From the NCBI GenBank assembly GCA_045605805.1, contig JAZUQR010000012.1, forward strand, positions 1 through 42,827: a DNA stretch of 42,827 bases, read 5' to 3'. Positions within the stretch are counted from its first letter, which is position 1. Each line of letters starts with the position of its first letter. This DNA comes from Alphaproteobacteria bacterium. Its GTDB lineage: Bacteria > Pseudomonadota > Alphaproteobacteria > CAAHEQ01 > UBA3637. The position numbers were made by a program, and so were the translations under genes. Positions 1-42,827 of this stretch are shown here, piece after piece. The notes below the pieces were generated by a model. That model did no database searches, was not told where the DNA came from, and saw only the letters and a program-made list of their open reading frames with translations.

Positions 1-28
1 AGAGCAGGCATTGAAGCAGATGGGAGAG
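1..28. repeat. Terminal direct repeat (circular assembly overlap), copy 1
   Basis: AGAGCAGGCATTGAAGCAGATGGGAGAG at 1-28 is identical to 42800-42827. Confidence 0.95.
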
Positions 29-35
29 TGAGAAC

Positions 36-440
36 ATGAACCTTTATCCAACAGAATGCAATATTTGCGGTGGTTCCGTTATCTACACATCAAACAGCAA
101 GATATATGGCAGGGAATACGGAAGCGGAAAGATGTATTACTGTACGCAATGCGGTTCCTATGTAGGCACACATATTCCAAGACCAAAAGAAGCATTCGGA
201 ATACTTGCAAATGAAGAAATGCGAGATATGAAGCAGAAGTGCCACAAACTTTTTGATGAAAAATGGATTCACGAAAAAACAATTAAGCAAAAAAAGAAAG
301 CAAGAAAACAGGCATACAAGGAACTTGCCGATAAGTTAGAAATATCTATTCATAATTGCCATTTTGGGTATTTTGACATGGATATGTTAAACAAGGCATA
401 CGAGATTTTAGCAAAGGAGAGTGAGTATGACGGAGAATAG
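36..440 (+). CDS. Zinc-finger phage protein (DUF3268-like)
   Basis: CxxC...IYG...YYCxxCxSYVGTH motif; C-terminal CHFGYFD. Confidence 0.7.
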   Translation: MNLYPTECNICGGSVIYTSNSKIYGREYGSGKMYYCTQCGSYVGTHIPRPKEAFGILANEEMRDMKQKCHKLFDEKWIHEKTIKQKKKARKQAYKELADKLEISIHNCHFGYFDMDMLNKAYEILAKESEYDGE

Positions 441-939
441 ATGCATTGAAGTATTAAAGAAAATGAAGCATATGTTTACAGAAACTTGTGCAAAAATTGA
501 TGAAAACACTGCATTAGATATGGCGGTTGAAGCAATTAGGGAAATCCAACAGTACAGAGCAATCGGCACACCTACACAGATTTATGAAAAAATAGGTGGG
601 CTGGATGTTGAACTTGGTAAGTATCATTCAATCGGCACAGTGGAAGAGTTTAAGGCATACAAGAATGGGGATTGTATGAACGATTGCGAATATTACGATA
701 ATTGTTCCGACTATATTTATTCAAAAGGCTACAACCAAGGAACCATTGACCGGGCGGAAGAACTTCAAAAGTGCAGGGAATATGGATATAACAAGGCTAT
801 TGATGATTTTGCGGAACAAATAAGAGTACATTACGCATTAAGACAAGAATTAGGATATGTGGCAGACACATACGAAAATATTATCAAAAATGTTTTTGAG
901 TATGCGGAGAAGTTGAAAGGCGGTGGAAAGGATGCGTGA
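427..939 (+). CDS. Hypothetical phage protein
   Basis: ORF with IGTVEEFK and GYNKAIDDFAE motifs typical of Clostridia phage accessory genes; start taken at the ATG after GGAGAG. Confidence 0.55.
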   Translation: MTENRCIEVLKKMKHMFTETCAKIDENTALDMAVEAIREIQQYRAIGTPTQIYEKIGGLDVELGKYHSIGTVEEFKAYKNGDCMNDCEYYDNCSDYIYSKGYNQGTIDRAEELQKCREYGYNKAIDDFAEQIRVHYALRQELGYVADTYENIIKNVFEYAEKLKGGGKDA

Positions 940-1423
940 AATATTATTCAAAGCAAAGCGGATTGATGATGGCAGATGGGAAGCCGGATATTATGTAAAA
1001 GAAACAAAATGGCTTCACATAGAAGATAATTATGTGAAAGAAGAACGGCATTATATTTGCACAAATATGGTAAGTAGTGAATCTTCATATATAGCAAAAG
1101 CAGAAGTTGATTCTGATACCCTTTGCCAATACACAGGCTTGACCGACAAGAACGGCAACAAGATTTGGGAGAATGATATTGTTAAAGCAACGGTAAGGCA
1201 AAATAGTTTGTGTCAATCATCTACTTATAGCGATTTTTACCAAGTGGCATACCACGAAAAGAATTGCTATTTTTACTTAAAAAAGAAAAACAACAACTTG
1301 CTTTTTGATGGAAATTGGAGTTATTACCTTAAAAGCATTGAAGTAATCGGAAACATATTTGACAATCCGGAATTATTGAAAGGGGGGTGGAATGAAAGAA
1401 GAAGCATATATGAAACTTGTTAA
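932..1423 (+). CDS. YopX family protein
   Basis: MREILFKAKR...LCQYTGLTDKNGNKIWENDIV...EVIGNIFDNPELL. Confidence 0.85.
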   Translation: MREILFKAKRIDDGRWEAGYYVKETKWLHIEDNYVKEERHYICTNMVSSESSYIAKAEVDSDTLCQYTGLTDKNGNKIWENDIVKATVRQNSLCQSSTYSDFYQVAYHEKNCYFYLKKKNNNLLFDGNWSYYLKSIEVIGNIFDNPELLKGGWNERRSIYETC

Positions 1424-1586
1424 TAGTTTTGAACGAAAGAAGTGCGGATATTTGGACAACCATGTTTGCCCTTTGAAACCAAGTAGGGCAAGAAAGGGTG
1501 AAAGTTGTGACGGTTGTTCGTTGTTTGAAAAAATACATACTTTTAAAGCAATGAGTTTGGAAATCGAAGAACACGATAGAAAGTAG
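1392..1586 (+). CDS. Small Cys-rich hypothetical protein
   Basis: ORF with G-rich RBS; CG..CP..CDGC. Confidence 0.5.
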   Translation: MKEEAYMKLVNSFERKKCGYLDNHVCPLKPSRARKGESCDGCSLFEKIHTFKAMSLEIEEHDRK

Positions 1587-1593
1587 GTGTAAC

Positions 1594-2223
1594 ATGAAAG
1601 AAGTAAGTAAAAAGATATTGGAAAAATACTTTGAGGATGTAAAAAAAGGAATCAAAACATTTGAAGTCAGAAAAGACGAAGATGATATTCAAGTGGGAGA
1701 TATTCTACTTCTTGAAGAATGGAAAGAAGGGGATATATTCACAAGCGGATACACAGGCAGATGCATTAGAAAAAGGGTTAAATATGTTTTGCGTGATATT
1801 CCGCAATATGGCTTACAAGAAGGGTATTGCATTATCGGTTTAGAGGATATAAACATTGGGTGGATTCCTTGCAGCGAGAGATTGCCGGAAGTGGAAACCA
1901 CAGTGCTTATACATGCAAAAAGAAAATATAGGGATGGTGGTTTCAAAGATATTATCACAACAGCCATGTATGAGGATGGAACAATGCTTGAAAATGACAG
2001 CAAGTGGCGGTGGGAAGATATAGAAGGCGAATGGGATGAAGAAAATGATTGCTATATCATTCCTGAAGGTTGGTGGGAAGATAAAAAGTACAATGAGGAT
2101 GGCGAATTAAATCATACAGTTGATGATGTTGTTCTTGCATGGCAACCTTTACCGGAACCATACAAAGCAGAAGAACCGCAATGGAAAAAGGCAATGATGA
2201 ATACCTTTTTAAACAGGAAGTGA
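1594..2223 (+). CDS. ASCH/DUF3850 domain fused to DUF551-like domain
   Basis: K(I)L..YFEDV..G.KTFEVRKD...VGDILLLEEW at the N-terminus; WIPCSERLPE...VLAWQPLPEPY at the C-terminus. Confidence 0.75.
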   Translation: MKEVSKKILEKYFEDVKKGIKTFEVRKDEDDIQVGDILLLEEWKEGDIFTSGYTGRCIRKRVKYVLRDIPQYGLQEGYCIIGLEDINIGWIPCSERLPEVETTVLIHAKRKYRDGGFKDIITTAMYEDGTMLENDSKWRWEDIEGEWDEENDCYIIPEGWWEDKKYNEDGELNHTVDDVVLAWQPLPEPYKAEEPQWKKAMMNTFLNRK

Positions 2224-2232
2224 GGGGACAGC

Positions 2233-2694
2233 ATGAAGGCAAGGGAATATTTGGAGCAATACATAAAGTGGGACAAGGTGATCCAAAACAAAAGAGCAGA
2301 AGTGAAAAAGTGGAAAACCAAAGCCACCAAGACTACCGGGGATTCGGAAGGCGAAAGGGTAAAGGCATCCGGTAGCAAACAAAAGATGGCAGATGCGGTG
2401 AATGAGTATGCGGACATAGAAGCGGAAATCCTTGCACTGGAAGATGGGCAGAAAGCAATTATAAAGACCATAGAGCAGCTAACGGCCACCAAATATGACA
2501 TATTATATAAGCATTACATACAGGGCATATCGTTAAAAGAAATATGTTACATGGCAAGGAAATCTTATTCCTGGGGAACCACAAACCACAAAAAAGCATT
2601 GAAGGATGTTGAAGCAATACTTAAAGAAAGGGGGAACAACCTATGCAATATGTTGAGTTTGCAATCGAATGGAACCGGGCTTGCAAAAGACTGA
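2233..2694 (+). CDS. ArpU/RinA-like late transcriptional activator
   Basis: M.AREYLEQY start, coiled coil, C-terminal sigma4-like HTH (ILYKHYIQG.SLKEI...SYSW...HKKAL); last gene before the packaging module. Confidence 0.75.
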   Translation: MKAREYLEQYIKWDKVIQNKRAEVKKWKTKATKTTGDSEGERVKASGSKQKMADAVNEYADIEAEILALEDGQKAIIKTIEQLTATKYDILYKHYIQGISLKEICYMARKSYSWGTTNHKKALKDVEAILKERGNNLCNMLSLQSNGTGLAKD

Positions 2695-2780
2695 AAAAAA
2701 GCAAATATGATTTAAGCAAAATCAAAATTGTATCAGAAATTGAAGGCAAGCATCAAAAGAGCAATAAAAAGTGCATATAA

Positions 2781-2816
2781 TTGTATATTGTTGTATATCA
2801 TTGTACATAGTTGTAC
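2781..2816 (+). promoter_or_regulatory. Phased 10-bp direct repeats, likely late-activator binding sites
   Basis: TTGTATATTG TTGTATATCA TTGTACATAG TTGTAC directly abutting the -35 element. Confidence 0.65.
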
Positions 2817-2845
2817 TTGAAATCCAAAAAAAGGTATTTTATAAT
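2817..2845 (+). promoter_or_regulatory. SigA-type late promoter
   Basis: TTGAAA (2817-2822), 17-bp spacer, TATAAT (2840-2845). Confidence 0.75.
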
Positions 2846-2869
2846 TATAATAGAATAATTGTGATTAAG

Positions 2870-2900
2870 GGTGCCGTATCTCCCATGCGGTGCCTTTTTT
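2870..2900 (+). terminator. Intrinsic terminator/attenuator in late leader
   Basis: GGTGCCGTAT-CTCCC-ATGCGGTGCC stem (with G-U pairs) followed by T6. Confidence 0.6.
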
Positions 2901-2975
2901 CGTGTCTGCAAGGATGTTCTTTTTCATTGTTTTCTCCCATCCTTGCAGACAAATCTAAAAAGAAAAGGTGATAAT

Positions 2976-3098
2976 ATGAGTTTCGCATATAAAGAACAAT
3001 ATGCGGTAATAGTTATTTGCCAAAACGAAAAAGAGCAGGAAACAATATACAACCGCCTTAAAGAAGATGGATATAAGTTGAAGGTGGTTGCGGTATGA
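2976..3098 (+). CDS. Small protein coupled to the ABC-ATPase/GNAT gene
   Basis: AAAGGTGA RBS; MSFAYKEQYAVIVIC...; ATGA overlap with the next gene. Confidence 0.65.
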   Translation: MSFAYKEQYAVIVICQNEKEQETIYNRLKEDGYKLKVVAV

Positions 3099-4237
3099 AG
3101 ATTGAAGTACATAATAGGATAAGTGATTTTGATTCCTACCGTGCTGCAAGGGTAAAAAGTCTTTTTAATGCAGAAAGCGGTTGTAATTTTGATTTGGAAA
3201 TAGAAAATGTGGATTTATCCGGGGATTGGAGTATCGGTGTTGTGGTAGGCCCTTCCGGTTCCGGGAAAACATCAATCGGAAAGCAGATATTTTCCGAAAA
3301 TAAAATCATAGATATGACAAAAGGGTGGAATCCTGATAAGCCGATAATAGATGACATAGCAACGGATGGGGATTTTAATACAGTGACAGGGTTGCTTGCT
3401 TCTGTAGGCCTTGGGGATGTTCCGGCATGGCTTAGACCGTTTCATGTATTATCGAATGGCGAACAGTTCCGGGCAGGGCTTGCAAAGATGATATGCGATA
3501 AACCGGAAGAAGTAGTGGTTGATGAATTTACATCTGTTATAGATAGGCAAATTGCTAAAATAGGAGTACAGGCATTCCAAAAAGCATGGAGAAGGGAAAA
3601 CCCGAAAGGAAAGGTTGTTCTTCTTACACCGCATTATGATATTTTGGAATGGATGCAGCCTGATTGGGTAATTGATACCAAAACAAAGACTTTTCAAAGG
3701 GAAAAGCCCAGGCAAAGGCCACCTATTGAATTGGAGATCAGGAAGGTCAACGGAAGTTATTGGAGATATTATAAGCCACATTATTATTTAGATTTACCTA
3801 TGCCGATTGCAGCGGAATATTTTGTTGGTACGGTTGAAGGGGAACTTGCTTGCCACATTGCGGTATGCCCTTGGTTTCACCTAAACGGATATAGGGCTAC
3901 ACGGCTTGTTACAATGCCGGAATGGCAAGGGGCAGGGATTGGAACACGGTTCCTTGACGCAATAGCGCAGTATCACCTGGAAGGTAACGGAAGAAAAAGC
4001 AGAAAACTTCCAACATACTTTCATACATCACATCCGCAATTATGCGGAGCATTAAGACATTCAGAGAAGTGGGTGCAGGTATCGGCCCATCTTTATGGTA
4101 GCAACAAAACCAAAAGCTACAAATCCCATTCAAAATCAGCAGAAAAGAAGGGCGGTAAGCATCTTGGAAGTGGTTTTGGTGGCCATTTTAGGGCAATACA
4201 GGGTTTTAAATATATCGGGGAAGGTGAAACACCTTGA
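3095..4237 (+). CDS. ABC-type ATPase fused to GNAT acetyltransferase
   Basis: Walker A GPSGSGKT, signature LSNGEQFRA, Walker B VVVDEF; GNAT motif A RLVTMPEWQGAGIG. Confidence 0.85.
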   Translation: MKIEVHNRISDFDSYRAARVKSLFNAESGCNFDLEIENVDLSGDWSIGVVVGPSGSGKTSIGKQIFSENKIIDMTKGWNPDKPIIDDIATDGDFNTVTGLLASVGLGDVPAWLRPFHVLSNGEQFRAGLAKMICDKPEEVVVDEFTSVIDRQIAKIGVQAFQKAWRRENPKGKVVLLTPHYDILEWMQPDWVIDTKTKTFQREKPRQRPPIELEIRKVNGSYWRYYKPHYYLDLPMPIAAEYFVGTVEGELACHIAVCPWFHLNGYRATRLVTMPEWQGAGIGTRFLDAIAQYHLEGNGRKSRKLPTYFHTSHPQLCGALRHSEKWVQVSAHLYGSNKTKSYKSHSKSAEKKGGKHLGSGFGGHFRAIQGFKYIGEGETP

Positions 4238-4452
4238 AGCAAATCAGAACCGTAATAAAGCCGATAAGCGAAGCCACACGGTTTGATATGACTATAAACC
4301 GCTTATTAAATGACGGTTGGGAACTTATAAACAGGAAAATAATTGATTCACCGGGGGATATTTCAGAAGCATTTAATTTCCCGGTGATTACTTTATTGTA
4401 TGCGGAACTAATAAAGGAATCCGCAGATAGATTTGAAGAAATAACATTGTAA
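4234..4452 (+). CDS. Hypothetical protein
   Basis: TTG start overlapping the upstream stop; GAAGGTG RBS. Confidence 0.5.
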   Translation: MKQIRTVIKPISEATRFDMTINRLLNDGWELINRKIIDSPGDISEAFNFPVITLLYAELIKESADRFEEITL

Positions 4453-4472
4453 AGAAAGGCGGGTGTTGTGGG

Positions 4473-5003
4473 ATGGCTTTATCAGATAAACAGAAACTAT
4501 TTTGTGATGAATACTTGATTGATATGAATGCTATAAAAGCAGCACTTCGGGCAGGATATTCAGATACAACAGCAAGATATGCAAGCAAGTGGATAAATGA
4601 AGGTGAAAGTCCACATAAACCCACAGGCAAAAATAAATCAAAATTCAATCCTGAAATGCGTAAATACATTGATGAACGGATGGCCGAGAAAGAAAAAGAA
4701 CTGATTGCGGACCAGGATGAAGTCATGCGATACCTTACAGCGGTAATGCGTAGGGAATTGAAAGATTCCGTGGTTGTTACATTGAACAAAGAGAAGTCAA
4801 CCTATGTTCCGGATGAAAACGGAACAATGCGAAAACAAACCATAAAGGAAGAGGTTCCGCAGATTGTTCATATCCCTGCACAGTTAAGGGATGCAAACAA
4901 GGCAGCGGAACTATTAGGCAAGGCTTACGGCATATACACGGATAGAGTTGAAGCGGATATTCTGCTTCCTGTATTCGGTGGTGAAGATGAACTTGAAGAT
5001 TAG
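4473..5003 (+). CDS. terS: Terminase small subunit
   Basis: LSDKQKLFCDEYLIDMNAIKAALRAGYS...IADQDEVMRYLT...KAAELLGK. Confidence 0.9.
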   Translation: MALSDKQKLFCDEYLIDMNAIKAALRAGYSDTTARYASKWINEGESPHKPTGKNKSKFNPEMRKYIDERMAEKEKELIADQDEVMRYLTAVMRRELKDSVVVTLNKEKSTYVPDENGTMRKQTIKEEVPQIVHIPAQLRDANKAAELLGKAYGIYTDRVEADILLPVFGGEDELED

Positions 5004-5007
5004 GTGA

Positions 5008-6249
5008 TTGCCTATGATTAAAAAAGAATATATAAACCTTCCGCAAGTAATCGGAAGGGGATACAGAAGGTTTTGGAGTTTCAAAGGCAGATATAGGATT
5101 GTAAAAGGGAGCCGTGCTTCCAAGAAATCCAAAACAACGGCATTGTGGTATATCTTCAATATGATGAAATACCCGGATGCAAACCTTCTTGTAATCAGAA
5201 AGACATTCCGAACATTGAAAGATTCTTGCTACAAAGAATTGAAATGGGCGGTTAAGCGGTTGAAGGTTGAACATTTATGGGATTTTACCTTGTCACCTTT
5301 GGAAGCCGTGTATAAACCAACAGGGCAAAGGATATATTTTAGGGGCTTAGATGATCCGTTAAAGGTAACATCCATTGCGGTAGATGTAGGATGCCTTTGT
5401 TGGATGTGGATTGAAGAAGCCTATGAAATCATGAAGGAAGATGATTTCAACATACTTGATGAATCAATCCGTGGTGAATGCCCGGAAGGATTGTTTAAGC
5501 AAATCACACTTACCTTCAATCCATGGAATGAACGGCATTGGATAAAGAAGCGGTTCTTTGATGCGGAGCCGGATTCAGATATATTGGCAATTACCACAAA
5601 TTATCTTTGCAATGAATGGTTGGACAAAGCCGATTTAAAGGTGTTTGAAACCATGAAGAAAAACAATCCCAGGCGGTATGCGGTGGCAGGCCTTGGCGGT
5701 TGGGGTATTGTGGATGGCCTTGTTTATGAAAACTGGAAAGAAGAAGCCTTCACATTAGAGGATATAAAACATTGCAAATCGGCATTTGGTCTTGATTTTG
5801 GTTATACCAATGACCCAAGTGCTTTTTTTGTTGGTTTTGTAGATATTGAAAACAAGAAACTGTATGTATGGGATGAATTTTACCAACCGGGAATGTCAAA
5901 CAGGAAGATTTTTGACACAATCACGGAAATGGGATATTCCAAGGAGCGAATCACAGCGGATTCCGCAGAACCGAAGTCCATTGATGAATTAAAGGGCTAT
6001 GGTTTAAGGGTAAAAGGTGCGGAAAAGGGCAAGGACAGCATTGCAAACGGCATACAGTGGATTCAGGATTTAGAAATTATCATCCATCCCCGGTGTGTGA
6101 ATTTCCTTACAGAAATAAGCAACTATACCTGGGATAAAGATAAATTTGATAATAAATTAAACAAACCGATTGATGATTTCAACCATTTGATGGATGCCAT
6201 GCGGTATGCGTTGGAAAAATACATCAAAAACAACAAATGGCTATATTAG
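5008..6249 (+). CDS. terL: Terminase large subunit (PBSX family)
   Basis: KGSRASKKS, WIEEAYE, LTFNPW, GLDFG, ADSAEPKSI, NHLMDAMRY. Confidence 0.95.
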   Translation: MPMIKKEYINLPQVIGRGYRRFWSFKGRYRIVKGSRASKKSKTTALWYIFNMMKYPDANLLVIRKTFRTLKDSCYKELKWAVKRLKVEHLWDFTLSPLEAVYKPTGQRIYFRGLDDPLKVTSIAVDVGCLCWMWIEEAYEIMKEDDFNILDESIRGECPEGLFKQITLTFNPWNERHWIKKRFFDAEPDSDILAITTNYLCNEWLDKADLKVFETMKKNNPRRYAVAGLGGWGIVDGLVYENWKEEAFTLEDIKHCKSAFGLDFGYTNDPSAFFVGFVDIENKKLYVWDEFYQPGMSNRKIFDTITEMGYSKERITADSAEPKSIDELKGYGLRVKGAEKGKDSIANGIQWIQDLEIIIHPRCVNFLTEISNYTWDKDKFDNKLNKPIDDFNHLMDAMRYALEKYIKNNKWLY

Positions 6250-6262
6250 AAAGGCAAATAAA

Positions 6263-6601
6263 ATGATAATGAATGCAACATTGGTGAATGTATTAGGAAC
6301 AGAATACACAATGAAAGAATCAAATGAAGCCAATGATGAAAGGTTAAAAGGCAAAGATGGTTATTGCGACACATCCATCAAAGAATGTGTTGTTGATGAA
6401 ATGATTGAGAATGATGTTGATTGTAAAAAGAACCTTCCGGAATATAAGAAATCAGTGAAACGGCATGAATTGATTCATGCTTTTTTATATGAATCCGGAT
6501 TGGATAGTTGTAGTTGGGGAGCAAATGAAGAAATGGTGGATTGGTTGGCCATTCAGTTTCCGAAGCTGCAGAAGGCATTTGAGGATGCCGGGTGCTTGTA
6601 A
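6263..6601 (+). CDS. HExxH-containing phage protein
   Basis: RHELIHAFLYESGL...NEEMVDWLAIQFPK; start placed at the ATG after GAAAGG. Confidence 0.7.
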   Translation: MIMNATLVNVLGTEYTMKESNEANDERLKGKDGYCDTSIKECVVDEMIENDVDCKKNLPEYKKSVKRHELIHAFLYESGLDSCSWGANEEMVDWLAIQFPKLQKAFEDAGCL

Positions 6602-6616
6602 GAAAGGCGGTGCAAA

Positions 6617-8077
6617 GTGCTAACAGTAGATGAAATAAAGCAATTCTTATTAGAGGATGAAGGAAGTTCCTTGAAAAAGAAAGCCATGCAGGGGCAAAGA
6701 TATTATGATGGCCTTCATGACATATTAGATTACCGGATGTTCTATTGGAACACGGATGGTGAGCTGGTAGAGGATACAAGCAGAAGCAATGCCAAGATAC
6801 CGCATCAATTCTTTACTGAATTGGTGGATCAGGGTGTGCAATTTGTATTATCCGGAAGTGATAAAGGAATTATCCAATCGGATGATGATGGATTGCAGAA
6901 AGAAATGGACCTTTATTTCAATAAAAACAAACGGTTCCTTGTGGAATTGTCCGAAACCATAACAGGTATGCAATCAAAAGGCTTTGATTATATGTACGCA
7001 TACAAGGGCAAGGATGATAGGCTTTGCTTTGAAAATGCGGATTGCCTGGGAGTGGTAGAGGTAGAAGGAAGGTTCACAGAGGATAAGAAAGACCAAAGAA
7101 TTTATAAATATGTGGACCGTATCGACAAAGATTGCCACACGCAATGGAAAATCCGTGTTATTGATGATGAATACACATGGTATTACAAACAGACGGACAA
7201 TGGCGAGATTGAAAAAGATGATACGGTGGAACTTAACCCAAGGCCACACGCAGCATACATGAAGGATGGCAAGCTTTATAAGAAAGAAGGGTACAGCCTA
7301 CTTCCTTTCTTTAGGCTTGACAATAACAAAAAGCAAAAAAGTTTACTTCCGGCCGTAAAACCGTTGATTGACGATTATGATATGATGTCAAGCGGTCTTA
7401 CTAATAACCTGATAGACTTTGATGTTCCGCTTTATGCGGTAAAAGGTTTTGAAGGTGATGATTTTAGTAAATTACAGCAGAACCTAAAAACCAAAAAGAT
7501 GGTGGGGCTTGATGAAGATGGTGGAATTGAAGTCCATACCATCAATGTTCCGTATCAGGCAAGGAAAGAAAAGCTTGACATTGATGAAAAGAATATTTAC
7601 AGATTCGGCATGGGGCTTAATATGCAGGGGTTGAAGGACACAAGTGCAACCACCAATATTGCAATCAAGGCTGCCTATTCCTTATTGGAGTTAAGATGCA
7701 CCAAAATGATTGACCAAATCGAATTATTCTTGCAGGAAATCGTGGAAGCGGTGCTTGCGGAAATCAATGATAGGGAAGGAACTGATTACACCATAGCCAA
7801 TGTTACATTTAATTTTGAGCCGGAAATCATGTCAAATGAAGAAGAGAATGCAAGAATTAAATTAACAGAAGCCCAGGAGCAACAGGTGAGAATCACAGCC
7901 CTGTTAAATGCTGCACCGCATTTGGACAACGAAACCTTGGTACAGGCTATCTGTGATTTGCTTGATATTGATTACGAAGAGATTAAAAGCAAACTTCCCG
8001 ATCCGGAAGAAGCACAGAATGCCGTTGCAGATGCACAGGGGAATTTGAATAATATTCAGGTTGAAGAAAATGTATAA
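6617..8077 (+). CDS. Portal protein (SPP1 gp6-like)
   Basis: Follows TerL; RYYDG.HDIL, SNAKIPHQFF, PFFRLDNN, LIDDYD; 486 aa. Confidence 0.9.
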   Translation: MLTVDEIKQFLLEDEGSSLKKKAMQGQRYYDGLHDILDYRMFYWNTDGELVEDTSRSNAKIPHQFFTELVDQGVQFVLSGSDKGIIQSDDDGLQKEMDLYFNKNKRFLVELSETITGMQSKGFDYMYAYKGKDDRLCFENADCLGVVEVEGRFTEDKKDQRIYKYVDRIDKDCHTQWKIRVIDDEYTWYYKQTDNGEIEKDDTVELNPRPHAAYMKDGKLYKKEGYSLLPFFRLDNNKKQKSLLPAVKPLIDDYDMMSSGLTNNLIDFDVPLYAVKGFEGDDFSKLQQNLKTKKMVGLDEDGGIEVHTINVPYQARKEKLDIDEKNIYRFGMGLNMQGLKDTSATTNIAIKAAYSLLELRCTKMIDQIELFLQEIVEAVLAEINDREGTDYTIANVTFNFEPEIMSNEEENARIKLTEAQEQQVRITALLNAAPHLDNETLVQAICDLLDIDYEEIKSKLPDPEEAQNAVADAQGNLNNIQVEENV

Positions 8078-8089
8078 TTATGGTAAAAT
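8061..8089 (+). promoter_or_regulatory. Moron promoter
   Basis: TTGAAG-17 bp-TAAAAT with TG extension, upstream of ORF 8136. Confidence 0.55.
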
Positions 8090-8135
8090 AATAATATAGT
8101 TTATTGGTATACATCAAAGGGCAAGGGAAAAGAAA

Positions 8136-8342
8136 ATGAAAAAACAAATTATTATTGAAGCCGAATTTCCGGATAATTTCGTTCCACCTGATAAATTTGA
8201 TAGTGCGTATGATGCGGATTATGGTGGTACAGGAAAATGCGTAGAGTGTCCATTTTATTCATGCGATACATACGAACCATACGATAATTGTATGTGCCCG
8301 AGTGAAGATGAAAAATGCCCTATAAAGAAATATTTTGAGTAG
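8136..8342 (+). CDS. Small Cys-rich moron protein
   Basis: 68 aa, CVECPFYSC...CMCP...CP; has its own promoter and terminator. Confidence 0.65.
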   Translation: MKKQIIIEAEFPDNFVPPDKFDSAYDADYGGTGKCVECPFYSCDTYEPYDNCMCPSEDEKCPIKKYFE

Positions 8343-8344
8343 TT

Positions 8345-8372
8345 AAAAGCATCCTTTGCAGGGTGCTTTTTT
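8345..8372 (+). terminator. Intrinsic terminator
   Basis: AAAAGCATCCT-TTGC-AGGGTGCTTTTTT. Confidence 0.75.
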
Positions 8373-8419
8373 AATGCCTGAAAGAAGGTGAGGTTATCAA
8401 TAAACGGCAAAAAGAGATA

Positions 8420-9835
8420 TTGGAAGAATTGCTTGCAGACGAAAAAAGAACACTTGAAGAATTGGAAGAATCCTATGATGATGCATTGGCGCAAATAAAT
8501 GGCAGAATTGAAGCATTACTTGCCCGGCAGGATGCCGATATGCAACACGTTATATATCAGGTGGAGTATCAACGGCAATTAAAAACGCAGGTGCAAGCAA
8601 TCCTTGAAACATTGCAGACCAATGAATTTGAAACGGTATCACAGTACCTTACAAGGGCATACGAAAATGGTTTCTTTGGTACCATGTACGATATACACGG
8701 CCAAGGAATACCGCTTATATTCCCGATTGACCAAGCACAGGTTGTAGATGCTATCCGGAACGAAACGAAGTTATCTGAAAACCTATACACAGCCTTGGGG
8801 CATGATATAAAAGACCTGCAAAGGAAGATTGCCGGGGAAATTAGCCGGGGAATGTCACAGGGAATGAGCTATGACCAAATGGCAAGGAACATTGCTGCAT
8901 GGGCTAGGGTACCACAGAATAACGCAATGCGGATAGCAAGGACAGAAGCCCACAGAATAGGGTGCAGGGCTACATTTGATGCACAGAATAAGGCAAAGGC
9001 CAAGGGTGCGGATGTAGTAAAACAATGGGATGCTTCCTTGGATGGCAACACAAGACCAAACCACCGCAAATTAGACGGACAGATTCGGGAAATAGATGAA
9101 CCGTTTGAAGTTGGTGGAATGAAGGCAATGTATCCTGGAGATTTCGGGGACCCGGCAGAAGATTGTAATTGCAGATGTGCATTGTTACAACGTGCAAGAT
9201 GGGCTTTGGGTGCGGAAGAATTAGAAACATTGAAACAACGTGCAGAAGTCATGGGTGAATACGATTCATACAATGAATTTAGGGAATCCTATAATAATGC
9301 ATTGAATGAATTATTTTCTGAAAGACAACGTGGTCTATCCGCAAAGATAGGCGGTGAAGGATTTATCCCGGAGCATGAAGAACCCAAACTTATGGGGCAA
9401 ATTGATTTTAATAATCAGGATGCTATCATGGAAACAGTGTTGGATTTTGAAAGGGGAGCCATCAATAATACTATTGAAGAAGCTTGTGTTATTACTTCTT
9501 CCGGAAATGTGTACCGTTGTTATGGTGTAGCAGACGGTGTATACCCGGACTATGACTTGAATGATGATTTAACAGGTGCTATAATATCCCATAATCATCC
9601 GATAGAAGAAACGGCATATTCATTCAGTAAAAACGACTTACAACTATTCTTGGACTATAACCTTAATACTTTGCGTGGGTGTGATGAAATATATACCTAT
9701 GAATTTACAAGGAATGCGGATGATGTTGATGAACCATTGGAAGATTGGTTTACGGAAGAAAATTATCAGCATAGTTTGATGATAGAAAAAGCATTGGAAT
9801 ATGGCATAGGATACAGGAGATGGAAGAATGAATAA
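8420..9835 (+). CDS. MuF/SPP1 gp7 minor head protein with C-terminal JAB/MPN-like extension (true start possibly ATC at 8396)
   Basis: RIARTE, KQWDASLDGNTRPNHRKLDGQ, CNCRC MuF motifs; the extension carries E...HNHP...SFSxxD. Confidence 0.8.
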   Translation: MEELLADEKRTLEELEESYDDALAQINGRIEALLARQDADMQHVIYQVEYQRQLKTQVQAILETLQTNEFETVSQYLTRAYENGFFGTMYDIHGQGIPLIFPIDQAQVVDAIRNETKLSENLYTALGHDIKDLQRKIAGEISRGMSQGMSYDQMARNIAAWARVPQNNAMRIARTEAHRIGCRATFDAQNKAKAKGADVVKQWDASLDGNTRPNHRKLDGQIREIDEPFEVGGMKAMYPGDFGDPAEDCNCRCALLQRARWALGAEELETLKQRAEVMGEYDSYNEFRESYNNALNELFSERQRGLSAKIGGEGFIPEHEEPKLMGQIDFNNQDAIMETVLDFERGAINNTIEEACVITSSGNVYRCYGVADGVYPDYDLNDDLTGAIISHNHPIEETAYSFSKNDLQLFLDYNLNTLRGCDEIYTYEFTRNADDVDEPLEDWFTEENYQHSLMIEKALEYGIGYRRWKNE

Positions 9836-10028
9836 AAAACAGGCAGATATTGAAGCGAGAAAAATATTCCAAGAACATAATAAAAAAGCAGATGAAATTG
9901 TGAAAAAAGCAAAGGCAGAAGGCACATGGAAAATGGGGCTTGATTCAAATAATGGCCTGTTTAAAGATTTGGATAGAGAAACCAAAGAAAAAATAAGATT
10001 ACTTAAAGAAATGATAGACGAAGAATAG
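9828..10028 (+). CDS. Small protein coupled to MuF (putative immunity partner)
   Basis: 66 aa, overlaps the MuF stop, followed by a terminator. Confidence 0.55.
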   Translation: MNKKQADIEARKIFQEHNKKADEIVKKAKAEGTWKMGLDSNNGLFKDLDRETKEKIRLLKEMIDEE

Positions 10029-10063
10029 AAAGCATCTTGCAGACAATGGCAGGGTGCTTTTTT
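10029..10063 (+). terminator. Intrinsic terminator
   Basis: AAAGCATCTTGC-loop-GCAGGGTGCTTTTTT. Confidence 0.7.
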
Positions 10064-10081
10064 AATGCAATCAAAGATATT

Positions 10082-10108
10082 AAGGGTGGCCAATCGGCTG
10101 CCCTTTTT
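10082..10108 (+). terminator. Second intrinsic terminator
   Basis: AAGGGTGGCC-AATC-GGCTGCCCTTTTT. Confidence 0.65.
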
Positions 10109-10141
10109 ATATGCAAAAAATCAAGAAGGGAGAATGAGAAA

Positions 10142-10357
10142 ATGAAGATTGATTGGAAGCGGAAATTGACAAGCAGGAAGTTTTGGGCTGCCGTTGTTGG
10201 CTTCGTATCACCTACCATGATTGCCGTGGGAGCATCCCAAAGCGAAGTAACACAGGTTACCGCAATCATTATGGCAGGAGCCACACTTATTGCCTATATC
10301 ATAGGCGAAGGAATGACGGATGCAGCACTTACAGATAAGGAAAGCGAGGAAGAGTAA
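10142..10357 (+). CDS. Holin
   Basis: MKIDWKRKLTSRKFW, two hydrophobic helices, AYIIGEG..DAA; TAATG coupling to the amidase. Confidence 0.8.
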   Translation: MKIDWKRKLTSRKFWAAVVGFVSPTMIAVGASQSEVTQVTAIIMAGATLIAYIIGEGMTDAALTDKESEEE

Positions 10358-11115
10358 TGGGATATAAATTCAAAACCAACCTTGCAAACAAAGCCAATTT
10401 CGGAAAGGCAAGGGCTTTGTCAGATATTAAGTATATCGTGATCCATTACACCGGGAATGATGGGGATACAGACGAGAACAACGGAAAGTATTTCCGGAAT
10501 AACATTGTGAAAGCATCCGCACATTATTTTGTGGATGATGATTCCATCACACAATCTGTACCAGATGATTATGTGGCATATTCCGTGGGCGGTAAGCGGT
10601 ATTCCAATTATCAGACCACAGGCGGTGCTTCCTTGTATGGTAAAGCAACCAATGCCAACACACTGAACATTGAATTATGTGATGATGTGAAGAACGGCAA
10701 AGTATATCCATCCGCAGGGGTTATTGCCAATGCGATAGAACTTGTTAAAACCAAGATGGCACAGTATAACATCCCGGCATCCAATGTTATCCGTCACTTT
10801 GATGTGAATGGGAAGGGATGCCCGGCATATTGGAGCGGTACCGCAGAAAAGAATGCATTGTGGCAGACGGAATTTAAGGATAAGCTTACCGGGGTAACCA
10901 CAACAACCAAAGCGGAAAACACCGCATATTATCCAAAATACACCGGGAACACCACAAGCATTGTAACAGCACTGAATGCTATTGGGGTGGATGGTTCCTA
11001 TCAGTATAGGAAAAAGATTGCGGTAGCCAATGGCATTGTAGGATATGCCGGAACGGTATCACAAAATACAAGGCTTTTAAATCTGTTAAAGGCCGGACAA
11101 TTAAAGAAAGCATAA
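10357..11115 (+). CDS. Endolysin: N-acetylmuramoyl-L-alanine amidase (Amidase_2) with C-terminal cell-wall-binding domain
   Basis: YIVIHYTGN, SAHYFVD, IELC, RHFDVNGKGCP Zn ligands; C-terminal SIV.AL..IG.D.S...RKKIA..NGI..Y.GT..QN. Confidence 0.9.
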   Translation: MGYKFKTNLANKANFGKARALSDIKYIVIHYTGNDGDTDENNGKYFRNNIVKASAHYFVDDDSITQSVPDDYVAYSVGGKRYSNYQTTGGASLYGKATNANTLNIELCDDVKNGKVYPSAGVIANAIELVKTKMAQYNIPASNVIRHFDVNGKGCPAYWSGTAEKNALWQTEFKDKLTGVTTTTKAENTAYYPKYTGNTTSIVTALNAIGVDGSYQYRKKIAVANGIVGYAGTVSQNTRLLNLLKAGQLKKA

Positions 11116-11116
11116 T

Positions 11117-11139
11117 AGGCATCCAAAAGGGTGCCTTTT
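11117..11139 (+). terminator. Intrinsic terminator-like hairpin
   Basis: AGGCATCC-AAAA-GGGTGCCTTTT. Confidence 0.55.
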
Positions 11140-11143
11140 ATAA

Positions 11144-11245
11144 TGCCCGGAAGGTGGCATATATACCTTCACATTATGCCCTGCCATAAGGCATATAAAC
11201 TGGGCTTGTCAGTGGTGACACCACATATAAAAACGCAGACAAAGA
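11144..11245 (+). ncRNA. Structured leader upstream of scaffold gene (possible GP20-type cis-regulatory RNA)
   Basis: Three successive hairpins, each with an ATATA(AA) internal tract. Confidence 0.4.
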
Positions 11246-11256
11246 AAGGAAAAGAC

Positions 11257-11943
11257 ATGGAATTTTTAAAAGAGTTATTGGGTGAAGAACTTTTCACGCA
11301 GCTTGAAAGCAGAATCAATGAGCATAACGGAAACGAAGCCAACAAGGACAATCAGATTAAGATTGGAAACCTGGGAAAAGGGGAGTATGTAAGCACAAGC
11401 AAGTACAATGCTTTGCAGGATGCCCTGAACGGCAAGGATGCGGAAATCACAAATGCAAACAAACTGATTGCAGATTTGAAAAAAGCATCCGAAGGCAACG
11501 AAGATATGCAGAAGAAAATCACCGATTACGAAGCAGAAAACGCAAGGCTTCAGGGAGAGTTGAAAGAAACAGAAATCCGGTATGCCTTCGAGGTTCTATT
11601 GATGGATGCAGGTGTTAAGGACAAAGACGAAAGGGAGTTTCTTGTGTATAAGCACGAAAAGAAACTGAAAGAAGAAGGAAAGTCTTTGGAACTTGATGAA
11701 AACAAGCACATCAAAGGCGGTGATGCTATTGTTGATAGCCTGAAAACACAGTTTCCGGCAAAATTCAACAATGGCGGTGCAGAAGGCGGTGATGGTTATG
11801 TTCCGGTGGATAACACAGGACTTCCCAAGAACTTTGAAAACAAGACGGTCACAAGGGAACAGTTTTTACAGATGGGCTACAATGACCGTTTGAAATTGAA
11901 GCAGGAAAACGAGCAGCTTTATAAACAGCTTGCAAAAAATTAA
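11257..11943 (+). CDS. Capsid scaffolding protein (GP20-like)
   Basis: MEFLKELLGEELF...GEYVSTSKY, coiled coil; precedes the major capsid gene; GAAAGGA RBS. Confidence 0.85.
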   Translation: MEFLKELLGEELFTQLESRINEHNGNEANKDNQIKIGNLGKGEYVSTSKYNALQDALNGKDAEITNANKLIADLKKASEGNEDMQKKITDYEAENARLQGELKETEIRYAFEVLLMDAGVKDKDEREFLVYKHEKKLKEEGKSLELDENKHIKGGDAIVDSLKTQFPAKFNNGGAEGGDGYVPVDNTGLPKNFENKTVTREQFLQMGYNDRLKLKQENEQLYKQLAKN

Positions 11944-11963
11944 GAAAAGAGAGGTAAAAGATT

Positions 11964-12989
11964 ATGCCGAGAACAGGAAATTTTGGTGGATTTGTATTTG
12001 ATGAAGAAGTTTTTGCAGACATGATGCAGGAGCAGGACTTTTGGAAAAATGAAATTGCTGCATCCGGAATCGTACATCAGGATTCCACAATCATGGATTT
12101 GATTGGTACAAAGGGAAATGTTGCAACCATTCCCATCTATAAGCCGTTGAACGCGCATGATGAAAACATGGCAGCATTGAACAATGACGGTGAAACCGAC
12201 AACGTACCTGTGGAAATCTCCGGTGATAAGCAGACTTGTATGCTTATTCAGAGAATGAAAGCATTTAAGGCAAAGGATTTCACAAAGGAATTGACAGGTG
12301 CCGATCCGTTGGGTCTTATCAAGAATAAGATTGCAAACTACTATACCCAGGTATGGGAAGTAGAACTTATGAACATTGCAAACGCAATCCTTGGTGTGGC
12401 TGCACTTAGCGAACACATCACGGACCTTTCTATCACAGAAGGAACCGTTGCAGATACCAACATGATTGATGCAACAACCATGATTGATGCAGAGCAGAAA
12501 GCCCTTGGTGATATGGCAGGTGGCCTTGGTCTTGCAATCATGCATTCCAAGATTTTTGCAAAGTATAAGAAACTTGGCCTTGTGGAATACGGAAAATACA
12601 CCGTAGGAAACGCAATCAGACAGGACATTGAACTTCCTACCATTAACGGTAAGATTCCTTTGGTAACTGATTACTACACCGTGGATACTACCACAGCAGG
12701 ATTCCCGGTATTTAGAACTTACTTATTTGGTGAAGGTGCATTCCTTTCCGCAGATAAGAAGAACTATGAGAAACAGTACACAACCAATTATGATCCGGAA
12801 ACATCCGCAGGTGTTGACAAATTCTACACTAAGCAGGGTAGAGTGCTGCATCCTAACGGTCTTTCCCTTGCGGTGGATAACATTGCAAAAGAATCTCCGA
12901 CACAGGCAGAGCTTGGAACCGTTGATAATTGGTCTTTGAAGTTCAATCCTAAGAATGTAAAAATCGGCTTGATTAAGTCCAACGGCTAA
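11964..12989 (+). CDS. Major capsid protein
   Basis: 341 aa after the scaffold; F..EVF, AIMHSKIF, HPNGLS, NWSL. Confidence 0.85.
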   Translation: MPRTGNFGGFVFDEEVFADMMQEQDFWKNEIAASGIVHQDSTIMDLIGTKGNVATIPIYKPLNAHDENMAALNNDGETDNVPVEISGDKQTCMLIQRMKAFKAKDFTKELTGADPLGLIKNKIANYYTQVWEVELMNIANAILGVAALSEHITDLSITEGTVADTNMIDATTMIDAEQKALGDMAGGLGLAIMHSKIFAKYKKLGLVEYGKYTVGNAIRQDIELPTINGKIPLVTDYYTVDTTTAGFPVFRTYLFGEGAFLSADKKNYEKQYTTNYDPETSAGVDKFYTKQGRVLHPNGLSLAVDNIAKESPTQAELGTVDNWSLKFNPKNVKIGLIKSNG

Positions 12990-13006
12990 GGAAAGGGGGC
13001 AAAACC

Positions 13007-13234
13007 ATGAACAGATTTGTAATTGTTGATGGGTTGCCTTATCTGTTAGCGAACGGAAAGACATACAAAGTCAGATGGGATGATAAAGGATTCACAGTGG
13101 GTGCGGAAGTAAAACTTGCTTCCGTGCCTTCCGTGACTTATTGCGAATTGTCCATTAAGGCTAAGTGTGCCGGGAAGCTTGACAGCATAGGGAAAGAAGC
13201 ACCTAAAAAGGCAGCAAAGAAGAAAGAAGAATAG
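13007..13234 (+). CDS. Hypothetical head-associated protein
   Basis: ORF with strong RBS between capsid and connector genes. Confidence 0.6.
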   Translation: MNRFVIVDGLPYLLANGKTYKVRWDDKGFTVGAEVKLASVPSVTYCELSIKAKCAGKLDSIGKEAPKKAAKKKEE

Positions 13235-13245
13235 GCGGTGATTTT

Positions 13246-13764
13246 ATGATAATGACCGTTGAAGAATTGAAGGAATATGTCAAAACAGATAAAACCGATA
13301 AGGAACTGGAAGGGATTCTTCGGGCTATCGAATTGGCAATCCGGAAATACACAAACAACAACTTTCAGAAGCAGAGCATCCGGACTTCATGCCCGGTAAT
13401 GGCACAGAAATTATACACTGATTATCCGCTTTTTAAGGTGGGTGATACCGTGCAGGTTTCACAATCCATCTATAATGATGGCATCTATACGGTGGAAGCG
13501 GTGGAAGATGGCTTTTTGTCTTTGGATAAATTGCTGATTGATGAAAATAAAGTGCTTTGTACCAAGGTAGAATACCCGGAAGATGTGAAGATGGGTGTTG
13601 TCAATATGATTAAGTGGGATATGAAAAAGAAAGTCGGTGTGCAATCGGAAACGATTTCCCGGCATTCGGTAACCTATTTCAACATGGATGGGGAAAATTC
13701 CACAATCGGTTATCCAAAATCCTTACTTGGCTTTTTGAAACATTATAAAAAGGCTAGGTTTTAG
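13246..13764 (+). CDS. Head-tail connector (adaptor)
   Basis: MIMTVEELK..., IRKYTNNNF, GVQSETISRHSVTY, GYPKSLLGFL. Confidence 0.8.
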   Translation: MIMTVEELKEYVKTDKTDKELEGILRAIELAIRKYTNNNFQKQSIRTSCPVMAQKLYTDYPLFKVGDTVQVSQSIYNDGIYTVEAVEDGFLSLDKLLIDENKVLCTKVEYPEDVKMGVVNMIKWDMKKKVGVQSETISRHSVTYFNMDGENSTIGYPKSLLGFLKHYKKARF

Positions 13765-13775
13765 GGGGTGTGTGC

Positions 13776-14114
13776 ATGGATATTGGTGGAAATCAGTATT
13801 TGCATTTGCAGATGCTTGATGAATCAACAGAAAATACCATAGCGGAAGATGTACTTGAATGGAAAAGGGTGCATTCCTTATGGGGATTTCTTGATTTAAT
13901 GAGCGGTGATGCAAAGTACAATTACAACGCAAAAATTCAGGAATCAACACACATCTTCATAGCGGACTATGAGCCGTTGCCGGAAGGCTTGACAGCGGAA
14001 AATTGCAGGGCTATGGATGAAAATGGCCTTATATATGAAGTAACCTTGATGGATGATCCAATGAATCTGCATGAACAGTGGGAAATCTTCTTGAAATACA
14101 CAGGGGGGCAATAA
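13776..14114 (+). CDS. Head closure protein
   Basis: Position; WG.LD, ESTHIFIADY, YEVTLMDDPM. Confidence 0.75.
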   Translation: MDIGGNQYLHLQMLDESTENTIAEDVLEWKRVHSLWGFLDLMSGDAKYNYNAKIQESTHIFIADYEPLPEGLTAENCRAMDENGLIYEVTLMDDPMNLHEQWEIFLKYTGGQ

Positions 14115-14115
14115 T

Positions 14116-14613
14116 ATGGCGGTGGAGTTTACAGACAATAGCATGAAAGTAAAGGAAGCCTTAAATGATGCCGTTATTGCCTTTCTGTATGAAGCAGGTG
14201 GAGAACTGGAAGCACAGACCAAGCGGAACAGCAGACCTGTAAAGTATGGTCGGCATGATGTTAAAAATTCATGGAAATATACCGTGGATGAAGATGAAAA
14301 AGAAGCAAAAGTCGGAAGTGAATTGGAAGCATCCTATTGGGAAGAGTTAGGCACCGGGGAACACGCATTGAATAAGGATGGTCGTAAAGGTTGGTGGGTG
14401 TATGTGGAAGGCAATGATACACCACGGAGCAATCAGAAGTATTACACAGAAGAGGAAGCCAAGAGTGTGGCTGCATCCCTTAGAAGTAAGGGGTTGGATG
14501 CACACGCAACAAACGGAACGGAAGCCAACAGGCCATTGTTCAGGGCATTTAGTTCATTAAAAGCCGGGATAATAAGAAGGGCAGCGGAAACCATAGGGGC
14601 GAGGATGGAATAA
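14116..14613 (+). CDS. HK97 gp10-like neck protein
   Basis: VEFTDNS, SWKY.VDE, VGS....WEELGTG, RPLFRAF. Confidence 0.8.
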   Translation: MAVEFTDNSMKVKEALNDAVIAFLYEAGGELEAQTKRNSRPVKYGRHDVKNSWKYTVDEDEKEAKVGSELEASYWEELGTGEHALNKDGRKGWWVYVEGNDTPRSNQKYYTEEEAKSVAASLRSKGLDAHATNGTEANRPLFRAFSSLKAGIIRRAAETIGARME

Positions 14614-14987
14614 TGGAAATCGTAACATTGAATTATCTTTCCAAAGTGATGAAAGAAGAATTGAAACTCAACTACCGCTTCAAGCGGTGGAAAACAAAAC
14701 CTGCATATCCTTATTACACAGGAAGTTATGTGGAAAAATCACCATTGAATGAAGATGGATTGCAGGAATCCACTTTCATTTTGGAAGGGCATAACAGAGG
14801 TTCTTCTATTGTTTTAGAGGAAGATAAGAAAAAGATAAAAGAATATTTTAAAGATGGAAAAACAGCCAAGATGGAAGATGGAACCGTTGTGGCTGTTTTT
14901 TATTCTGATTCTTCCCCGGTAGATACTGTGGATGCGGAATTGGACAAGATACAAATAAATTTAGATGTAAAGGAGTGGAGTAAATGA
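14613..14987 (+). CDS. Tail terminator protein
   Basis: Position before the major tail protein; PAYPYYTGSY, KIQINLDVKEW. Confidence 0.7.
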   Translation: MEIVTLNYLSKVMKEELKLNYRFKRWKTKPAYPYYTGSYVEKSPLNEDGLQESTFILEGHNRGSSIVLEEDKKKIKEYFKDGKTAKMEDGTVVAVFYSDSSPVDTVDAELDKIQINLDVKEWSK

Positions 14988-15739
14988 GAAAATCAGGTAT
15001 TACAAAATCAACACCGAATGATTTTTTGCTGAATGCCGGAGTGGTATTCAAGAATTTTAAGTGGGTGTGGAGCCTTGCCACCGAAGATTCAGAAGGAAAC
15101 TATCCGGATGGTTCTATTGAGATTGTGGCAGACGGTACCAAAGAAACAGAATCCACGATTCAGTTAAAGAAGGTTGCAAGCCCCGGTGTATCATTCATTG
15201 GATTGGCAGCCGATTACACAGCACCTAAAGTAGGTGATCATATCATTGGTGCATGGGATGATTCAGACGAAAATGTTCTTGGTGCAACATCCGGGGGCAA
15301 TAAGCTTTCTATTTTGTCCGAATTAACACCTATTGAAGTGGATGGTGCTTTGGTTAAGGTTAAAGGCTTAACACAGAAAACAGGCGAAACAGGAAGCCTG
15401 GAAACAAATCTTGCACAGCATACGAAGGAATCCTTCATTCGTGCGATTATCGGTAAAGAAGTGGAATCTCTTATTAAGGGATATACACAGCTTACCACCA
15501 AATCATTGATTGAAGCATCCGACTATTTGGACAACATTGCTTTTGTAGGCACCATGTCAGATGGTACGGAATGCATTGTCATTATGGAAAATGCCCTTTG
15601 TACTTCCGGGCTTGAATTGGAGCCTAAGAACAAAGAAACAGCGGTATTGAAAGCAACATTTGAGTGCAACGCAGACTTTGATGATGCACACGATACCTTG
15701 CCTATCTATATTTTTGTACCCAACAAAGAAGCAGCATAA
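14984..15739 (+). CDS. Major tail (tube) protein
   Basis: LLNAGVVFKN, LGATSGG, IEVDG, ENALCTSG; single copy. Confidence 0.85.
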   Translation: MRKSGITKSTPNDFLLNAGVVFKNFKWVWSLATEDSEGNYPDGSIEIVADGTKETESTIQLKKVASPGVSFIGLAADYTAPKVGDHIIGAWDDSDENVLGATSGGNKLSILSELTPIEVDGALVKVKGLTQKTGETGSLETNLAQHTKESFIRAIIGKEVESLIKGYTQLTTKSLIEASDYLDNIAFVGTMSDGTECIVIMENALCTSGLELEPKNKETAVLKATFECNADFDDAHDTLPIYIFVPNKEAA

Positions 15740-15756
15740 GAAGGAGAAGATAACCC

Positions 15757-16272
15757 ATGGATAATAATGCGATTATGGCCAATACAGTTAAAGAAGGCGA
15801 AGTTTTATTGAGCCAGGAAGAGATTGTGCGATTAGCAAACACAGTGGCACCGGAAAAGGCATCCGTTGAAAGACCTTATACATTAAGGAAATTGAAGGAT
15901 GCAGACTTGTTTCCGTTGCTGCAGCTTTTAAGAAAGCTTGGATTTAAAGAAATGAAAGAAACCTTTAACGAGTATAAAGGAAAGTTTAAATTCAATAAAA
16001 ATGATTATGCAACCGAGGAAGAAGCACAGAAGGCTTTGAAGGAAATGAAGGAATCCGCAGGGGTGGATATTGTATTTGAGATGGCAGACTTTATGATTTC
16101 CAAACTTGGAACGCATAGTGATGCAATCTATGATTTCTTTTCTACCTTGGCAGGTGTTCCGGCTGATACCATCAAACAGATGGAATTTGGTACATTACCG
16201 CTTATGATCTATGATACATTCGGTGAGGTAAAGAATACGGCTTTTTTCAAGGTGCTTACCAAATCGCTTTAG
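15757..16272 (+). CDS. Tail assembly chaperone (gpG-like)
   Basis: Between tail tube and TMP; ends ...AFFK at a slippery site. Confidence 0.75.
   Translation: MDNNAIMANTVKEGEVLLSQEEIVRLANTVAPEKASVERPYTLRKLKDADLFPLLQLLRKLGFKEMKETFNEYKGKFKFNKNDYATEEEAQKALKEMKESAGVDIVFEMADFMISKLGTHSDAIYDFFSTLAGVPADTIKQMEFGTLPLMIYDTFGEVKNTAFFKVLTKSL
16242..16248 (+). promoter_or_regulatory. -1 programmed frameshift slippery heptamer T TTT TTC
   Basis: The -1 frame from this site is open (FQGAYQIALVGEM) into ORF 16272-16604, as in lambda G/GT. Confidence 0.75.
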
Positions 16273-16604
16273 TGGGTGAAATGGAGTTCATGGACTTGCT
16301 ATTTTCGAGATATGCAAGTCCTATGGACTTCATGAAGCTTTACATTGACCAGGGGCGGTTTGGTGAATTTGTTTCCGGGATTCTTACAATGGATGATAAA
16401 CGGAAGCAAGAAGAAAAAGAAAAAGAAGATGATAACAAATTGTGGTTTGCTTACCTTATGAGTATGTCAGATAAGAACTTTGAAGCATGGAAGAAAGATT
16501 TGACAAAAACGAAGGCGCCGGAATCATACGCAATGACGGATGAACAGGTGGAAGCAGCCAAGCAAAAAGCGAAGGGAATTATGAAGAAGATTTCCCCGAC
16601 ATAA
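16272..16604 (+). CDS. Tail assembly chaperone C-terminal part (gpT-like)
   Basis: MDLLFSRYASP; reached by the -1 frameshift. Confidence 0.7.
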   Translation: MGEMEFMDLLFSRYASPMDFMKLYIDQGRFGEFVSGILTMDDKRKQEEKEKEDDNKLWFAYLMSMSDKNFEAWKKDLTKTKAPESYAMTDEQVEAAKQKAKGIMKKISPT

Positions 16605-16611
16605 AAGGTGA

Positions 16612-18621
16612 ATGCTTATGGAATTGTTCAAATTGCTTGGAACGATAGCAATAGACAATACAGAAGCAAACAACGCATTGGATAATACATCTGCAAAGGC
16701 AAACGAATCTGCAAGCGAAACGGAATCCGCTTTCAGTAAGATTGGCGGTGTGGCCAAAAAGGTGGCCATTGGAATAGGCACGGCAGGACTTGCCATAGGC
16801 GGTGCTTTTATCGGTGCGGTAGAAAGTACACGAGAGTATAGGGCAGAAATGGCATTGCTTGAATCTGCCTTTTTAACAGCCGGGCATAGTTCGGCAGAAG
16901 CAAAAAGAACATATTCAGAATTAAATGCGGTACTTGGTGATTCCGGGCAAGCGGTGGAAGCATCACAGCATCTTGCAAAGATTGCCGACAACGAAAAGGA
17001 ACTTGCAGGACTAACCGACATTCTAACCGGGGTATATGCCACATTTGGGGAATCTCTTCCGTTGGAAGGATTGGCCGAGGGTATCAACCACAGTGCATCC
17101 CTTGGGGAAGTGCAGGGGAGCCTTGCAGATGCTTTGGAATGGTCGGGAATCAGTGCGGAATCATTCAATGATAAGCTTGCGAAGCTAAAGACCGAGGAAG
17201 AACGGCAGGACCTTATTGTTAAGACTTTAAATGACACATACAGTAAGGCATCCGAACAGTATAAGGAAACCAATGCGGATGTAATGGAAGCAAGGAAAGC
17301 ACAGGAAAGATTGTCAGATGCAATGGCAGAGGTAGGCAGAGTTGGGGAACCAATCATGACCGCCATTAAAAATGCGATTGCAGGAATGGCAGAAAGTGCG
17401 GTGCCTGTTATTGAAAATATGGTGAACGGCTTCCGGGATATGATCCAATGGGTAAAGCAGAACCAAGACACCGTGCAATCATGGGTTGGTGTGATTGTAG
17501 GAGCCACAACAGCGGTAGGAATCTTTGTTTTGATTATTTCCTGGGGAAAAATTATGACCGCTGCAGCAAATGCCATTAAGGTGGTAAGAACGGCAATGAT
17601 TGCCTTCAATACGGTATTGCTTGCCAATCCCATAGGGTTGGTTGTTGCAGCCGTTGCCGGGCTTGTTGCAGCCTTTATATACCTATGGAACAACGTGGAA
17701 GGCTTCCGCAAATTTTGGATAAATGCATGGAACCTGATAAAAAAATATGCTTCCGATTCCTGGAAGGCCATCCGGAAATACTTTTCGGATGCATGGTCAT
17801 CCATTAAAAAAACATGGTCCACGGTGGCAGGTTTCTTCCGTGGGATATGGTCCGGCATAAAGTCGGCTTTTTCGGCAACAAAATCTTGGTTTTCCAATTT
17901 ATTCCGAAACGCATGGAACGGTGTGAAATCCGTATGGAATGGGGCAAGAAGCTTCTTTTCCGGCATATGGTCCGGTATAAGGGGTGTGTTTGGTTCCGTT
18001 GGCTCATGGTTTAGAAGCACCTTTCAAAAAGCATGGTCAAATATAAAATCCGTGTTTTCCGGTTGGGGAAGTTTCTTTTCCGGATTGTGGGGCAAGGTGA
18101 AATCCAAATTCGGTTCAATCGGTACATCCATAGGCACAGCTATGGGAAATGCCGTGAAGAATGGAATGAACGGTGCCTTGTCGAAAGTGGAAAGTGCAAT
18201 CAACAAAGGAATAGGCCTTATAAACAGTGCCATACGGCTTGCCAATAAGCTTCCGGGCATCAATGTTGGTACAGTCGGAAAAATAAGCCTTCCAAGGCTT
18301 ATAAAGGGCGGTGTTTTGGAAAAAGGTCAGGTTGGTTTGCTTGAAGGTACCGGAGCGGAAGCCGTGGTGCCGTTGGAAAGGAATCATGCTTGGCTTTCAA
18401 GGCTTGCACAGGACTTAGACGAGATACAAGGTAGCCGGAGAACATACCAAGACGAAGCATTGATGGAAAGATTAAATCAGATAATATTTTTACTTGAAAA
18501 ACTACTTGGAATGAAAATATATCTTGATTCAGGGGCATTGGTGGGTGAATTAACACCTGCTATGGATGCGAGATTGGGAAGGATATATGACCAAGCAAAC
18601 AGAGGATATACAAGGGGCTGA
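16612..18621 (+). CDS. Tape measure protein A
   Basis: 669 aa; ELFKLLGTIAIDN N-terminus, ANPIGLVV, Trp/Phe 11-residue repeats, G.EAVVPLE, C-terminal YLDSGALVGEL. Confidence 0.9.
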   Translation: MLMELFKLLGTIAIDNTEANNALDNTSAKANESASETESAFSKIGGVAKKVAIGIGTAGLAIGGAFIGAVESTREYRAEMALLESAFLTAGHSSAEAKRTYSELNAVLGDSGQAVEASQHLAKIADNEKELAGLTDILTGVYATFGESLPLEGLAEGINHSASLGEVQGSLADALEWSGISAESFNDKLAKLKTEEERQDLIVKTLNDTYSKASEQYKETNADVMEARKAQERLSDAMAEVGRVGEPIMTAIKNAIAGMAESAVPVIENMVNGFRDMIQWVKQNQDTVQSWVGVIVGATTAVGIFVLIISWGKIMTAAANAIKVVRTAMIAFNTVLLANPIGLVVAAVAGLVAAFIYLWNNVEGFRKFWINAWNLIKKYASDSWKAIRKYFSDAWSSIKKTWSTVAGFFRGIWSGIKSAFSATKSWFSNLFRNAWNGVKSVWNGARSFFSGIWSGIRGVFGSVGSWFRSTFQKAWSNIKSVFSGWGSFFSGLWGKVKSKFGSIGTSIGTAMGNAVKNGMNGALSKVESAINKGIGLINSAIRLANKLPGINVGTVGKISLPRLIKGGVLEKGQVGLLEGTGAEAVVPLERNHAWLSRLAQDLDEIQGSRRTYQDEALMERLNQIIFLLEKLLGMKIYLDSGALVGELTPAMDARLGRIYDQANRGYTRG

Positions 18622-18639
18622 TAATTCAGTCCCTTTTTT
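18612..18639 (+). terminator. Intrinsic terminator between TMP-A and TMP-B
   Basis: AAGGGGCTGA-TAAT-TCAGTCCCTT-TTTT. Confidence 0.65.
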
Positions 18640-18671
18640 GAATTTACGAAGGAAAGGGGGTAACCCTTAGA

Positions 18672-20915
18672 ATGGATATTTTTAGGCTATTTGGAACAAT
18701 AGCAATCGACAATACATCCGCAAACAATGCGATCAATGAAACATCCGACACGGCAGAGCGAGCGGAAAGCAAATTGTCTATTGCATTTCAAAAAATAGGT
18801 TCCGCAGCAATAGCGGTAGGGCAGGTAATGGCCACAGGGCTTGCGGTAGGTATCACGGCAATGGCAGCACTTACCGGGCAAGCATTGAATCTTACCGGGG
18901 AATTGGAACAGAATATGGGCGGTTCCGAAGCGGTCTTTGCTGAATACGCAGAACGAATGCAGGATATAGCTGGGGAAGCCTATGCAAATATGGGCTTGTC
19001 TGCTTCTGATTTCCTTGCAACGGCAAATAAAATGGGAGCCTTATTCCAAGGTGCCGGATTTGGCATTGAGGAATCGGCAACTATCTCCGCAGATGCAATG
19101 CAAAGGGCAGCGGATGTGGCATCAATCATGGGTATTGATGTATCAGTTGCCATGGAATCTATTGCAGGAGCAGCAAAAGGCAATTTCACCATGATGGACA
19201 ATCTTGGTGTGGCAATCAATGATACCACCTTGCAAATCTATGCAATGGAACATGGCCTTGGCGAATTGGTAACCACAGAAGATAAAGTCAGTGCAGCCAT
19301 GCAGATGTTCATGGAAAGCACGGCATATGCAGCAGGGAACTATGCAAGGGAAAATCAGACCTTGGCAGGGTCTTTGACAACGGCAAAGGCAGCATTACAA
19401 AACTTCCTTACCGGGGTAACAAGTGCAGACCAATTTGCGGATGCACTTACCAATGCAGGGGATGTAATCATTGACAATCTTGTGGAATTGGTTCCCCGAC
19501 TTATTGAAGGTTTGACAGAATTGATGGAAATTCTTATGCCGGAACTTCCTGGGATATTAGAATCCGTTTTGCCCGGAATTATTGATGGTGCTTTTCTACT
19601 AATTGAAGGATTGGCAACCATTTTGCCGGATTTATTAAGCATTCTTGGTGGGATAATCAGTGAACGATTACCGGATTTGTTGCAATTATTTGCGAATGCA
19701 TTAAGTATGCTTGGTGGAATAATTAGCGAAAGTTTGCCTGATTTATTGCAAATTGGGTTGGATATTCTTTTACAGATTGTGCAAGGCATGGCAAACGCAT
19801 TGCCCGAAGCATTACCAACTATTGTGAATGTTGTGTTGCAGCTTATAGACATAATCATTCAAAATATTCCGTTGTTTATTTCGGCAGCGGCACAGTTGAT
19901 ACAGGGATTGTTGCAGGGATTGATAAGTGCAATGCCTATGATTTTGGAATATCTTCCAATTATGTTGGAGAGTATCACATCCGCTTTGATAGAATCATTG
20001 CCATTGCTGATTGAATGCGTTGTATCCCTTATAACATTTATCGGTGAGGAATTACCCACAATTATTGACATAATTGTCCAAATTTTGCCGGATTTGATGG
20101 ATTTATTGGTTGATGGATTTATTGCATTGCTACCTGTTTGGATTGAAGGCTTGATTGCATTTATTACGGCAATCGCAGAGCAACTTCCCGATATATGCGT
20201 GGCATTGTTCGAAGCACTTCCCCAAATTGTGGATTCAATTTTGCAGGGATTGGTGGTGTTGGGTTCACGGCTTAGGACAGAAATTCTTGATCCAATGGTG
20301 AATCGGTTTGTAATTTGGTTGAATACCATCAAAAACAGAATATTCGGTGCGGTGAATGTTGCAAAGAATTATATTGTAAATGGATTTGAAACAGCAAAAG
20401 AAGCCCTTGCGGAAATTGCCGAAGGAATCAAATCGAAGTTCACGGATGCATTCAATTCCTTGGTGGATATAGTGCGTTCACCGCTTAATTCAATTATTGG
20501 ATTTGTCAATCAGGTGATTGATGCCCTTAACTCTATAAGCATTGATATTCCCGATTGGGTGCCGGAGTATGGCGGTCAAACCTTCGGTATTAACATTCCG
20601 AACATTTCCTATCTTGCCAAGGGTGGTGTAATTACGGAACCTGCACTTCTTGGGTACAATCCATTGTCCGGAAGGGGAGTGGTTGCAGGAGAAGCAGGGG
20701 ATGAAGCTATTGCACCGATTGGAGTTTTACAGGCTTATATTGAAGAAGCGGTGGCACGGCAAAACTATGCACTTGTGGCGGTTTTGGAAAGAATCCTGGA
20801 AGCCATCATTGCTTTGGATGCGAACATGGGCGGTAATTTAAGTGAAGCATTGGAAGGCTTAACATTTTCGGCAGATAAAAGGGAATTTGCCCGGTTAGTA
20901 AAGGCGGTGAACTGA
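18672..20915 (+). CDS. Tape measure protein B
   Basis: 747 aa; DIFRLFGTIAIDN N-terminus, AKGNFTMMDNL, Leu/Ile/Pro 11-residue repeats, LAKGG, AGEAGDEAIAP, C-terminal REFARLV. Confidence 0.9.
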   Translation: MDIFRLFGTIAIDNTSANNAINETSDTAERAESKLSIAFQKIGSAAIAVGQVMATGLAVGITAMAALTGQALNLTGELEQNMGGSEAVFAEYAERMQDIAGEAYANMGLSASDFLATANKMGALFQGAGFGIEESATISADAMQRAADVASIMGIDVSVAMESIAGAAKGNFTMMDNLGVAINDTTLQIYAMEHGLGELVTTEDKVSAAMQMFMESTAYAAGNYARENQTLAGSLTTAKAALQNFLTGVTSADQFADALTNAGDVIIDNLVELVPRLIEGLTELMEILMPELPGILESVLPGIIDGAFLLIEGLATILPDLLSILGGIISERLPDLLQLFANALSMLGGIISESLPDLLQIGLDILLQIVQGMANALPEALPTIVNVVLQLIDIIIQNIPLFISAAAQLIQGLLQGLISAMPMILEYLPIMLESITSALIESLPLLIECVVSLITFIGEELPTIIDIIVQILPDLMDLLVDGFIALLPVWIEGLIAFITAIAEQLPDICVALFEALPQIVDSILQGLVVLGSRLRTEILDPMVNRFVIWLNTIKNRIFGAVNVAKNYIVNGFETAKEALAEIAEGIKSKFTDAFNSLVDIVRSPLNSIIGFVNQVIDALNSISIDIPDWVPEYGGQTFGINIPNISYLAKGGVITEPALLGYNPLSGRGVVAGEAGDEAIAPIGVLQAYIEEAVARQNYALVAVLERILEAIIALDANMGGNLSEALEGLTFSADKREFARLVKAVN

Positions 20916-20916
20916 T

Positions 20917-21738
20917 ATGATGGAAAGAATTAAATATATCAATCATAGAAATGAAGTGCTTGATTTCGGGGCAAATGGCCTATATATCAATGAGAATGAT
21001 TTGCGTGATTTTGTATGGTCTATTATTTCAAAGAATAACCGTATCACAGGATTCAAGAAAGGGGTGGTTTCAAGGACCATCCCTGTTATTATTTCCACCA
21101 CATCCGAAGCGGAATGTACGGCAAAGTTAAATGCATTATATGAGATATGCGAAAAGGATGTTCTTGCGGTGCAGCATGGAAGGTTTGTGATTGGTGACTA
21201 CTATTTGAAGTGCTTTGTTACCACTTCAAAGAAGAAGGACTACTTGACAAGCCGACAATACAAGTCAATTCAACTTAAAATATCAACCGATATGGCATAT
21301 TGGGTAAAAGAAACGGTCACAACCTTTGGATATGGAGCAGGAAAGAAAGGTTCTAATCTTGATTATAACAATGATTTCCCATACGACTACACATCCAACA
21401 TTATGAATCAATCACTGAATAACACAGGCTTTGTCCCGGTGAATTTCAGGATGAACATATATGGACCATGCACCAATCCAAAAGTAACCATAGGCGGTCA
21501 TGAATATGAAGTATTTGCAGAATTTGAAGCCAATGAGTATTTGGCCATTGATTCTATCAGTAAAAAAATAACCTTAACGCATACGGATGGAAGCACGGAA
21601 AATTGCTTCAACCTTAGGAATAAAGATTCATACATCTTTGAAAAAATCCCGGTGGGAGTGAATACGGTATCATCCAGTGCGGAATTTAAGTTTGATGTTA
21701 CCCTTTTCGAGGAAAGGGGGGAACCTAAGTGGACTTGA
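20917..21738 (+). CDS. Distal tail protein (Dit) B
   Basis: Directly after TMP-B; WVKE, DYNNDFPYDY, IYGPCTNP, FEKIPVG.N, EERGEPKW. Confidence 0.8.
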   Translation: MMERIKYINHRNEVLDFGANGLYINENDLRDFVWSIISKNNRITGFKKGVVSRTIPVIISTTSEAECTAKLNALYEICEKDVLAVQHGRFVIGDYYLKCFVTTSKKKDYLTSRQYKSIQLKISTDMAYWVKETVTTFGYGAGKKGSNLDYNNDFPYDYTSNIMNQSLNNTGFVPVNFRMNIYGPCTNPKVTIGGHEYEVFAEFEANEYLAIDSISKKITLTHTDGSTENCFNLRNKDSYIFEKIPVGVNTVSSSAEFKFDVTLFEERGEPKWT

Positions 21739-23162
21739 TCTATATGAACCGGAGCCGGGAAGATGAAGGGGTGCTTGCGGATTTTACCTTTGATTTGGCT
21801 TTTGGTAAAGATGAAAATAACTTTGAATGCGTGGTTGACACAGAAAGCCATTGTTGTGAAGAAGGGTATTTCCTGTATTACGAAGGCACAGAATACGGTG
21901 GAATCATTGATAAAATTAAGGTGGCCACGGAAAAGTCGGAAATAACCTATATCGGCAGAACATGGCATGGGTTGTTGGAATCCAAGGTGATTGAACCATT
22001 GAAGGCCACGGATGAAAGCGGTGGCGGTGCGACAGTGCATAAAGGTGGGAAAAACCTTATTCCTTATCCGTATTACAATAAATCTATGACTTCAAAAGGT
22101 ATTGAATGGGTGGTAAATGGAGACGGAACAGTGACCGCTAATGGAACAGCAACGGCCACTTCTATATTCTTTTGTACTTTTAGAACAGAGAATCTAAAAC
22201 AAGGCAAATATATATTAAGCGGTTGTCCTAACAGTGGGAGCAGACAAACATATTATCAATGGTTTGGAATATGGGATGGAACAAGTAATGTATATGGTGC
22301 TTATGACATCGGAAGTGGTGCAAATATAACTGTAAAAAGTGAACACGAAAAACATTATGTAGTAATTGGGTGCTATGTATATGCAGGTGCAACCGTTGAA
22401 AATCTTACATTTTATCCGCAATTAGAAGTAGGCGAAAAGGCCACATCATATCAACCATATAAAAGCCTTGAAAAAGAATATCTTATGTTATCAGGGGAAG
22501 CAAACAGTGTGATTGGTTGGTTGGTTGAAAGAATGGGGCTTGGGGCTATGTTTACGGCTTCCACGGAAGATTCTGGCATTGACATTTCCAATTACAAAAT
22601 GAACCGTTATATAGGCGGTTATGAAGGCATACGGAAGATGCTTAAAGATGCAGGGGCAAAATTGCATATAGAGTTTAAAGAAGGCTTTGCGGAACTATCT
22701 GCAAGGCCTTTGGTTGATTACTCAAAGGATGAAGAATTTGATACAGACCAAATTGATTTTGAGATTGAAAAGAATTTCCATCCTATCAACCATGTAATAT
22801 GCCTGGGAGCCGGGAATCTATCAGAACGTGAAGTGATTCATGTATATGCGGATGCATCCGGGAACATAAGCACAACGCAGAGTATTTTCGGCATTGATGA
22901 AGTGACCGCAAAATATGACAATCCAAACGCAGAATCAAGTGAAGCCCTTAGGCAGGGTGGAATTGATTTAATAAAGGCATCATGGAATGCCGACAAGGTG
23001 GATTTTGATTTCAATTCAAATGAAAAAACCTATGATATAGGGGATGTGGTAGGGGCAAGGGAATTTGTCACCGGAATATCCGCATCTTCTGAAATCGTGA
23101 AAAAGATTGTCAAAATAAAGGACAATACAACAACAATATCATATGAGGTAGGTGAAGTATAA
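21729..23162 (+). CDS. Tail hub/Tal-like protein B (ReqiPepy6 gp37-like) with inserted carbohydrate-binding-like domain
   Basis: DLAFG..ENNFE, GTEYGGII, GRTWHG, NHVICLG.G, YDIGDVV; insert GKNL...YPQLEVGEKATSYQPY. Confidence 0.75.
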   Translation: MDLIYMNRSREDEGVLADFTFDLAFGKDENNFECVVDTESHCCEEGYFLYYEGTEYGGIIDKIKVATEKSEITYIGRTWHGLLESKVIEPLKATDESGGGATVHKGGKNLIPYPYYNKSMTSKGIEWVVNGDGTVTANGTATATSIFFCTFRTENLKQGKYILSGCPNSGSRQTYYQWFGIWDGTSNVYGAYDIGSGANITVKSEHEKHYVVIGCYVYAGATVENLTFYPQLEVGEKATSYQPYKSLEKEYLMLSGEANSVIGWLVERMGLGAMFTASTEDSGIDISNYKMNRYIGGYEGIRKMLKDAGAKLHIEFKEGFAELSARPLVDYSKDEEFDTDQIDFEIEKNFHPINHVICLGAGNLSEREVIHVYADASGNISTTQSIFGIDEVTAKYDNPNAESSEALRQGGIDLIKASWNADKVDFDFNSNEKTYDIGDVVGAREFVTGISASSEIVKKIVKIKDNTTTISYEVGEV

Positions 23163-23866
23163 TGCATTTAGTAACAGGGTACGCAGGAGAAGAACACATT
23201 CAATCAAAAGACCAAGGTTCCTTCAATGCTGCATTTTTTGGTGCGGATCAGTTCGTGATGGAATCGGGCAATCAATTTGAAGCATCTATATTGAACAACA
23301 ATACGGTGCGAGTTTTAGACGGTGACGGTCTTATGTACGGAAGGCATTTCCTCATTGAACCGAATACCTATGAGGATGTAACCATCACCACAGGTACAGC
23401 CGGGGTGAATCGTATTGATTTAATCGTGGTAAGGTATGAAAAGAACCAAAATGATGGAACGGAAAAAACCTATTTGGAAGTAATTAAGGGAACGGAAAAG
23501 GAATCCGGAGCCGTAGCACCTGCATATACAGATGGAAATATTCTTGAAGGTGCCACCATGAATCAGATGCCATTGTATCAGGTGGCTATCAATGGGGTGG
23601 TGTTGGAAAGTGTGACACCGCTTTTCAAAACAAAACCTTCCTATCAGGAATTGGCGAGAATGTATGAAGCAGAATTTAAAAAGGCTTGCGAAACACATTT
23701 GGATTCTTTGAATGTTTTGGACACCATGGAAGAAGTGGGAGCCAACACACAGGCAAAACAACTTGCCGGAGCATTGGCGGTGAAGGAACTTGCAATGGGC
23801 TTGGGTACAGTTGAATTTCGGGTGAACAATGGACAGTTGCAATATAGATACGAAAGCGAGGAATAA
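23162..23866 (+). CDS. Baseplate/fibre anchor protein B
   Basis: MHLVTGYAG..HI, NNTVRVLDG, RIDLIVVRY, MPLYQV. Confidence 0.7.
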   Translation: MHLVTGYAGEEHIQSKDQGSFNAAFFGADQFVMESGNQFEASILNNNTVRVLDGDGLMYGRHFLIEPNTYEDVTITTGTAGVNRIDLIVVRYEKNQNDGTEKTYLEVIKGTEKESGAVAPAYTDGNILEGATMNQMPLYQVAINGVVLESVTPLFKTKPSYQELARMYEAEFKKACETHLDSLNVLDTMEEVGANTQAKQLAGALAVKELAMGLGTVEFRVNNGQLQYRYESEE

Positions 23867-23869
23867 GGC

Positions 23870-24298
23870 ATGGGAACAATGACAGAATGGCAGGATGTTG
23901 GAATGAATAGCGAAGAAAAGGCACAGTTGCAAGCGATTTATGACAAGGTTGTTATATCAGGAGAAACAATCCCGACAGTAATAACTTCTGGGAATGGGTG
24001 GACAGAAGGTGTAACAAGCGGAACATATACATTTGAAGAAAATATAAAATATGGGTTGATAGTGTGCCATTGCGAATGTTCAAAGTCCACTAACAAACCG
24101 AATTTTGGGGCAACAATCGACAATGAGTTCATTTCTTTGATTAACCAAGTATATCATCCAGGTTCTTCAAATTATGGAATCGCATGTGTTGATATTAAAA
24201 CATACGAAATCAAAGATATACCGCAAGGGGCCATATTAAATTGGACAGTGAGTGATTCGGCAAATGCCAAAGACATTGTACTTTTTAAAATAAATTAA
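23870..24298 (+). CDS. Putative receptor-binding/variable domain protein of module B
   Basis: Beta-rich, AT-rich ORF in frame with the upstream gene. Confidence 0.5.
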   Translation: MGTMTEWQDVGMNSEEKAQLQAIYDKVVISGETIPTVITSGNGWTEGVTSGTYTFEENIKYGLIVCHCECSKSTNKPNFGATIDNEFISLINQVYHPGSSNYGIACVDIKTYEIKDIPQGAILNWTVSDSANAKDIVLFKIN

Positions 24299-24348
24299 AA
24301 ATACAATAACAACTTTCAAATTATAAAAAAAATAAGTGGGTGGTAATT

Positions 24349-24561
24349 ATGCTTAGAGTACAATTCAATGATTCCCTTTCCATGCAGGCGGTGGATTTCA
24401 AAACCATTTCTGATTCCGTTGTGCAATTAACCGGGGAGAAAGTCCCGGAGAACACATCCGGATTCAAAGTGTACCGTCTGAATGGTGAATTTTTGGGAGA
24501 TTATTCAGACTACAAAAAAATAGTGGCAGAGGTAAAGAACGGCTTCCAGTTCGGGAAGTAA
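24349..24561 (+). CDS. Small tail-associated protein
   Basis: NTSGFKVY...LGDYSDYK motif at the end of module B. Confidence 0.55.
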   Translation: MLRVQFNDSLSMQAVDFKTISDSVVQLTGEKVPENTSGFKVYRLNGEFLGDYSDYKKIVAEVKNGFQFGK

Positions 24562-24604
24562 TACAAAAGATAACCTTGCAAATGGCAAAGAAAGTGAGGT
24601 TATC

Positions 24605-25243
24605 ATGAAAGGCATACAGTTTGGCAAATATCATTCTTGGAATGATTTTGCACTGATATTAACATCAAAGGAAATCGGAACACCATCTATCAAAACGGAA
24701 ACCATTGATATACCGGGCGGTGATGGTGTTCTTGATTTAACGGAATTTTTTGGTGATGTAAAGTACAGCAACAGGCCGTTATCTTTTGAGTTTTCCACCA
24801 TAGTTCCGCAAAGTGAATTTATGAATCTTTTTTCGAGGGTACAGGATGCCTTGCATGGTCGCAAAGTGGAAATAACCTTGGATGAAGATGCACAGTGGTA
24901 TTATATCGGCAGATTGGAAATATCACCTTGGAAAGCAGAGAAAAGCATTGGAAAATTCACGATTGATTGTGATTGCGAGCCGTACAAGGTAAAGAAAAAT
25001 GATACCATTGTCACAGTAAATGTGGCAGAGGAAACCACGGTTATTTTGCACAATAGCAGAAAAGCGGTGGTGCCTACCATTGATATAACCGGGGAAATCA
25101 ATTTGACCTATGGGGTCAATTATTACACCTTATCCGCAGGGCGGTATGACCTTCCGGGGGTTCAGTTGGTAGAAGGGGATAATACCATTCTATTAAACGG
25201 AGCAGGAACGGCAACCTTCACATATCGTGAAAGGGGGCTTTAG
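24605..25243 (+). CDS. Distal tail protein (Dit) A
   Basis: MKGIQFGKYHSWNDF, IDIPGGDGVLDLTE, YYIGR, CDCEPYK, final YRERGL. Confidence 0.85.
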   Translation: MKGIQFGKYHSWNDFALILTSKEIGTPSIKTETIDIPGGDGVLDLTEFFGDVKYSNRPLSFEFSTIVPQSEFMNLFSRVQDALHGRKVEITLDEDAQWYYIGRLEISPWKAEKSIGKFTIDCDCEPYKVKKNDTIVTVNVAEETTVILHNSRKAVVPTIDITGEINLTYGVNYYTLSAGRYDLPGVQLVEGDNTILLNGAGTATFTYRERGL

Positions 25244-25244
25244 G

Positions 25245-26831
25245 ATGTACCAGGTATATTGCGATTCATGGCTTCTTTATAATGACCAAATGGAAGATTA
25301 TAAGATTGTCAATCCTAAGGTGGAATTGGAATTGAATCAACTTGGGAAATTTGATTTTTCCATATATAACAACCATCCGAATTTTGATAAATTAAAACGG
25401 CTTAAATCTATCATCCAAGTATTTCAGGATGATTTTTTATTGTTCCGGGGAAGAATCTTGGATGATGAACAGGGATTCTATAACGAAAAACAGGTGATGT
25501 GCGAAGGGGAACTTGCCTTTTTGGTCGATTCCATCCAAAGGCCTTATGATTTCAACGGAAGCCCGGCAGAATTGTTTGTTTTCTTTATAAACAACCACAA
25601 TGCACAGGTGGATGCAGACCATCAATTCAAAGTGGGAAATATTACGGTCACGGATCCAAACGATTATATAGCCCGGAGCGATTCCGAATACCTGAATACC
25701 TGGGAATCTATCAATAAGAAACTGATAGAAACCCATGGGGGATATATTTGGGTACGGCATGAAGCGGATGGTGTGTATATAGACTATTTGGCAGAATTGA
25801 ATCTATTATCACCGCAGAAGATAGAGTTCGGGAAAAACCTTTTGGATTTGAAAAGAGCCACCAAAGGACAGGATATTGCAACGGCTATCATCCCTTTGGG
25901 AGCCAAGGAAGGGGAATCCCGGATTGATATAACATCTGTGAATAACGGTGTTGATTATGTGTATAACCAAGAAGCGGTTGATACATACGGATGGATATAT
26001 CAGAAACAGATATGGGATGATGTAACGGAGCCGGGGAACCTATTGACCAAGGGCAATGCATATCTAATGGAAAAGATAAAGATGCTTTATTCCATAGAAT
26101 TGGATGCAGCGGATATGGCCACGGTGGATAAGACGGTGGAATCCTTCCATCTTGGAACACAAGTGCAGGTTACCACGAATCCGCATTCCATAGACCGTTT
26201 GTTTTTGGTATCGAAGCTTTCCATATTATTATTGCAACCTGCATCCAATAGGCTAACCTTAGGGGATGCTTACTACACCATGACAGAACAAACGGTGAAG
26301 GGGCAAATAGCCACGGAAAACAAGTTGGTGGGTATTTCTTCGGATTTACAAGAAAGGCTTCAAAATGGGCTTACAGAAACGGAAACAAAGCTATCTGCAC
26401 AGATACTTGCCACATCCGAGAGCATCACGGCAACGGTTATGGAAGAAGTGTATTTGAAAGATGATGTGGATGCCTTGGTTTCTTCCGTGAATACGCAAAT
26501 ATCACAGACCGCAGAAGATGTGGAAATAAGGTTTAATGAGTTTTCGCAAGATATAGATGCGGTTGCAGCCGGAGCAGATGCACAGTTTGAGGAAATAAGC
26601 AAATATATCCGGTTTGTGGATGGCAACATCATCCTGGGGGAAGAAGGAAACACACTTACCCTTAGAATTGAGAATGACCGCATTTCCTTTTTGGATAGCG
26701 GATTGGAAGTGGCATACCTAAGCAATTCCAAGCTTTATGTCACGGATGGGGAATTTTTGCATTCCTTGCAATTAGGGAATTTTGCATTTATCCCAAGAAC
26801 CAACGGAAATTTATCCTTTAAAAAATTATAG
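25245..26831 (+). CDS. Tail hub/Tal protein A (prophage endopeptidase tail-like) with coiled-coil extension
   Basis: LFRGR, CEGELAFLVDS, IEFGKNLLD, TAIIPLGA, YIRFVDGNIILG. Confidence 0.85.
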   Translation: MYQVYCDSWLLYNDQMEDYKIVNPKVELELNQLGKFDFSIYNNHPNFDKLKRLKSIIQVFQDDFLLFRGRILDDEQGFYNEKQVMCEGELAFLVDSIQRPYDFNGSPAELFVFFINNHNAQVDADHQFKVGNITVTDPNDYIARSDSEYLNTWESINKKLIETHGGYIWVRHEADGVYIDYLAELNLLSPQKIEFGKNLLDLKRATKGQDIATAIIPLGAKEGESRIDITSVNNGVDYVYNQEAVDTYGWIYQKQIWDDVTEPGNLLTKGNAYLMEKIKMLYSIELDAADMATVDKTVESFHLGTQVQVTTNPHSIDRLFLVSKLSILLLQPASNRLTLGDAYYTMTEQTVKGQIATENKLVGISSDLQERLQNGLTETETKLSAQILATSESITATVMEEVYLKDDVDALVSSVNTQISQTAEDVEIRFNEFSQDIDAVAAGADAQFEEISKYIRFVDGNIILGEEGNTLTLRIENDRISFLDSGLEVAYLSNSKLYVTDGEFLHSLQLGNFAFIPRTNGNLSFKKL

Positions 26832-26843
26832 TAGGGGGCATAT

Positions 26844-28868
26844 ATGGCAACATCAAGTGCAATGTCAACTACAAATGATAAAATCAAATATAAAATTACG
26901 ATAACACAGAATAGTCAAAGCATAGCCAACAATACATCCAATGTCACGGTATCGGTTAGGGTATATCGTACCAATACCGGATATACCACATACGGCACAG
27001 GAACGGTGTATTGCACGATAAACGGCACACAGTACACGGAAGCAATCACATCTTCGGATAAGATTACCAATTCCGGAATAGTGCTTTTTTCAAAAACCCT
27101 GAACATATCACATAGTGCGGATGGTTCAAAAACCTTGGCCACATCTGCAAGAATAACGCATGATCAGTTTTCTTCCAGTAGTCAAAGTTATTCGCAGACA
27201 TTGACCACGATTCCAAGGGCAACCACACCTACATTGTCGGCATCATCCGTCAATATGGGGGCATCCATCACTATCAATATGCCAAGGGCATCAAGCAGCT
27301 TTGACCATACCTTGACATATAAATTCGGAAGTGCTACCGGAACCATAGGAAGTGACCTAGGAACATCAAAGGCATGGACAGTGCCTTTATCCTTGGCAAG
27401 TCAGATTCCAAGCGGAACATCCGGCACCTGCACGATTACTTGCAAGACTTATAACGGAAGTACACTGATAGGCACCAAGACGGTTTCTTTTACCGCCAAG
27501 GTGCCTTCTTCCGCTGTGCCTACCTTTGGAAGCGTTGCGGTGGCAGATACCAATTCGGCATATGCAACACAATTTGGAAGTTTGGTGCAAGGGAAATCCA
27601 AGGCAAAATTCACAATTACGGCTTCCGGGGCTTACGGTTCCACCATAAAGACTTACAAAACAGTAATTGAAGGAAAGACATACACCGGAGCATCCCCGAC
27701 AACAGCGGTATTGACCGGAAGTGGCAATGTATCGGCTTCTATAACGGTAACGGATAGCAGGGGAAGAACGGCAACTACAACAAAGACTTTCTATCTGATT
27801 CCTTATAATGCACCAAGTATCACGGTATTTGAAGCGGTAAGGACAGATGCGGAAGGGTTGGAAAACTATGAAGGCATGAATGCAAAGGTGTCTGTGAATT
27901 TTAGCCTTGCAACGGCAAGCAGCAAGAACACATCATCATACAAGATAGAATACAAGAAGCAATCTGCAAGCACATGGGAAGAGATACAAAATGGTACAGG
28001 GTATTCATTGAACACAAGCATCATCACAGATGCGGTGTTTGACGGAAATTCCGCTTATGATGTTCGGTTGACCGTTACAGATTATTTTGGAAGCATAGCA
28101 AGGACAACAGCCCTTCCAACGGCCTTCACATTGATTGATTATCATTCATCCGGAAGGGGAATGGCATTTGGTAAGGTATCAGAAAAAGAAGGGCTTGAAA
28201 TTGCCCTTCCGACATTCTTTTCAAATGCAGAAACACCTTCTTCAATGAAATATCTGCAAGGTGGCGAAGATTTCAACAATATTCTTGAACCGGGATTCTA
28301 TGCAATCCCGACAACAGCCATTTCCGGCACTTTATTAAATAAGCCATGGGAAGGCACCGCAACAGGAAGCCTGATTGTATTAAGGGAAGGAAACGGACTT
28401 CAAAAGATGCAGATAGCCCATAGAGGTTCCAAGGATGATGGTGCTATATATGAACGAAGCTACTATCAGAATGCGTGGGGAGATTGGCACACCGTACATG
28501 ACGGAAAAGGAAAGATTCTATGGTCCGGTGGTTATTTCATGACCGCAGGACATATTATTTCTTTTTCGGAACCTGCAAGCAAACAGCCTTCCGGGATTGT
28601 GCTTGTATTTTCGGAATACTATGATGCAGAATCAAAAAATCAATCATTTTCAAGCCATTTCGTACACAAAAGATTGATAGAATCCCATTCAGGGTCAGGG
28701 CATAATTTCATAATGTCAACAAGCAATATGGCATATATGGCCACAAAGTATTTGTATATCCGGGATGATGGAATCACCGGGCATAACAATAATTCACTCA
28801 CCTTGACAGGAAGCGGTGTAACACTAAACAATAACAGGTTTGTGTTGCGATATGTTTTAGGTGTGTAG
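26844..28868 (+). CDS. Tail fibre/receptor-binding protein A (siphovirus DUF859-like)
   Basis: QSIANNTSNV, LTTIPRAT, VTDSRGR, GMAFGKVSE, DFNNILEPGFY knob, LRYVLGV. Confidence 0.8.
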   Translation: MATSSAMSTTNDKIKYKITITQNSQSIANNTSNVTVSVRVYRTNTGYTTYGTGTVYCTINGTQYTEAITSSDKITNSGIVLFSKTLNISHSADGSKTLATSARITHDQFSSSSQSYSQTLTTIPRATTPTLSASSVNMGASITINMPRASSSFDHTLTYKFGSATGTIGSDLGTSKAWTVPLSLASQIPSGTSGTCTITCKTYNGSTLIGTKTVSFTAKVPSSAVPTFGSVAVADTNSAYATQFGSLVQGKSKAKFTITASGAYGSTIKTYKTVIEGKTYTGASPTTAVLTGSGNVSASITVTDSRGRTATTTKTFYLIPYNAPSITVFEAVRTDAEGLENYEGMNAKVSVNFSLATASSKNTSSYKIEYKKQSASTWEEIQNGTGYSLNTSIITDAVFDGNSAYDVRLTVTDYFGSIARTTALPTAFTLIDYHSSGRGMAFGKVSEKEGLEIALPTFFSNAETPSSMKYLQGGEDFNNILEPGFYAIPTTAISGTLLNKPWEGTATGSLIVLREGNGLQKMQIAHRGSKDDGAIYERSYYQNAWGDWHTVHDGKGKILWSGGYFMTAGHIISFSEPASKQPSGIVLVFSEYYDAESKNQSFSSHFVHKRLIESHSGSGHNFIMSTSNMAYMATKYLYIRDDGITGHNNNSLTLTGSGVTLNNNRFVLRYVLGV

Positions 28869-28897
28869 ATAAAAAACAAAAGAAAGGAGCAATCATC

Positions 28898-29146
28898 ATG
28901 GAAACAATCATATCTGCAGCGGTCACAGGGGGGCTTGCACTTATAGGGGTAATAATTACATCTATTGCAAGCAACCGTAAAATCGAAAACAAATTAACCA
29001 CGGCACAGGCGGTCACAGAGATTAAAATTGATGAATTGACAAGGGAAGTCCGGGAGCATAACAATTTTGCCCGAAGGATGCCTGTGGTGGAAGAACAGAT
29101 AAAGGTTATCAATCACCGCATTGATGATTTGGAAAAAGCACAGTGA
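28898..29146 (+). CDS. Small membrane protein (holin/XhlA-like)
   Basis: N-terminal TM helix, LTREVREHNNFARRMPVVEEQIKVINHRIDDLE; at the usual lysis position. Confidence 0.7.
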   Translation: METIISAAVTGGLALIGVIITSIASNRKIENKLTTAQAVTEIKIDELTREVREHNNFARRMPVVEEQIKVINHRIDDLEKAQ

Positions 29147-29147
29147 T

Positions 29148-29180
29148 AAAGGGAAGGTTTATACCTTCCCTTCTTTTTTT
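29148..29180 (+). terminator. Late operon terminator
   Basis: AAGGGAAGGT-TTAT-ACCTTCCCTT-CTTTTTTT. Confidence 0.8.
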
Positions 29181-29213
29181 ATGTAATAATAAGAAGAAAA
29201 AGGATGATGCAGG

Positions 29214-29330
29214 ATGGAAATGTACCTATATAATATGGCGGTGGAATCCATCAATAAGTATAAGGAAGAAGAATTGACGGATTTTGATACATTCATGGAT
29301 GAAATGGAAAAGGAATACGAATCATATTGA
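29214..29330 (+). CDS. Small acidic ORF (38 aa)
   Basis: Hand-translated MEMYLYNMAVESINKYKEEELTDFDTFMDEMEKEYESY; weak RBS. Confidence 0.35.
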   Translation: MEMYLYNMAVESINKYKEEELTDFDTFMDEMEKEYESY

Positions 29331-29386
29331 CATTTTTTGTAATATTTGCAAATATTATTTCATTATAATATATGGGGGTGATTCTC

Positions 29387-29761
29387 ATGTTTTTCTTCAA
29401 AAAGAAAAAAACAAAAGAAATAGTTGCAGAAAAGAGAACCAATTTTGCCGGGGAAAGTATGGACCACTTAGATGCAGAAGAAAATCTGCCTTTTGGATGG
29501 GTGGTGCATAATCAAAAATATGTGGATATGATTGAAAATGATTTGCAACCATTCCGGCAAGCAATATGGGATGCGAAAACAGATGTGCAGAAATATGGTG
29601 CCTTTAAATCATATTTTCTTTTTTTAGAGGATGGGAAAAAACACTATGCGGAAATGAATCCATGCGTGGGGAAATATTTTGAAGAATATATATGCGATTC
29701 TTGCGAAGCGGAAGAATGGAAAAAAGAATTTCAGAAGATAGAAAGAAAAGGGCAGGAATAA
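29387..29761 (+). CDS. Moron protein of unknown function
   Basis: GGGGGTG RBS, AT-rich upstream region with TTGACA and TATAAT hexamers, downstream terminator. Confidence 0.65.
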   Translation: MFFFKKKKTKEIVAEKRTNFAGESMDHLDAEENLPFGWVVHNQKYVDMIENDLQPFRQAIWDAKTDVQKYGAFKSYFLFLEDGKKHYAEMNPCVGKYFEEYICDSCEAEEWKKEFQKIERKGQE

Positions 29762-29774
29762 AACCTGCCCTTTC
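29747..29774. terminator. Bidirectional terminator
   Basis: AAAGGGCAGG-AATAAAA-CCTGCCCTTT between convergent genes. Confidence 0.7.
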
Positions 29775-29777
29775 ATA

Positions 29778-30140
29778 TTATTTATGTTTATTCAAGTAGA
29801 AATATAATCGTGAAATGAATTGCGAATTGGAAGGCGCACCTTTCATTGGGTTGATACTGAATTTGAATAATTCATCAATGAAGGCCATATTTCCATAGAG
29901 CCAAGCCACATGAATTGCGTGCCGGATTGCCCTTTCAACTCTTGCAACACTTGTATGGTGTTTGTTGGCTATATCCGCATATAGTCCGGTTATTTTGTAC
30001 AACTCCGTTGGATCATGCAGAACAAATTCTTCTGCACTTGTGAGATACACAAAGCCGACAAGATTTGTTGGTACACCGATTTGCAAAAGCAAATCCTGAA
30101 TTTCTTCTTCGTAGATTTCAAGCGGTACTTCATCTTTCAT
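29778..30140 (-). CDS. Spo0A C-terminal (DNA-binding) domain protein lacking the receiver domain
   Basis: IGVP.NL.GF.YL, LYADIA..H.TS..RVERAIRHAI..AW, PSNSQFI. Confidence 0.9.
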   Translation of the reverse strand: MKDEVPLEIYEEEIQDLLLQIGVPTNLVGFVYLTSAEEFVLHDPTELYKITGLYADIANKHHTSVARVERAIRHAIHVAWLYGNMAFIDELFKFSINPMKGAPSNSQFISRLYFYLNKHK

Positions 30141-30226
30141 AGTTTTATCCTCCCGATAAATAAATTTTATAATGTGATTGTAAAACTACATTTTTCCGCA
30201 TAAAATACCAACAAAAACATTAGTTT

Positions 30227-30233
30227 TGTCGAA
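30227..30233 (+). promoter_or_regulatory. 0A box upstream of Spo0A-CTD gene
   Basis: TGTCGAA, exact consensus, in intergenic DNA. Confidence 0.5.
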
Positions 30234-30277
30234 ATGTGTCTGCATTCGTGTCATAAATGACACAAGGCAAAAACAAG

Positions 30278-30305
30278 GAAAAGACCGTGTTTTCACGGTC
30301 TTTTC
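30278..30305. terminator. Terminator downstream of integrase
   Basis: GAAAAGACCGTG-TTTT-CACGGTCTTTTC perfect inverted repeat. Confidence 0.75.
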
Positions 30306-30385
30306 GTGTAGTGTTCGACTATCTCCAACATCCATGTGCTAATGAATCTGCACACATATGATGGAAGTAAACACCACAAAAAAAT
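30306..30385. other. Candidate attP
   Basis: Non-coding DNA immediately 3' of the serine integrase with imperfect dyad symmetry (GTGTT...AACAC; TCCAT...ATGGA; TGTGC...GCACA). Confidence 0.35.
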
Positions 30386-32038
30386 TTATACCCTTAATTT
30401 CACATCAAGTTCAATGGGAAAGGACTTCCAATTTCCACCTGTTTTAAGTGGTGATTTGTAACGTGATTTCTTTGTTTCCTTGTCATAGTATCTGATTTGT
30501 TGGCTTTTAATTCTTACGGCCTTTTCCCTGTTATAGTCTATGCGTTCAATGCATTCCTTTAGAAGCATATTTTTCTTTTCTGCATCCACATCCGGATTGT
30601 CCAAGGCTTCCAAAGCATCTTTGGAGCGGTGAAGTTTTTCTTCATAGTCCACAGGTTCCGGCATGGCTTCGTAGGCCTTGCACAATGCTTCCTGGATTTC
30701 TTCTTTTTCCTTCAATACCTTTGCATTCAGGTTGTCGAAAATATGCTTCGGCATTCCTTCTTCGGAATATTTTTCCCATTGTTGGATTTCTTTTTTATCC
30801 AATTCTTCTTTTCTTGCTTTTAATTGCTTGATAAGATTTTCATGCAATTTCCGGGAATCACCTTCATCATTTTTGATTCGCACTTCAAAATCTTCAATGC
30901 AGCCTGCAAGAACTTCTTTCACTCTTGTTAGAATTTCATCATACAGGGCAGAAGATGTGTGGCAATAGGATTGGCCGTCACATAGAAGCCGGGGTTCATT
31001 CCGTTTGCTGCCATCATTCTTTTTATATATGCGTAGTGACATAGCCCTTCCACATTGGCAATAAAGCAATCCTGCAAGGGGGTTTCTTACTTTGGTATTC
31101 GGTTTTTTTCGTGATTTTCTTCCCTTTATTTCTTGCGCCTTATTAAATAATTCTTCGCTGATAATGGCTTCGTGTTTTCCATCATAAATGAGATATTCCC
31201 CAACCTTGGAATGCGGTCTTTTTTTAATAAATTCCCCATCTTCAACAACAGTGATGGTTTTCCGAAGATTCCATCTTACTTTTCCGATATAATGAATATT
31301 ATCGAGCATCTTAGTCACAGCAGCAGGTGACCATAATATTCCCCTGGGCGGTTTGATTCCCATATCATTGAATTTGTGGCATATGTTTTGGGCTCCCATT
31401 CCATGATTCACATATAAATCAAATATCATGCGGACAACATCTGCTTCATCTTCCTTGGGAACGAGAATAGGGCATTTTCTTTTGCCTTCCGTAACAAAAC
31501 TTTTGCCGTATCCATAAGGTGGAATATTCCCGACATAGTTTCCTTGGCTTACAGAAAGCAGCCTTCCACGGCTCAGGATTTTCTTGGTATATTCAAGATA
31601 ATCATTTCCACGCTTCAATTCCCTTTCAAAAGCATCCCAATCATATTCATCACGCAGATTGTAGATTCTTTGCGGAGTTATTACAAATGTGTTGGTGTGT
31701 TTTAACAACTTCATCAGACGGCCTATATCTTCCAAATCTCCCCTTGTCAATCGTTGCGGTTCTACAACGGCAACGGCCTTATATTTGGGTGATTCAATCA
31801 GGCGCAGCACCTTATTGATTTCCGGTCTTTCTTTTAATGTTTCCCCGGAAACCACTTCACGGAATTTATTTACTTCGGGAACTTTTGCACCAAGGTGTTT
31901 TTCGGACCATTCATCAAGCATAATTTCATGCTTAGAAAGAACTTCTTCCACGGATAACAGTGGATCATCAGACCGGGATTTCCTTAAATAATCAATAACT
32001 TCTTCGGGCTTAAAATCTATTTGTAATTGATAAAACAT
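30386..32038 (-). CDS. int: Large serine recombinase (integrase)
   Basis: YLRKSR catalytic Ser, VSG....RP, RLTR, PPYGY, HEAIISEELF, zinc ribbon CQCG...C....C; GAAGGT RBS. Confidence 0.95.
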   Translation of the reverse strand: MFYQLQIDFKPEEVIDYLRKSRSDDPLLSVEEVLSKHEIMLDEWSEKHLGAKVPEVNKFREVVSGETLKERPEINKVLRLIESPKYKAVAVVEPQRLTRGDLEDIGRLMKLLKHTNTFVITPQRIYNLRDEYDWDAFERELKRGNDYLEYTKKILSRGRLLSVSQGNYVGNIPPYGYGKSFVTEGKRKCPILVPKEDEADVVRMIFDLYVNHGMGAQNICHKFNDMGIKPPRGILWSPAAVTKMLDNIHYIGKVRWNLRKTITVVEDGEFIKKRPHSKVGEYLIYDGKHEAIISEELFNKAQEIKGRKSRKKPNTKVRNPLAGLLYCQCGRAMSLRIYKKNDGSKRNEPRLLCDGQSYCHTSSALYDEILTRVKEVLAGCIEDFEVRIKNDEGDSRKLHENLIKQLKARKEELDKKEIQQWEKYSEEGMPKHIFDNLNAKVLKEKEEIQEALCKAYEAMPEPVDYEEKLHRSKDALEALDNPDVDAEKKNMLLKECIERIDYNREKAVRIKSQQIRYYDKETKKSRYKSPLKTGGNWKSFPIELDVKLRV

Positions 32039-32059
32039 ATTTTTACCTTCTTTCTGTAT

Positions 32060-32066
32060 TTCGACA
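32060..32066 (-). promoter_or_regulatory. 0A box upstream of integrase
   Basis: TTCGACA on + (TGTCGAA on -), about 22 bp upstream of the integrase ATG. Confidence 0.5.
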
Positions 32067-32149
32067 ATTTTTAAAATTATCGGATGATATAAAGTTATTG
32101 GAAACATTTACAGCTATCTACCTGAATTGTCAGATAGTATAATAATTTT

Positions 32150-32163
32150 AGAACATTTGTTCT
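32150..32163. promoter_or_regulatory. LexA/DinR SOS (Cheo) box
   Basis: AGAAC-ATTT-GTTCT palindrome just downstream of TATAAT (32138-32143). Confidence 0.7.
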
Positions 32164-32188
32164 TGCCCCGGATGAAAGGAGCATCCTT

Positions 32189-32290
32189 ATGGATAACAAA
32201 AAACAACTTTTACAAATCATTGATGAAATGTCAGACAGTCAAATTCTTTTTATCCTTACATTTTTAAAAAGGATATTGGGGAAGGATTAA
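32189..32290 (+). CDS. 33-aa SOS-controlled peptide, candidate antirepressor
   Basis: GAAAGGAG RBS; MDNKKQLLQIIDEMSDSQILFILTFLKRILGKD; convergent on the repressor gene. Confidence 0.65.
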   Translation: MDNKKQLLQIIDEMSDSQILFILTFLKRILGKD

Positions 32291-32655
32291 GTCCTTTCCA
32301 CCAAAAAATGTACATATTCCCTTACCTGTGCCTTCTTTTGCTCATTCAGGGAATTATATTCTTCTAACATGATCTTCACTTCGGTATCTGTTTCTTTGAT
32401 TTCAATTCCAAGAAACAGGTCCGCTAATTTGTTTGCCGTTTCCACAGGCTTTTCTTCAATATCACTTACTAATTCCACAGGCGGTATATCAAGAATTTTT
32501 GATATTTTGGAGAGCACACTTCGTTTGATGTTCACAACCCTTCCTTTTTCGTATTTCGCAACGGCTGATTTTTGAACACCAATAAGCTTTCCTAATTCTT
32601 CTTGCGTATAGCCTTTTGCAATTCTTGCCTGTTTTATTTTTTCACCTATACTCAT
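32287..32655 (-). CDS. XRE-family prophage repressor (no S24 peptidase domain)
   Basis: IGEKIKQARIAKGYTQEELGKLIGVQKSAVAKYEKG HTH; divergent from cro. Confidence 0.9.
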   Translation of the reverse strand: MSIGEKIKQARIAKGYTQEELGKLIGVQKSAVAKYEKGRVVNIKRSVLSKISKILDIPPVELVSDIEEKPVETANKLADLFLGIEIKETDTEVKIMLEEYNSLNEQKKAQVREYVHFLVERT

Positions 32656-32680
32656 TCACCCACCACCTTTCTATACTTAT

Positions 32681-32709
32681 ATAGTACATCACTGTGTCTT
32701 AAAAATCAA
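32681..32709 (-). promoter_or_regulatory. Leftward (repressor) promoter
   Basis: TTGATT-17 bp-TACTAT on the minus strand. Confidence 0.6.
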
Positions 32710-32739
32710 ATATTATTTAAAAAGTATCCAAAAAAGATA

Positions 32740-32768
32740 TTGACACACAATTATTATTTTGATATAGT
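32740..32768 (+). promoter_or_regulatory. Rightward early lytic promoter
   Basis: TTGACA-17 bp-TATAGT with TG extension. Confidence 0.8.
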
Positions 32769-32772
32769 GAAA

Positions 32773-32789
32773 GTGTCCTAGAAAGACAC
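32773..32789. promoter_or_regulatory. Repressor/Cro operator
   Basis: GTGTCCTAGAAAGACAC; near-identical copy at 33280-33296, degenerate copies at 32724-32740 and 32694-32710. Confidence 0.75.
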
Positions 32790-32827
32790 AGGGAGAAAAA
32801 CAAGACACAGGAAGGTGGGGAAGGGCT

Positions 32828-32956
32828 ATGATGTATAACGTGTTAGAAGAAATTGAAAATTTAATGGACCAAGGATATTCAGAGGAACACGCAGAAGAAG
32901 TGGCAATGCTTAATAATTATGATATTCCTTTGGAAGATATGTTTGATTATAACTAA
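32828..32956 (+). CDS. Small highly acidic early protein (42 aa)
   Basis: Hand-translated MMYNVLEEIENLMDQGYSEEHAEEVAMLNNYDIPLEDMFDYN; G-rich RBS. Confidence 0.65.
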   Translation: MMYNVLEEIENLMDQGYSEEHAEEVAMLNNYDIPLEDMFDYN

Positions 32957-32989
32957 ACAATCACAGTTGACCTATCGACTATACCGGGG

Positions 32990-33051
32990 GTACTTAATGC
33001 AGCCTTCTATGTGAAGCAGGTCACAAGCCCTGATTGATGCAGAGTGAGTAC
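32990..33051 (+). ncRNA. Twister ribozyme (P1 type)
   Basis: P1 GUACU/AGUAC, L1 UAA, P2 UGCA/UGCA, GC, P3 CUUC/GAAG, P4 CAGG/CCUG with loop UCACAAGC, pseudoknot CAC/GUG. Confidence 0.85.
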
Positions 33052-33072
33052 ATAAAGGAAGGAAGTGAAAAA

Positions 33073-33279
33073 ATGAATAAAACCGAATTAAGAATTGTCA
33101 TGATGCGTAATGGTGACACAAACAAAGAACTTGCGGAGTGCTTGGGGATTACAGAACAGAGCGTGTCCGCAAAAATCAACGAAAATGGCACAGAGTTCAA
33201 GCAGGGTGAGATTGCTAAGATTAAAGAAAGATATAATCTATCCGCTGAACAAATTGAAGCTATTTTTTTTGCTTCATAA
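33073..33279 (+). CDS. Cro-like HTH regulator
   Basis: TNKELAECLGITEQSVSAKINENGTEFKQGEI...IFF. Confidence 0.85.
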   Translation: MNKTELRIVMMRNGDTNKELAECLGITEQSVSAKINENGTEFKQGEIAKIKERYNLSAEQIEAIFFAS

Positions 33280-33296
33280 GTGTCCTAAAAAGACAC
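33280..33296. promoter_or_regulatory. Operator copy directly after cro
   Basis: GTGTCCTAAAAAGACAC. Confidence 0.7.
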
Positions 33297-33365
33297 AATT
33301 TATATCGAATCGGGACAATCAGTAACGGCATAAGTTGATACATCAACAGAAAAGGAAGTGGTGCC

Positions 33366-33842
33366 ATGGGTAAGAATCAGGACATATATTCAGAACCAAA
33401 AGTATTTACATATGAAAATTGCATAGTGCGAGTGTATAGCCCGGTACTTACCGAAGAGGAAAGGGAAAGAAGAATGAATGCCCTTAAAAAAACCACCGCT
33501 AACTTTATGAAGGCGGTTATCGAGCAGGAAAGCCAATACAACGCATCTGCCGTGGGTGATGGCGGTAATTCAGTGGGATTGATGCAGATACAGGAGCGGT
33601 GGCACCGGGAACGGATGGACAGGCTAGGATGCACGGATTTAACCAATCCATACCAAAATATTGCGGTTGGGGTGGACTTGCTTGCGGAACTGTACGGAAT
33701 GAATCCGGATACCTATTGGGTGCTTATGGCCTATAACGGTGGAATTGATTATGCCAACAGAATGATGCAAACGGTTACATACAGCGAATATGCGGTGGAA
33801 GTGGTGGAAAGAGCAGATGAATTAGAAAGGAGCATGGAATGA
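33366..33842 (+). CDS. Lytic transglycosylase (SLT) domain fused to a small early phage protein
   Basis: AVIEQES, GLMQI, NI..G...L, AYNGG; the N-terminal VRVYSPVLTEEERERR segment is not SLT-like. Confidence 0.8.
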   Translation: MGKNQDIYSEPKVFTYENCIVRVYSPVLTEEERERRMNALKKTTANFMKAVIEQESQYNASAVGDGGNSVGLMQIQERWHRERMDRLGCTDLTNPYQNIAVGVDLLAELYGMNPDTYWVLMAYNGGIDYANRMMQTVTYSEYAVEVVERADELERSME

Positions 33843-33967
33843 AAGAAGTTGAAATTAGCAGCAAGTGTGCAGGGGAATTGACCGTGGAAGAAGCAATGAA
33901 GTTGCACAAATTAGGATATGAATTTGTAGTGGAAGATGGGGTGGTTACTCATGTTTTACACGGATGA
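33839..33967 (+). CDS. Small hypothetical protein (42 aa)
   Basis: GAAAGGAG RBS, ATGA overlap; MKEVEISSKCAGELTVEEAMKLHKLGYEFVVEDGVVTHVLHG. Confidence 0.55.
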   Translation: MKEVEISSKCAGELTVEEAMKLHKLGYEFVVEDGVVTHVLHG

Positions 33968-34145
33968 TCCATTGGCTGATTATTCCCGGTATTGTGCAAA
34001 GCAGGAAGAAGAGTTGAAAAAGATGCCAATATGCAGGGAATGCGAAGAACACATTCAGGATGAAAAAGCATATCACATAGATGATAAATGGATATGTGAA
34101 AGCTGCATGGAAAATTTCCATGAAGATGTACAGCCGATTTACTAA
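33951..34145 (+). CDS. Small zinc-finger protein
   Basis: DDPLADY...CRECEEHI...ICESC. Confidence 0.7.
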   Translation: MFYTDDPLADYSRYCAKQEEELKKMPICRECEEHIQDEKAYHIDDKWICESCMENFHEDVQPIY

Positions 34146-34185
34146 AAAACAAAAGATACCAACACAGAATATATGAAGGGTATCT

Positions 34186-35001
34186 ATGAAAGAATTTAAG
34201 TCATTTTATAAAGAAGTCGCAGGAAACGAAGGTGGCAAATGTCACTACAACACAAGGCTTGATGCGTATGGGTGCGGATGCCAACATGATTGTTCCTATT
34301 GTTACGCAAAATCCCTTCTGAATTTCAGAAACCTATGGGATGCAAAGGAACCTTCGGTGGCAGACATAAGGAAGATTGAAAGAAAGATTGCAAAGATTCC
34401 TAAGGACAGCATCATCCGGCTTGGGGGCATGACAGATTGCTTCCAACCATGTGAAGAAGAATACCGCATCACAAAGGAAACCATAAAGATATTGAATCAA
34501 TATGGAATCGGCTATCTGATAGTAACGAAATCCGATTTGGTTTGCGAATATATGAACCTATTGGACAAGCAGAAAGCCCATATTCAGGTAACAACAACCT
34601 GGGTGCCATGTGAAAAAGCGGTAAGCACAGAAAGAAGAATCAGAGCCATTGAAACTCTATATGCAGAAGGTTTTGATGTGGCGGTTAGGTTATCGCCTTA
34701 TATACCACAATTTGTGGATTTTGAACGGCTTAACAGTATCAAATGCAACAAAATAATCGTTGAATTTTTGAGAGTAAACCATTGGATTGAAAAGTGGCTA
34801 CCGCTTGATTATTCCGATTATACCGTGAAGCAATCTGGATATAGGCACCTGCCTTTGGAAAAGAAAATAGAATACTTGGCCAAGGTCACAGGCTTTGATG
34901 AAGTTTCAGTTTGCGAAGATGTGACAGAACACTATGAGTATTGGAAAGAAGCGGTGAACCATAACAAAGAGGATTGCTGCAATTTAAGGGTGGCACTATG
35001 A
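34186..35001 (+). CDS. Radical SAM protein (spore photoproduct lyase-like family)
   Basis: GCQHDCSYCYA (CxxxCxxC), GGMTDCFQP, IVTKS, VRLSP. Confidence 0.85.
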   Translation: MKEFKSFYKEVAGNEGGKCHYNTRLDAYGCGCQHDCSYCYAKSLLNFRNLWDAKEPSVADIRKIERKIAKIPKDSIIRLGGMTDCFQPCEEEYRITKETIKILNQYGIGYLIVTKSDLVCEYMNLLDKQKAHIQVTTTWVPCEKAVSTERRIRAIETLYAEGFDVAVRLSPYIPQFVDFERLNSIKCNKIIVEFLRVNHWIEKWLPLDYSDYTVKQSGYRHLPLEKKIEYLAKVTGFDEVSVCEDVTEHYEYWKEAVNHNKEDCCNLRVAL

Positions 35002-35642
35002 AGGTGCTAGAACTATTCGCAGGAACACGAAGTATCAGTAAAGCGTTTGAAGCAAAAGGTCATGAAGTGTTCACTGTGGAATGGAACAAGGATTTTGAAA
35101 ACATCAATCTTTATGCGGATATAGGGACCATCACCGCAGAAGAAATTCTGCAAAAATTCGGGAAACCGGATGTGATATGGGCTTCGCCTGATTGTTCTAC
35201 ATTTAGTGTTGCAGCCATAAGCCATCACAGAAAGAAAAACCATATAACAGGGAATCTTGACCCGGTGAGCGAATATGCGAAGTTTTGTGATGAAGTGGAC
35301 AAGCACGTTTTGCAACTTATTAAGGATTTACAACCACAATTCTACTTTATTGAAAATCCAAGAGGGGCAATGCGAAAAATGCAATGGATGAAGGACTTGC
35401 CAAGGTACACGGTTACATATTGCCAGTATGGCGAAAAAAGGATGAAACCAACAGATATTTGGACAAACCATCCGAATCCACAATTTAAACCACCTTGCAA
35501 GAACGGTGATCCGTGCCACGAAAAAGCACCAAGGGGAAGCCAAACAGGAACGCAGAGATTGAAAACAGCAACAGAAAAAGCGGTAATACCGCAACAGTTA
35601 TGCGAACACATAGTTGATATATGTGAAAAATACATATTTTAA
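34998..35642 (+). CDS. DNA cytosine-5 methyltransferase-like protein 1
   Basis: VLELFAG (motif I), DVIWASPDC (motif IV variant), FIENP (motif VI), YCQYG...KPT. Confidence 0.8.
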   Translation: MKVLELFAGTRSISKAFEAKGHEVFTVEWNKDFENINLYADIGTITAEEILQKFGKPDVIWASPDCSTFSVAAISHHRKKNHITGNLDPVSEYAKFCDEVDKHVLQLIKDLQPQFYFIENPRGAMRKMQWMKDLPRYTVTYCQYGEKRMKPTDIWTNHPNPQFKPPCKNGDPCHEKAPRGSQTGTQRLKTATEKAVIPQQLCEHIVDICEKYIF

Positions 35643-35700
35643 ATCGAAAGGAAAAGAGGTTGTCCGGACATAAAACCATGGTTTCCTTCGGTGAGTAAAA

Positions 35701-36450
35701 ATGAATATTTTAGTAGCTTGTGAAGAGAGCCAAGCGGTCACAAAAGAATTAAGAGCATTAGGGCATAACGCATATTCATGCGACATTATCGAATGCAGCG
35801 GTGGACATCCGGAATGGCATATTAAAGGTGATGCGTTGTCACTAATCAACAAAGAAAAAAAGGTTTTTTATAAGGGCAAGTATGTATGGGTTTTTAATAC
35901 TCAAGACGATTCTTATACGAAAGTTGTTGAAGAATGGGATATGATTATCGCATTTCCACCGTGTACATATTTAACAAATGCAGGAACAAGGCACTTTTCT
36001 TTGAAGTGTAGCACACCTGAGAAGATTAAAAAAAGGTTGGTGTTAAGGAAGGAAGCAGCAGAATTTTTTATGAAGTTTGCAAATGCCGATTGTGAAAAAA
36101 TTGCAATCGAAAATCCAGTTGGTTATATGAACAGTTTTTTCAGGAAAGCAGACCAAATCATTCACCCTTATTATTTTGCAAATAGTGTGGATGATATTGA
36201 AAACTATCACCAAAAAAGGACTTGTTTGTGGTTAAAGGGATTGCCATTGCTAGAGCGTACCAATCAATTACCAAAACCACAACCAATGTATGTTTGCCAA
36301 GGTGAGAAGTGCAAAGGGAAACCTATTGGATGGTGCGAAGGAATGCGGAACATCAAAGGTGGCCAAGCAGAACGAGCCAAGGCAAGAAGCAAAACGTTTC
36401 CGGGTATTGCAAAAGCTATGGCAGAACAATGGGCCGGGAAAAATATTTAA
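35701..36450 (+). CDS. DNA cytosine-5 methyltransferase-like protein 2
   Basis: ILVACEESQ, DMIIAFPPCTYL, IENPVG, KRTCLWLKGLP, RSKTFPGIAKAMAEQW. Confidence 0.8.
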   Translation: MNILVACEESQAVTKELRALGHNAYSCDIIECSGGHPEWHIKGDALSLINKEKKVFYKGKYVWVFNTQDDSYTKVVEEWDMIIAFPPCTYLTNAGTRHFSLKCSTPEKIKKRLVLRKEAAEFFMKFANADCEKIAIENPVGYMNSFFRKADQIIHPYYFANSVDDIENYHQKRTCLWLKGLPLLERTNQLPKPQPMYVCQGEKCKGKPIGWCEGMRNIKGGQAERAKARSKTFPGIAKAMAEQWAGKNI

Positions 36451-36470
36451 AAAGAAAGGGAGAAACAACA

Positions 36471-36653
36471 ATGTGGAAATTAACAGTATATCAACCCAAA
36501 AAATATAGGGATTGGGAAACAGACCAGGAAATCAGTTTTACAGGGGATTTGGTGGACTTGCAGCACCTTATCATGTGCATGGCCAACACAAAAGCGAAAG
36601 TAAGATTTGAAATCACACAGGTTGAGGAAGGAGAAGAACAGAATGGAAATTAG
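36471..36653 (+). CDS. Hypothetical protein
   Basis: AAAGGGAG RBS; MWKLTVYQ... Confidence 0.55.
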   Translation: MWKLTVYQPKKYRDWETDQEISFTGDLVDLQHLIMCMANTKAKVRFEITQVEEGEEQNGN

Positions 36654-37521
36654 AATGAATGAAATGCAATTACCCGAAAAAATTGGTTTTAACTATGAAG
36701 AGTTAAAACAGGAATTAACGGAAAAGGTTTCTATGTATGAAACATTGGTTTATTCAGATGATCAGATTAAACAGGCAAAGGAAGATAAGGCGAACCTGAA
36801 CAAATTAAAAAAAGCTTTGAATGACGAAAGAATCCGCAGAGAAAAAGAGTATATGCAGCCATTCAATGAATTTAAAGCACAGGTAAATGAAATAATCGGC
36901 ATTATTGATAAGCCCATTGCCGTAATTGACAGACAGGTGAAGGAATACGAGGAAAAGCAGAAACAGGATAAATATTCGGAAATTCATGCTTATTTTATCG
37001 CAAGGGATTTGCCGGATGATATGCCGGACCTTTTTGATAAGATTTTCGATTCCAAGTGGTTGAATGCATCCGTAAGTATGAAATCTATCAGGGAAGCTAT
37101 TGATACAAAGTTGGAACAGATTTTTATGGATGTGAAAATCATTGAAGATTTGCCCGAATTTGCGTTTGAAGCAATGGAAACTTATAAATCATGCCTTGAT
37201 GTTAGAACAGCCTTAAACGAAGCCAACAGGCTTGCGGAAATAGCAAAGAGAAAAGCAGAGCAGGAAAGAATTATTGCAGAAAGAGAAGCTTGCAAAATGG
37301 AAGAAGCAAGCACAAAAGAAGAAGTAAACACGGAAGAGATAGAACAGGTTCCGGAATCGTTGGAAAGTGATGATTTAGAACCTTGTGACAACTTCATTCC
37401 CGATTTTGGGGAAATCCTTGAAAAGAAGTGGGTTGTTATTAAAGCAAAACTTACAGCGGATGAAAAAGCAGAAATATTGCAGATTCTCACAAGCAAGAAT
37501 ATTGAATTTGAATTGTTATGA
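36643..37521 (+). CDS. DUF1351 family protein
   Basis: I.FNYEELK, AK..KANLNKL, MQPFNEF, QVKEYEE. Confidence 0.8.
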   Translation: MEIRMNEMQLPEKIGFNYEELKQELTEKVSMYETLVYSDDQIKQAKEDKANLNKLKKALNDERIRREKEYMQPFNEFKAQVNEIIGIIDKPIAVIDRQVKEYEEKQKQDKYSEIHAYFIARDLPDDMPDLFDKIFDSKWLNASVSMKSIREAIDTKLEQIFMDVKIIEDLPEFAFEAMETYKSCLDVRTALNEANRLAEIAKRKAEQERIIAEREACKMEEASTKEEVNTEEIEQVPESLESDDLEPCDNFIPDFGEILEKKWVVIKAKLTADEKAEILQILTSKNIEFELL

Positions 37522-37532
37522 AAGGGGGAAGA

Positions 37533-38249
37533 ATGATGGAATTTAGACTTTTACACGCAGATGAAATTGAATGCCGTATATCAATATGCAACCAATACGG
37601 TGTAGGGCTTCTGTTATATAAGGATGCCCGGTGTGATCAGAACATATTGGATGAAACCGTGGGTCCTATGAATTGGGAACGGCACCACAGCCGGGATAAT
37701 GCAAATTGTGTGGTTTCAATTTGGGATTCTGAAAAAAAACAGTGGGTGGAAAAAGAGGATACCGGAACGGAATCCAACACCGAGAAGGAAAAGGGGCTTG
37801 CATCCGATTCCTTCAAAAGAGCCTGTTTTAATTGGGGAATTGGCCGTGAATTATACACAGCCCCGAATATGTTTATCTTAAAAAAAGACCTGAAAACATT
37901 GGAAGAAACCGAATGGCAGGGCAAGAAAAAGTGGACTTGCAAGGATTCCTTCAAAGTAACGGAAATTGAGTATATCAATAAAAGGATTGCATATGTGAAG
38001 GTTTTGAATCTGAAAAACAATGTAGAAATCGAATTTGGACAACCTTCCGAAGCGGTGAAGGAAGAAACAGCGGTTGCAAAAGAAAAAATCGGCAATATAA
38101 AAGCGGAAGCCCTGAAAGCAAGATGCAAGAATGATGGGGTGGAACCGGAAAAGATTTTGAAACTTTATAAGGTGGAATCGTTTGAAAAACTCACAGAAAA
38201 GCAATTCCGGAACATAGCGGATAATTGGGAAAAGATTAAGGTGATTTGA
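37533..38249 (+). CDS. Rad52/Sak-like single-strand annealing protein
   Basis: YKDAR....LDETVG..NW, KEDTG.ESN...EKG.ASDSFKRACFNWGIGRELY. Confidence 0.8.
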   Translation: MMEFRLLHADEIECRISICNQYGVGLLLYKDARCDQNILDETVGPMNWERHHSRDNANCVVSIWDSEKKQWVEKEDTGTESNTEKEKGLASDSFKRACFNWGIGRELYTAPNMFILKKDLKTLEETEWQGKKKWTCKDSFKVTEIEYINKRIAYVKVLNLKNNVEIEFGQPSEAVKEETAVAKEKIGNIKAEALKARCKNDGVEPEKILKLYKVESFEKLTEKQFRNIADNWEKIKVI

Positions 38250-38785
38250 TGGAATTTACAGGCAAAATTCAGAATATTGCAAAAGATTGGCAAACAGGCC
38301 AATTCCACATAACATTCACGGTCAATGAACCGTCTGCCATCAATGAAGTGGAGAATATCCAAGGATGTGAGAAGTTAAGCATCCGGGCGGTGCAATATCG
38401 CAAGAAAAGAAGCTTGGATGCAAATGCGCTTCTTTGGGTATGCCTTGGAAGGATGGCAGAAAGCCTTCGGGCAGATAAGTGGGATGTGTACCTTAATATG
38501 CTGAAAAGATACGGACAGTACACTTACATATGCGTAAAGCCGGGCATGGTGGAAGCGGTGAAAAAACAGTGGCGAGAATGTGAGGAAGTCGGGGAAATCG
38601 ACATAAACGGTCAGAAAGCCATTCAGATGCTTTGCTACTTCGGGAGCAGCACTTACAACACAAAGGAATTTTCCATATTGCTTGATGGTGTCATATCGGA
38701 AATGAAAGAAATGGGATTGGAAACACCTGCAAGCGAGGATATGCAAAGAGCATTGGAACAGTGGGAAAGGATGCAGAAGAAATGA
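38246..38785 (+). CDS. NinB/Orf-like recombination protein
   Basis: KRSLDANALLW, GSSTYNTKEFSILLDG. Confidence 0.65.
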   Translation: MMEFTGKIQNIAKDWQTGQFHITFTVNEPSAINEVENIQGCEKLSIRAVQYRKKRSLDANALLWVCLGRMAESLRADKWDVYLNMLKRYGQYTYICVKPGMVEAVKKQWRECEEVGEIDINGQKAIQMLCYFGSSTYNTKEFSILLDGVISEMKEMGLETPASEDMQRALEQWERMQKK

Positions 38786-39060
38786 AAAGCATAATACAGA
38801 CCGAAAAAGAATGCTATGTATGCCGAACAACCTATAACCTGCAAGACCATCACATTATATACGGTACATCCAATCGGAAAAATTCTGAAAGGTACGGATT
38901 GAAGGTTTGGTTGTGCTTAGACCACCACATAGGAAACACAGGGGTCCATTTTAACAAGGATTTGGACATACACCTAAAGAAGTTAGCACAGGAACATTTT
39001 GAAGCCCGATTCGGGGAAAGAAATGATTTCAGGGGCATATTTGGAAAATCATATTTATAG
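38782..39060 (+). CDS. HNH-like zinc-binding protein
   Basis: CYVC...HHI..G..R..S...GL.VWLC..HH...GVH. Confidence 0.7.
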   Translation: MKSIIQTEKECYVCRTTYNLQDHHIIYGTSNRKNSERYGLKVWLCLDHHIGNTGVHFNKDLDIHLKKLAQEHFEARFGERNDFRGIFGKSYL

Positions 39061-39077
39061 AAAGCGAGGATAAGAGA

Positions 39078-39476
39078 ATGAACAAAGTGATTTTAATTGG
39101 AAGATTGGTTGCGGATCCGGAAGTGAGATATAGCCAGGGCGAAAATCCCATGGCGGTGGCAAGATACCGTTTGGCGGTTGACCGTAAATTCAAAAGAGAA
39201 GGCGAAGATACCGCAGATTTTGTGCCTTGCGTAGCCTTCGGAAAGAATGGAGAGTTTGCAGAAAAGTATTTGCATAAAGGGATGAAAATTGCAATATGCG
39301 GAAGAATCCAAACCGGAAGTTATACCAACAAAGACGGTGTGAAGGTATATACCACAGATGTAGTAGTGGAAGAACATGATTTCTGTGAAAGCAAAGGCAA
39401 TCAGGCACCACCTGCAAGCAATGATGATTTTGCAAATATCCCGGATGGTATTGATGAAGAAATTCCATTCAATTAA
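39078..39476 (+). CDS. ssb: Single-stranded DNA-binding protein
   Basis: MNKVILIGRL..DPEVRY, GRIQTGSY, acidic tail DEEIPFN. Confidence 0.95.
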   Translation: MNKVILIGRLVADPEVRYSQGENPMAVARYRLAVDRKFKREGEDTADFVPCVAFGKNGEFAEKYLHKGMKIAICGRIQTGSYTNKDGVKVYTTDVVVEEHDFCESKGNQAPPASNDDFANIPDGIDEEIPFN

Positions 39477-39575
39477 GAAGGTGAAAGCATGAATGAATTA
39501 TTGCGTAACGGTTCAGGATATGTGGATTTTGTAGCATTTGAAGCACTTTAAAACATAGAAAAGGAGAAAAAAGCA

Positions 39576-40046
39576 ATGTATAAACGTGGAGAAATTTTTG
39601 AATATGAAATGCGAGATAGGGCAGATGTGAAAATGGCCTTGGTGGTGTCCGCAGATTTCCGGGCAAATGATAGATTCGTAAACATCATCATTCTGAATGA
39701 AAACCAGGTTGGTGAAGTAACAGTGCCTATTGTTTGCCGGGGGCAGATGTATGCGGATTGTGGCATGGTTTCCTTTGCACATACAGACAGGATGCTTGAT
39801 TTTGTCCGCAAAGCAACGGATGAAGAAATGACAAAGATTGATGCAGGTATCATGGAATGCCTTGGATTGGAAAGAAACGATATTAGCATTCCAACCGTTA
39901 GTGTGGCCGAGACATTGAAACCTATGTTGGTAAATGAAGCAGAACCAAAGGTTGAAATTTTTTCAGAAGAACTTGCAACGGCAAAGGCAGAAGCAAGCAT
40001 TTATAAGGGCTTATATGAAAAACTTCTTGAAAAGGTTGTGGGATAA
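39576..40046 (+). CDS. PemK/MazF-fold-like phage protein (degenerate)
   Basis: KRGEIF...ALVVSAD...EEMTKIDAGI...LGL pattern plus C-terminal coil. Confidence 0.5.
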   Translation: MYKRGEIFEYEMRDRADVKMALVVSADFRANDRFVNIIILNENQVGEVTVPIVCRGQMYADCGMVSFAHTDRMLDFVRKATDEEMTKIDAGIMECLGLERNDISIPTVSVAETLKPMLVNEAEPKVEIFSEELATAKAEASIYKGLYEKLLEKVVG

Positions 40047-40391
40047 ATGATCAACAGCAAAGAAAAAGGGAAACGATTTGAAAGGCAACTTGCAGGGCGG
40101 TTCCGTGATTATGGATATAGCGAAGCAAGACGAACAGCACAGTATTGTGGCAATACCGGGGATGCATCAGATGTGGTGGGGCTTCCCGGCATCCACATAG
40201 AAGCAAAGCACCAAGAAAAGATGCAGCTATATGATTGGATGGCACAGGCGGTGAGAGATTCCGAAAGCACAGGCAACCTACCTGCCGTATTCCACAAAAA
40301 GAACCACGCAGAAATCCTTGTGACAATGCGATTTGATGATTTTATGCAGATATACAAGGAATATGAAGCATCCATGAAGGAAGGTGAATGA
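40047..40391 (+). CDS. Holliday junction resolvase-like PD-(D/E)xK nuclease
   Basis: SKEKGKRFER, RR.AQ, SDV, HIEAK. Confidence 0.75.
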   Translation: MINSKEKGKRFERQLAGRFRDYGYSEARRTAQYCGNTGDASDVVGLPGIHIEAKHQEKMQLYDWMAQAVRDSESTGNLPAVFHKKNHAEILVTMRFDDFMQIYKEYEASMKEGE

Positions 40392-40710
40392 TTTGAATAA
40401 ATCCAAAGAATTAAGGAACACAACAAAGCTTGTAAAAGATATTTTGCAAGGCTATCCGGAAGCCCGGAACAGTGACAACCTTTTATATATCAAAGTATGT
40501 GAAAAGTTAAACAATACCGCATTGCATCAACCGTTTTGGCAGGTGTTGGCATCCTTGAAAGAATTAAATCTTCCGGGGTTTGAAACGGTCCGCAGGGCAA
40601 GGCAGAAGATACAGGCATCATGCCCGGAATTATCCGGGGATAGCAACGTGGAAGCACAAAGAATGGTGAATGAAGATATATTCAGAGAATATGCGAAGGG
40701 AAGGTGTTAA
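40384..40710 (+). CDS. Hypothetical phage protein
   Basis: PEARNSD..LY, FETVRRARQKIQ...PEL. Confidence 0.65.
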   Translation: MNDLNKSKELRNTTKLVKDILQGYPEARNSDNLLYIKVCEKLNNTALHQPFWQVLASLKELNLPGFETVRRARQKIQASCPELSGDSNVEAQRMVNEDIFREYAKGRC

Positions 40711-40904
40711 GGATGAAAGAAATCGAAAGAATTATTGAAGCAAGGGTAACGGTTATTGCAAAAATGAACAATTCAGATGCGGATGAAGTCGAAAAATACA
40801 AAAAAGATGCGGAAAAGAACGTGAAGGAAACTTTGCAGAAGCTATATAAAGCGGATGATGTGCAAGTGGAAATCCATGATATTATCCGGGATATGAAGGA
40901 GTGA
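40704..40904 (+). CDS. Hypothetical protein
   Basis: Coupled ORF in the replication operon. Confidence 0.55.
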   Translation: MLRMKEIERIIEARVTVIAKMNNSDADEVEKYKKDAEKNVKETLQKLYKADDVQVEIHDIIRDMKE

Positions 40905-40910
40905 TGCAGC

Positions 40911-41702
40911 GTGGGAATCAAAAGAGTGATTGATACATCCTTTTGGACAGATGGAAAGGTTGACGAGTTCACACCGGAAGATAAATATTTCATGTGCTAT
41001 CTTCTTACAAATCCATTTACAACGCAATTAGGCATTTATGAAATCAGTATTAAACAGGCTGCATTTCAACTTGGATATTCAGAAGATACGGTGAACGCAT
41101 TGATTGATAGATTTGAAAATAAATATGGAATTATTATTTTTTCAAAATCAACCAAGGAAATTGCGGTAAAAAACTTTTTAAGGCATTCAATTCTAAAAGG
41201 TGGAAAGCCAGTGGAAGATTGCATTAAAAAAGAAATGCAGAAGGTGAAAAATAAAAGTCTTATCACAAAGGTATTCGGCCATATATCCGGCAAAGATGAT
41301 CTGAATGAAACGGTGAAGAAGATTGTTAGCGAATATGAAAATGAAAACCAAAATGATAATGACAATGACAATGATGTATCGTACCACGATTCGTGCCACG
41401 ATTCGTCAAGCCAACGCAAAAAACCTTCCAAGCATAAATATGGTGAGTATAAGAATGTTCTTTTGACAGATGAAGAGTTGCAGAAATTAAAGACAGAATA
41501 TTCTGATTATGAAGAACGGATTGAAAAATTATCTTCCTATGTGGAAAGTACCGGGAAACGATACAAAAGCCATTATGCAACAATCAGGATGTGGGCTAGG
41601 AAGGATGCAGAAGTAAAACAGAATAAAACATATGCAAAGCAGACCAAGGCAGAAGAATTGGATGATGCATACAAAATGATGGCAGATTGGGCAGGTGAAT
41701 GA
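40911..41702 (+). CDS. Replication initiator (replisome organiser)
   Basis: FWTD, YLLTNP.T...GIYEI winged-helix N-terminus; low-complexity linker; YGEYKNVLL...YKSHYATI. Confidence 0.8.
   Translation: MGIKRVIDTSFWTDGKVDEFTPEDKYFMCYLLTNPFTTQLGIYEISIKQAAFQLGYSEDTVNALIDRFENKYGIIIFSKSTKEIAVKNFLRHSILKGGKPVEDCIKKEMQKVKNKSLITKVFGHISGKDDLNETVKKIVSEYENENQNDNDNDNDVSYHDSCHDSSSQRKKPSKHKYGEYKNVLLTDEELQKLKTEYSDYEERIEKLSSYVESTGKRYKSHYATIRMWARKDAEVKQNKTYAKQTKAEELDDAYKMMADWAGE
41334..41407. repeat. Candidate replication origin repeats within the initiator gene
   Basis: AATGAN hexamer run, then TCGTACCACGAT TCGTGCCACGAT TCGT 12-bp tandem repeats. Confidence 0.5.
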
Positions 41703-42240
41703 TGTGGATAAAAAGGAATTTTCCATGTTTGCAATGGCAATCCGTACATATTACCCAAAAGAACAGATACTTCCCAACCAACAGGCAATGGAATTGTGGT
41801 ACCGGGAATTGCAAGACATACCATACCAAGTGGCAGAAGCAGCATTGCGGAAATGGGTTGCTATAAATAAATGGTCACCTTCCATAGCAGAAATCAGGGA
41901 AATGGCTTCCACCGTGCAACACGGAAGCATCCCTGATTGGGGGGAAGGATGGGAGCAGGTAATTGTGGCCATCCGAAAATATGGATCATACAGAATACCC
42001 GAAGCAATGGAATCCTTTGAGCCTATCACAAGACAATGCGTTGAAAGGTTGGGTTTCCGGAATATCTGTATGAGCGAAAACATCACAGCGGACCGTGCAA
42101 ACTTCCGCATGATGTATGAACAGATAGCAGAACGGCAAAAAAGAGAAAATCAAACGTCCTTACCGCTGCAGGAAATTATAAAAAAATTGCAAGGTGGGGA
42201 ATCGGAGAAAATAGAAAGGATAGAAGCAAAAAATGAATGA
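41695..42240 (+). CDS. Replicative helicase loader/inhibitor (SPP1 G39P-like)
   Basis: YP......LW...LQDIPY.....AL.KW....KWSPSIAEIR; follows the initiator. Confidence 0.75.
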   Translation: MNDVDKKEFSMFAMAIRTYYPKEQILPNQQAMELWYRELQDIPYQVAEAALRKWVAINKWSPSIAEIREMASTVQHGSIPDWGEGWEQVIVAIRKYGSYRIPEAMESFEPITRQCVERLGFRNICMSENITADRANFRMMYEQIAERQKRENQTSLPLQEIIKKLQGGESEKIERIEAKNE

Positions 42241-42448
42241 AAATGACATTATAGCAAAATATGTGCAAACAAAATACCCGGAGTTATTAAAAAGTGCAGA
42301 TTATGCGTTTTTCAAAATCGGGGTTAGATTAGGAGAATTTGCAAATGCAGCGGTGGAAGCCATGAAAGGAATTGATTTTGAAAGCCTGAAAAAGATGGCG
42401 GATGAAATGGAAGGGAGAAAAAATGGAGAGATTAACAGCGAGAAATAA
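42233..42448 (+). CDS. Hypothetical protein
   Basis: Coupled ORF. Confidence 0.5.
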   Translation: MNENDIIAKYVQTKYPELLKSADYAFFKIGVRLGEFANAAVEAMKGIDFESLKKMADEMEGRKNGEINSEK

Positions 42449-42827
42449 CTTTGTGTTGGATAATGCTATAAATGCGTATGAACATACAGCGGATTCGGCA
42501 CTTGATAGATGCACTCTTGATTTTTTAAAAGAATTGAGAAAATACAGAAAAGCCGAGGATGAAGGGTTGCTGTTAAGACCAAAATGCAGACTTGGGGATA
42601 TTGTATATGCGTTATGGAGTGTTCCAACGGAATCAAAGTATGTGATATATCCGGCAGAAGTAAAAGAAATCAATTTATCTTCTACCAATGCACAAAAGAT
42701 GCTTATGTATAAACTTGAACCTATTGCTTTTCGTGGCAGATATAACAAGTATTATGATGATGATTTTGGGAAGTTGGTGTTTATGACGGAAGAAGCAGCA
42801 GAGCAGGCATTGAAGCAGATGGGAGAG
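42423..42827 (+). CDS. Hypothetical phage protein spanning the circular junction (stop TGA at 29-31)
   Basis: MERLT...EDEGLLLRPKCRLGDIVY...FGKLVFMTEEAAEQALKQMGE; the frame is closed by TGA at 29-31 once the ends are joined. Confidence 0.75.
   Translation, partial: MERLTARNNFVLDNAINAYEHTADSALDRCTLDFLKELRKYRKAEDEGLLLRPKCRLGDIVYALWSVPTESKYVIYPAEVKEINLSSTNAQKMLMYKLEPIAFRGRYNKYYDDDFGKLVFMTEEAAEQALKQMGE
42800..42827. repeat. Terminal direct repeat, copy 2
   Basis: Identical to 1-28. Confidence 0.95.

What the first reader, a model, noticed from the sequence alone, without database searches (positions are those of the whole stretch)
16612..28868. One phage, two tails: two tape measure proteins and two complete, non-homologous tail-tip modules in a nested layout
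Seen: single capsid, neck, tail-terminator, tail-tube and chaperone genes are followed by TMP-A (669 aa), TMP-B (747 aa), Dit-B, Tal-B, baseplate-B and small genes, then Dit-A, Tal-A and fibre-A. The TMP, Dit and Tal ORFs of both sets are intact and tightly spaced, and the two sets show no visible similarity beyond the TMP N-termini. Established: siphophages normally have one TMP-Dit-Tal triad that nucleates tail assembly, and TMP length sets tail length at roughly 0.15 nm per residue. Inference: the genome can build two virion types from a shared head and tube, with tails of roughly 100 and 112 nm and different receptor-binding tips. That would be host-range bet-hedging without DNA inversion or a DGR. 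Pairing TMP-A with Dit-A/Tal-A is inferred from recalled gene neighbourhoods, which makes module B (18672-24561) a cassette nested between TMP-A and its tip genes. I cannot check whether this layout has been published.
Basis: partly seen in the sequence, partly recalled or inferred. Interest (0 to 1): 0.93.

Follow-up and report, generated by a model that had tools for sequence, protein, structure and literature searches.

The report
Phage with two tail-tip gene sets
A lineage of gut phages carries two full sets of tail-length and host-recognition genes, one fixed and one swappable, which probably lets one phage genome build two kinds of particle aimed at different bacteria.

Summary
The window is a circular 42.8-kb temperate siphophage. 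It has one head, neck, tube and chaperone set, then TMP-A, TMP-B, Dit-B, Tal-B, an RBP and two small genes, then Dit-A, Tal-A and a DUF859 fibre.

It is not a chimera. A second, diverged circular phage in the same assembly has the same nested layout. So do all 27 of 27 evaluable IMG/VR relatives found with TMP-A (11 others are cut inside TMP-A), 16 of 19 found with Tal-A (the other 3 are cut by contig ends), one MAG and one GenBank virome record.

The last ~35 residues of each TMP track the tip type. TMP-A always carries the motif that elsewhere sits directly before A-type Dit/Tal, and TMP-B carries the motif of its own cassette. This supports the nested pairing. Both tip types are sole tips in other phages, and all genes compared have dN/dS below 1.

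The inner cassette is hypervariable, with at least four architectures. It is flanked by a conserved intrinsic terminator after TMP-A and a conserved hairpin before Dit-A.

Two virion morphs are the most economical reading but are not shown. I found no published description. The finding is a new variant of a known kind and of high interest.

The parts
14116..14613 (+). HK97 gp10-like neck / tail-completion candidate, single copy
   Evidence: PF04883 23.7 bits against cutoff 21.4
14984..15739 (+). major tail (tube) protein, single copy
   Evidence: phrog_885 7.8e-48. B1-only relatives L085 and L088 have MTPs 47% and 38% identical
15757..16604 (+). tail chaperone pair: 171-aa ORF, then an abutting 110-aa ORF in another frame
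   Evidence: Position before the TMP; phrog_1021 for the first ORF. The frameshift site was not examined
16612..18621 (+). TMP-A: lineage-type N-terminus and an A-type C-terminal tip motif
   Evidence: dN/dS 0.046 against L006
18612..18641 (+). intrinsic-terminator-like hairpin (10-bp stem) plus T-run, overlapping the TMP-A stop codon
   Evidence: Present at 27 of 28 non-redundant junctions against 9 of 300 random windows, and stem sequences differ between loci
18648..18671 (+). conserved strong Shine-Dalgarno region of TMP-B, possibly in a small hairpin
   Evidence: seen by eye; not tested statistically
18672..20915 (+). TMP-B: the same N-terminal motif as TMP-A and a B1-type C-terminal motif
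20917..21738 (+). Dit-B (B1 type)
   Evidence: phrog_33 3.8e-17. Homologues are the sole Dit in PMBT6, phiCs5676-1 and 21 IMG/VR loci
21729..23162 (+). Tal-B: gp27-like hub with a CBM-like insert at residues ~106-237 (nt ~22044-22439)
   Evidence: AF2 model. VIA Z 9.3-12.3 to Tal/hub chains and Z 7-8 to CBMs. The insert is absent from ~320-aa relatives
23162..23866 (+). RBP-B: conserved N-terminal shoulder domain and a variable C-terminus
   Evidence: AF2 pLDDT about 90 over residues 30-160. Foldseek hits p2 RBP, 1358 RBP and SPP1 gp22. C-terminal length varies from 183 to 539 aa in relatives
23870..24561 (+). two small cassette ORFs (142 aa and 73 aa) of unknown role
   Evidence: No PHROG or Pfam hit. 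The 73-aa ORF recurs in several B1 cassettes
24569..24604 (+). conserved hairpin (GATAACC...GGTTATC) enclosing the Shine-Dalgarno site, directly before the Dit-A start codon
   Evidence: Present in 17 of 24 non-redundant loci. 94.4% of cells paired against 23-58% when slid; 2 pairs changed on both sides
24605..25243 (+). Dit-A
   Evidence: phrog_33 9.4e-23; 46-97% identical across the lineage
25227..26831 (+). Tal-A
   Evidence: PF06605 60.1 bits; dN/dS 0.049
26844..28868 (+). fibre-A (DUF859), with a variable C-terminal half
   Evidence: PF05895 208.5 bits; dN/dS 0.49 against L006
29149..29172 (+). terminator-like hairpin after the 82-aa ORF that follows fibre-A

Best explanation
The phage encodes two orthogonal tail-initiation complexes that share one assembly line.

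Complex A is TMP-A + Dit-A + Tal-A + the DUF859 fibre. Complex B is TMP-B + Dit-B + Tal-B (with a CBM insert) + a p2-like RBP.

Each TMP is a chimera. Its N-terminus (MELFKLLGTIAIDN...) is common to both and fits the shared backbone of chaperones, tube and neck. Its last ~35 residues are a 'zip code' for one tip type.

Each complex would nucleate polymerisation of the single tube protein to a length set by its own TMP, roughly 100 and 112 nm here by the recalled 0.15 nm per residue rule. Heads would then join either tail. One burst would therefore hold two virion morphs with different receptor-binding tips.

The outer A set is fixed in the lineage. The inner B set is a horizontally exchanged cassette in a defined slot between a terminator after TMP-A and a hairpin before Dit-A.

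Shown: the architecture, its conservation, the cognate motif pairing, stand-alone use of each tip type elsewhere, and purifying selection. Inferred: co-expression, assembly of both tails, head joining and two host ranges.
For: 1. Real and conserved.
- Contig C16 of the same assembly (45,220 bp, circular) is a related phage. It is 70-78% identical in portal, capsid, TMP-A and Tal-A, and has the same nested order.
- Tal-A scan: 16 of 19 loci show both TMPs and both tips; 3 of 19 are cut by contig ends but still have B genes before Dit-A; 0 of 19 have Dit-A next to a TMP.
- TMP-A scan: 27 of 27 evaluable loci have a second TMP directly downstream; 11 of 38 are cut within TMP-A.
- A MAG contig (L025) and GenBank MT835521 (Tal-A 53% identical) have the same layout.
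- An independent metagenome contig spans 18554-18880.

2. Pairing, on TMPs made non-redundant by their last 130 aa.
- 30 of 30 TMPs followed by another TMP carry motif A (27 by regex, 3 by eye).
- 8 of 8 TMPs directly before an A-type or B2-type Dit carry motif A (5 by regex, 3 by eye). These include the single-tip phages Javan422 and NatCom_24097.
- 19 of 19 before a B1 Dit carry motif B1 (18 by regex, 1 by eye). These include PMBT6, phiCs5676-1, L030 and L032.
- 6 of 6 before the B3 small gene carry motif B3.

3. Each tip type works alone elsewhere.
- PMBT6 and phiCs5676-1 carry only a B1 tip.
- Javan422 and NatCom_24097 carry only an A tip.
- Of 80 loci with a B1 Dit, 21 have one TMP and no A tip seen.

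4. Folds. Tal-B matches Tal/hub chains: Z 12.3 Bxb1 tip, 10.1 monocin, 9.9 80alpha, 9.3 p2. The 234-aa protein matches RBP shoulders.

5. Selection. dN/dS was 0.05-0.50 in all 30 of 30 gene-pair comparisons across both sets.

6. TMP-A and TMP-B lengths are uncorrelated (n=25, rho 0.17, p 0.41; differences of 1-297 aa). This argues against a shared bundle in one tube.

7. Both TMPs keep the same N-terminal motif although the rest is under 30% identical.

8. B1-only relatives L085 and L088 use an MTP of the same family (47% and 38% identical) and the same TMP N-terminal motif.
Against: - There are no expression, virion-protein or EM data. No cultured host or isolate of the lineage is in the phage collection.
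- A conserved terminator sits between TMP-A and everything downstream, including TMP-A's own Dit-A/Tal-A. That is an odd place if simple co-expression were all.
- In this backbone the A tip was never found without an inner cassette (0 of 27). This could mean the two sets depend on each other.
- Dit-A and Dit-B show no pairwise similarity, yet must both seat the same tube protein.
- In B2-type phages such as C16, both TMPs carry the same motif type, so orthogonality may not hold there.
- The Tal-B model is only of middling confidence (mean pLDDT 64.6).
- One locus lacks the terminator (L015) and 7 of 24 lack the Dit-A hairpin.
- L060 has Tal-A in two ORFs and L070 has a truncated TMP-A-like ORF. 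Whether these are errors or decay is not resolved.
Confidence: 0.55

Rival explanations
1. Both sets are functional but used conditionally. The terminator after TMP-A and the hairpins that occlude the Shine-Dalgarno sites before TMP-B and Dit-A form a switch or rheostat, acting through antitermination or translational control. A given infection would then make mainly one tail type.
For: The terminator is at 27 of 28 junctions with differing stems. The hairpin before Dit-A shows compensatory changes. There is no room for a promoter in the 50-nt gap.
Against: Dit-A and Tal-A lie downstream of module B on the same strand, with no terminator between them. The terminator therefore cannot choose between A and B tips. 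No regulator was identified.
Confidence: 0.15
2. Module B builds head-less, F-type-tailocin-like particles or decoys from the shared tube protein, and only A tails join heads.
For: TMP + Dit + Tal + RBP is all that an F-type tailocin tip needs (recalled; monocin appears among the fold hits). The cassette is hypervariable, as are killing specificities.
Against: TMP-B keeps the same neck-proximal N-terminal motif as TMP-A. The tail completion and neck genes are shared. Nothing was seen that would stop head joining. B1 tips are the sole tip of infectious phages such as PMBT6.
Confidence: 0.08
3. One composite tail. Both TMPs and both Dit/Tal sets are parts of a single elaborate tail, either in series or as a compound baseplate.
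For: The A tip was never found alone in this backbone (0 of 27). Genes of both sets sit in one operon.
Against: - Each TMP has a full start motif and its own tip-specific C-terminus.
- Their lengths are uncorrelated.
- A Tal trimer plugs a tube end, so two Tals need two tube ends (established from solved tips; recalled).
- The inner set changes between four architectures while the outer set stays fixed.
Confidence: 0.07
4. Artefact or decay: an assembly chimera, a split TMP, or a dying duplicate.
For: It is a metagenome-assembled contig. Two loci have a broken gene (L060 and L070).
Against: - The same layout appears in two diverged contigs of this assembly and in dozens of loci from other samples.
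- The junction is bridged in an independent run.
- All ORFs are intact and dN/dS is below 1.
- Both TMPs match the same regions of TMP profiles, not complementary halves.
Confidence: 0.02

Closest known systems
Canonical siphophage tail-initiation triad TMP-Dit-Tal (lambda, SPP1, TP901-1, p2, 80alpha; recalled, with the solved tips listed)
   Same: The protein families, gene order within module B, TMP C-terminus facing Tal, and a single tube protein and chaperone pair.
   Different: There are two triads in one genome. The outer triad is split by about 6 kb, because the second triad sits between its TMP and its Dit.
Phages with several receptor-binding proteins on one virion (K1-5, SP6, CBA120, phi92; recalled, no call)
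   Same: Host range is broadened by carrying more than one adhesin gene set.
   Different: Those phages mount all adhesins on one tail. Here each set has its own TMP, Dit and Tal, which implies separate tails.
Switchable tail fibres: the Mu G and P1 C invertible segments, and the BPP-1 diversity-generating retroelement (recalled, no call)
   Same: Alternative host specificities come from one genome.
   Different: No reverse transcriptase was found in the 40 ORFs scanned, and there is no flanking inverted repeat or small invertase. Both sets are co-oriented and constitutively encoded.
Adjacent R- and F-type pyocin or dual tailocin loci in Pseudomonas (recalled, no call)
   Same: Two complete tail-tip and TMP sets lie side by side under one lytic programme and give particles of different specificity.
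   Different: Tailocin sets each have their own tube or sheath and no head. Here the tube, chaperones, neck and capsid are shared, and the sets are nested.
Single-tip relatives: Bifidobacterium phage PMBT6 and Clostridium phage phiCs5676-1 (B1 type), Streptococcus phage Javan422 and Blautia phage NatCom_24097 (A type)
   Same: Homologous Dit/Tal/RBP genes and the same TMP C-terminal motif per tip type.
   Different: They have one TMP of 920-1146 aa and one tip. All four have other TMP N-termini. Javan422 also showed no match to the window's tube protein; the tube proteins of the other three were not compared as a question of their own.

Membership tests
Tape measure protein (TMP-A) | Profile similarity to annotated TMP families | tested here: met
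   36 PHROG hits, mostly TMP families (phrog_58 9.4e-50). tblastn hits annotated TMPs of cultured phages.
Tape measure protein (TMP-A) | Gene directly after the tube gene and chaperone pair | tested here: met
   16612 follows the 15757-16604 pair.
Tape measure protein (TMP-A) | Directly followed by its Dit and Tal genes | tested here: not met
   Dit-A starts 5,984 nt downstream. The C-terminal motif nevertheless matches A-type tips.
Tape measure protein (TMP-B) | Profile similarity to annotated TMP families, and followed by Dit and Tal | tested here: met
   21 PHROG hits (phrog_991 9.1e-32). Dit-B starts 2 nt after its stop.
Tape measure protein (both) | Protein length sets tail length | not testable with these tools
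   Needs EM of particles.
Distal tail protein Dit (Dit-A, Dit-B) | Match to the Dit profile | tested here: met
   phrog_33 at 9.4e-23 and 3.8e-17. No Pfam hit. The fold was not predicted.
Tal / gp27-like tail hub (Tal-A) | Pfam PF06605 above its gathering score | tested here: met
   60.1 bits against 31.3.
Tal / gp27-like tail hub (Tal-B) | Sequence profile match (Pfam) | tested here: not met
   No Pfam family at E<=0.01. There is only phrog_538 'minor tail protein'.
Tal / gp27-like tail hub (Tal-B) | Hub fold spanning the protein | tested here: met
   VIA Z 12.3 (rmsd 4.4, 236 aligned) to the Bxb1 tip; Z 9.3-11.2 to Mu-like gp44, monocin, 80alpha Tal, Listeria gp18 and p2 ORF16. Model pLDDT 64.6.
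Lactococcal-p2-type receptor-binding protein (23162-23866) | N-terminal shoulder-domain fold | tested here: inconclusive
   Foldseek probability 1.0 but E 7e-4 to 2e-2 and TM 0.3-0.4 to p2 and 1358 RBPs. The C-terminal head is not modelled (pLDDT below 50).
DUF859 siphovirus protein (fibre-A) | Pfam PF05895 above its gathering score | tested here: met
   208.5 bits against 28.8.
Diversity-generating retroelement | A reverse transcriptase gene | tested here: not met
   No RT family in the 40 window ORFs scanned against Pfam. Smaller ORFs were not scanned.
Invertible tail-fibre segment (Mu G / P1 C type) | Inverted repeats flanking oppositely oriented fibre genes, plus a small invertase | tested here: not met
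   Only 18-25-nt imperfect inverted repeats. All tail genes are on the + strand. The only recombinase is a 573-aa large serine integrase.
Intrinsic (rho-independent) terminator at 18612-18641 | G+C-rich hairpin followed by a T-run | tested here: met
   10-bp stem, -15.6 kcal/mol, T-run. Whether it terminates transcription cannot be tested here.

The most novel reading that the evidence does not exclude
A whole lineage of temperate gut siphophages is constitutively dimorphic. Every burst contains two virion types built on one head, tube and neck. Their tails are nucleated by two orthogonal TMP-Dit-Tal complexes, kept apart by a ~35-residue C-terminal TMP 'zip code'. One tip is fixed. The other occupies a plug-in slot, bounded by a terminator and an RNA hairpin, that is refilled by recombination with co-circulating phages. 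Host-range bet-hedging would then work at the level of whole tail tips, without any DNA rearrangement.
Probability: 0.5. Interest if true: 0.9.

Novelty: new variant of a known kind. Interest (0 to 1): 0.82.

Why it matters
- If both sets build tails, this is a host-range strategy not described in the literature I could search: two particle types per genome rather than several adhesins per particle or a DNA switch.
- It gives a natural system for asking how a tape measure protein finds its tip, and whether one tube protein can grow on unrelated Dit rings.
- It yields a simple annotation rule: the TMP C-terminal motif predicts the tip type.
- It marks a natural cassette slot with defined borders that could guide host-range studies of gut phages.
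- It is a caution for virome host prediction, because one genome may have two receptor specificities.

Tried and rejected
- megablast of 14000-30000 against the phage collection found no match.
- phmmer of Tal-B, Tal-A, Dit-B and Dit-A against PDB sequences gave only chance-level hits with E >= 0.016. I therefore used folds instead.
- Complex prediction with Tal-A residues 1-380 and the TMP-A C-terminus 595-669, one copy each, gave no verdict (score 0.00). A trimer would not fit the size limit. This says nothing either way.
- The test of N-terminal motif similarity within versus between genomes was dropped, because the motif is nearly invariant everywhere. It also occurs in single-tip relatives.
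- The 130-residue C-terminal BLAST clustering was too mosaic to read. I replaced it with inspection of the last ~40 residues and a motif tally.
- Host. Tal-A was found in 0 of 79 other genomes of the assembly's family at E<=1e-30. The only other genome hit was one Acutalibacteraceae MAG. The host is not established.
- Sequencing runs. All holders had small shares (at most 0.33) and were stored as short contigs. An RNA-library run had contigs on TMP-A and TMP-B, but that does not show transcription. No contig covered 23806-24322. These data give no information on transcript ends.
- Literature. Seven full-text searches found no paper describing two TMPs with two tip modules.
  - I read passages of PMC3556154, PMC8407745, PMC3271669, PMC2147016 and 10.1101/2025.11.26.690771. 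All were irrelevant uses of the phrase.
  - The other papers were seen only as search listings.
  - Subscription journals are not covered, and supplements were not consulted.
- I considered and rejected a split TMP, an assembly chimera and a DGR or invertible segment. The reasons are given under the rival explanations and the membership test.

Full report
WHAT THE WINDOW IS. The window is the whole of contig C12 of a 1.21-Mb, 31-contig assembly. It carries a 28-bp terminal direct repeat, so it was assembled as a circle.

It is a temperate siphophage. On the + strand it encodes small and large terminase, portal, a Mu-F-like minor head protein, scaffold, major capsid, adaptors, an HK97 gp10-like neck protein, a tube protein and a chaperone pair. 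A large serine integrase and a repressor lie on the - strand, followed by replication genes.

THE OBSERVATION.
- Both large ORFs are tape measure proteins by profile.
- Both the 273-aa and 212-aa ORFs hit the same Dit family, phrog_33.
- The 534-aa ORF is a PF06605 Tal, and the 674-aa ORF is a DUF859 protein.
- The two TMPs share only their first ~62 residues (50% identity). The Dit pair and the Tal pair show no pairwise similarity.

I folded the 477-aa 'Tal-B' with an alignment of 12 relatives (mean pLDDT 64.6). It aligns over its length with tail hubs: Z 12.3 to the Bxb1 tip, 11.2 to a Mu-gp44-like protein, 10.1 to monocin, 9.9 to 80alpha Tal, 9.7 to Listeria gp18 and 9.3 to p2 ORF16. Residues ~106-237 match carbohydrate-binding modules at Z 7-8.

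The 234-aa protein after it folds with high confidence over residues 30-160. That part resembles the shoulder domain of lactococcal p2 and 1358 RBPs and SPP1 gp22.

Module B is therefore a complete p2-like tip: TMP, Dit, Tal, RBP and two small ORFs.

NOT AN ARTEFACT. A second circular contig of the same assembly, C16 (45,220 bp, 140-bp terminal repeat), is a related phage. It is 70-78% identical in portal, capsid, TMP-A, Tal-A and fibre-A. It has the same nested order, but its inner cassette is different: its Dit and Tal are paralogues of the outer ones, at 34% and 43% identity.

- Scanning IMG/VR with Tal-A gave 19 loci. Sixteen show TMP-A, TMP-B, an inner cassette and Dit-A/Tal-A/fibre-A. 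Three are cut by contig ends but still have cassette genes before Dit-A. None has Dit-A next to a TMP.
- Scanning with TMP-A gave 38 loci. In 27 of 27 where the downstream gene can be seen, it is a second TMP. Eleven are cut inside TMP-A. The two sets share contigs.
- An Acutalibacteraceae MAG contig and the unannotated GenBank record MT835521 (Tal-A 53% identical) have the same layout.
- Contigs of independent public metagenomes are 90-99% alike to the window. One spans 18554-18880, and contigs from two runs cover 24561-24691.

THE PAIRING. The extreme C-terminus of each TMP tracks the kind of tip.
- All TMP-A proteins end in ...LDSGALVGELAPxxDxRLG...RG.
- The same motif ends the TMPs that sit directly before A-type Dit/Tal in the single-tip phages Javan422 and NatCom_24097.
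- It also ends the TMP-B proteins whose cassette is the A-like 'B2' type.
- TMP-B proteins before the B1-type Dit end in ...NREFARLVKAVN. So do the sole TMPs of PMBT6, phiCs5676-1, L030 and L032.
- Those before the 'B3' cassette end in ...VVPDENGIFRVVRDKARE....

On TMPs made non-redundant by their last 130 residues, the association has no exception:

| What follows the TMP | Motif carried | Count | By regex | By eye |
|---|---|---|---|---|
| another TMP | A | 30 of 30 | 27 | 3 |
| A-type or B2 Dit | A | 8 of 8 | 5 | 3 |
| B1 Dit | B1 | 19 of 19 | 18 | 1 |
| B3 small gene | B3 | 6 of 6 | 6 | 0 |

Two odd cassettes have other endings.

TMP-A belongs to the distant Dit-A/Tal-A, and TMP-B belongs to the cassette beside it.

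By contrast, the N-terminus MELFKLLGTIAIDN... is common to both TMPs of every genome. It also occurs in single-tip relatives that share the tube protein family. It is absent from PMBT6, phiCs5676-1, Javan422 and NatCom_24097.

TMPs here are thus chimeras: a backbone-specific head-proximal end and a tip-specific distal end. That the TMP N-terminus meets the tail completion protein at the neck is suggested by the title of PMC11661146, which I saw only in a search listing.

THE CASSETTE. The inner slot holds at least four architectures:
- B1: Dit of about 275 aa, Tal of about 320 aa with or without inserts, and an RBP with a conserved shoulder.
- B2: paralogues of the outer Dit and Tal.
- B3: a 125-aa phrog_1194 protein plus a 553-1044-aa tail protein.
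- B4: the cassette in MT835521.

Backbones with TMP-A at least 75% identical carry different types: B1 in the window, B2 in C16 and B3 in L024.

B1 tips are also sole tips. Of the best 80 of 288 loci with a B1 Dit:
- 28 show two TMPs.
- 8 more are dual by the A tip downstream.
- 21 have one TMP (571-1131 aa) with at least 2.2 kb seen upstream. Thirteen of these also have at least 5 kb downstream without an A tip.
- 23 cannot be judged.

In every dual case the outer set is the A type.

SELECTION AND LENGTHS. dN/dS (NG86) was below 1 in all 30 gene-pair comparisons. Between the window and its closest relative L006 the values were:

| Gene | dN/dS |
|---|---|
| TMP-A | 0.046 |
| TMP-B | 0.23 |
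| Dit-B | 0.11 |
| Tal-B | 0.50 |
| RBP-B | 0.18 |
| Dit-A | 0.11 |
| Tal-A | 0.049 |
| fibre-A | 0.49 |

Several dS values exceed 1 and are saturated.

In 25 non-redundant genomes, TMP-A is 531-692 aa (median 665) and TMP-B is 552-962 aa (median 704). There is no correlation between them (rho 0.17, p 0.41).

BORDERS OF THE SLOT. Two features were not in the finding.

First, a strong hairpin with a T-run lies right after, or overlapping, the TMP-A stop. In the window it is at 18612-18641, with a 10-bp stem and -15.6 kcal/mol. It is present at 27 of 28 non-redundant junctions, against 9 of 300 random windows of the same loci. About ten different stem sequences occur. It is followed by a conserved strong Shine-Dalgarno site and the TMP-B start. 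In MT835521 a minus-strand ORF with a signal-peptide-like start is inserted just after it.

Second, 17 of 24 non-redundant loci have a hairpin GATAACC...GGTTATC that encloses the Shine-Dalgarno site and ends at the Dit-A start codon (24569-24604). On those 17, 94.4% of cells pair, against 23-58% when the partner is slid. Two pairs change on both sides. Seven loci without the element were left out of that count.

What these elements do is not known. They may attenuate or balance expression, and they offer conserved anchors for cassette exchange.

HOW IT MOST LIKELY WORKS. A TMP trimer, a Dit hexamer and a Tal trimer form the complex on which the tube grows, and a Tal closes one tube end (established knowledge; recalled). 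Two TMPs with different tip-specific ends, two Dits and two Tals therefore imply two kinds of tail made from the shared tube protein, chaperones and neck proteins. Heads would join either kind. That gives two virion morphs per burst, with tails of about 100 and 112 nm here and different adhesins.

I put this at 0.55. The rivals are:
- conditional use through the terminator and hairpins (0.15);
- head-less tailocin-like B particles (0.08);
- one composite tail (0.07);
- artefact or decay (0.02).

Points against the favoured reading:
- There are no expression or particle data.
- The terminator separates TMP-A from its own tip genes.
- The A tip never occurs alone in this backbone (0 of 27).
- Dit-A and Dit-B are dissimilar, yet must seat one tube protein.
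- In B2 phages both TMPs carry the same motif type.

WHAT IS KNOWN. The components are ordinary families. The arrangement is what is new.

No reverse transcriptase was found in the 40 ORFs scanned, and no invertible segment was found. It is therefore neither a DGR nor a Mu/P1-type switch.

It differs from multi-adhesin phages in that each set has its own TMP, Dit and Tal. It differs from dual tailocin loci in that the tube and head are shared (both comparisons recalled).

Seven full-text searches found no description of two TMPs with two tip modules. Subscription journals are not covered.

Only one unannotated virome record of the lineage is in the phage collection.

VERDICT. I rate it a new variant of a known kind, with interest 0.82.

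Noticed in passing
window 10357-11115: An Amidase_2 endolysin gene (PF01510, 79.8 bits) sits inside the head-morphogenesis block, between the Mu-F-like protein and the scaffold. It has no counterpart in the sister phage C16. No lysin was seen after the fibre gene, only small ORFs at 28898-29761.
   Followed up: partly
window 1-42827 and G000:C16: Both phage contigs are circular assemblies, with 28-bp and 140-bp terminal repeats. Tal-A was found in 0 of 79 other genomes of the assembly's family. Their binning with this 1.2-Mb genome is therefore not independent evidence of the host.
   Followed up: partly
window ~22044-22439 (Tal-B residues ~106-237): This is a CBM-like domain inserted in the Tal hub. 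Most relatives have a ~320-aa Tal without it. A metagenome contig replaces 21998-22574 with 106 other letters.
   Followed up: partly
L035 (MT835521) 3864-4350, minus strand: An ORF with a signal-peptide-like start fills a 615-nt spacer between the post-TMP-A terminator and TMP-B. It looks like a moron inserted at the junction.
   Followed up: partly
window 18648-18671 and the same place in relatives: The TMP-B ribosome-binding region (AAGGGGGTGA...CCCTT before ATG) is nearly invariant and can form a 5-bp hairpin across the Shine-Dalgarno site. This was not tested statistically.
   Followed up: no
L060 and L070: L060 has Tal-A in two ORFs (285 + 245 aa), and L070 has a TMP-A-like ORF that ends after 246 aa. 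Whether these are sequencing errors or decay was not resolved.
   Followed up: no
loci: In this backbone the A-type tip was never found without an inner cassette (0 of 27). B1 tips occur alone in 21 loci. The asymmetry is unexplained.
   Followed up: partly
window 33366-33842, 34186-35642: The early region holds an SLT transglycosylase-domain protein, a radical-SAM protein (88% identical in C16) and a short C5 DNA-methylase-like ORF.
   Followed up: no
G000:C16 38114-42310 (minus strand): In B2-type phages both TMPs end in the same motif type. The two complexes may therefore cross-assemble there.
   Followed up: no

Follow-up and report, generated by a model that had tools for sequence, protein, structure and literature searches.

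The head-proximal end of a tape measure protein (TMP) has been resolved in phage 80alpha: residues 1–37 of the TMP fold into a strand and a helix, three copies of which prolong the beta-hairpin of gp51, the tail completion protein (TCP), itself a monomer, as described in the accessible text of the preprint (bioRxiv 10.1101/2024.12.10.627806). In TP901-1, the N-terminal 154 residues of the TMP are required, according to the accessible part of the source (PMC5099701). Here, we describe a stretch of DNA of 42,827 nucleotides (hereafter the window) in which two TMP genes, TMP-A and TMP-B, stand in tandem and begin with a similar segment. We consider it likely that this segment, a generic module, acts as a TCP-docking handle and that the two TMPs, both complete, would each start its own tail type on a matching tip.

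Organization of the tail gene region

The tube and chaperone genes precede the two TMP genes, and the Dit/Tal genes follow them; TMP-B comes directly after TMP-A (Table 1). Both ORFs, and the peptides cited for them in the initial annotation of the window, are present in the sequence as given. The relatives of the window are metagenome contigs, including one GenBank phage contig and a MAG, and a second TMP is present in all 32 evaluable loci, each of which contains two complete TMPs. The TMP-A ORF opens at 16612, which is directly adjoined by the ribosome site AAAGGTGA; the ATG at 16618 is the likelier start, because the N-terminal motif of the relatives (MELF or a near variant) lies at the position equivalent to 16618.

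Table 1. Tail genes and related features of the window (Dit, distal tail protein; Tal, tail-associated protein)
Feature	Position	Strand	Remarks
Tail completion protein (TCP)	14116–14613	+	Pfam PF04883 HK97-gp10_like, 23.7 bits (cut-off 21.4)
Tail terminator candidate, single copy	14613–14987	+	phrog_957, E 5e-12; conserved in relatives
Major tail (tube) protein, single copy	14984–15739	+	phrog_885, E 7.8e-48
Tail assembly chaperone pair	15757–16604	+	G 15757–16272, T 16272–16604 (-1 frame); phrog_1021
TMP-A	16618–18621	+	667 aa; 36 PHROG families, mostly TMP; class-alpha C-terminal tail
Shared N-terminal motif of TMP-A	16618–16746	+	first 43 codons
Terminator-like GC hairpin	18612–18645	+	10-pair stem overlapping TMP-A stop codon, then T run
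TMP-B	18672–20915	+	747 aa; 21 PHROG families, mostly TMP; class-beta C-terminal tail
Shared N-terminal motif of TMP-B	18672–18800	+	first 43 codons
Dit1, inner tip set	20917–21738	+	phrog_33, E 3.8e-17
Tal1, baseplate hub/tail-associated, inner set	21729–23162	+	phrog_538; inserted domain at about residues 90–248
Three further inner-set genes (234, 142, and 73 aa)	23162–24561	+	phrog_9994 for the first, no match for the others
Dit2, conserved outer tip set	24605–25243	+	phrog_33, E 9.4e-23; relatives 45–97% identical
Tal2, tail-associated hub, outer set	25227–26831	+	PF06605 Prophage_tail, 60.1 bits; phrog_3558, E 4e-124
DUF859 tail protein, after Tal2	26844–28868	+	PF05895, 208.5 bits; phrog_372

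The profile matches of TMP-A include phrog_58, 1272, 1535, 3981, and 991, and those of TMP-B include phrog_991, 1272, 58, and 5493; the tape-measure profiles common to both (phrog_58, 991, 1272, and others) cover most of each protein. A second short motif, GG..(gap)..G.G.EA..P, is located near the C-terminus of both (residues 564–586 in TMP-A and 651–683 in TMP-B). Both proteins contain the N-terminal motif, a hydrophobic stretch, repeats, the C-proximal motif, and a C-terminal tail, and each is, judged from its sequence, a complete tape measure. In the relatives, TMP-A is 53–97% identical, and its complete copies are mostly 628–669 aa in length; TMP-B is 22–85% identical, with complete copies of 552–961 aa, a spread that is unexpected if tail length matters.

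Both TMPs appear to be served by one tube protein, terminator, completion protein, and chaperone pair, all encoded in a single-copy gene set upstream; for the tube, terminator, and chaperone, this had been proposed in the initial annotation. The window TCP matches phrog_5 (‘tail completion or Neck1’) weakly (E 0.0034), whereas gp51 of 80alpha falls in the same family at E 6.5e-27; the TCP gene is kept in 34 related loci besides the window. The terminator role of the next gene is suggested by its location between the TCP and major tail protein genes. The tube protein is 30–44% identical to those of single-TMP phages bearing the same TMP N-terminal motif. A T_TTT_TTC sequence at 16242–16248 is a possible slippery site for a presumed G/T frameshift, and no second chaperone pair is present in the 50-nt gap before TMP-B, which has no room for one.

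Shared N-terminal module

BLASTP of TMP-A against TMP-B (one pairwise comparison) gave a single significant alignment (E 5e-12), in which residues 3–62 of the 669-aa TMP-A ORF are aligned with residues 1–60 of TMP-B and 31 of 62 positions (50%) are identical. The earlier statement that the two TMPs share only an N-terminal segment thus stands for the pairwise alignment but not more widely, given the common PHROG profiles and the second, C-proximal motif. Its description of the bodies as unlike (Trp/Phe repeats in TMP-A and Leu/Ile/Pro repeats in TMP-B) was borne out, as was that of the extreme C-termini, the differences between which are patterned into C-terminal classes. In the first 43 codons, the two genes agree at 24 residues and at 80 of 129 nucleotides (62%), the longest exact run being 9 nt, and the 24 identical residues are specified by the same codon in 12 cases and by synonymous codons in 12. 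The 24-nt example of synonymous differences quoted in the initial annotation is present but differs at just 2 positions. With a pS of 0.64 and a pN of 0.31 (dN/dS ~0.28), synonymous sites are near saturation; the module is old and is under purifying selection, in agreement with the earlier view that it is a selected segment.

The module is not confined to this lineage. A tblastn search with residues 1–47 of TMP-A retrieved 27 phage records, and the match was at the TMP start in 27 of 27 (38–54% identity). The motif heads the sole TMP in phages of Streptococcus, Enterococcus, Lactococcus, Listeria, and Stenotrophomonas at 38–50% identity, and a single TMP was confirmed in five motif-bearing phages, namely Javan215, phiFL4A, Q33, P40, and TPWB-10 (motif 38–50% identical). 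A profile of 59 positions built from 45 N-termini matched 1488 protein-cluster representatives at E ≤ 1e-3, of which 482 reached E ≤ 1e-10; almost all of the best 150 matches, and all copies of the lineage, have the motif at residue 1 or close to it. When homologues of the body of TMP-B were ranked, 114 of the top 120 had the N-terminal motif. Concerted evolution of the two N-termini was not detected as a within-phage excess of similarity (A–B identity 0.464 within phages versus 0.454 between phages; 21 unique pairs, permutation p 0.12).

The initial annotation had viewed the segment as a selected adapter for the two TMPs, while noting that its occurrence at equal identity in unrelated single-tail phages would make it a generic family motif. 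Single-TMP phages do carry it at the same identity as that between TMP-A and TMP-B, and an adapter special to this phage is not supported. Judging from this distribution, the shared 45–60 residues are a standard N-terminal module of a large TMP class of Firmicutes-type siphophages and not a phage-specific invention. The family-wide occurrence, the lack of a within-phage excess, the near-saturated synonymous sites, and the 62% DNA identity together indicate a generic module maintained by purifying selection. By itself the motif is thus ordinary, and demonstrating this removes a tempting over-reading.

Tip gene sets and TMP C-termini

The tip genes are doubled in the window, with two phrog_33 Dits, a Tal1 identified by fold, and a Tal2 identified by Pfam. 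The AlphaFold2 model of Tal1 (pLDDT 76) was matched by Foldseek to hub/Tal chains, namely Listeria gp18 (3gs9), 80alpha (6v8i), phage p2 (2x53), and Mu gp44 (1wru), with a probability of 1.00, yet with low TM-scores (0.2–0.5). The three genes that follow Tal1 vary or are replaced among the relatives and probably encode tip accessory or receptor-binding proteins. The Dit gene that matches TMP-A lies 6 kb downstream of TMP-A.

The C-terminus of TMP-A belongs to class alpha in all 23 unique C-termini. TMP-B copies of the alpha class are accompanied by a Dit2-like Dit (5/5), those of the beta class by Dit1 (11/11), and those of the gamma class by a phrog_1194 protein (3/3); the delta class consists of one copy, with its own Dit, and one more TMP-B copy fell below the threshold. 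Among the classified copies, the agreement between the C-terminal class of the TMP and the Dit/Tal family is without exception, and the predicted pairing is that of TMP-A with the distal Dit2–Tal2 and of TMP-B with the adjacent, swappable set. This perfect co-variation across the relatives backs the initial proposal that each C-terminus picks its own tip. The match could be used as a rule for predicting TMP–tip partners and could guide tail-tip swaps in laboratory phages.

Proposed formation of two tail types from one genome

These arrangements lead us to favour two alternative tails built from one tube set. TMP-A would nucleate tails on Dit2–Tal2–DUF859 and TMP-B on the adjacent Dit1–Tal1 set, so that one infected cell would make two tail types with different tips, of predicted lengths of ~100 and 112 nm at 0.15 nm per residue. 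Both TMPs would retain the N-terminal module because both kinds of tail must be finished by one shared set of completion protein, terminator, tube, and chaperones.

Of the 24 unique TMP-A stops, 23 coincide with a hairpin plus T run, a combination seen 0–2 times at each of nine other gene junctions, and the stem sequences are unlike between loci. In the window, a strong GGGGG ribosome site for TMP-B follows the hairpin and T run. The terminator-like structure 3′ of TMP-A would reduce expression of all downstream genes, and TMP-B and the tips could be weakly or conditionally expressed, which counts against the two-tail reading.

More tentatively, these features may define a gut Clostridia-type lineage of temperate siphophages with two virion kinds per genome, in which the head, neck, tube, and chaperones are shared and two initiators, each comprising a TMP, Dit, Tal, and tip, are alternatives. 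The C-terminal tail would key the tip and the N-terminal handle the neck; the inner set, of which there are at least four types, would act as an exchangeable cassette, giving one fixed tip and one that can be replaced; and the whole, with the hairpin setting the ratio, might be a bet-hedging host-range device. We regard this broader picture as somewhat less likely than not.

An invertible host-range switch of the Mu G or P1 C type was considered and rejected, as there are no flanking inverted repeats and no invertase nearby. The best inverted repeat in 14000–29500 is 30 nt at 73% and flanks neither set, and, apart from a 573-aa integrase (phrog_95) next to the repressor gene, there is no recombinase.

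Probable docking of the N-terminus and alternative explanations

By the 80alpha precedent, the shared N-terminus is most likely a handle that docks on the TCP, with three TMP N-termini docking on a single TCP inside the neck end of the tube. By the same analogy, the TCP is a likelier partner than the terminator. The TCPs of the window and of every motif-bearing phage tested belong to phrog_5, the family of gp51 (the window match being weak), while the TMP N-terminus and gp51 of 80alpha have no significant pairwise similarity to the proteins of the window. The AlphaFold2 monomer model of the motif is all helix (pLDDT 68); in 80alpha, the strand arises only in the complex. Because the motif is likewise accompanied by tube and chaperone proteins of the same families, sequence cannot tell the TCP, the terminator, and the chaperone apart as partners. 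The segment could instead be a signal recognized by the single chaperone pair G/GT (15757–16604) and not by the completion protein or neck: one pair precedes two TMPs, with no room for another in the 50-nt gap, and chaperone families phrog_1021 and phrog_1294 recur among the motif-bearing relatives. We consider this unlikely, since chaperone binding has been assigned to the hydrophobic regions and aromatic repeats of the TMP and not to its N-terminus in the accessible part of the TP901-1 source (PMC5099701), and the only structure resolving a TMP N-terminus, that of 80alpha, shows contact with the TCP in the accessible preprint text (bioRxiv 10.1101/2024.12.10.627806). A still less probable arrangement is a composite tail containing both TMPs and both Dit–Tal sets, for example as stacked rings or a mixed TMP bundle, in which the shared N-terminus lets TMP-A and TMP-B co-assemble in one lumen. 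That N-terminus could align such a bundle at the neck, and several distal tail proteins form two separate rings in some phages (PMC13595954, accessible part). However, both TMPs have a complete C-terminal tail, and each tail is matched to a different Dit/Tal family. In relatives, TMP-B ranges from shorter than TMP-A to as much as 300 aa longer, which does not fit a fixed nested geometry, and the solved siphophage tails, as described in the accessible sources, contain a single TMP trimer whose end is a single hub trimer.

Very improbable, in our estimation, is that the similarity is a remnant of a recent tandem duplication or of gene conversion and can drive homologous recombination deleting or swapping TMP-A; such recombination had been raised in the initial annotation. 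The genes are in tandem and share a 13-residue run with 12 identities, and between phages, nucleotide identity drops from 70–86% to 30–50% at 50–170 nt into TMP-B in three of nine pairs (L012/L032, L017/L012, and L022/L016); such a step would be consistent with exchange of cassettes joined close to the motif but is also expected from purifying selection on the motif. The near-saturated synonymous sites, the low DNA identity with its 9-nt longest run, and the lack of a within-phage excess all speak against it, neither TMP is missing in any relative, and no joint between ~16640 and ~18695 was found in the fragmentary contigs of four runs, a weak test. The window is a metagenome-derived contig, and an artefactual second TMP, arising from chimeric assembly or from one TMP split into two frames, was also weighed; its likelihood is negligible, given that 31 further loci, drawn from many metagenomes, one GenBank phage contig, and a MAG, have the two-TMP layout. 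A split tape measure was rejected outright: each ORF has the N-terminal motif and a full C-terminal region and, with both ends present in both, TMP-A and TMP-B are not halves of one gene.

Comparison with known systems

The setting, with two starter sets and one tube/neck set, matters more than the motif and is unusual for a phage lineage. A literature search largely limited to non-subscription journals returned no account of complete TMP genes in tandem accompanied by doubled Dit–Tal sets. If the two-tail reading is true, tail assembly would be more modular than the textbook picture of one TMP and one tip, the TMP would be an adaptor at both ends, generic toward the neck and specific for the tip at the far end, and a phage could hedge its host range via two tail types.

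Phage 80alpha resembles the window in the gene order TCP, terminator, tube, chaperones, and TMP, with a phrog_5 TCP gene immediately before those for the terminator and tube, and in having an element at the extreme N-terminus of its TMP (gp56). It differs in possessing one TMP and one tip set, and binding of the N-terminus to the TCP in the window phage is proposed by analogy. TP901-1, Q33, phiFL4A, Javan215, P40, and TPWB-10 have the same TMP class, and the latter five share with the window the N-terminal motif (38–50%), the tube (30–44%), and a phrog_5 TCP; in these phages, unlike the window, one TMP gene abuts the Dit gene, without the hairpin or a second TMP–Dit–Tal set. In Mu (G segment) and P1 (C segment), an invertase and inverted repeats serve to switch tail-fibre genes through inversion of DNA. 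As proposed for the window, a single genome thereby gives rise to particles of two kinds that differ in their host-recognition parts, whereas the sets in the window have the same orientation and the duplicated part is the whole tail initiator (TMP, Dit, and Tal), not a fibre. Phages with p2-type baseplates and Nocturne116 likewise have more than one Dit-fold protein or ring per phage; in the accessible parts of their descriptions (PMC13595954, PMC7698478), however, these Dits share a single tail, TMP, and hub, whereas in the window each Dit has its own hub gene and its own TMP.

Organization of the genome and tail genes

The window, which lies on a single contig of a binned genome of 1.21 Mb, represents the whole genome of a temperate siphophage. 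Genes for the terminase, portal, head proteins, and two head-tail adaptors are followed on the + strand by the tail completion protein (TCP) and tail genes, among which are two tandem tape-measure protein (TMP) genes, TMP-A and TMP-B. No match to the region 14000-26000 was found in a phage collection by megablast.

Features of the window
Feature	Position	Strand	Basis or remark
Lysis genes	10037-11115		holin-like (phrog_297) and endolysin/amidase
TCP	14116-14613	+	PF04883 (HK97-gp10-like), above the Pfam cut-off
Terminator candidate	14613-14987	+	
Tube protein	14984-15739	+	phrog_885
Chaperone pair (G/GT)	15757-16604	+	second ORF in the -1 frame
TMP-A	16618-18621	+	most likely start
Hairpin and T run	18612-18645		GC-rich; overlaps the TMP-A stop codon
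TMP-B	18672-20915	+	second of the two tandem TMP genes
Dit1	20917-21738	+	phrog_33
Tal1 (hub protein)	21729-23162	+	AlphaFold2 model and Foldseek; without a Pfam match
Tal1 inserted domain	21997-22575		beta-rich; residues about 90-282
Three small genes	between Tal1 and Dit2	+	
Dit2	24605-25243	+	phrog_33
Tal2	25227-26831	+	PF06605
DUF859 tail protein	3' of Tal2	+	
ORF pair	34974-35642 and 35701-36450		both phrog_757 (DNA methyltransferase)

TMP-A most likely begins at 16618, because the ribosome site abuts 16612 and the N-terminal motif of relatives (MELF or a near variant), and with it their probable start, is found at the corresponding position. The G/GT chaperone genes of phages are usually arranged with a -1 shift from the G frame into T; here, T_TTT_TTC is present at 16242-16248, 22 nt 5' of the stop codon of G and in the register for such a shift. 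The lysis genes are located between those for the minor head protein and the scaffold rather than at the late operon's end, which is unusual for a lysis cassette. The two adjoining phrog_757 ORFs may encode separate enzymes or represent a single gene that is split.

Two tail-tip sets are encoded, the inner Dit1-Tal1 set adjoining TMP-B and the outer Dit2-Tal2-DUF859 set. The AlphaFold2 model of Tal1 (pLDDT 76) resembles the baseplate hub/Tal chains of Listeria gp18, 80alpha, phage p2, and Mu gp44 (Foldseek probability 1.00, with low TM-scores). No similarity was found between Dit1 and Dit2 or between Tal1 and Tal2 by hhalign with shallow alignments; their common folds are assigned from the shared phrog_33 membership of the Dits and from Foldseek (Tal1) and Pfam (Tal2). 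The inserted domain of Tal1 is missing from the 317-343-aa Tal1 proteins of seven relatives and is swapped for 106 other letters in one metagenome contig. This replacement was the only well-supported joint in the tail-tip genes (at least 30 letters aligned on either side of it) among the contigs of four runs, all animal gut metagenomes and one an RNA library.

The N-terminal segment common to TMP-A and TMP-B

BLASTP yielded a single significant alignment between the two TMPs, covering the first 62 residues (31/62 identical, E 5e-12). Of the residues specified by the first 43 codons, 24 are identical, 12 through the same codon and 12 through synonymous codons; nucleotide identity is 80/129 (62%), with a longest exact run of 9 nt, and pS and pN are 0.64 and 0.31, respectively (dN/dS about 0.28). 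The likeness of this segment (the N-motif) is therefore real, old, and kept by purifying selection. The statement that the two proteins share only their N-terminus holds for pairwise alignment but is too narrow otherwise, as both match the same TMP profile families across most of their length and have another short motif in common, located about 80-100 residues before the C-terminus.

When residues 1-47 of TMP-A were searched by tblastn, 27 phage records were matched (38-54% identity), each of them at the 5' end of a tape-measure gene. Their hosts are Streptococcus, Enterococcus, Lactococcus, Listeria, Terrisporobacter, and Stenotrophomonas, and each of the five phages examined closely has a single TMP with the tip genes directly after it. 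A 59-position profile built from 45 N-termini matched 1488 cluster representatives among 1.84 billion at E<=1e-3 (482 at E<=1e-10); for the best 150 of the 1488, the match almost always lies close to residue 1. Nor is the A-B identity higher within a phage (0.464) than between phages (0.454; 21 unique pairs, permutation p 0.12). The initial annotation had regarded the segment as a selected adapter through which both TMPs use one tube, terminator, and chaperone; that the same motif heads the sole TMP of other phages is the outcome it had itself set against this reading. The N-motif is thus a generic, selected TMP N-terminus. TMP-A and TMP-B are both complete TMPs; the unusual part is the surroundings, namely the doubled initiator layout.

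Grafting of the TMP-B N-terminus onto a foreign body is not suggested, because the N-motif is present in 114 of the 120 best-matching homologues of the TMP-B body (three of the six exceptions look truncated). Two 'Ca. Heliusvirales' gut phages encode a sole TMP that is 33-35% identical to the TMP-B body (L050 6653-9058 and L051 6395-8656) and differs in N-terminal subtype; the inner tip cassette is therefore similar to the ordinary tip modules that other gut phages carry.

Tandem TMP genes and tail tips in related loci

The doubled layout was surveyed in 43 loci (38 viral contigs, 2 MAG contigs, a GenBank gut phage contig, a second phage of the same bin, and the window). Eleven of these end within or just after TMP-A and were left out of the count; in all 32 remaining loci, including the window, a second TMP with the N-motif is present, either complete or truncated by the contig end. 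It begins 43-69 nt past the TMP-A stop codon, except in one locus (618 nt). TMP-A is conserved (53-97% identity; most complete copies 628-669 aa long); TMP-B is variable (22-85% identity, 552-961 aa), and the genes 3' of it are of at least four kinds. Dit2-Tal2 is found in every locus that reaches that far, followed by DUF859 where the sequence extends. The doubled initiator layout is thus real and conserved. No published description of doubled TMP and Dit-Tal genes was found in a literature search, from whose coverage subscription journals were mostly absent.

The second phage of the 1.21-Mb bin (L049; contig C16, about 38100-42310) has its own TMP-A, 75% identical to that of the window, and a second TMP of 720 aa; the bin may contain two phages of one lineage or mis-binned phage contigs. 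In another locus (L031, 5705-6589), the TMP-A frame closes at 294 aa, with 67 nt left to the contig end; this copy may be broken, or a frameshift or sequencing error may be the cause.

Each TMP was classified by the alignment score of its C-terminal 45 residues. All 23 unique TMP-A copies belong to class alpha, with no adjacent Dit and with Dit2 downstream. TMP-B copies of class alpha precede a Dit2-like protein and a Tal2-like hub (5/5), those of class beta precede the Dit1 family (11/11), those of class gamma precede a small phrog_1194 protein and a phrog_18190 protein (3/3), and the one of class delta precedes its own Dit type; apart from these, one beta copy lies at a contig end and one copy before Dit1 scored just below the threshold. 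Class alpha accordingly accompanies the Dit2/Tal2 family wherever that family sits, and therefore TMP-A pairs with the distal, non-adjacent set and TMP-B with the set beside it. The C-terminal class tracks the tip family, in agreement with the earlier proposal that each C-terminus picks its own tip.

Under a fixed rule (site within -30 to +60 nt of the stop codon), a terminator-like hairpin with a T run was detected at 23 of the 24 unique TMP-A stops (loci in L001-L042 and the window, where it spans 18612-18635), with the pairing kept and the stem sequences varying among loci. The same rule gave 0/28 at the stops of TCP, 0/28 for the terminator, 2/30 for the tube, 0/26 for chaperone T, 1/23 for TMP-B, 0/13 for Dit1, 0/12 for Tal1, 0/20 for Dit2, and 0/17 for Tal2. 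Our guess is that the hairpin acts as an attenuator or mRNA end, lowering the expression of everything downstream.

Proposed alternative tails and probable role of the N-motif

The phage would build two alternative tails from one tube set; if 0.15 nm is allowed per residue, as in PMC3556154, lengths of about 100 and 112 nm are predicted. A composite single tail is the rival arrangement. The N-motif repeat had also been considered a recombination handle that could delete or swap TMP-A, for which there is little support: DNA identity is 62% with runs of at most nine matching bases, both TMPs are present in all evaluable relatives, and the Logan contigs of the four runs over 14000-29500 contain no junction that joins about 16640 to about 18695, a weak test as these contigs are short. 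In three of the nine pairs compared, between-phage identity drops sharply 50-170 nt into TMP-B. This may be a cassette junction, but the same step would result from selection on the N-motif.

The N-motif would serve as the neck-end handle of the TMP, and, by analogy with 80alpha, we infer that it docks on the TCP. The genome has only a single TCP, terminator, tube protein, and chaperone pair, which would explain why the motif is kept in both TMPs. The motif is likewise found together with the same tube and chaperone families, so that by sequence the terminator and chaperones are candidate partners too; a chaperone signal is a less likely rival reading. A complex predicted from alignments of the TCP and of three TMP N-termini reached a median score of 0.31, the mark being 0.32 (0.31, 0.02, and 0.55 in the individual runs; controls 0.01-0.02), a result that counts neither for nor against binding. 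The 60-residue N-terminus alone was modelled by AlphaFold2 as all helix (pLDDT 68), which is uninformative. Among PDB sequences, the TMP N-terminus had only a marginal match (E 0.45; virus TMP chain 9h4p) and the TCP had none.

In TP901-1, the N-terminal 154 residues of the TMP are needed, and the authors place this end at the terminator or connector (PMC5099701). In 80alpha, as described in bioRxiv 10.1101/2024.12.10.627806, residues 1-37 of the TMP fold into a strand and a helix, and the beta-hairpin of a single TCP, gp51, is extended by three TMP N-termini into a five-stranded sheet. All six tested phages that bear the motif or are related have a TCP that matches phrog_5, the family of gp51, strongly. 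The TCP of the window falls in phrog_5 weakly (E 0.0034), and pairwise similarity to the 80alpha proteins (TMP N-terminus; TCP versus gp51 by BLASTP) is not significant.

Follow-up and report, generated by a model that had tools for sequence, protein, structure and literature searches.

A Probable Twister Ribozyme before the mor Gene of a CI/MOR-Type Phage Switch and Its Association with Inserted Cargo Genes

Overview

A type-P1 twister motif lies directly upstream of a MOR-like gene in the CI/MOR-type switch of a temperate phage assembled from an alphaproteobacterial genome. The stretch analyzed, called the window below, is the whole of contig JAZUQR010000012.1 (GCA_045605805.1, Alphaproteobacteria bacterium, UBA3637), 42,827 nt in length. 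The element is a genuine twister, probably active in self-cleavage. Comparison with related viral loci supports a simple rule: apart from a few exceptions, a self-cleaving ribozyme is present at this position where accessory genes (“cargo”) have been inserted between the lytic promoter and mor, and absent where they have not. Taken as a whole, these observations seem best explained, with fair but by no means full confidence, by a twister acting within the early lytic RNA, whose cut would have been selected and would uncouple mor from the inserted cargo genes.

The Twister Element

The P1-type architecture, in which two pseudoknots T1 and T2 join L1/L2 to L4, is class-defining for twister, together with about ten strongly conserved nucleotides in L1/L4 and a conserved A 3′ of the scissile bond, according to PMC5408937. 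The sequence at 32990-33051 (+) is as given in the preliminary description of this DNA, which was made from the letters alone and assigned it to the P1-type twisters. This assignment has been borne out by the covariance model, by covariation among six twisters occupying the same position and by 124 phage motif matches. Both pseudoknots that it had recognized (CAC/GUG and GC/GC) are found again in the covariance-model alignment and in the covariation, and its cleavage position agrees with the site predicted by the model. The main segments are listed in Table 1.

Table 1. Features of the window around the twister element and the switch
Feature	Position	Strand	Basis
Large serine recombinase (phage integrase)	30386-32107	-	Pfam Recombinase 1e-22, Resolvase 2e-07; PHROG 95 integrase 1.3e-80
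CI-like XRE-family HTH repressor, 122 aa, divergent from lytic operon	32287-32655	-	Pfam HTH_3 6.9e-15; PHROGs transcriptional repressor/regulator families
Lytic (rightward) promoter-like site, TTGACA-17-TATAGT, TG extension	32740-32768	+	11/12 sigma-70-like consensus; putative function
Operator-like palindrome GTGTC-N7-GACAC at predicted transcription start	32773-32789	.	Exact-copy search
42-aa acidic ORF, cargo gene between promoter and ribozyme	32828-32956	+	ORF
25-nt block just 5′ of P1	32965-32989	+	Identical in L072; predicted weak hairpin
Type-P1 twister ribozyme (probable)	32990-33051	+	RF03160 full-model match; predicted cleavage between 32995 and 32996
P1, 5 bp	32990-32994 with 33047-33051	+	Sequence and cmscan alignment
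Cleavage-site motif TAA	32995-32997	+	Sequence and cmscan alignment
P2	32998-33001 with 33038-33041	+	Sequence and cmscan alignment
Pseudoknot T2, GC with GC	33002-33003 with 33027-33028	+	Sequence and cmscan alignment
P3, short stem	33005-33007 with 33013-33015	+	Sequence and cmscan alignment
P4	33017-33019 with 33030-33032	+	Sequence and cmscan alignment
Pseudoknot T1, CAC with GTG	33022-33024 with 33044-33046	+	Sequence and cmscan alignment
Purine-rich Shine-Dalgarno region of mor	33055-33065	+	Sequence; conserved in L072
MOR-like HTH gene, 68 aa, cro position	33073-33279	+	Pfam DUF739 1.6e-05 (below cut-off); MOR profile
Second operator-like palindrome, directly after mor stop codon	33280-33296	.	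Also flagged terminator-like

The Rfam model RF03160 (twister-P1; Roth et al. 2014, as summarized in PMC5408937) is aligned by cmscan over all of its length (model positions 1-68 of 68) to 32991-33050 of the window. An Infernal search with this model had been proposed earlier as a check. The E-value is 5e-12 in a 251-base search, 5.8e-12 in the genome and 8.5e-10 over the whole 42.8-kb window, the last being far beyond chance; the score of 55.1 bits falls 12 bits short of the curated Rfam gathering score of 67.2. A default Rfam search at gathering thresholds thus lists nothing in the window. The four other twisters scored at this position (58.6-60.5 bits) also lie below the gathering score. 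In the 1.21-Mb genome that contains the window, the twister-P1 copy number is 1.

No non-canonical pair is flagged in the cmscan alignment of the window copy. The conserved positions of L1 and L4 are matched, the exceptions being a covarying T1 pair and one compensated P4 pair, and two linker positions outside L1/L4 deviate from the twister-P1 consensus. T1 reads CAC/GTG where the RF03160 consensus has CCC/GGG, yet this is the commonest phage form (81 of 124 among the matches listed). The element also differs from the family in its short P3 (3-4 bp) and in the linker before the 3′ strand of P2, which ends in GA and not AA; among the matches listed, GA is carried by 7 of 90 distinct phage twisters and AA by the remaining 83. 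A plain minimum free energy fold, which is blind to pseudoknots, recovers P1-P4 with a stability no better than that of shuffles (z = 0.14).

The Switch Locus

The gene following the twister had been called cro in the preliminary description. A classical Cro is not what is found: a profile of four homologues matches PDB 6TO6/6TRI “MOR” with an E-value of 9e-14 over residues 3-68, nearly full length, so that the gene in the cro position, with its DUF739 match, is to be regarded as a homologue of MOR, the anti-repressor of the TP901-1 type. The twister had been said to end about 20 nt before the downstream ATG; the spacing from the end of P1 to the mor ATG at 33073 is 21 nt. Its proposed location in the early lytic transcript is supported indirectly, by the 11/12 promoter-like site on the plus strand and by a terminator scan that found no terminator-like site between this promoter and 33280, so the twister is predicted to be part of that RNA. 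An internal promoter at TTGACC 32967 was considered and rejected, since no -10 hexamer of acceptable quality accompanies it and the promoter scan did not call it.

The lytic promoter-like site is also kept in a related IMG/VR contig (L072) and in a paralogous switch of the same genome, both described below. Two exact copies of the palindrome GTGTC-N7-GACAC occur in the window, against 0.2 expected. In most related loci, counting from mor, a palindrome of this type is found at -38 to -116 and again at +206/207. Three palindromes are present in many relatives; the window has two, one at the promoter and the other directly behind the mor stop codon.

The integrase lies 0.9 kb from the twister, which is the only ribozyme of the window in an Rfam search with E up to 1. 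Both contig ends carry an exact 28-nt direct repeat (1-28 and 42800-42827) and the integrase is placed mid-contig, so the contig probably represents a complete, circularly assembled phage genome of some 42.8 kb rather than an integrated prophage; the GC content is 40.2%. Directly after mor, the early operon continues with genes for an SLT lytic transglycosylase, a radical-SAM protein and a C5 cytosine methyltransferase (33366-35642), which is an unusual early-gene set. In the late-gene region, a weak match to the Rfam flpD RNA at 8972-9015 (+) (30.2 bits, gathering 40, E 0.0039) is probably due to chance. A distant blastn search of 32200-33900 against the phage collection gave no match.

On the host side, twister-P1 was matched at E up to 0.001 in 2 of 101 host-relative genomes, the source genome included, and in none over the cut-off. 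The twister is thus phage-borne and not a host feature. A second switch of this family is present in the same genome, on contig C16 (L123:1450-2300, minus strand), with a repressor, a promoter, a mor paralogue and two palindromes. Its repressor-to-mor distance is 156 nt, with no inserted ORF and no ribozyme. The C16 palindromes have the same GTGTC/GACAC arms with a 6-nt spacer, versus 7 in the window; cross-immunity between the two phages is possible, though by no means assured.

Cargo Insertion and Ribozyme Presence

Four aligned MOR-like proteins served as the query for related viral loci, of which 47 were returned; the divergent repressor could be placed upstream of mor by tblastn in 44 of them. 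Short leaders, with 157-258 nt between the repressor and mor start codons, are seen in 35 of these 44 loci and correspond to 22 distinct intergenic sequences. The core motif of twister or hammerhead is absent from all 35, as judged by motif regular expression only for 32 of them and by Rfam search as well for three (L153, L154, L164). Covariance-model searches took in 16 of the 47 related loci.

The remaining nine loci have long leaders (447-1624 nt) holding inserted cargo ORFs. In seven of the nine, Rfam models detect a ribozyme in this slot, its end lying some 25-30 nt short of mor: four twisters (L115, L142, L143 and L166, 58.6-60.5 bits) and three type II hammerheads (L125, L144 and L145, 43-53 bits for a gathering score of 37). 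L147 has a weak slot hammerhead (29.7 bits, E 0.0078), with a twister 590 nt upstream, and L163 is an exception to the cargo rule, with a 447-nt leader and no ribozyme in an Rfam search with E up to 10. Two further loci, L136 and L137, bear a slot type II hammerhead over the gathering score, their repressor lying beyond the sequence compared. The window (418 nt, twister), L064 (twister) and C16 (156 nt, none) fit the same leader-length pattern. These locus counts overstate independence, owing to the relatedness of the loci and the poor resolution of the MOR tree; a search of the genome contigs with the MOR-like alignment gave no relative.

The ORFs inserted vary from locus to locus, and most have no annotation; one (in L144) is a Lar-like restriction-alleviation protein. 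The 42-aa ORF of the window belongs to a family with 41 other protein clusters of 71-98% identity and similar length, none of them annotated, and an alignment search of metagenome contigs and genome contigs gave no relative. In an unrelated phage (L171), the same ORF belongs to a densely packed operon and is not followed by a ribozyme. The 42-aa ORF alone does not, therefore, call for a ribozyme. A second, minimal twister without P3 (35.7-47.1 bits) was also observed in three loci (L137:441-491, L166:1337-1387 and L147:1907-1962), roughly 0.6-1 kb to the 5′ side of the ribozyme next to mor; a portion of the cargo thus lies between two self-cleavers.

The closest view of cargo exchange is given by L072, a 6.4-kb IMG/VR contig with the same switch (the same contig as L115). 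The repressor region is 77% identical to that of the window and the twister and mor block 86%. In between, an unrelated 60-aa ORF stands in place of the 42-aa ORF, and homology restarts 25 nt upstream of P1. The L072 twister (59.8 bits) differs from the window copy by two P1 pairs, both fully compensated, and by two linker bases, with no disruptive change. As read from its gene order, L064 is an independent example of a twister before a mor-family gene: a tyrosine integrase, an XRE repressor, a divergent promoter, two unrelated small ORFs, the twister, a Shine-Dalgarno sequence and a DUF739 gene follow in order, and T1 of this twister is CGC/GCG.

Covariation and Class Replacement in the Slot

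The six slot twisters were compared pair by pair. Pairing holds in 98.0% of 102 pair cells, versus 22-50% in slid controls, and compensation is seen in 5 of 17 pairs, including one in T1. By element, paired cells amount to 96.7% in P1, 100% in P2, P4 and T1, and 91.7% in T2. Single T2 changes, a G-T wobble in L142 (2408-2472) and an A/C mismatch in L166 (2408-2472), indicate that the constraint is not absolute. Combined, these two changes would make a compensated pair, and they may represent decay or an intermediate state.

Ribozymes of different classes are found between the same flanks. The twister loci L143 and L142 share both flanks with L144, which has a hammerhead, and the twister locus L166 likewise with the hammerhead locus L137. 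Directly before the twister, L142, L143 and L166 retain the first 25 nt or so of a hammerhead, namely its 5′ core segment and one hairpin (about 2383-2407; L143:2375-2412). The second half of the hammerhead is missing, and the twister stands in its place. Since the relatives with the same flanks carry an intact type II hammerhead, the hammerhead appears to have been replaced in place by a twister. A tree was built from 49 MOR-like proteins after one row had been left out on account of its length, and good support is reached by 2 of its 26 inner branches. The twister and hammerhead labels need three changes each on this tree, and the well-supported branches impose a minimum of two for either label. 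Both ribozyme classes even occur with one set of identical MOR proteins. On these comparisons, the class of the ribozyme at the slot does not matter.

Twisters in Phages at Large

A core-motif scan of IMG/VR returned at least 113 stretches, and the IMG/VR loci together with the window copy hold at least 140 motif matches, 124 of them with the 3′ half in place. Among these 124 matches listed, the middle pair of T1 is A-T in 81, C-G in 24, T-A in 10, G-C in 6 and non-Watson-Crick in 3, Watson-Crick pairing being thus kept in 121. An ORF start preceded by a Shine-Dalgarno sequence is found no more than 40 nt after P1 in 60 of the 85 unique phage twisters with a P1 stem among the matches listed. 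In the 67 listed twisters with a start within 150 nt, the median spacing from P1 is 18 nt, compared with 21 nt in the window. Pfam annotation of 58 distinct downstream ORFs, also among the matches listed, yielded AbrB/MazE (7), Mu Gam (6) and DUF739 (3), as well as XRE HTH proteins, one CII-like and one DnaC-like protein. By this annotation, the genes downstream of phage twisters are early-operon genes.

The 40 nt upstream of P1 tend to fold stably, with a median z of -1.61, compared with -0.04 in a control region lying another 150 nt upstream (paired Wilcoxon p = 3e-8, matches listed); this statistic was obtained on 81 of the 85 twisters (four dropped, having no upstream sequence), with mononucleotide shuffles and on related loci. 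The hairpins before the slot twisters of L064 and L143 reach a z of about -3.1, that of L143 being the retained hammerhead stem. A stable structure at this place could cap the upstream product. Although this is a general tendency among phage twisters, an upstream hairpin was rejected as part of the window element, the predicted hairpin in 32965-32989 (-5.7 kcal/mol) being not significant (z = 0.14).

Some phage loci (L056 with four copies, L063, L071 and L073) show twister-like 5′ halves, from the cleavage motif through L4, running directly into a Shine-Dalgarno sequence and a start codon. The 3′ strands of P2, T1 and P1 do not follow downstream, and these half-twisters may be circularly permuted (type P5) or truncated variants.

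Functional Interpretation

Transcription from the lytic promoter, starting at about 32776, would pass through the 42-aa cargo ORF, the twister and mor. Self-cleavage between 32995 and 32996 would then split the early RNA in two. The first product would be a short cargo message ending in a 2′,3′-cyclic phosphate, and the second the mor and early-gene message, with its 5′-OH buried in the compact twister fold, 21 nt before a constant ribosome-binding region. The selected function would be the cut itself, by which mor expression may be uncoupled from the inserted accessory genes, as by a natural insulator. The cut is put forward as the selected function because the ribozyme tracks the cargo, two unrelated classes fill the slot and the spacing to the Shine-Dalgarno sequence is nearly constant. 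Insulation by unmasking of the ribosome-binding site is not supported: in a model that ignores pseudoknots, the predicted unpaired probability of this site goes from 0.80 before cleavage to 0.63 after it in the window, and from 0.81 to 0.68 in L072, hence high in both states. A broader proposal, which we hold more tentatively, as something short of an even chance, is that these ribozymes are class-interchangeable insulators, allowing accessory or anti-defense cassettes to be inserted before mor with MOR dosage undisturbed. They would be acquired with the cargo, and a decayed copy would be replaced by one of another class, as in the change from hammerhead to twister.

In the glmS riboswitch, the 5′-OH cleavage product is a preferred substrate of RNase J (RNase J1). 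With this precedent in mind, the twister might work as a negative element, cleavage lowering the mor and early mRNA through RNase J attack on the 5′-OH product and biasing the switch toward lysogeny. The host does encode an RNase J (TIGR00649, 406 bits, just over the cut-off), and MOR dosage matters in CI/MOR switches according to PMC7250872. Nevertheless we judge such a role unlikely. Ribozymes are found only with inserted cargo and in none of the 35 short-leader switches (32 of them judged by motif only), which is hard to square with a general role in MOR dosage. The host encodes an RNase E/G homologue as well, and a search of its genome for RNase Y gave none; with RNase J and RNase E/G both present, the 5′-OH product could be stabilized or destabilized, and the RNase set is uninformative as to the direction of the effect.

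An equally improbable reading places the benefit on the cargo side, the ribozyme giving the accessory message a defined 3′ end behind a hairpin, or a limited lifetime, with no selected effect on mor. It would account for the stable folds in the 40 nt upstream of P1 in the phage twisters listed (median z -1.61) and before the slot twisters of L064 and L143, as well as for the second twister about 1 kb upstream in L137 and L166, which brackets part of the cargo. The upstream-fold statistic comes, however, from mononucleotide shuffles and related loci, and the window hairpin itself is not significant. Between the window and L072, moreover, the cargo changes while the twister stays with mor, and the slot keeps a near-constant distance from the mor start. 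Least probable of all, and by a clear step, is that the element has no present function, being either an inactive relic or carried along neutrally by recombination. Relics do survive here, as the dead hammerhead remnant in three loci attests, and the score below the Rfam cut-off, the minority GA linker and the T2 substitutions of some slot twisters would be compatible with decay. But in a block that is 86% identical to L072, two P1 pairs are compensated and no change is disruptive, all conserved L1 and L4 positions are intact, and the slot, instead of being left empty, has been taken over by another ribozyme class.

Relation to Known Systems

That twisters occur near prophage genes is not new. 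In bacteria, twisters and hammerheads are found in common gene neighborhoods close to phage genes, where the exact motif seems unimportant (PMC6765202), and the processing of polycistronic RNA has been suggested for prophage hammerheads and twisters without being established (PMC3088659, PMC6765202). The nearest precedent is that of Perreault et al. 2011 (PMC3088659), in which hammerheads near prophage integrases flank variable genes. The resemblance lies in a self-cleaver near an integrase and small variable genes, anti-restriction genes among them (ardA there, a Lar-like ORF in L144 here), in the processing of polycistronic phage RNA proposed for them, and in the type II hammerheads that fill the slot of the window in its relatives. 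Their clusters comprise several ribozymes flanking genes or blocks, whereas the window has a single one of another class, two being found in L137, L166 and L147. The position in the window is also specific, directly before mor of a CI/MOR switch and tied to cargo between promoter and mor; cro or the lysis-lysogeny switch is not mentioned in the text of PMC3088659, supplements aside.

The haloviruses HF1/HF2 carry a hammerhead 13 nt upstream of their first early gene, likewise a few nucleotides before an early start codon, and a mapped transcript 5′ end falls within 3 nt of the hammerhead cleavage site (PMC3088659). As described there, these differ in being archaeal lytic viruses whose ribozyme is a hammerhead variant, and they lack both a repressor/anti-repressor switch and a cargo gene upstream. 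The lactococcal phage TP901-1 has in common with the window a divergent CI-like repressor and a MOR homologue (PMC7250872). Of the three CI operators in its CI/MOR switch, one lies distally within mor (PMC7250872), and the putative operator palindromes of the window, at the promoter and past mor, recall OL/OR and OD of TP901-1 in their placement. The operator sequence differs, and the available text of PMC7250872 mentions no ribozyme or inserted ORF between promoter and mor. RiboJ, a synthetic insulator, is similar in that a self-cleaver between promoter-proximal sequence and the ribosome-binding site makes downstream expression context-independent; it differs in being engineered and hammerhead-derived, and in removing a short 5′ UTR and not a translated cargo gene (PMC6206723). 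The slot before mor in a CI/MOR switch, the tie to cargo and the in situ replacement of hammerhead by twister were not found in print, although supplements may list such contexts.

Biological Significance

As to the role of bacterial and phage twisters and hammerheads, reviews go no further than noting their location near phage genes and a possible part in processing polycistronic RNA (PMC6765202). The present locus and its relatives form a compact, testable system on a small genetic switch. Natural variants exist without ribozyme and cargo, with cargo and twister, with cargo and hammerhead, and with a dead hammerhead replaced by a twister, so that the effect of the cut on mor and cargo mRNA and on the lysis-lysogeny decision can be asked directly.
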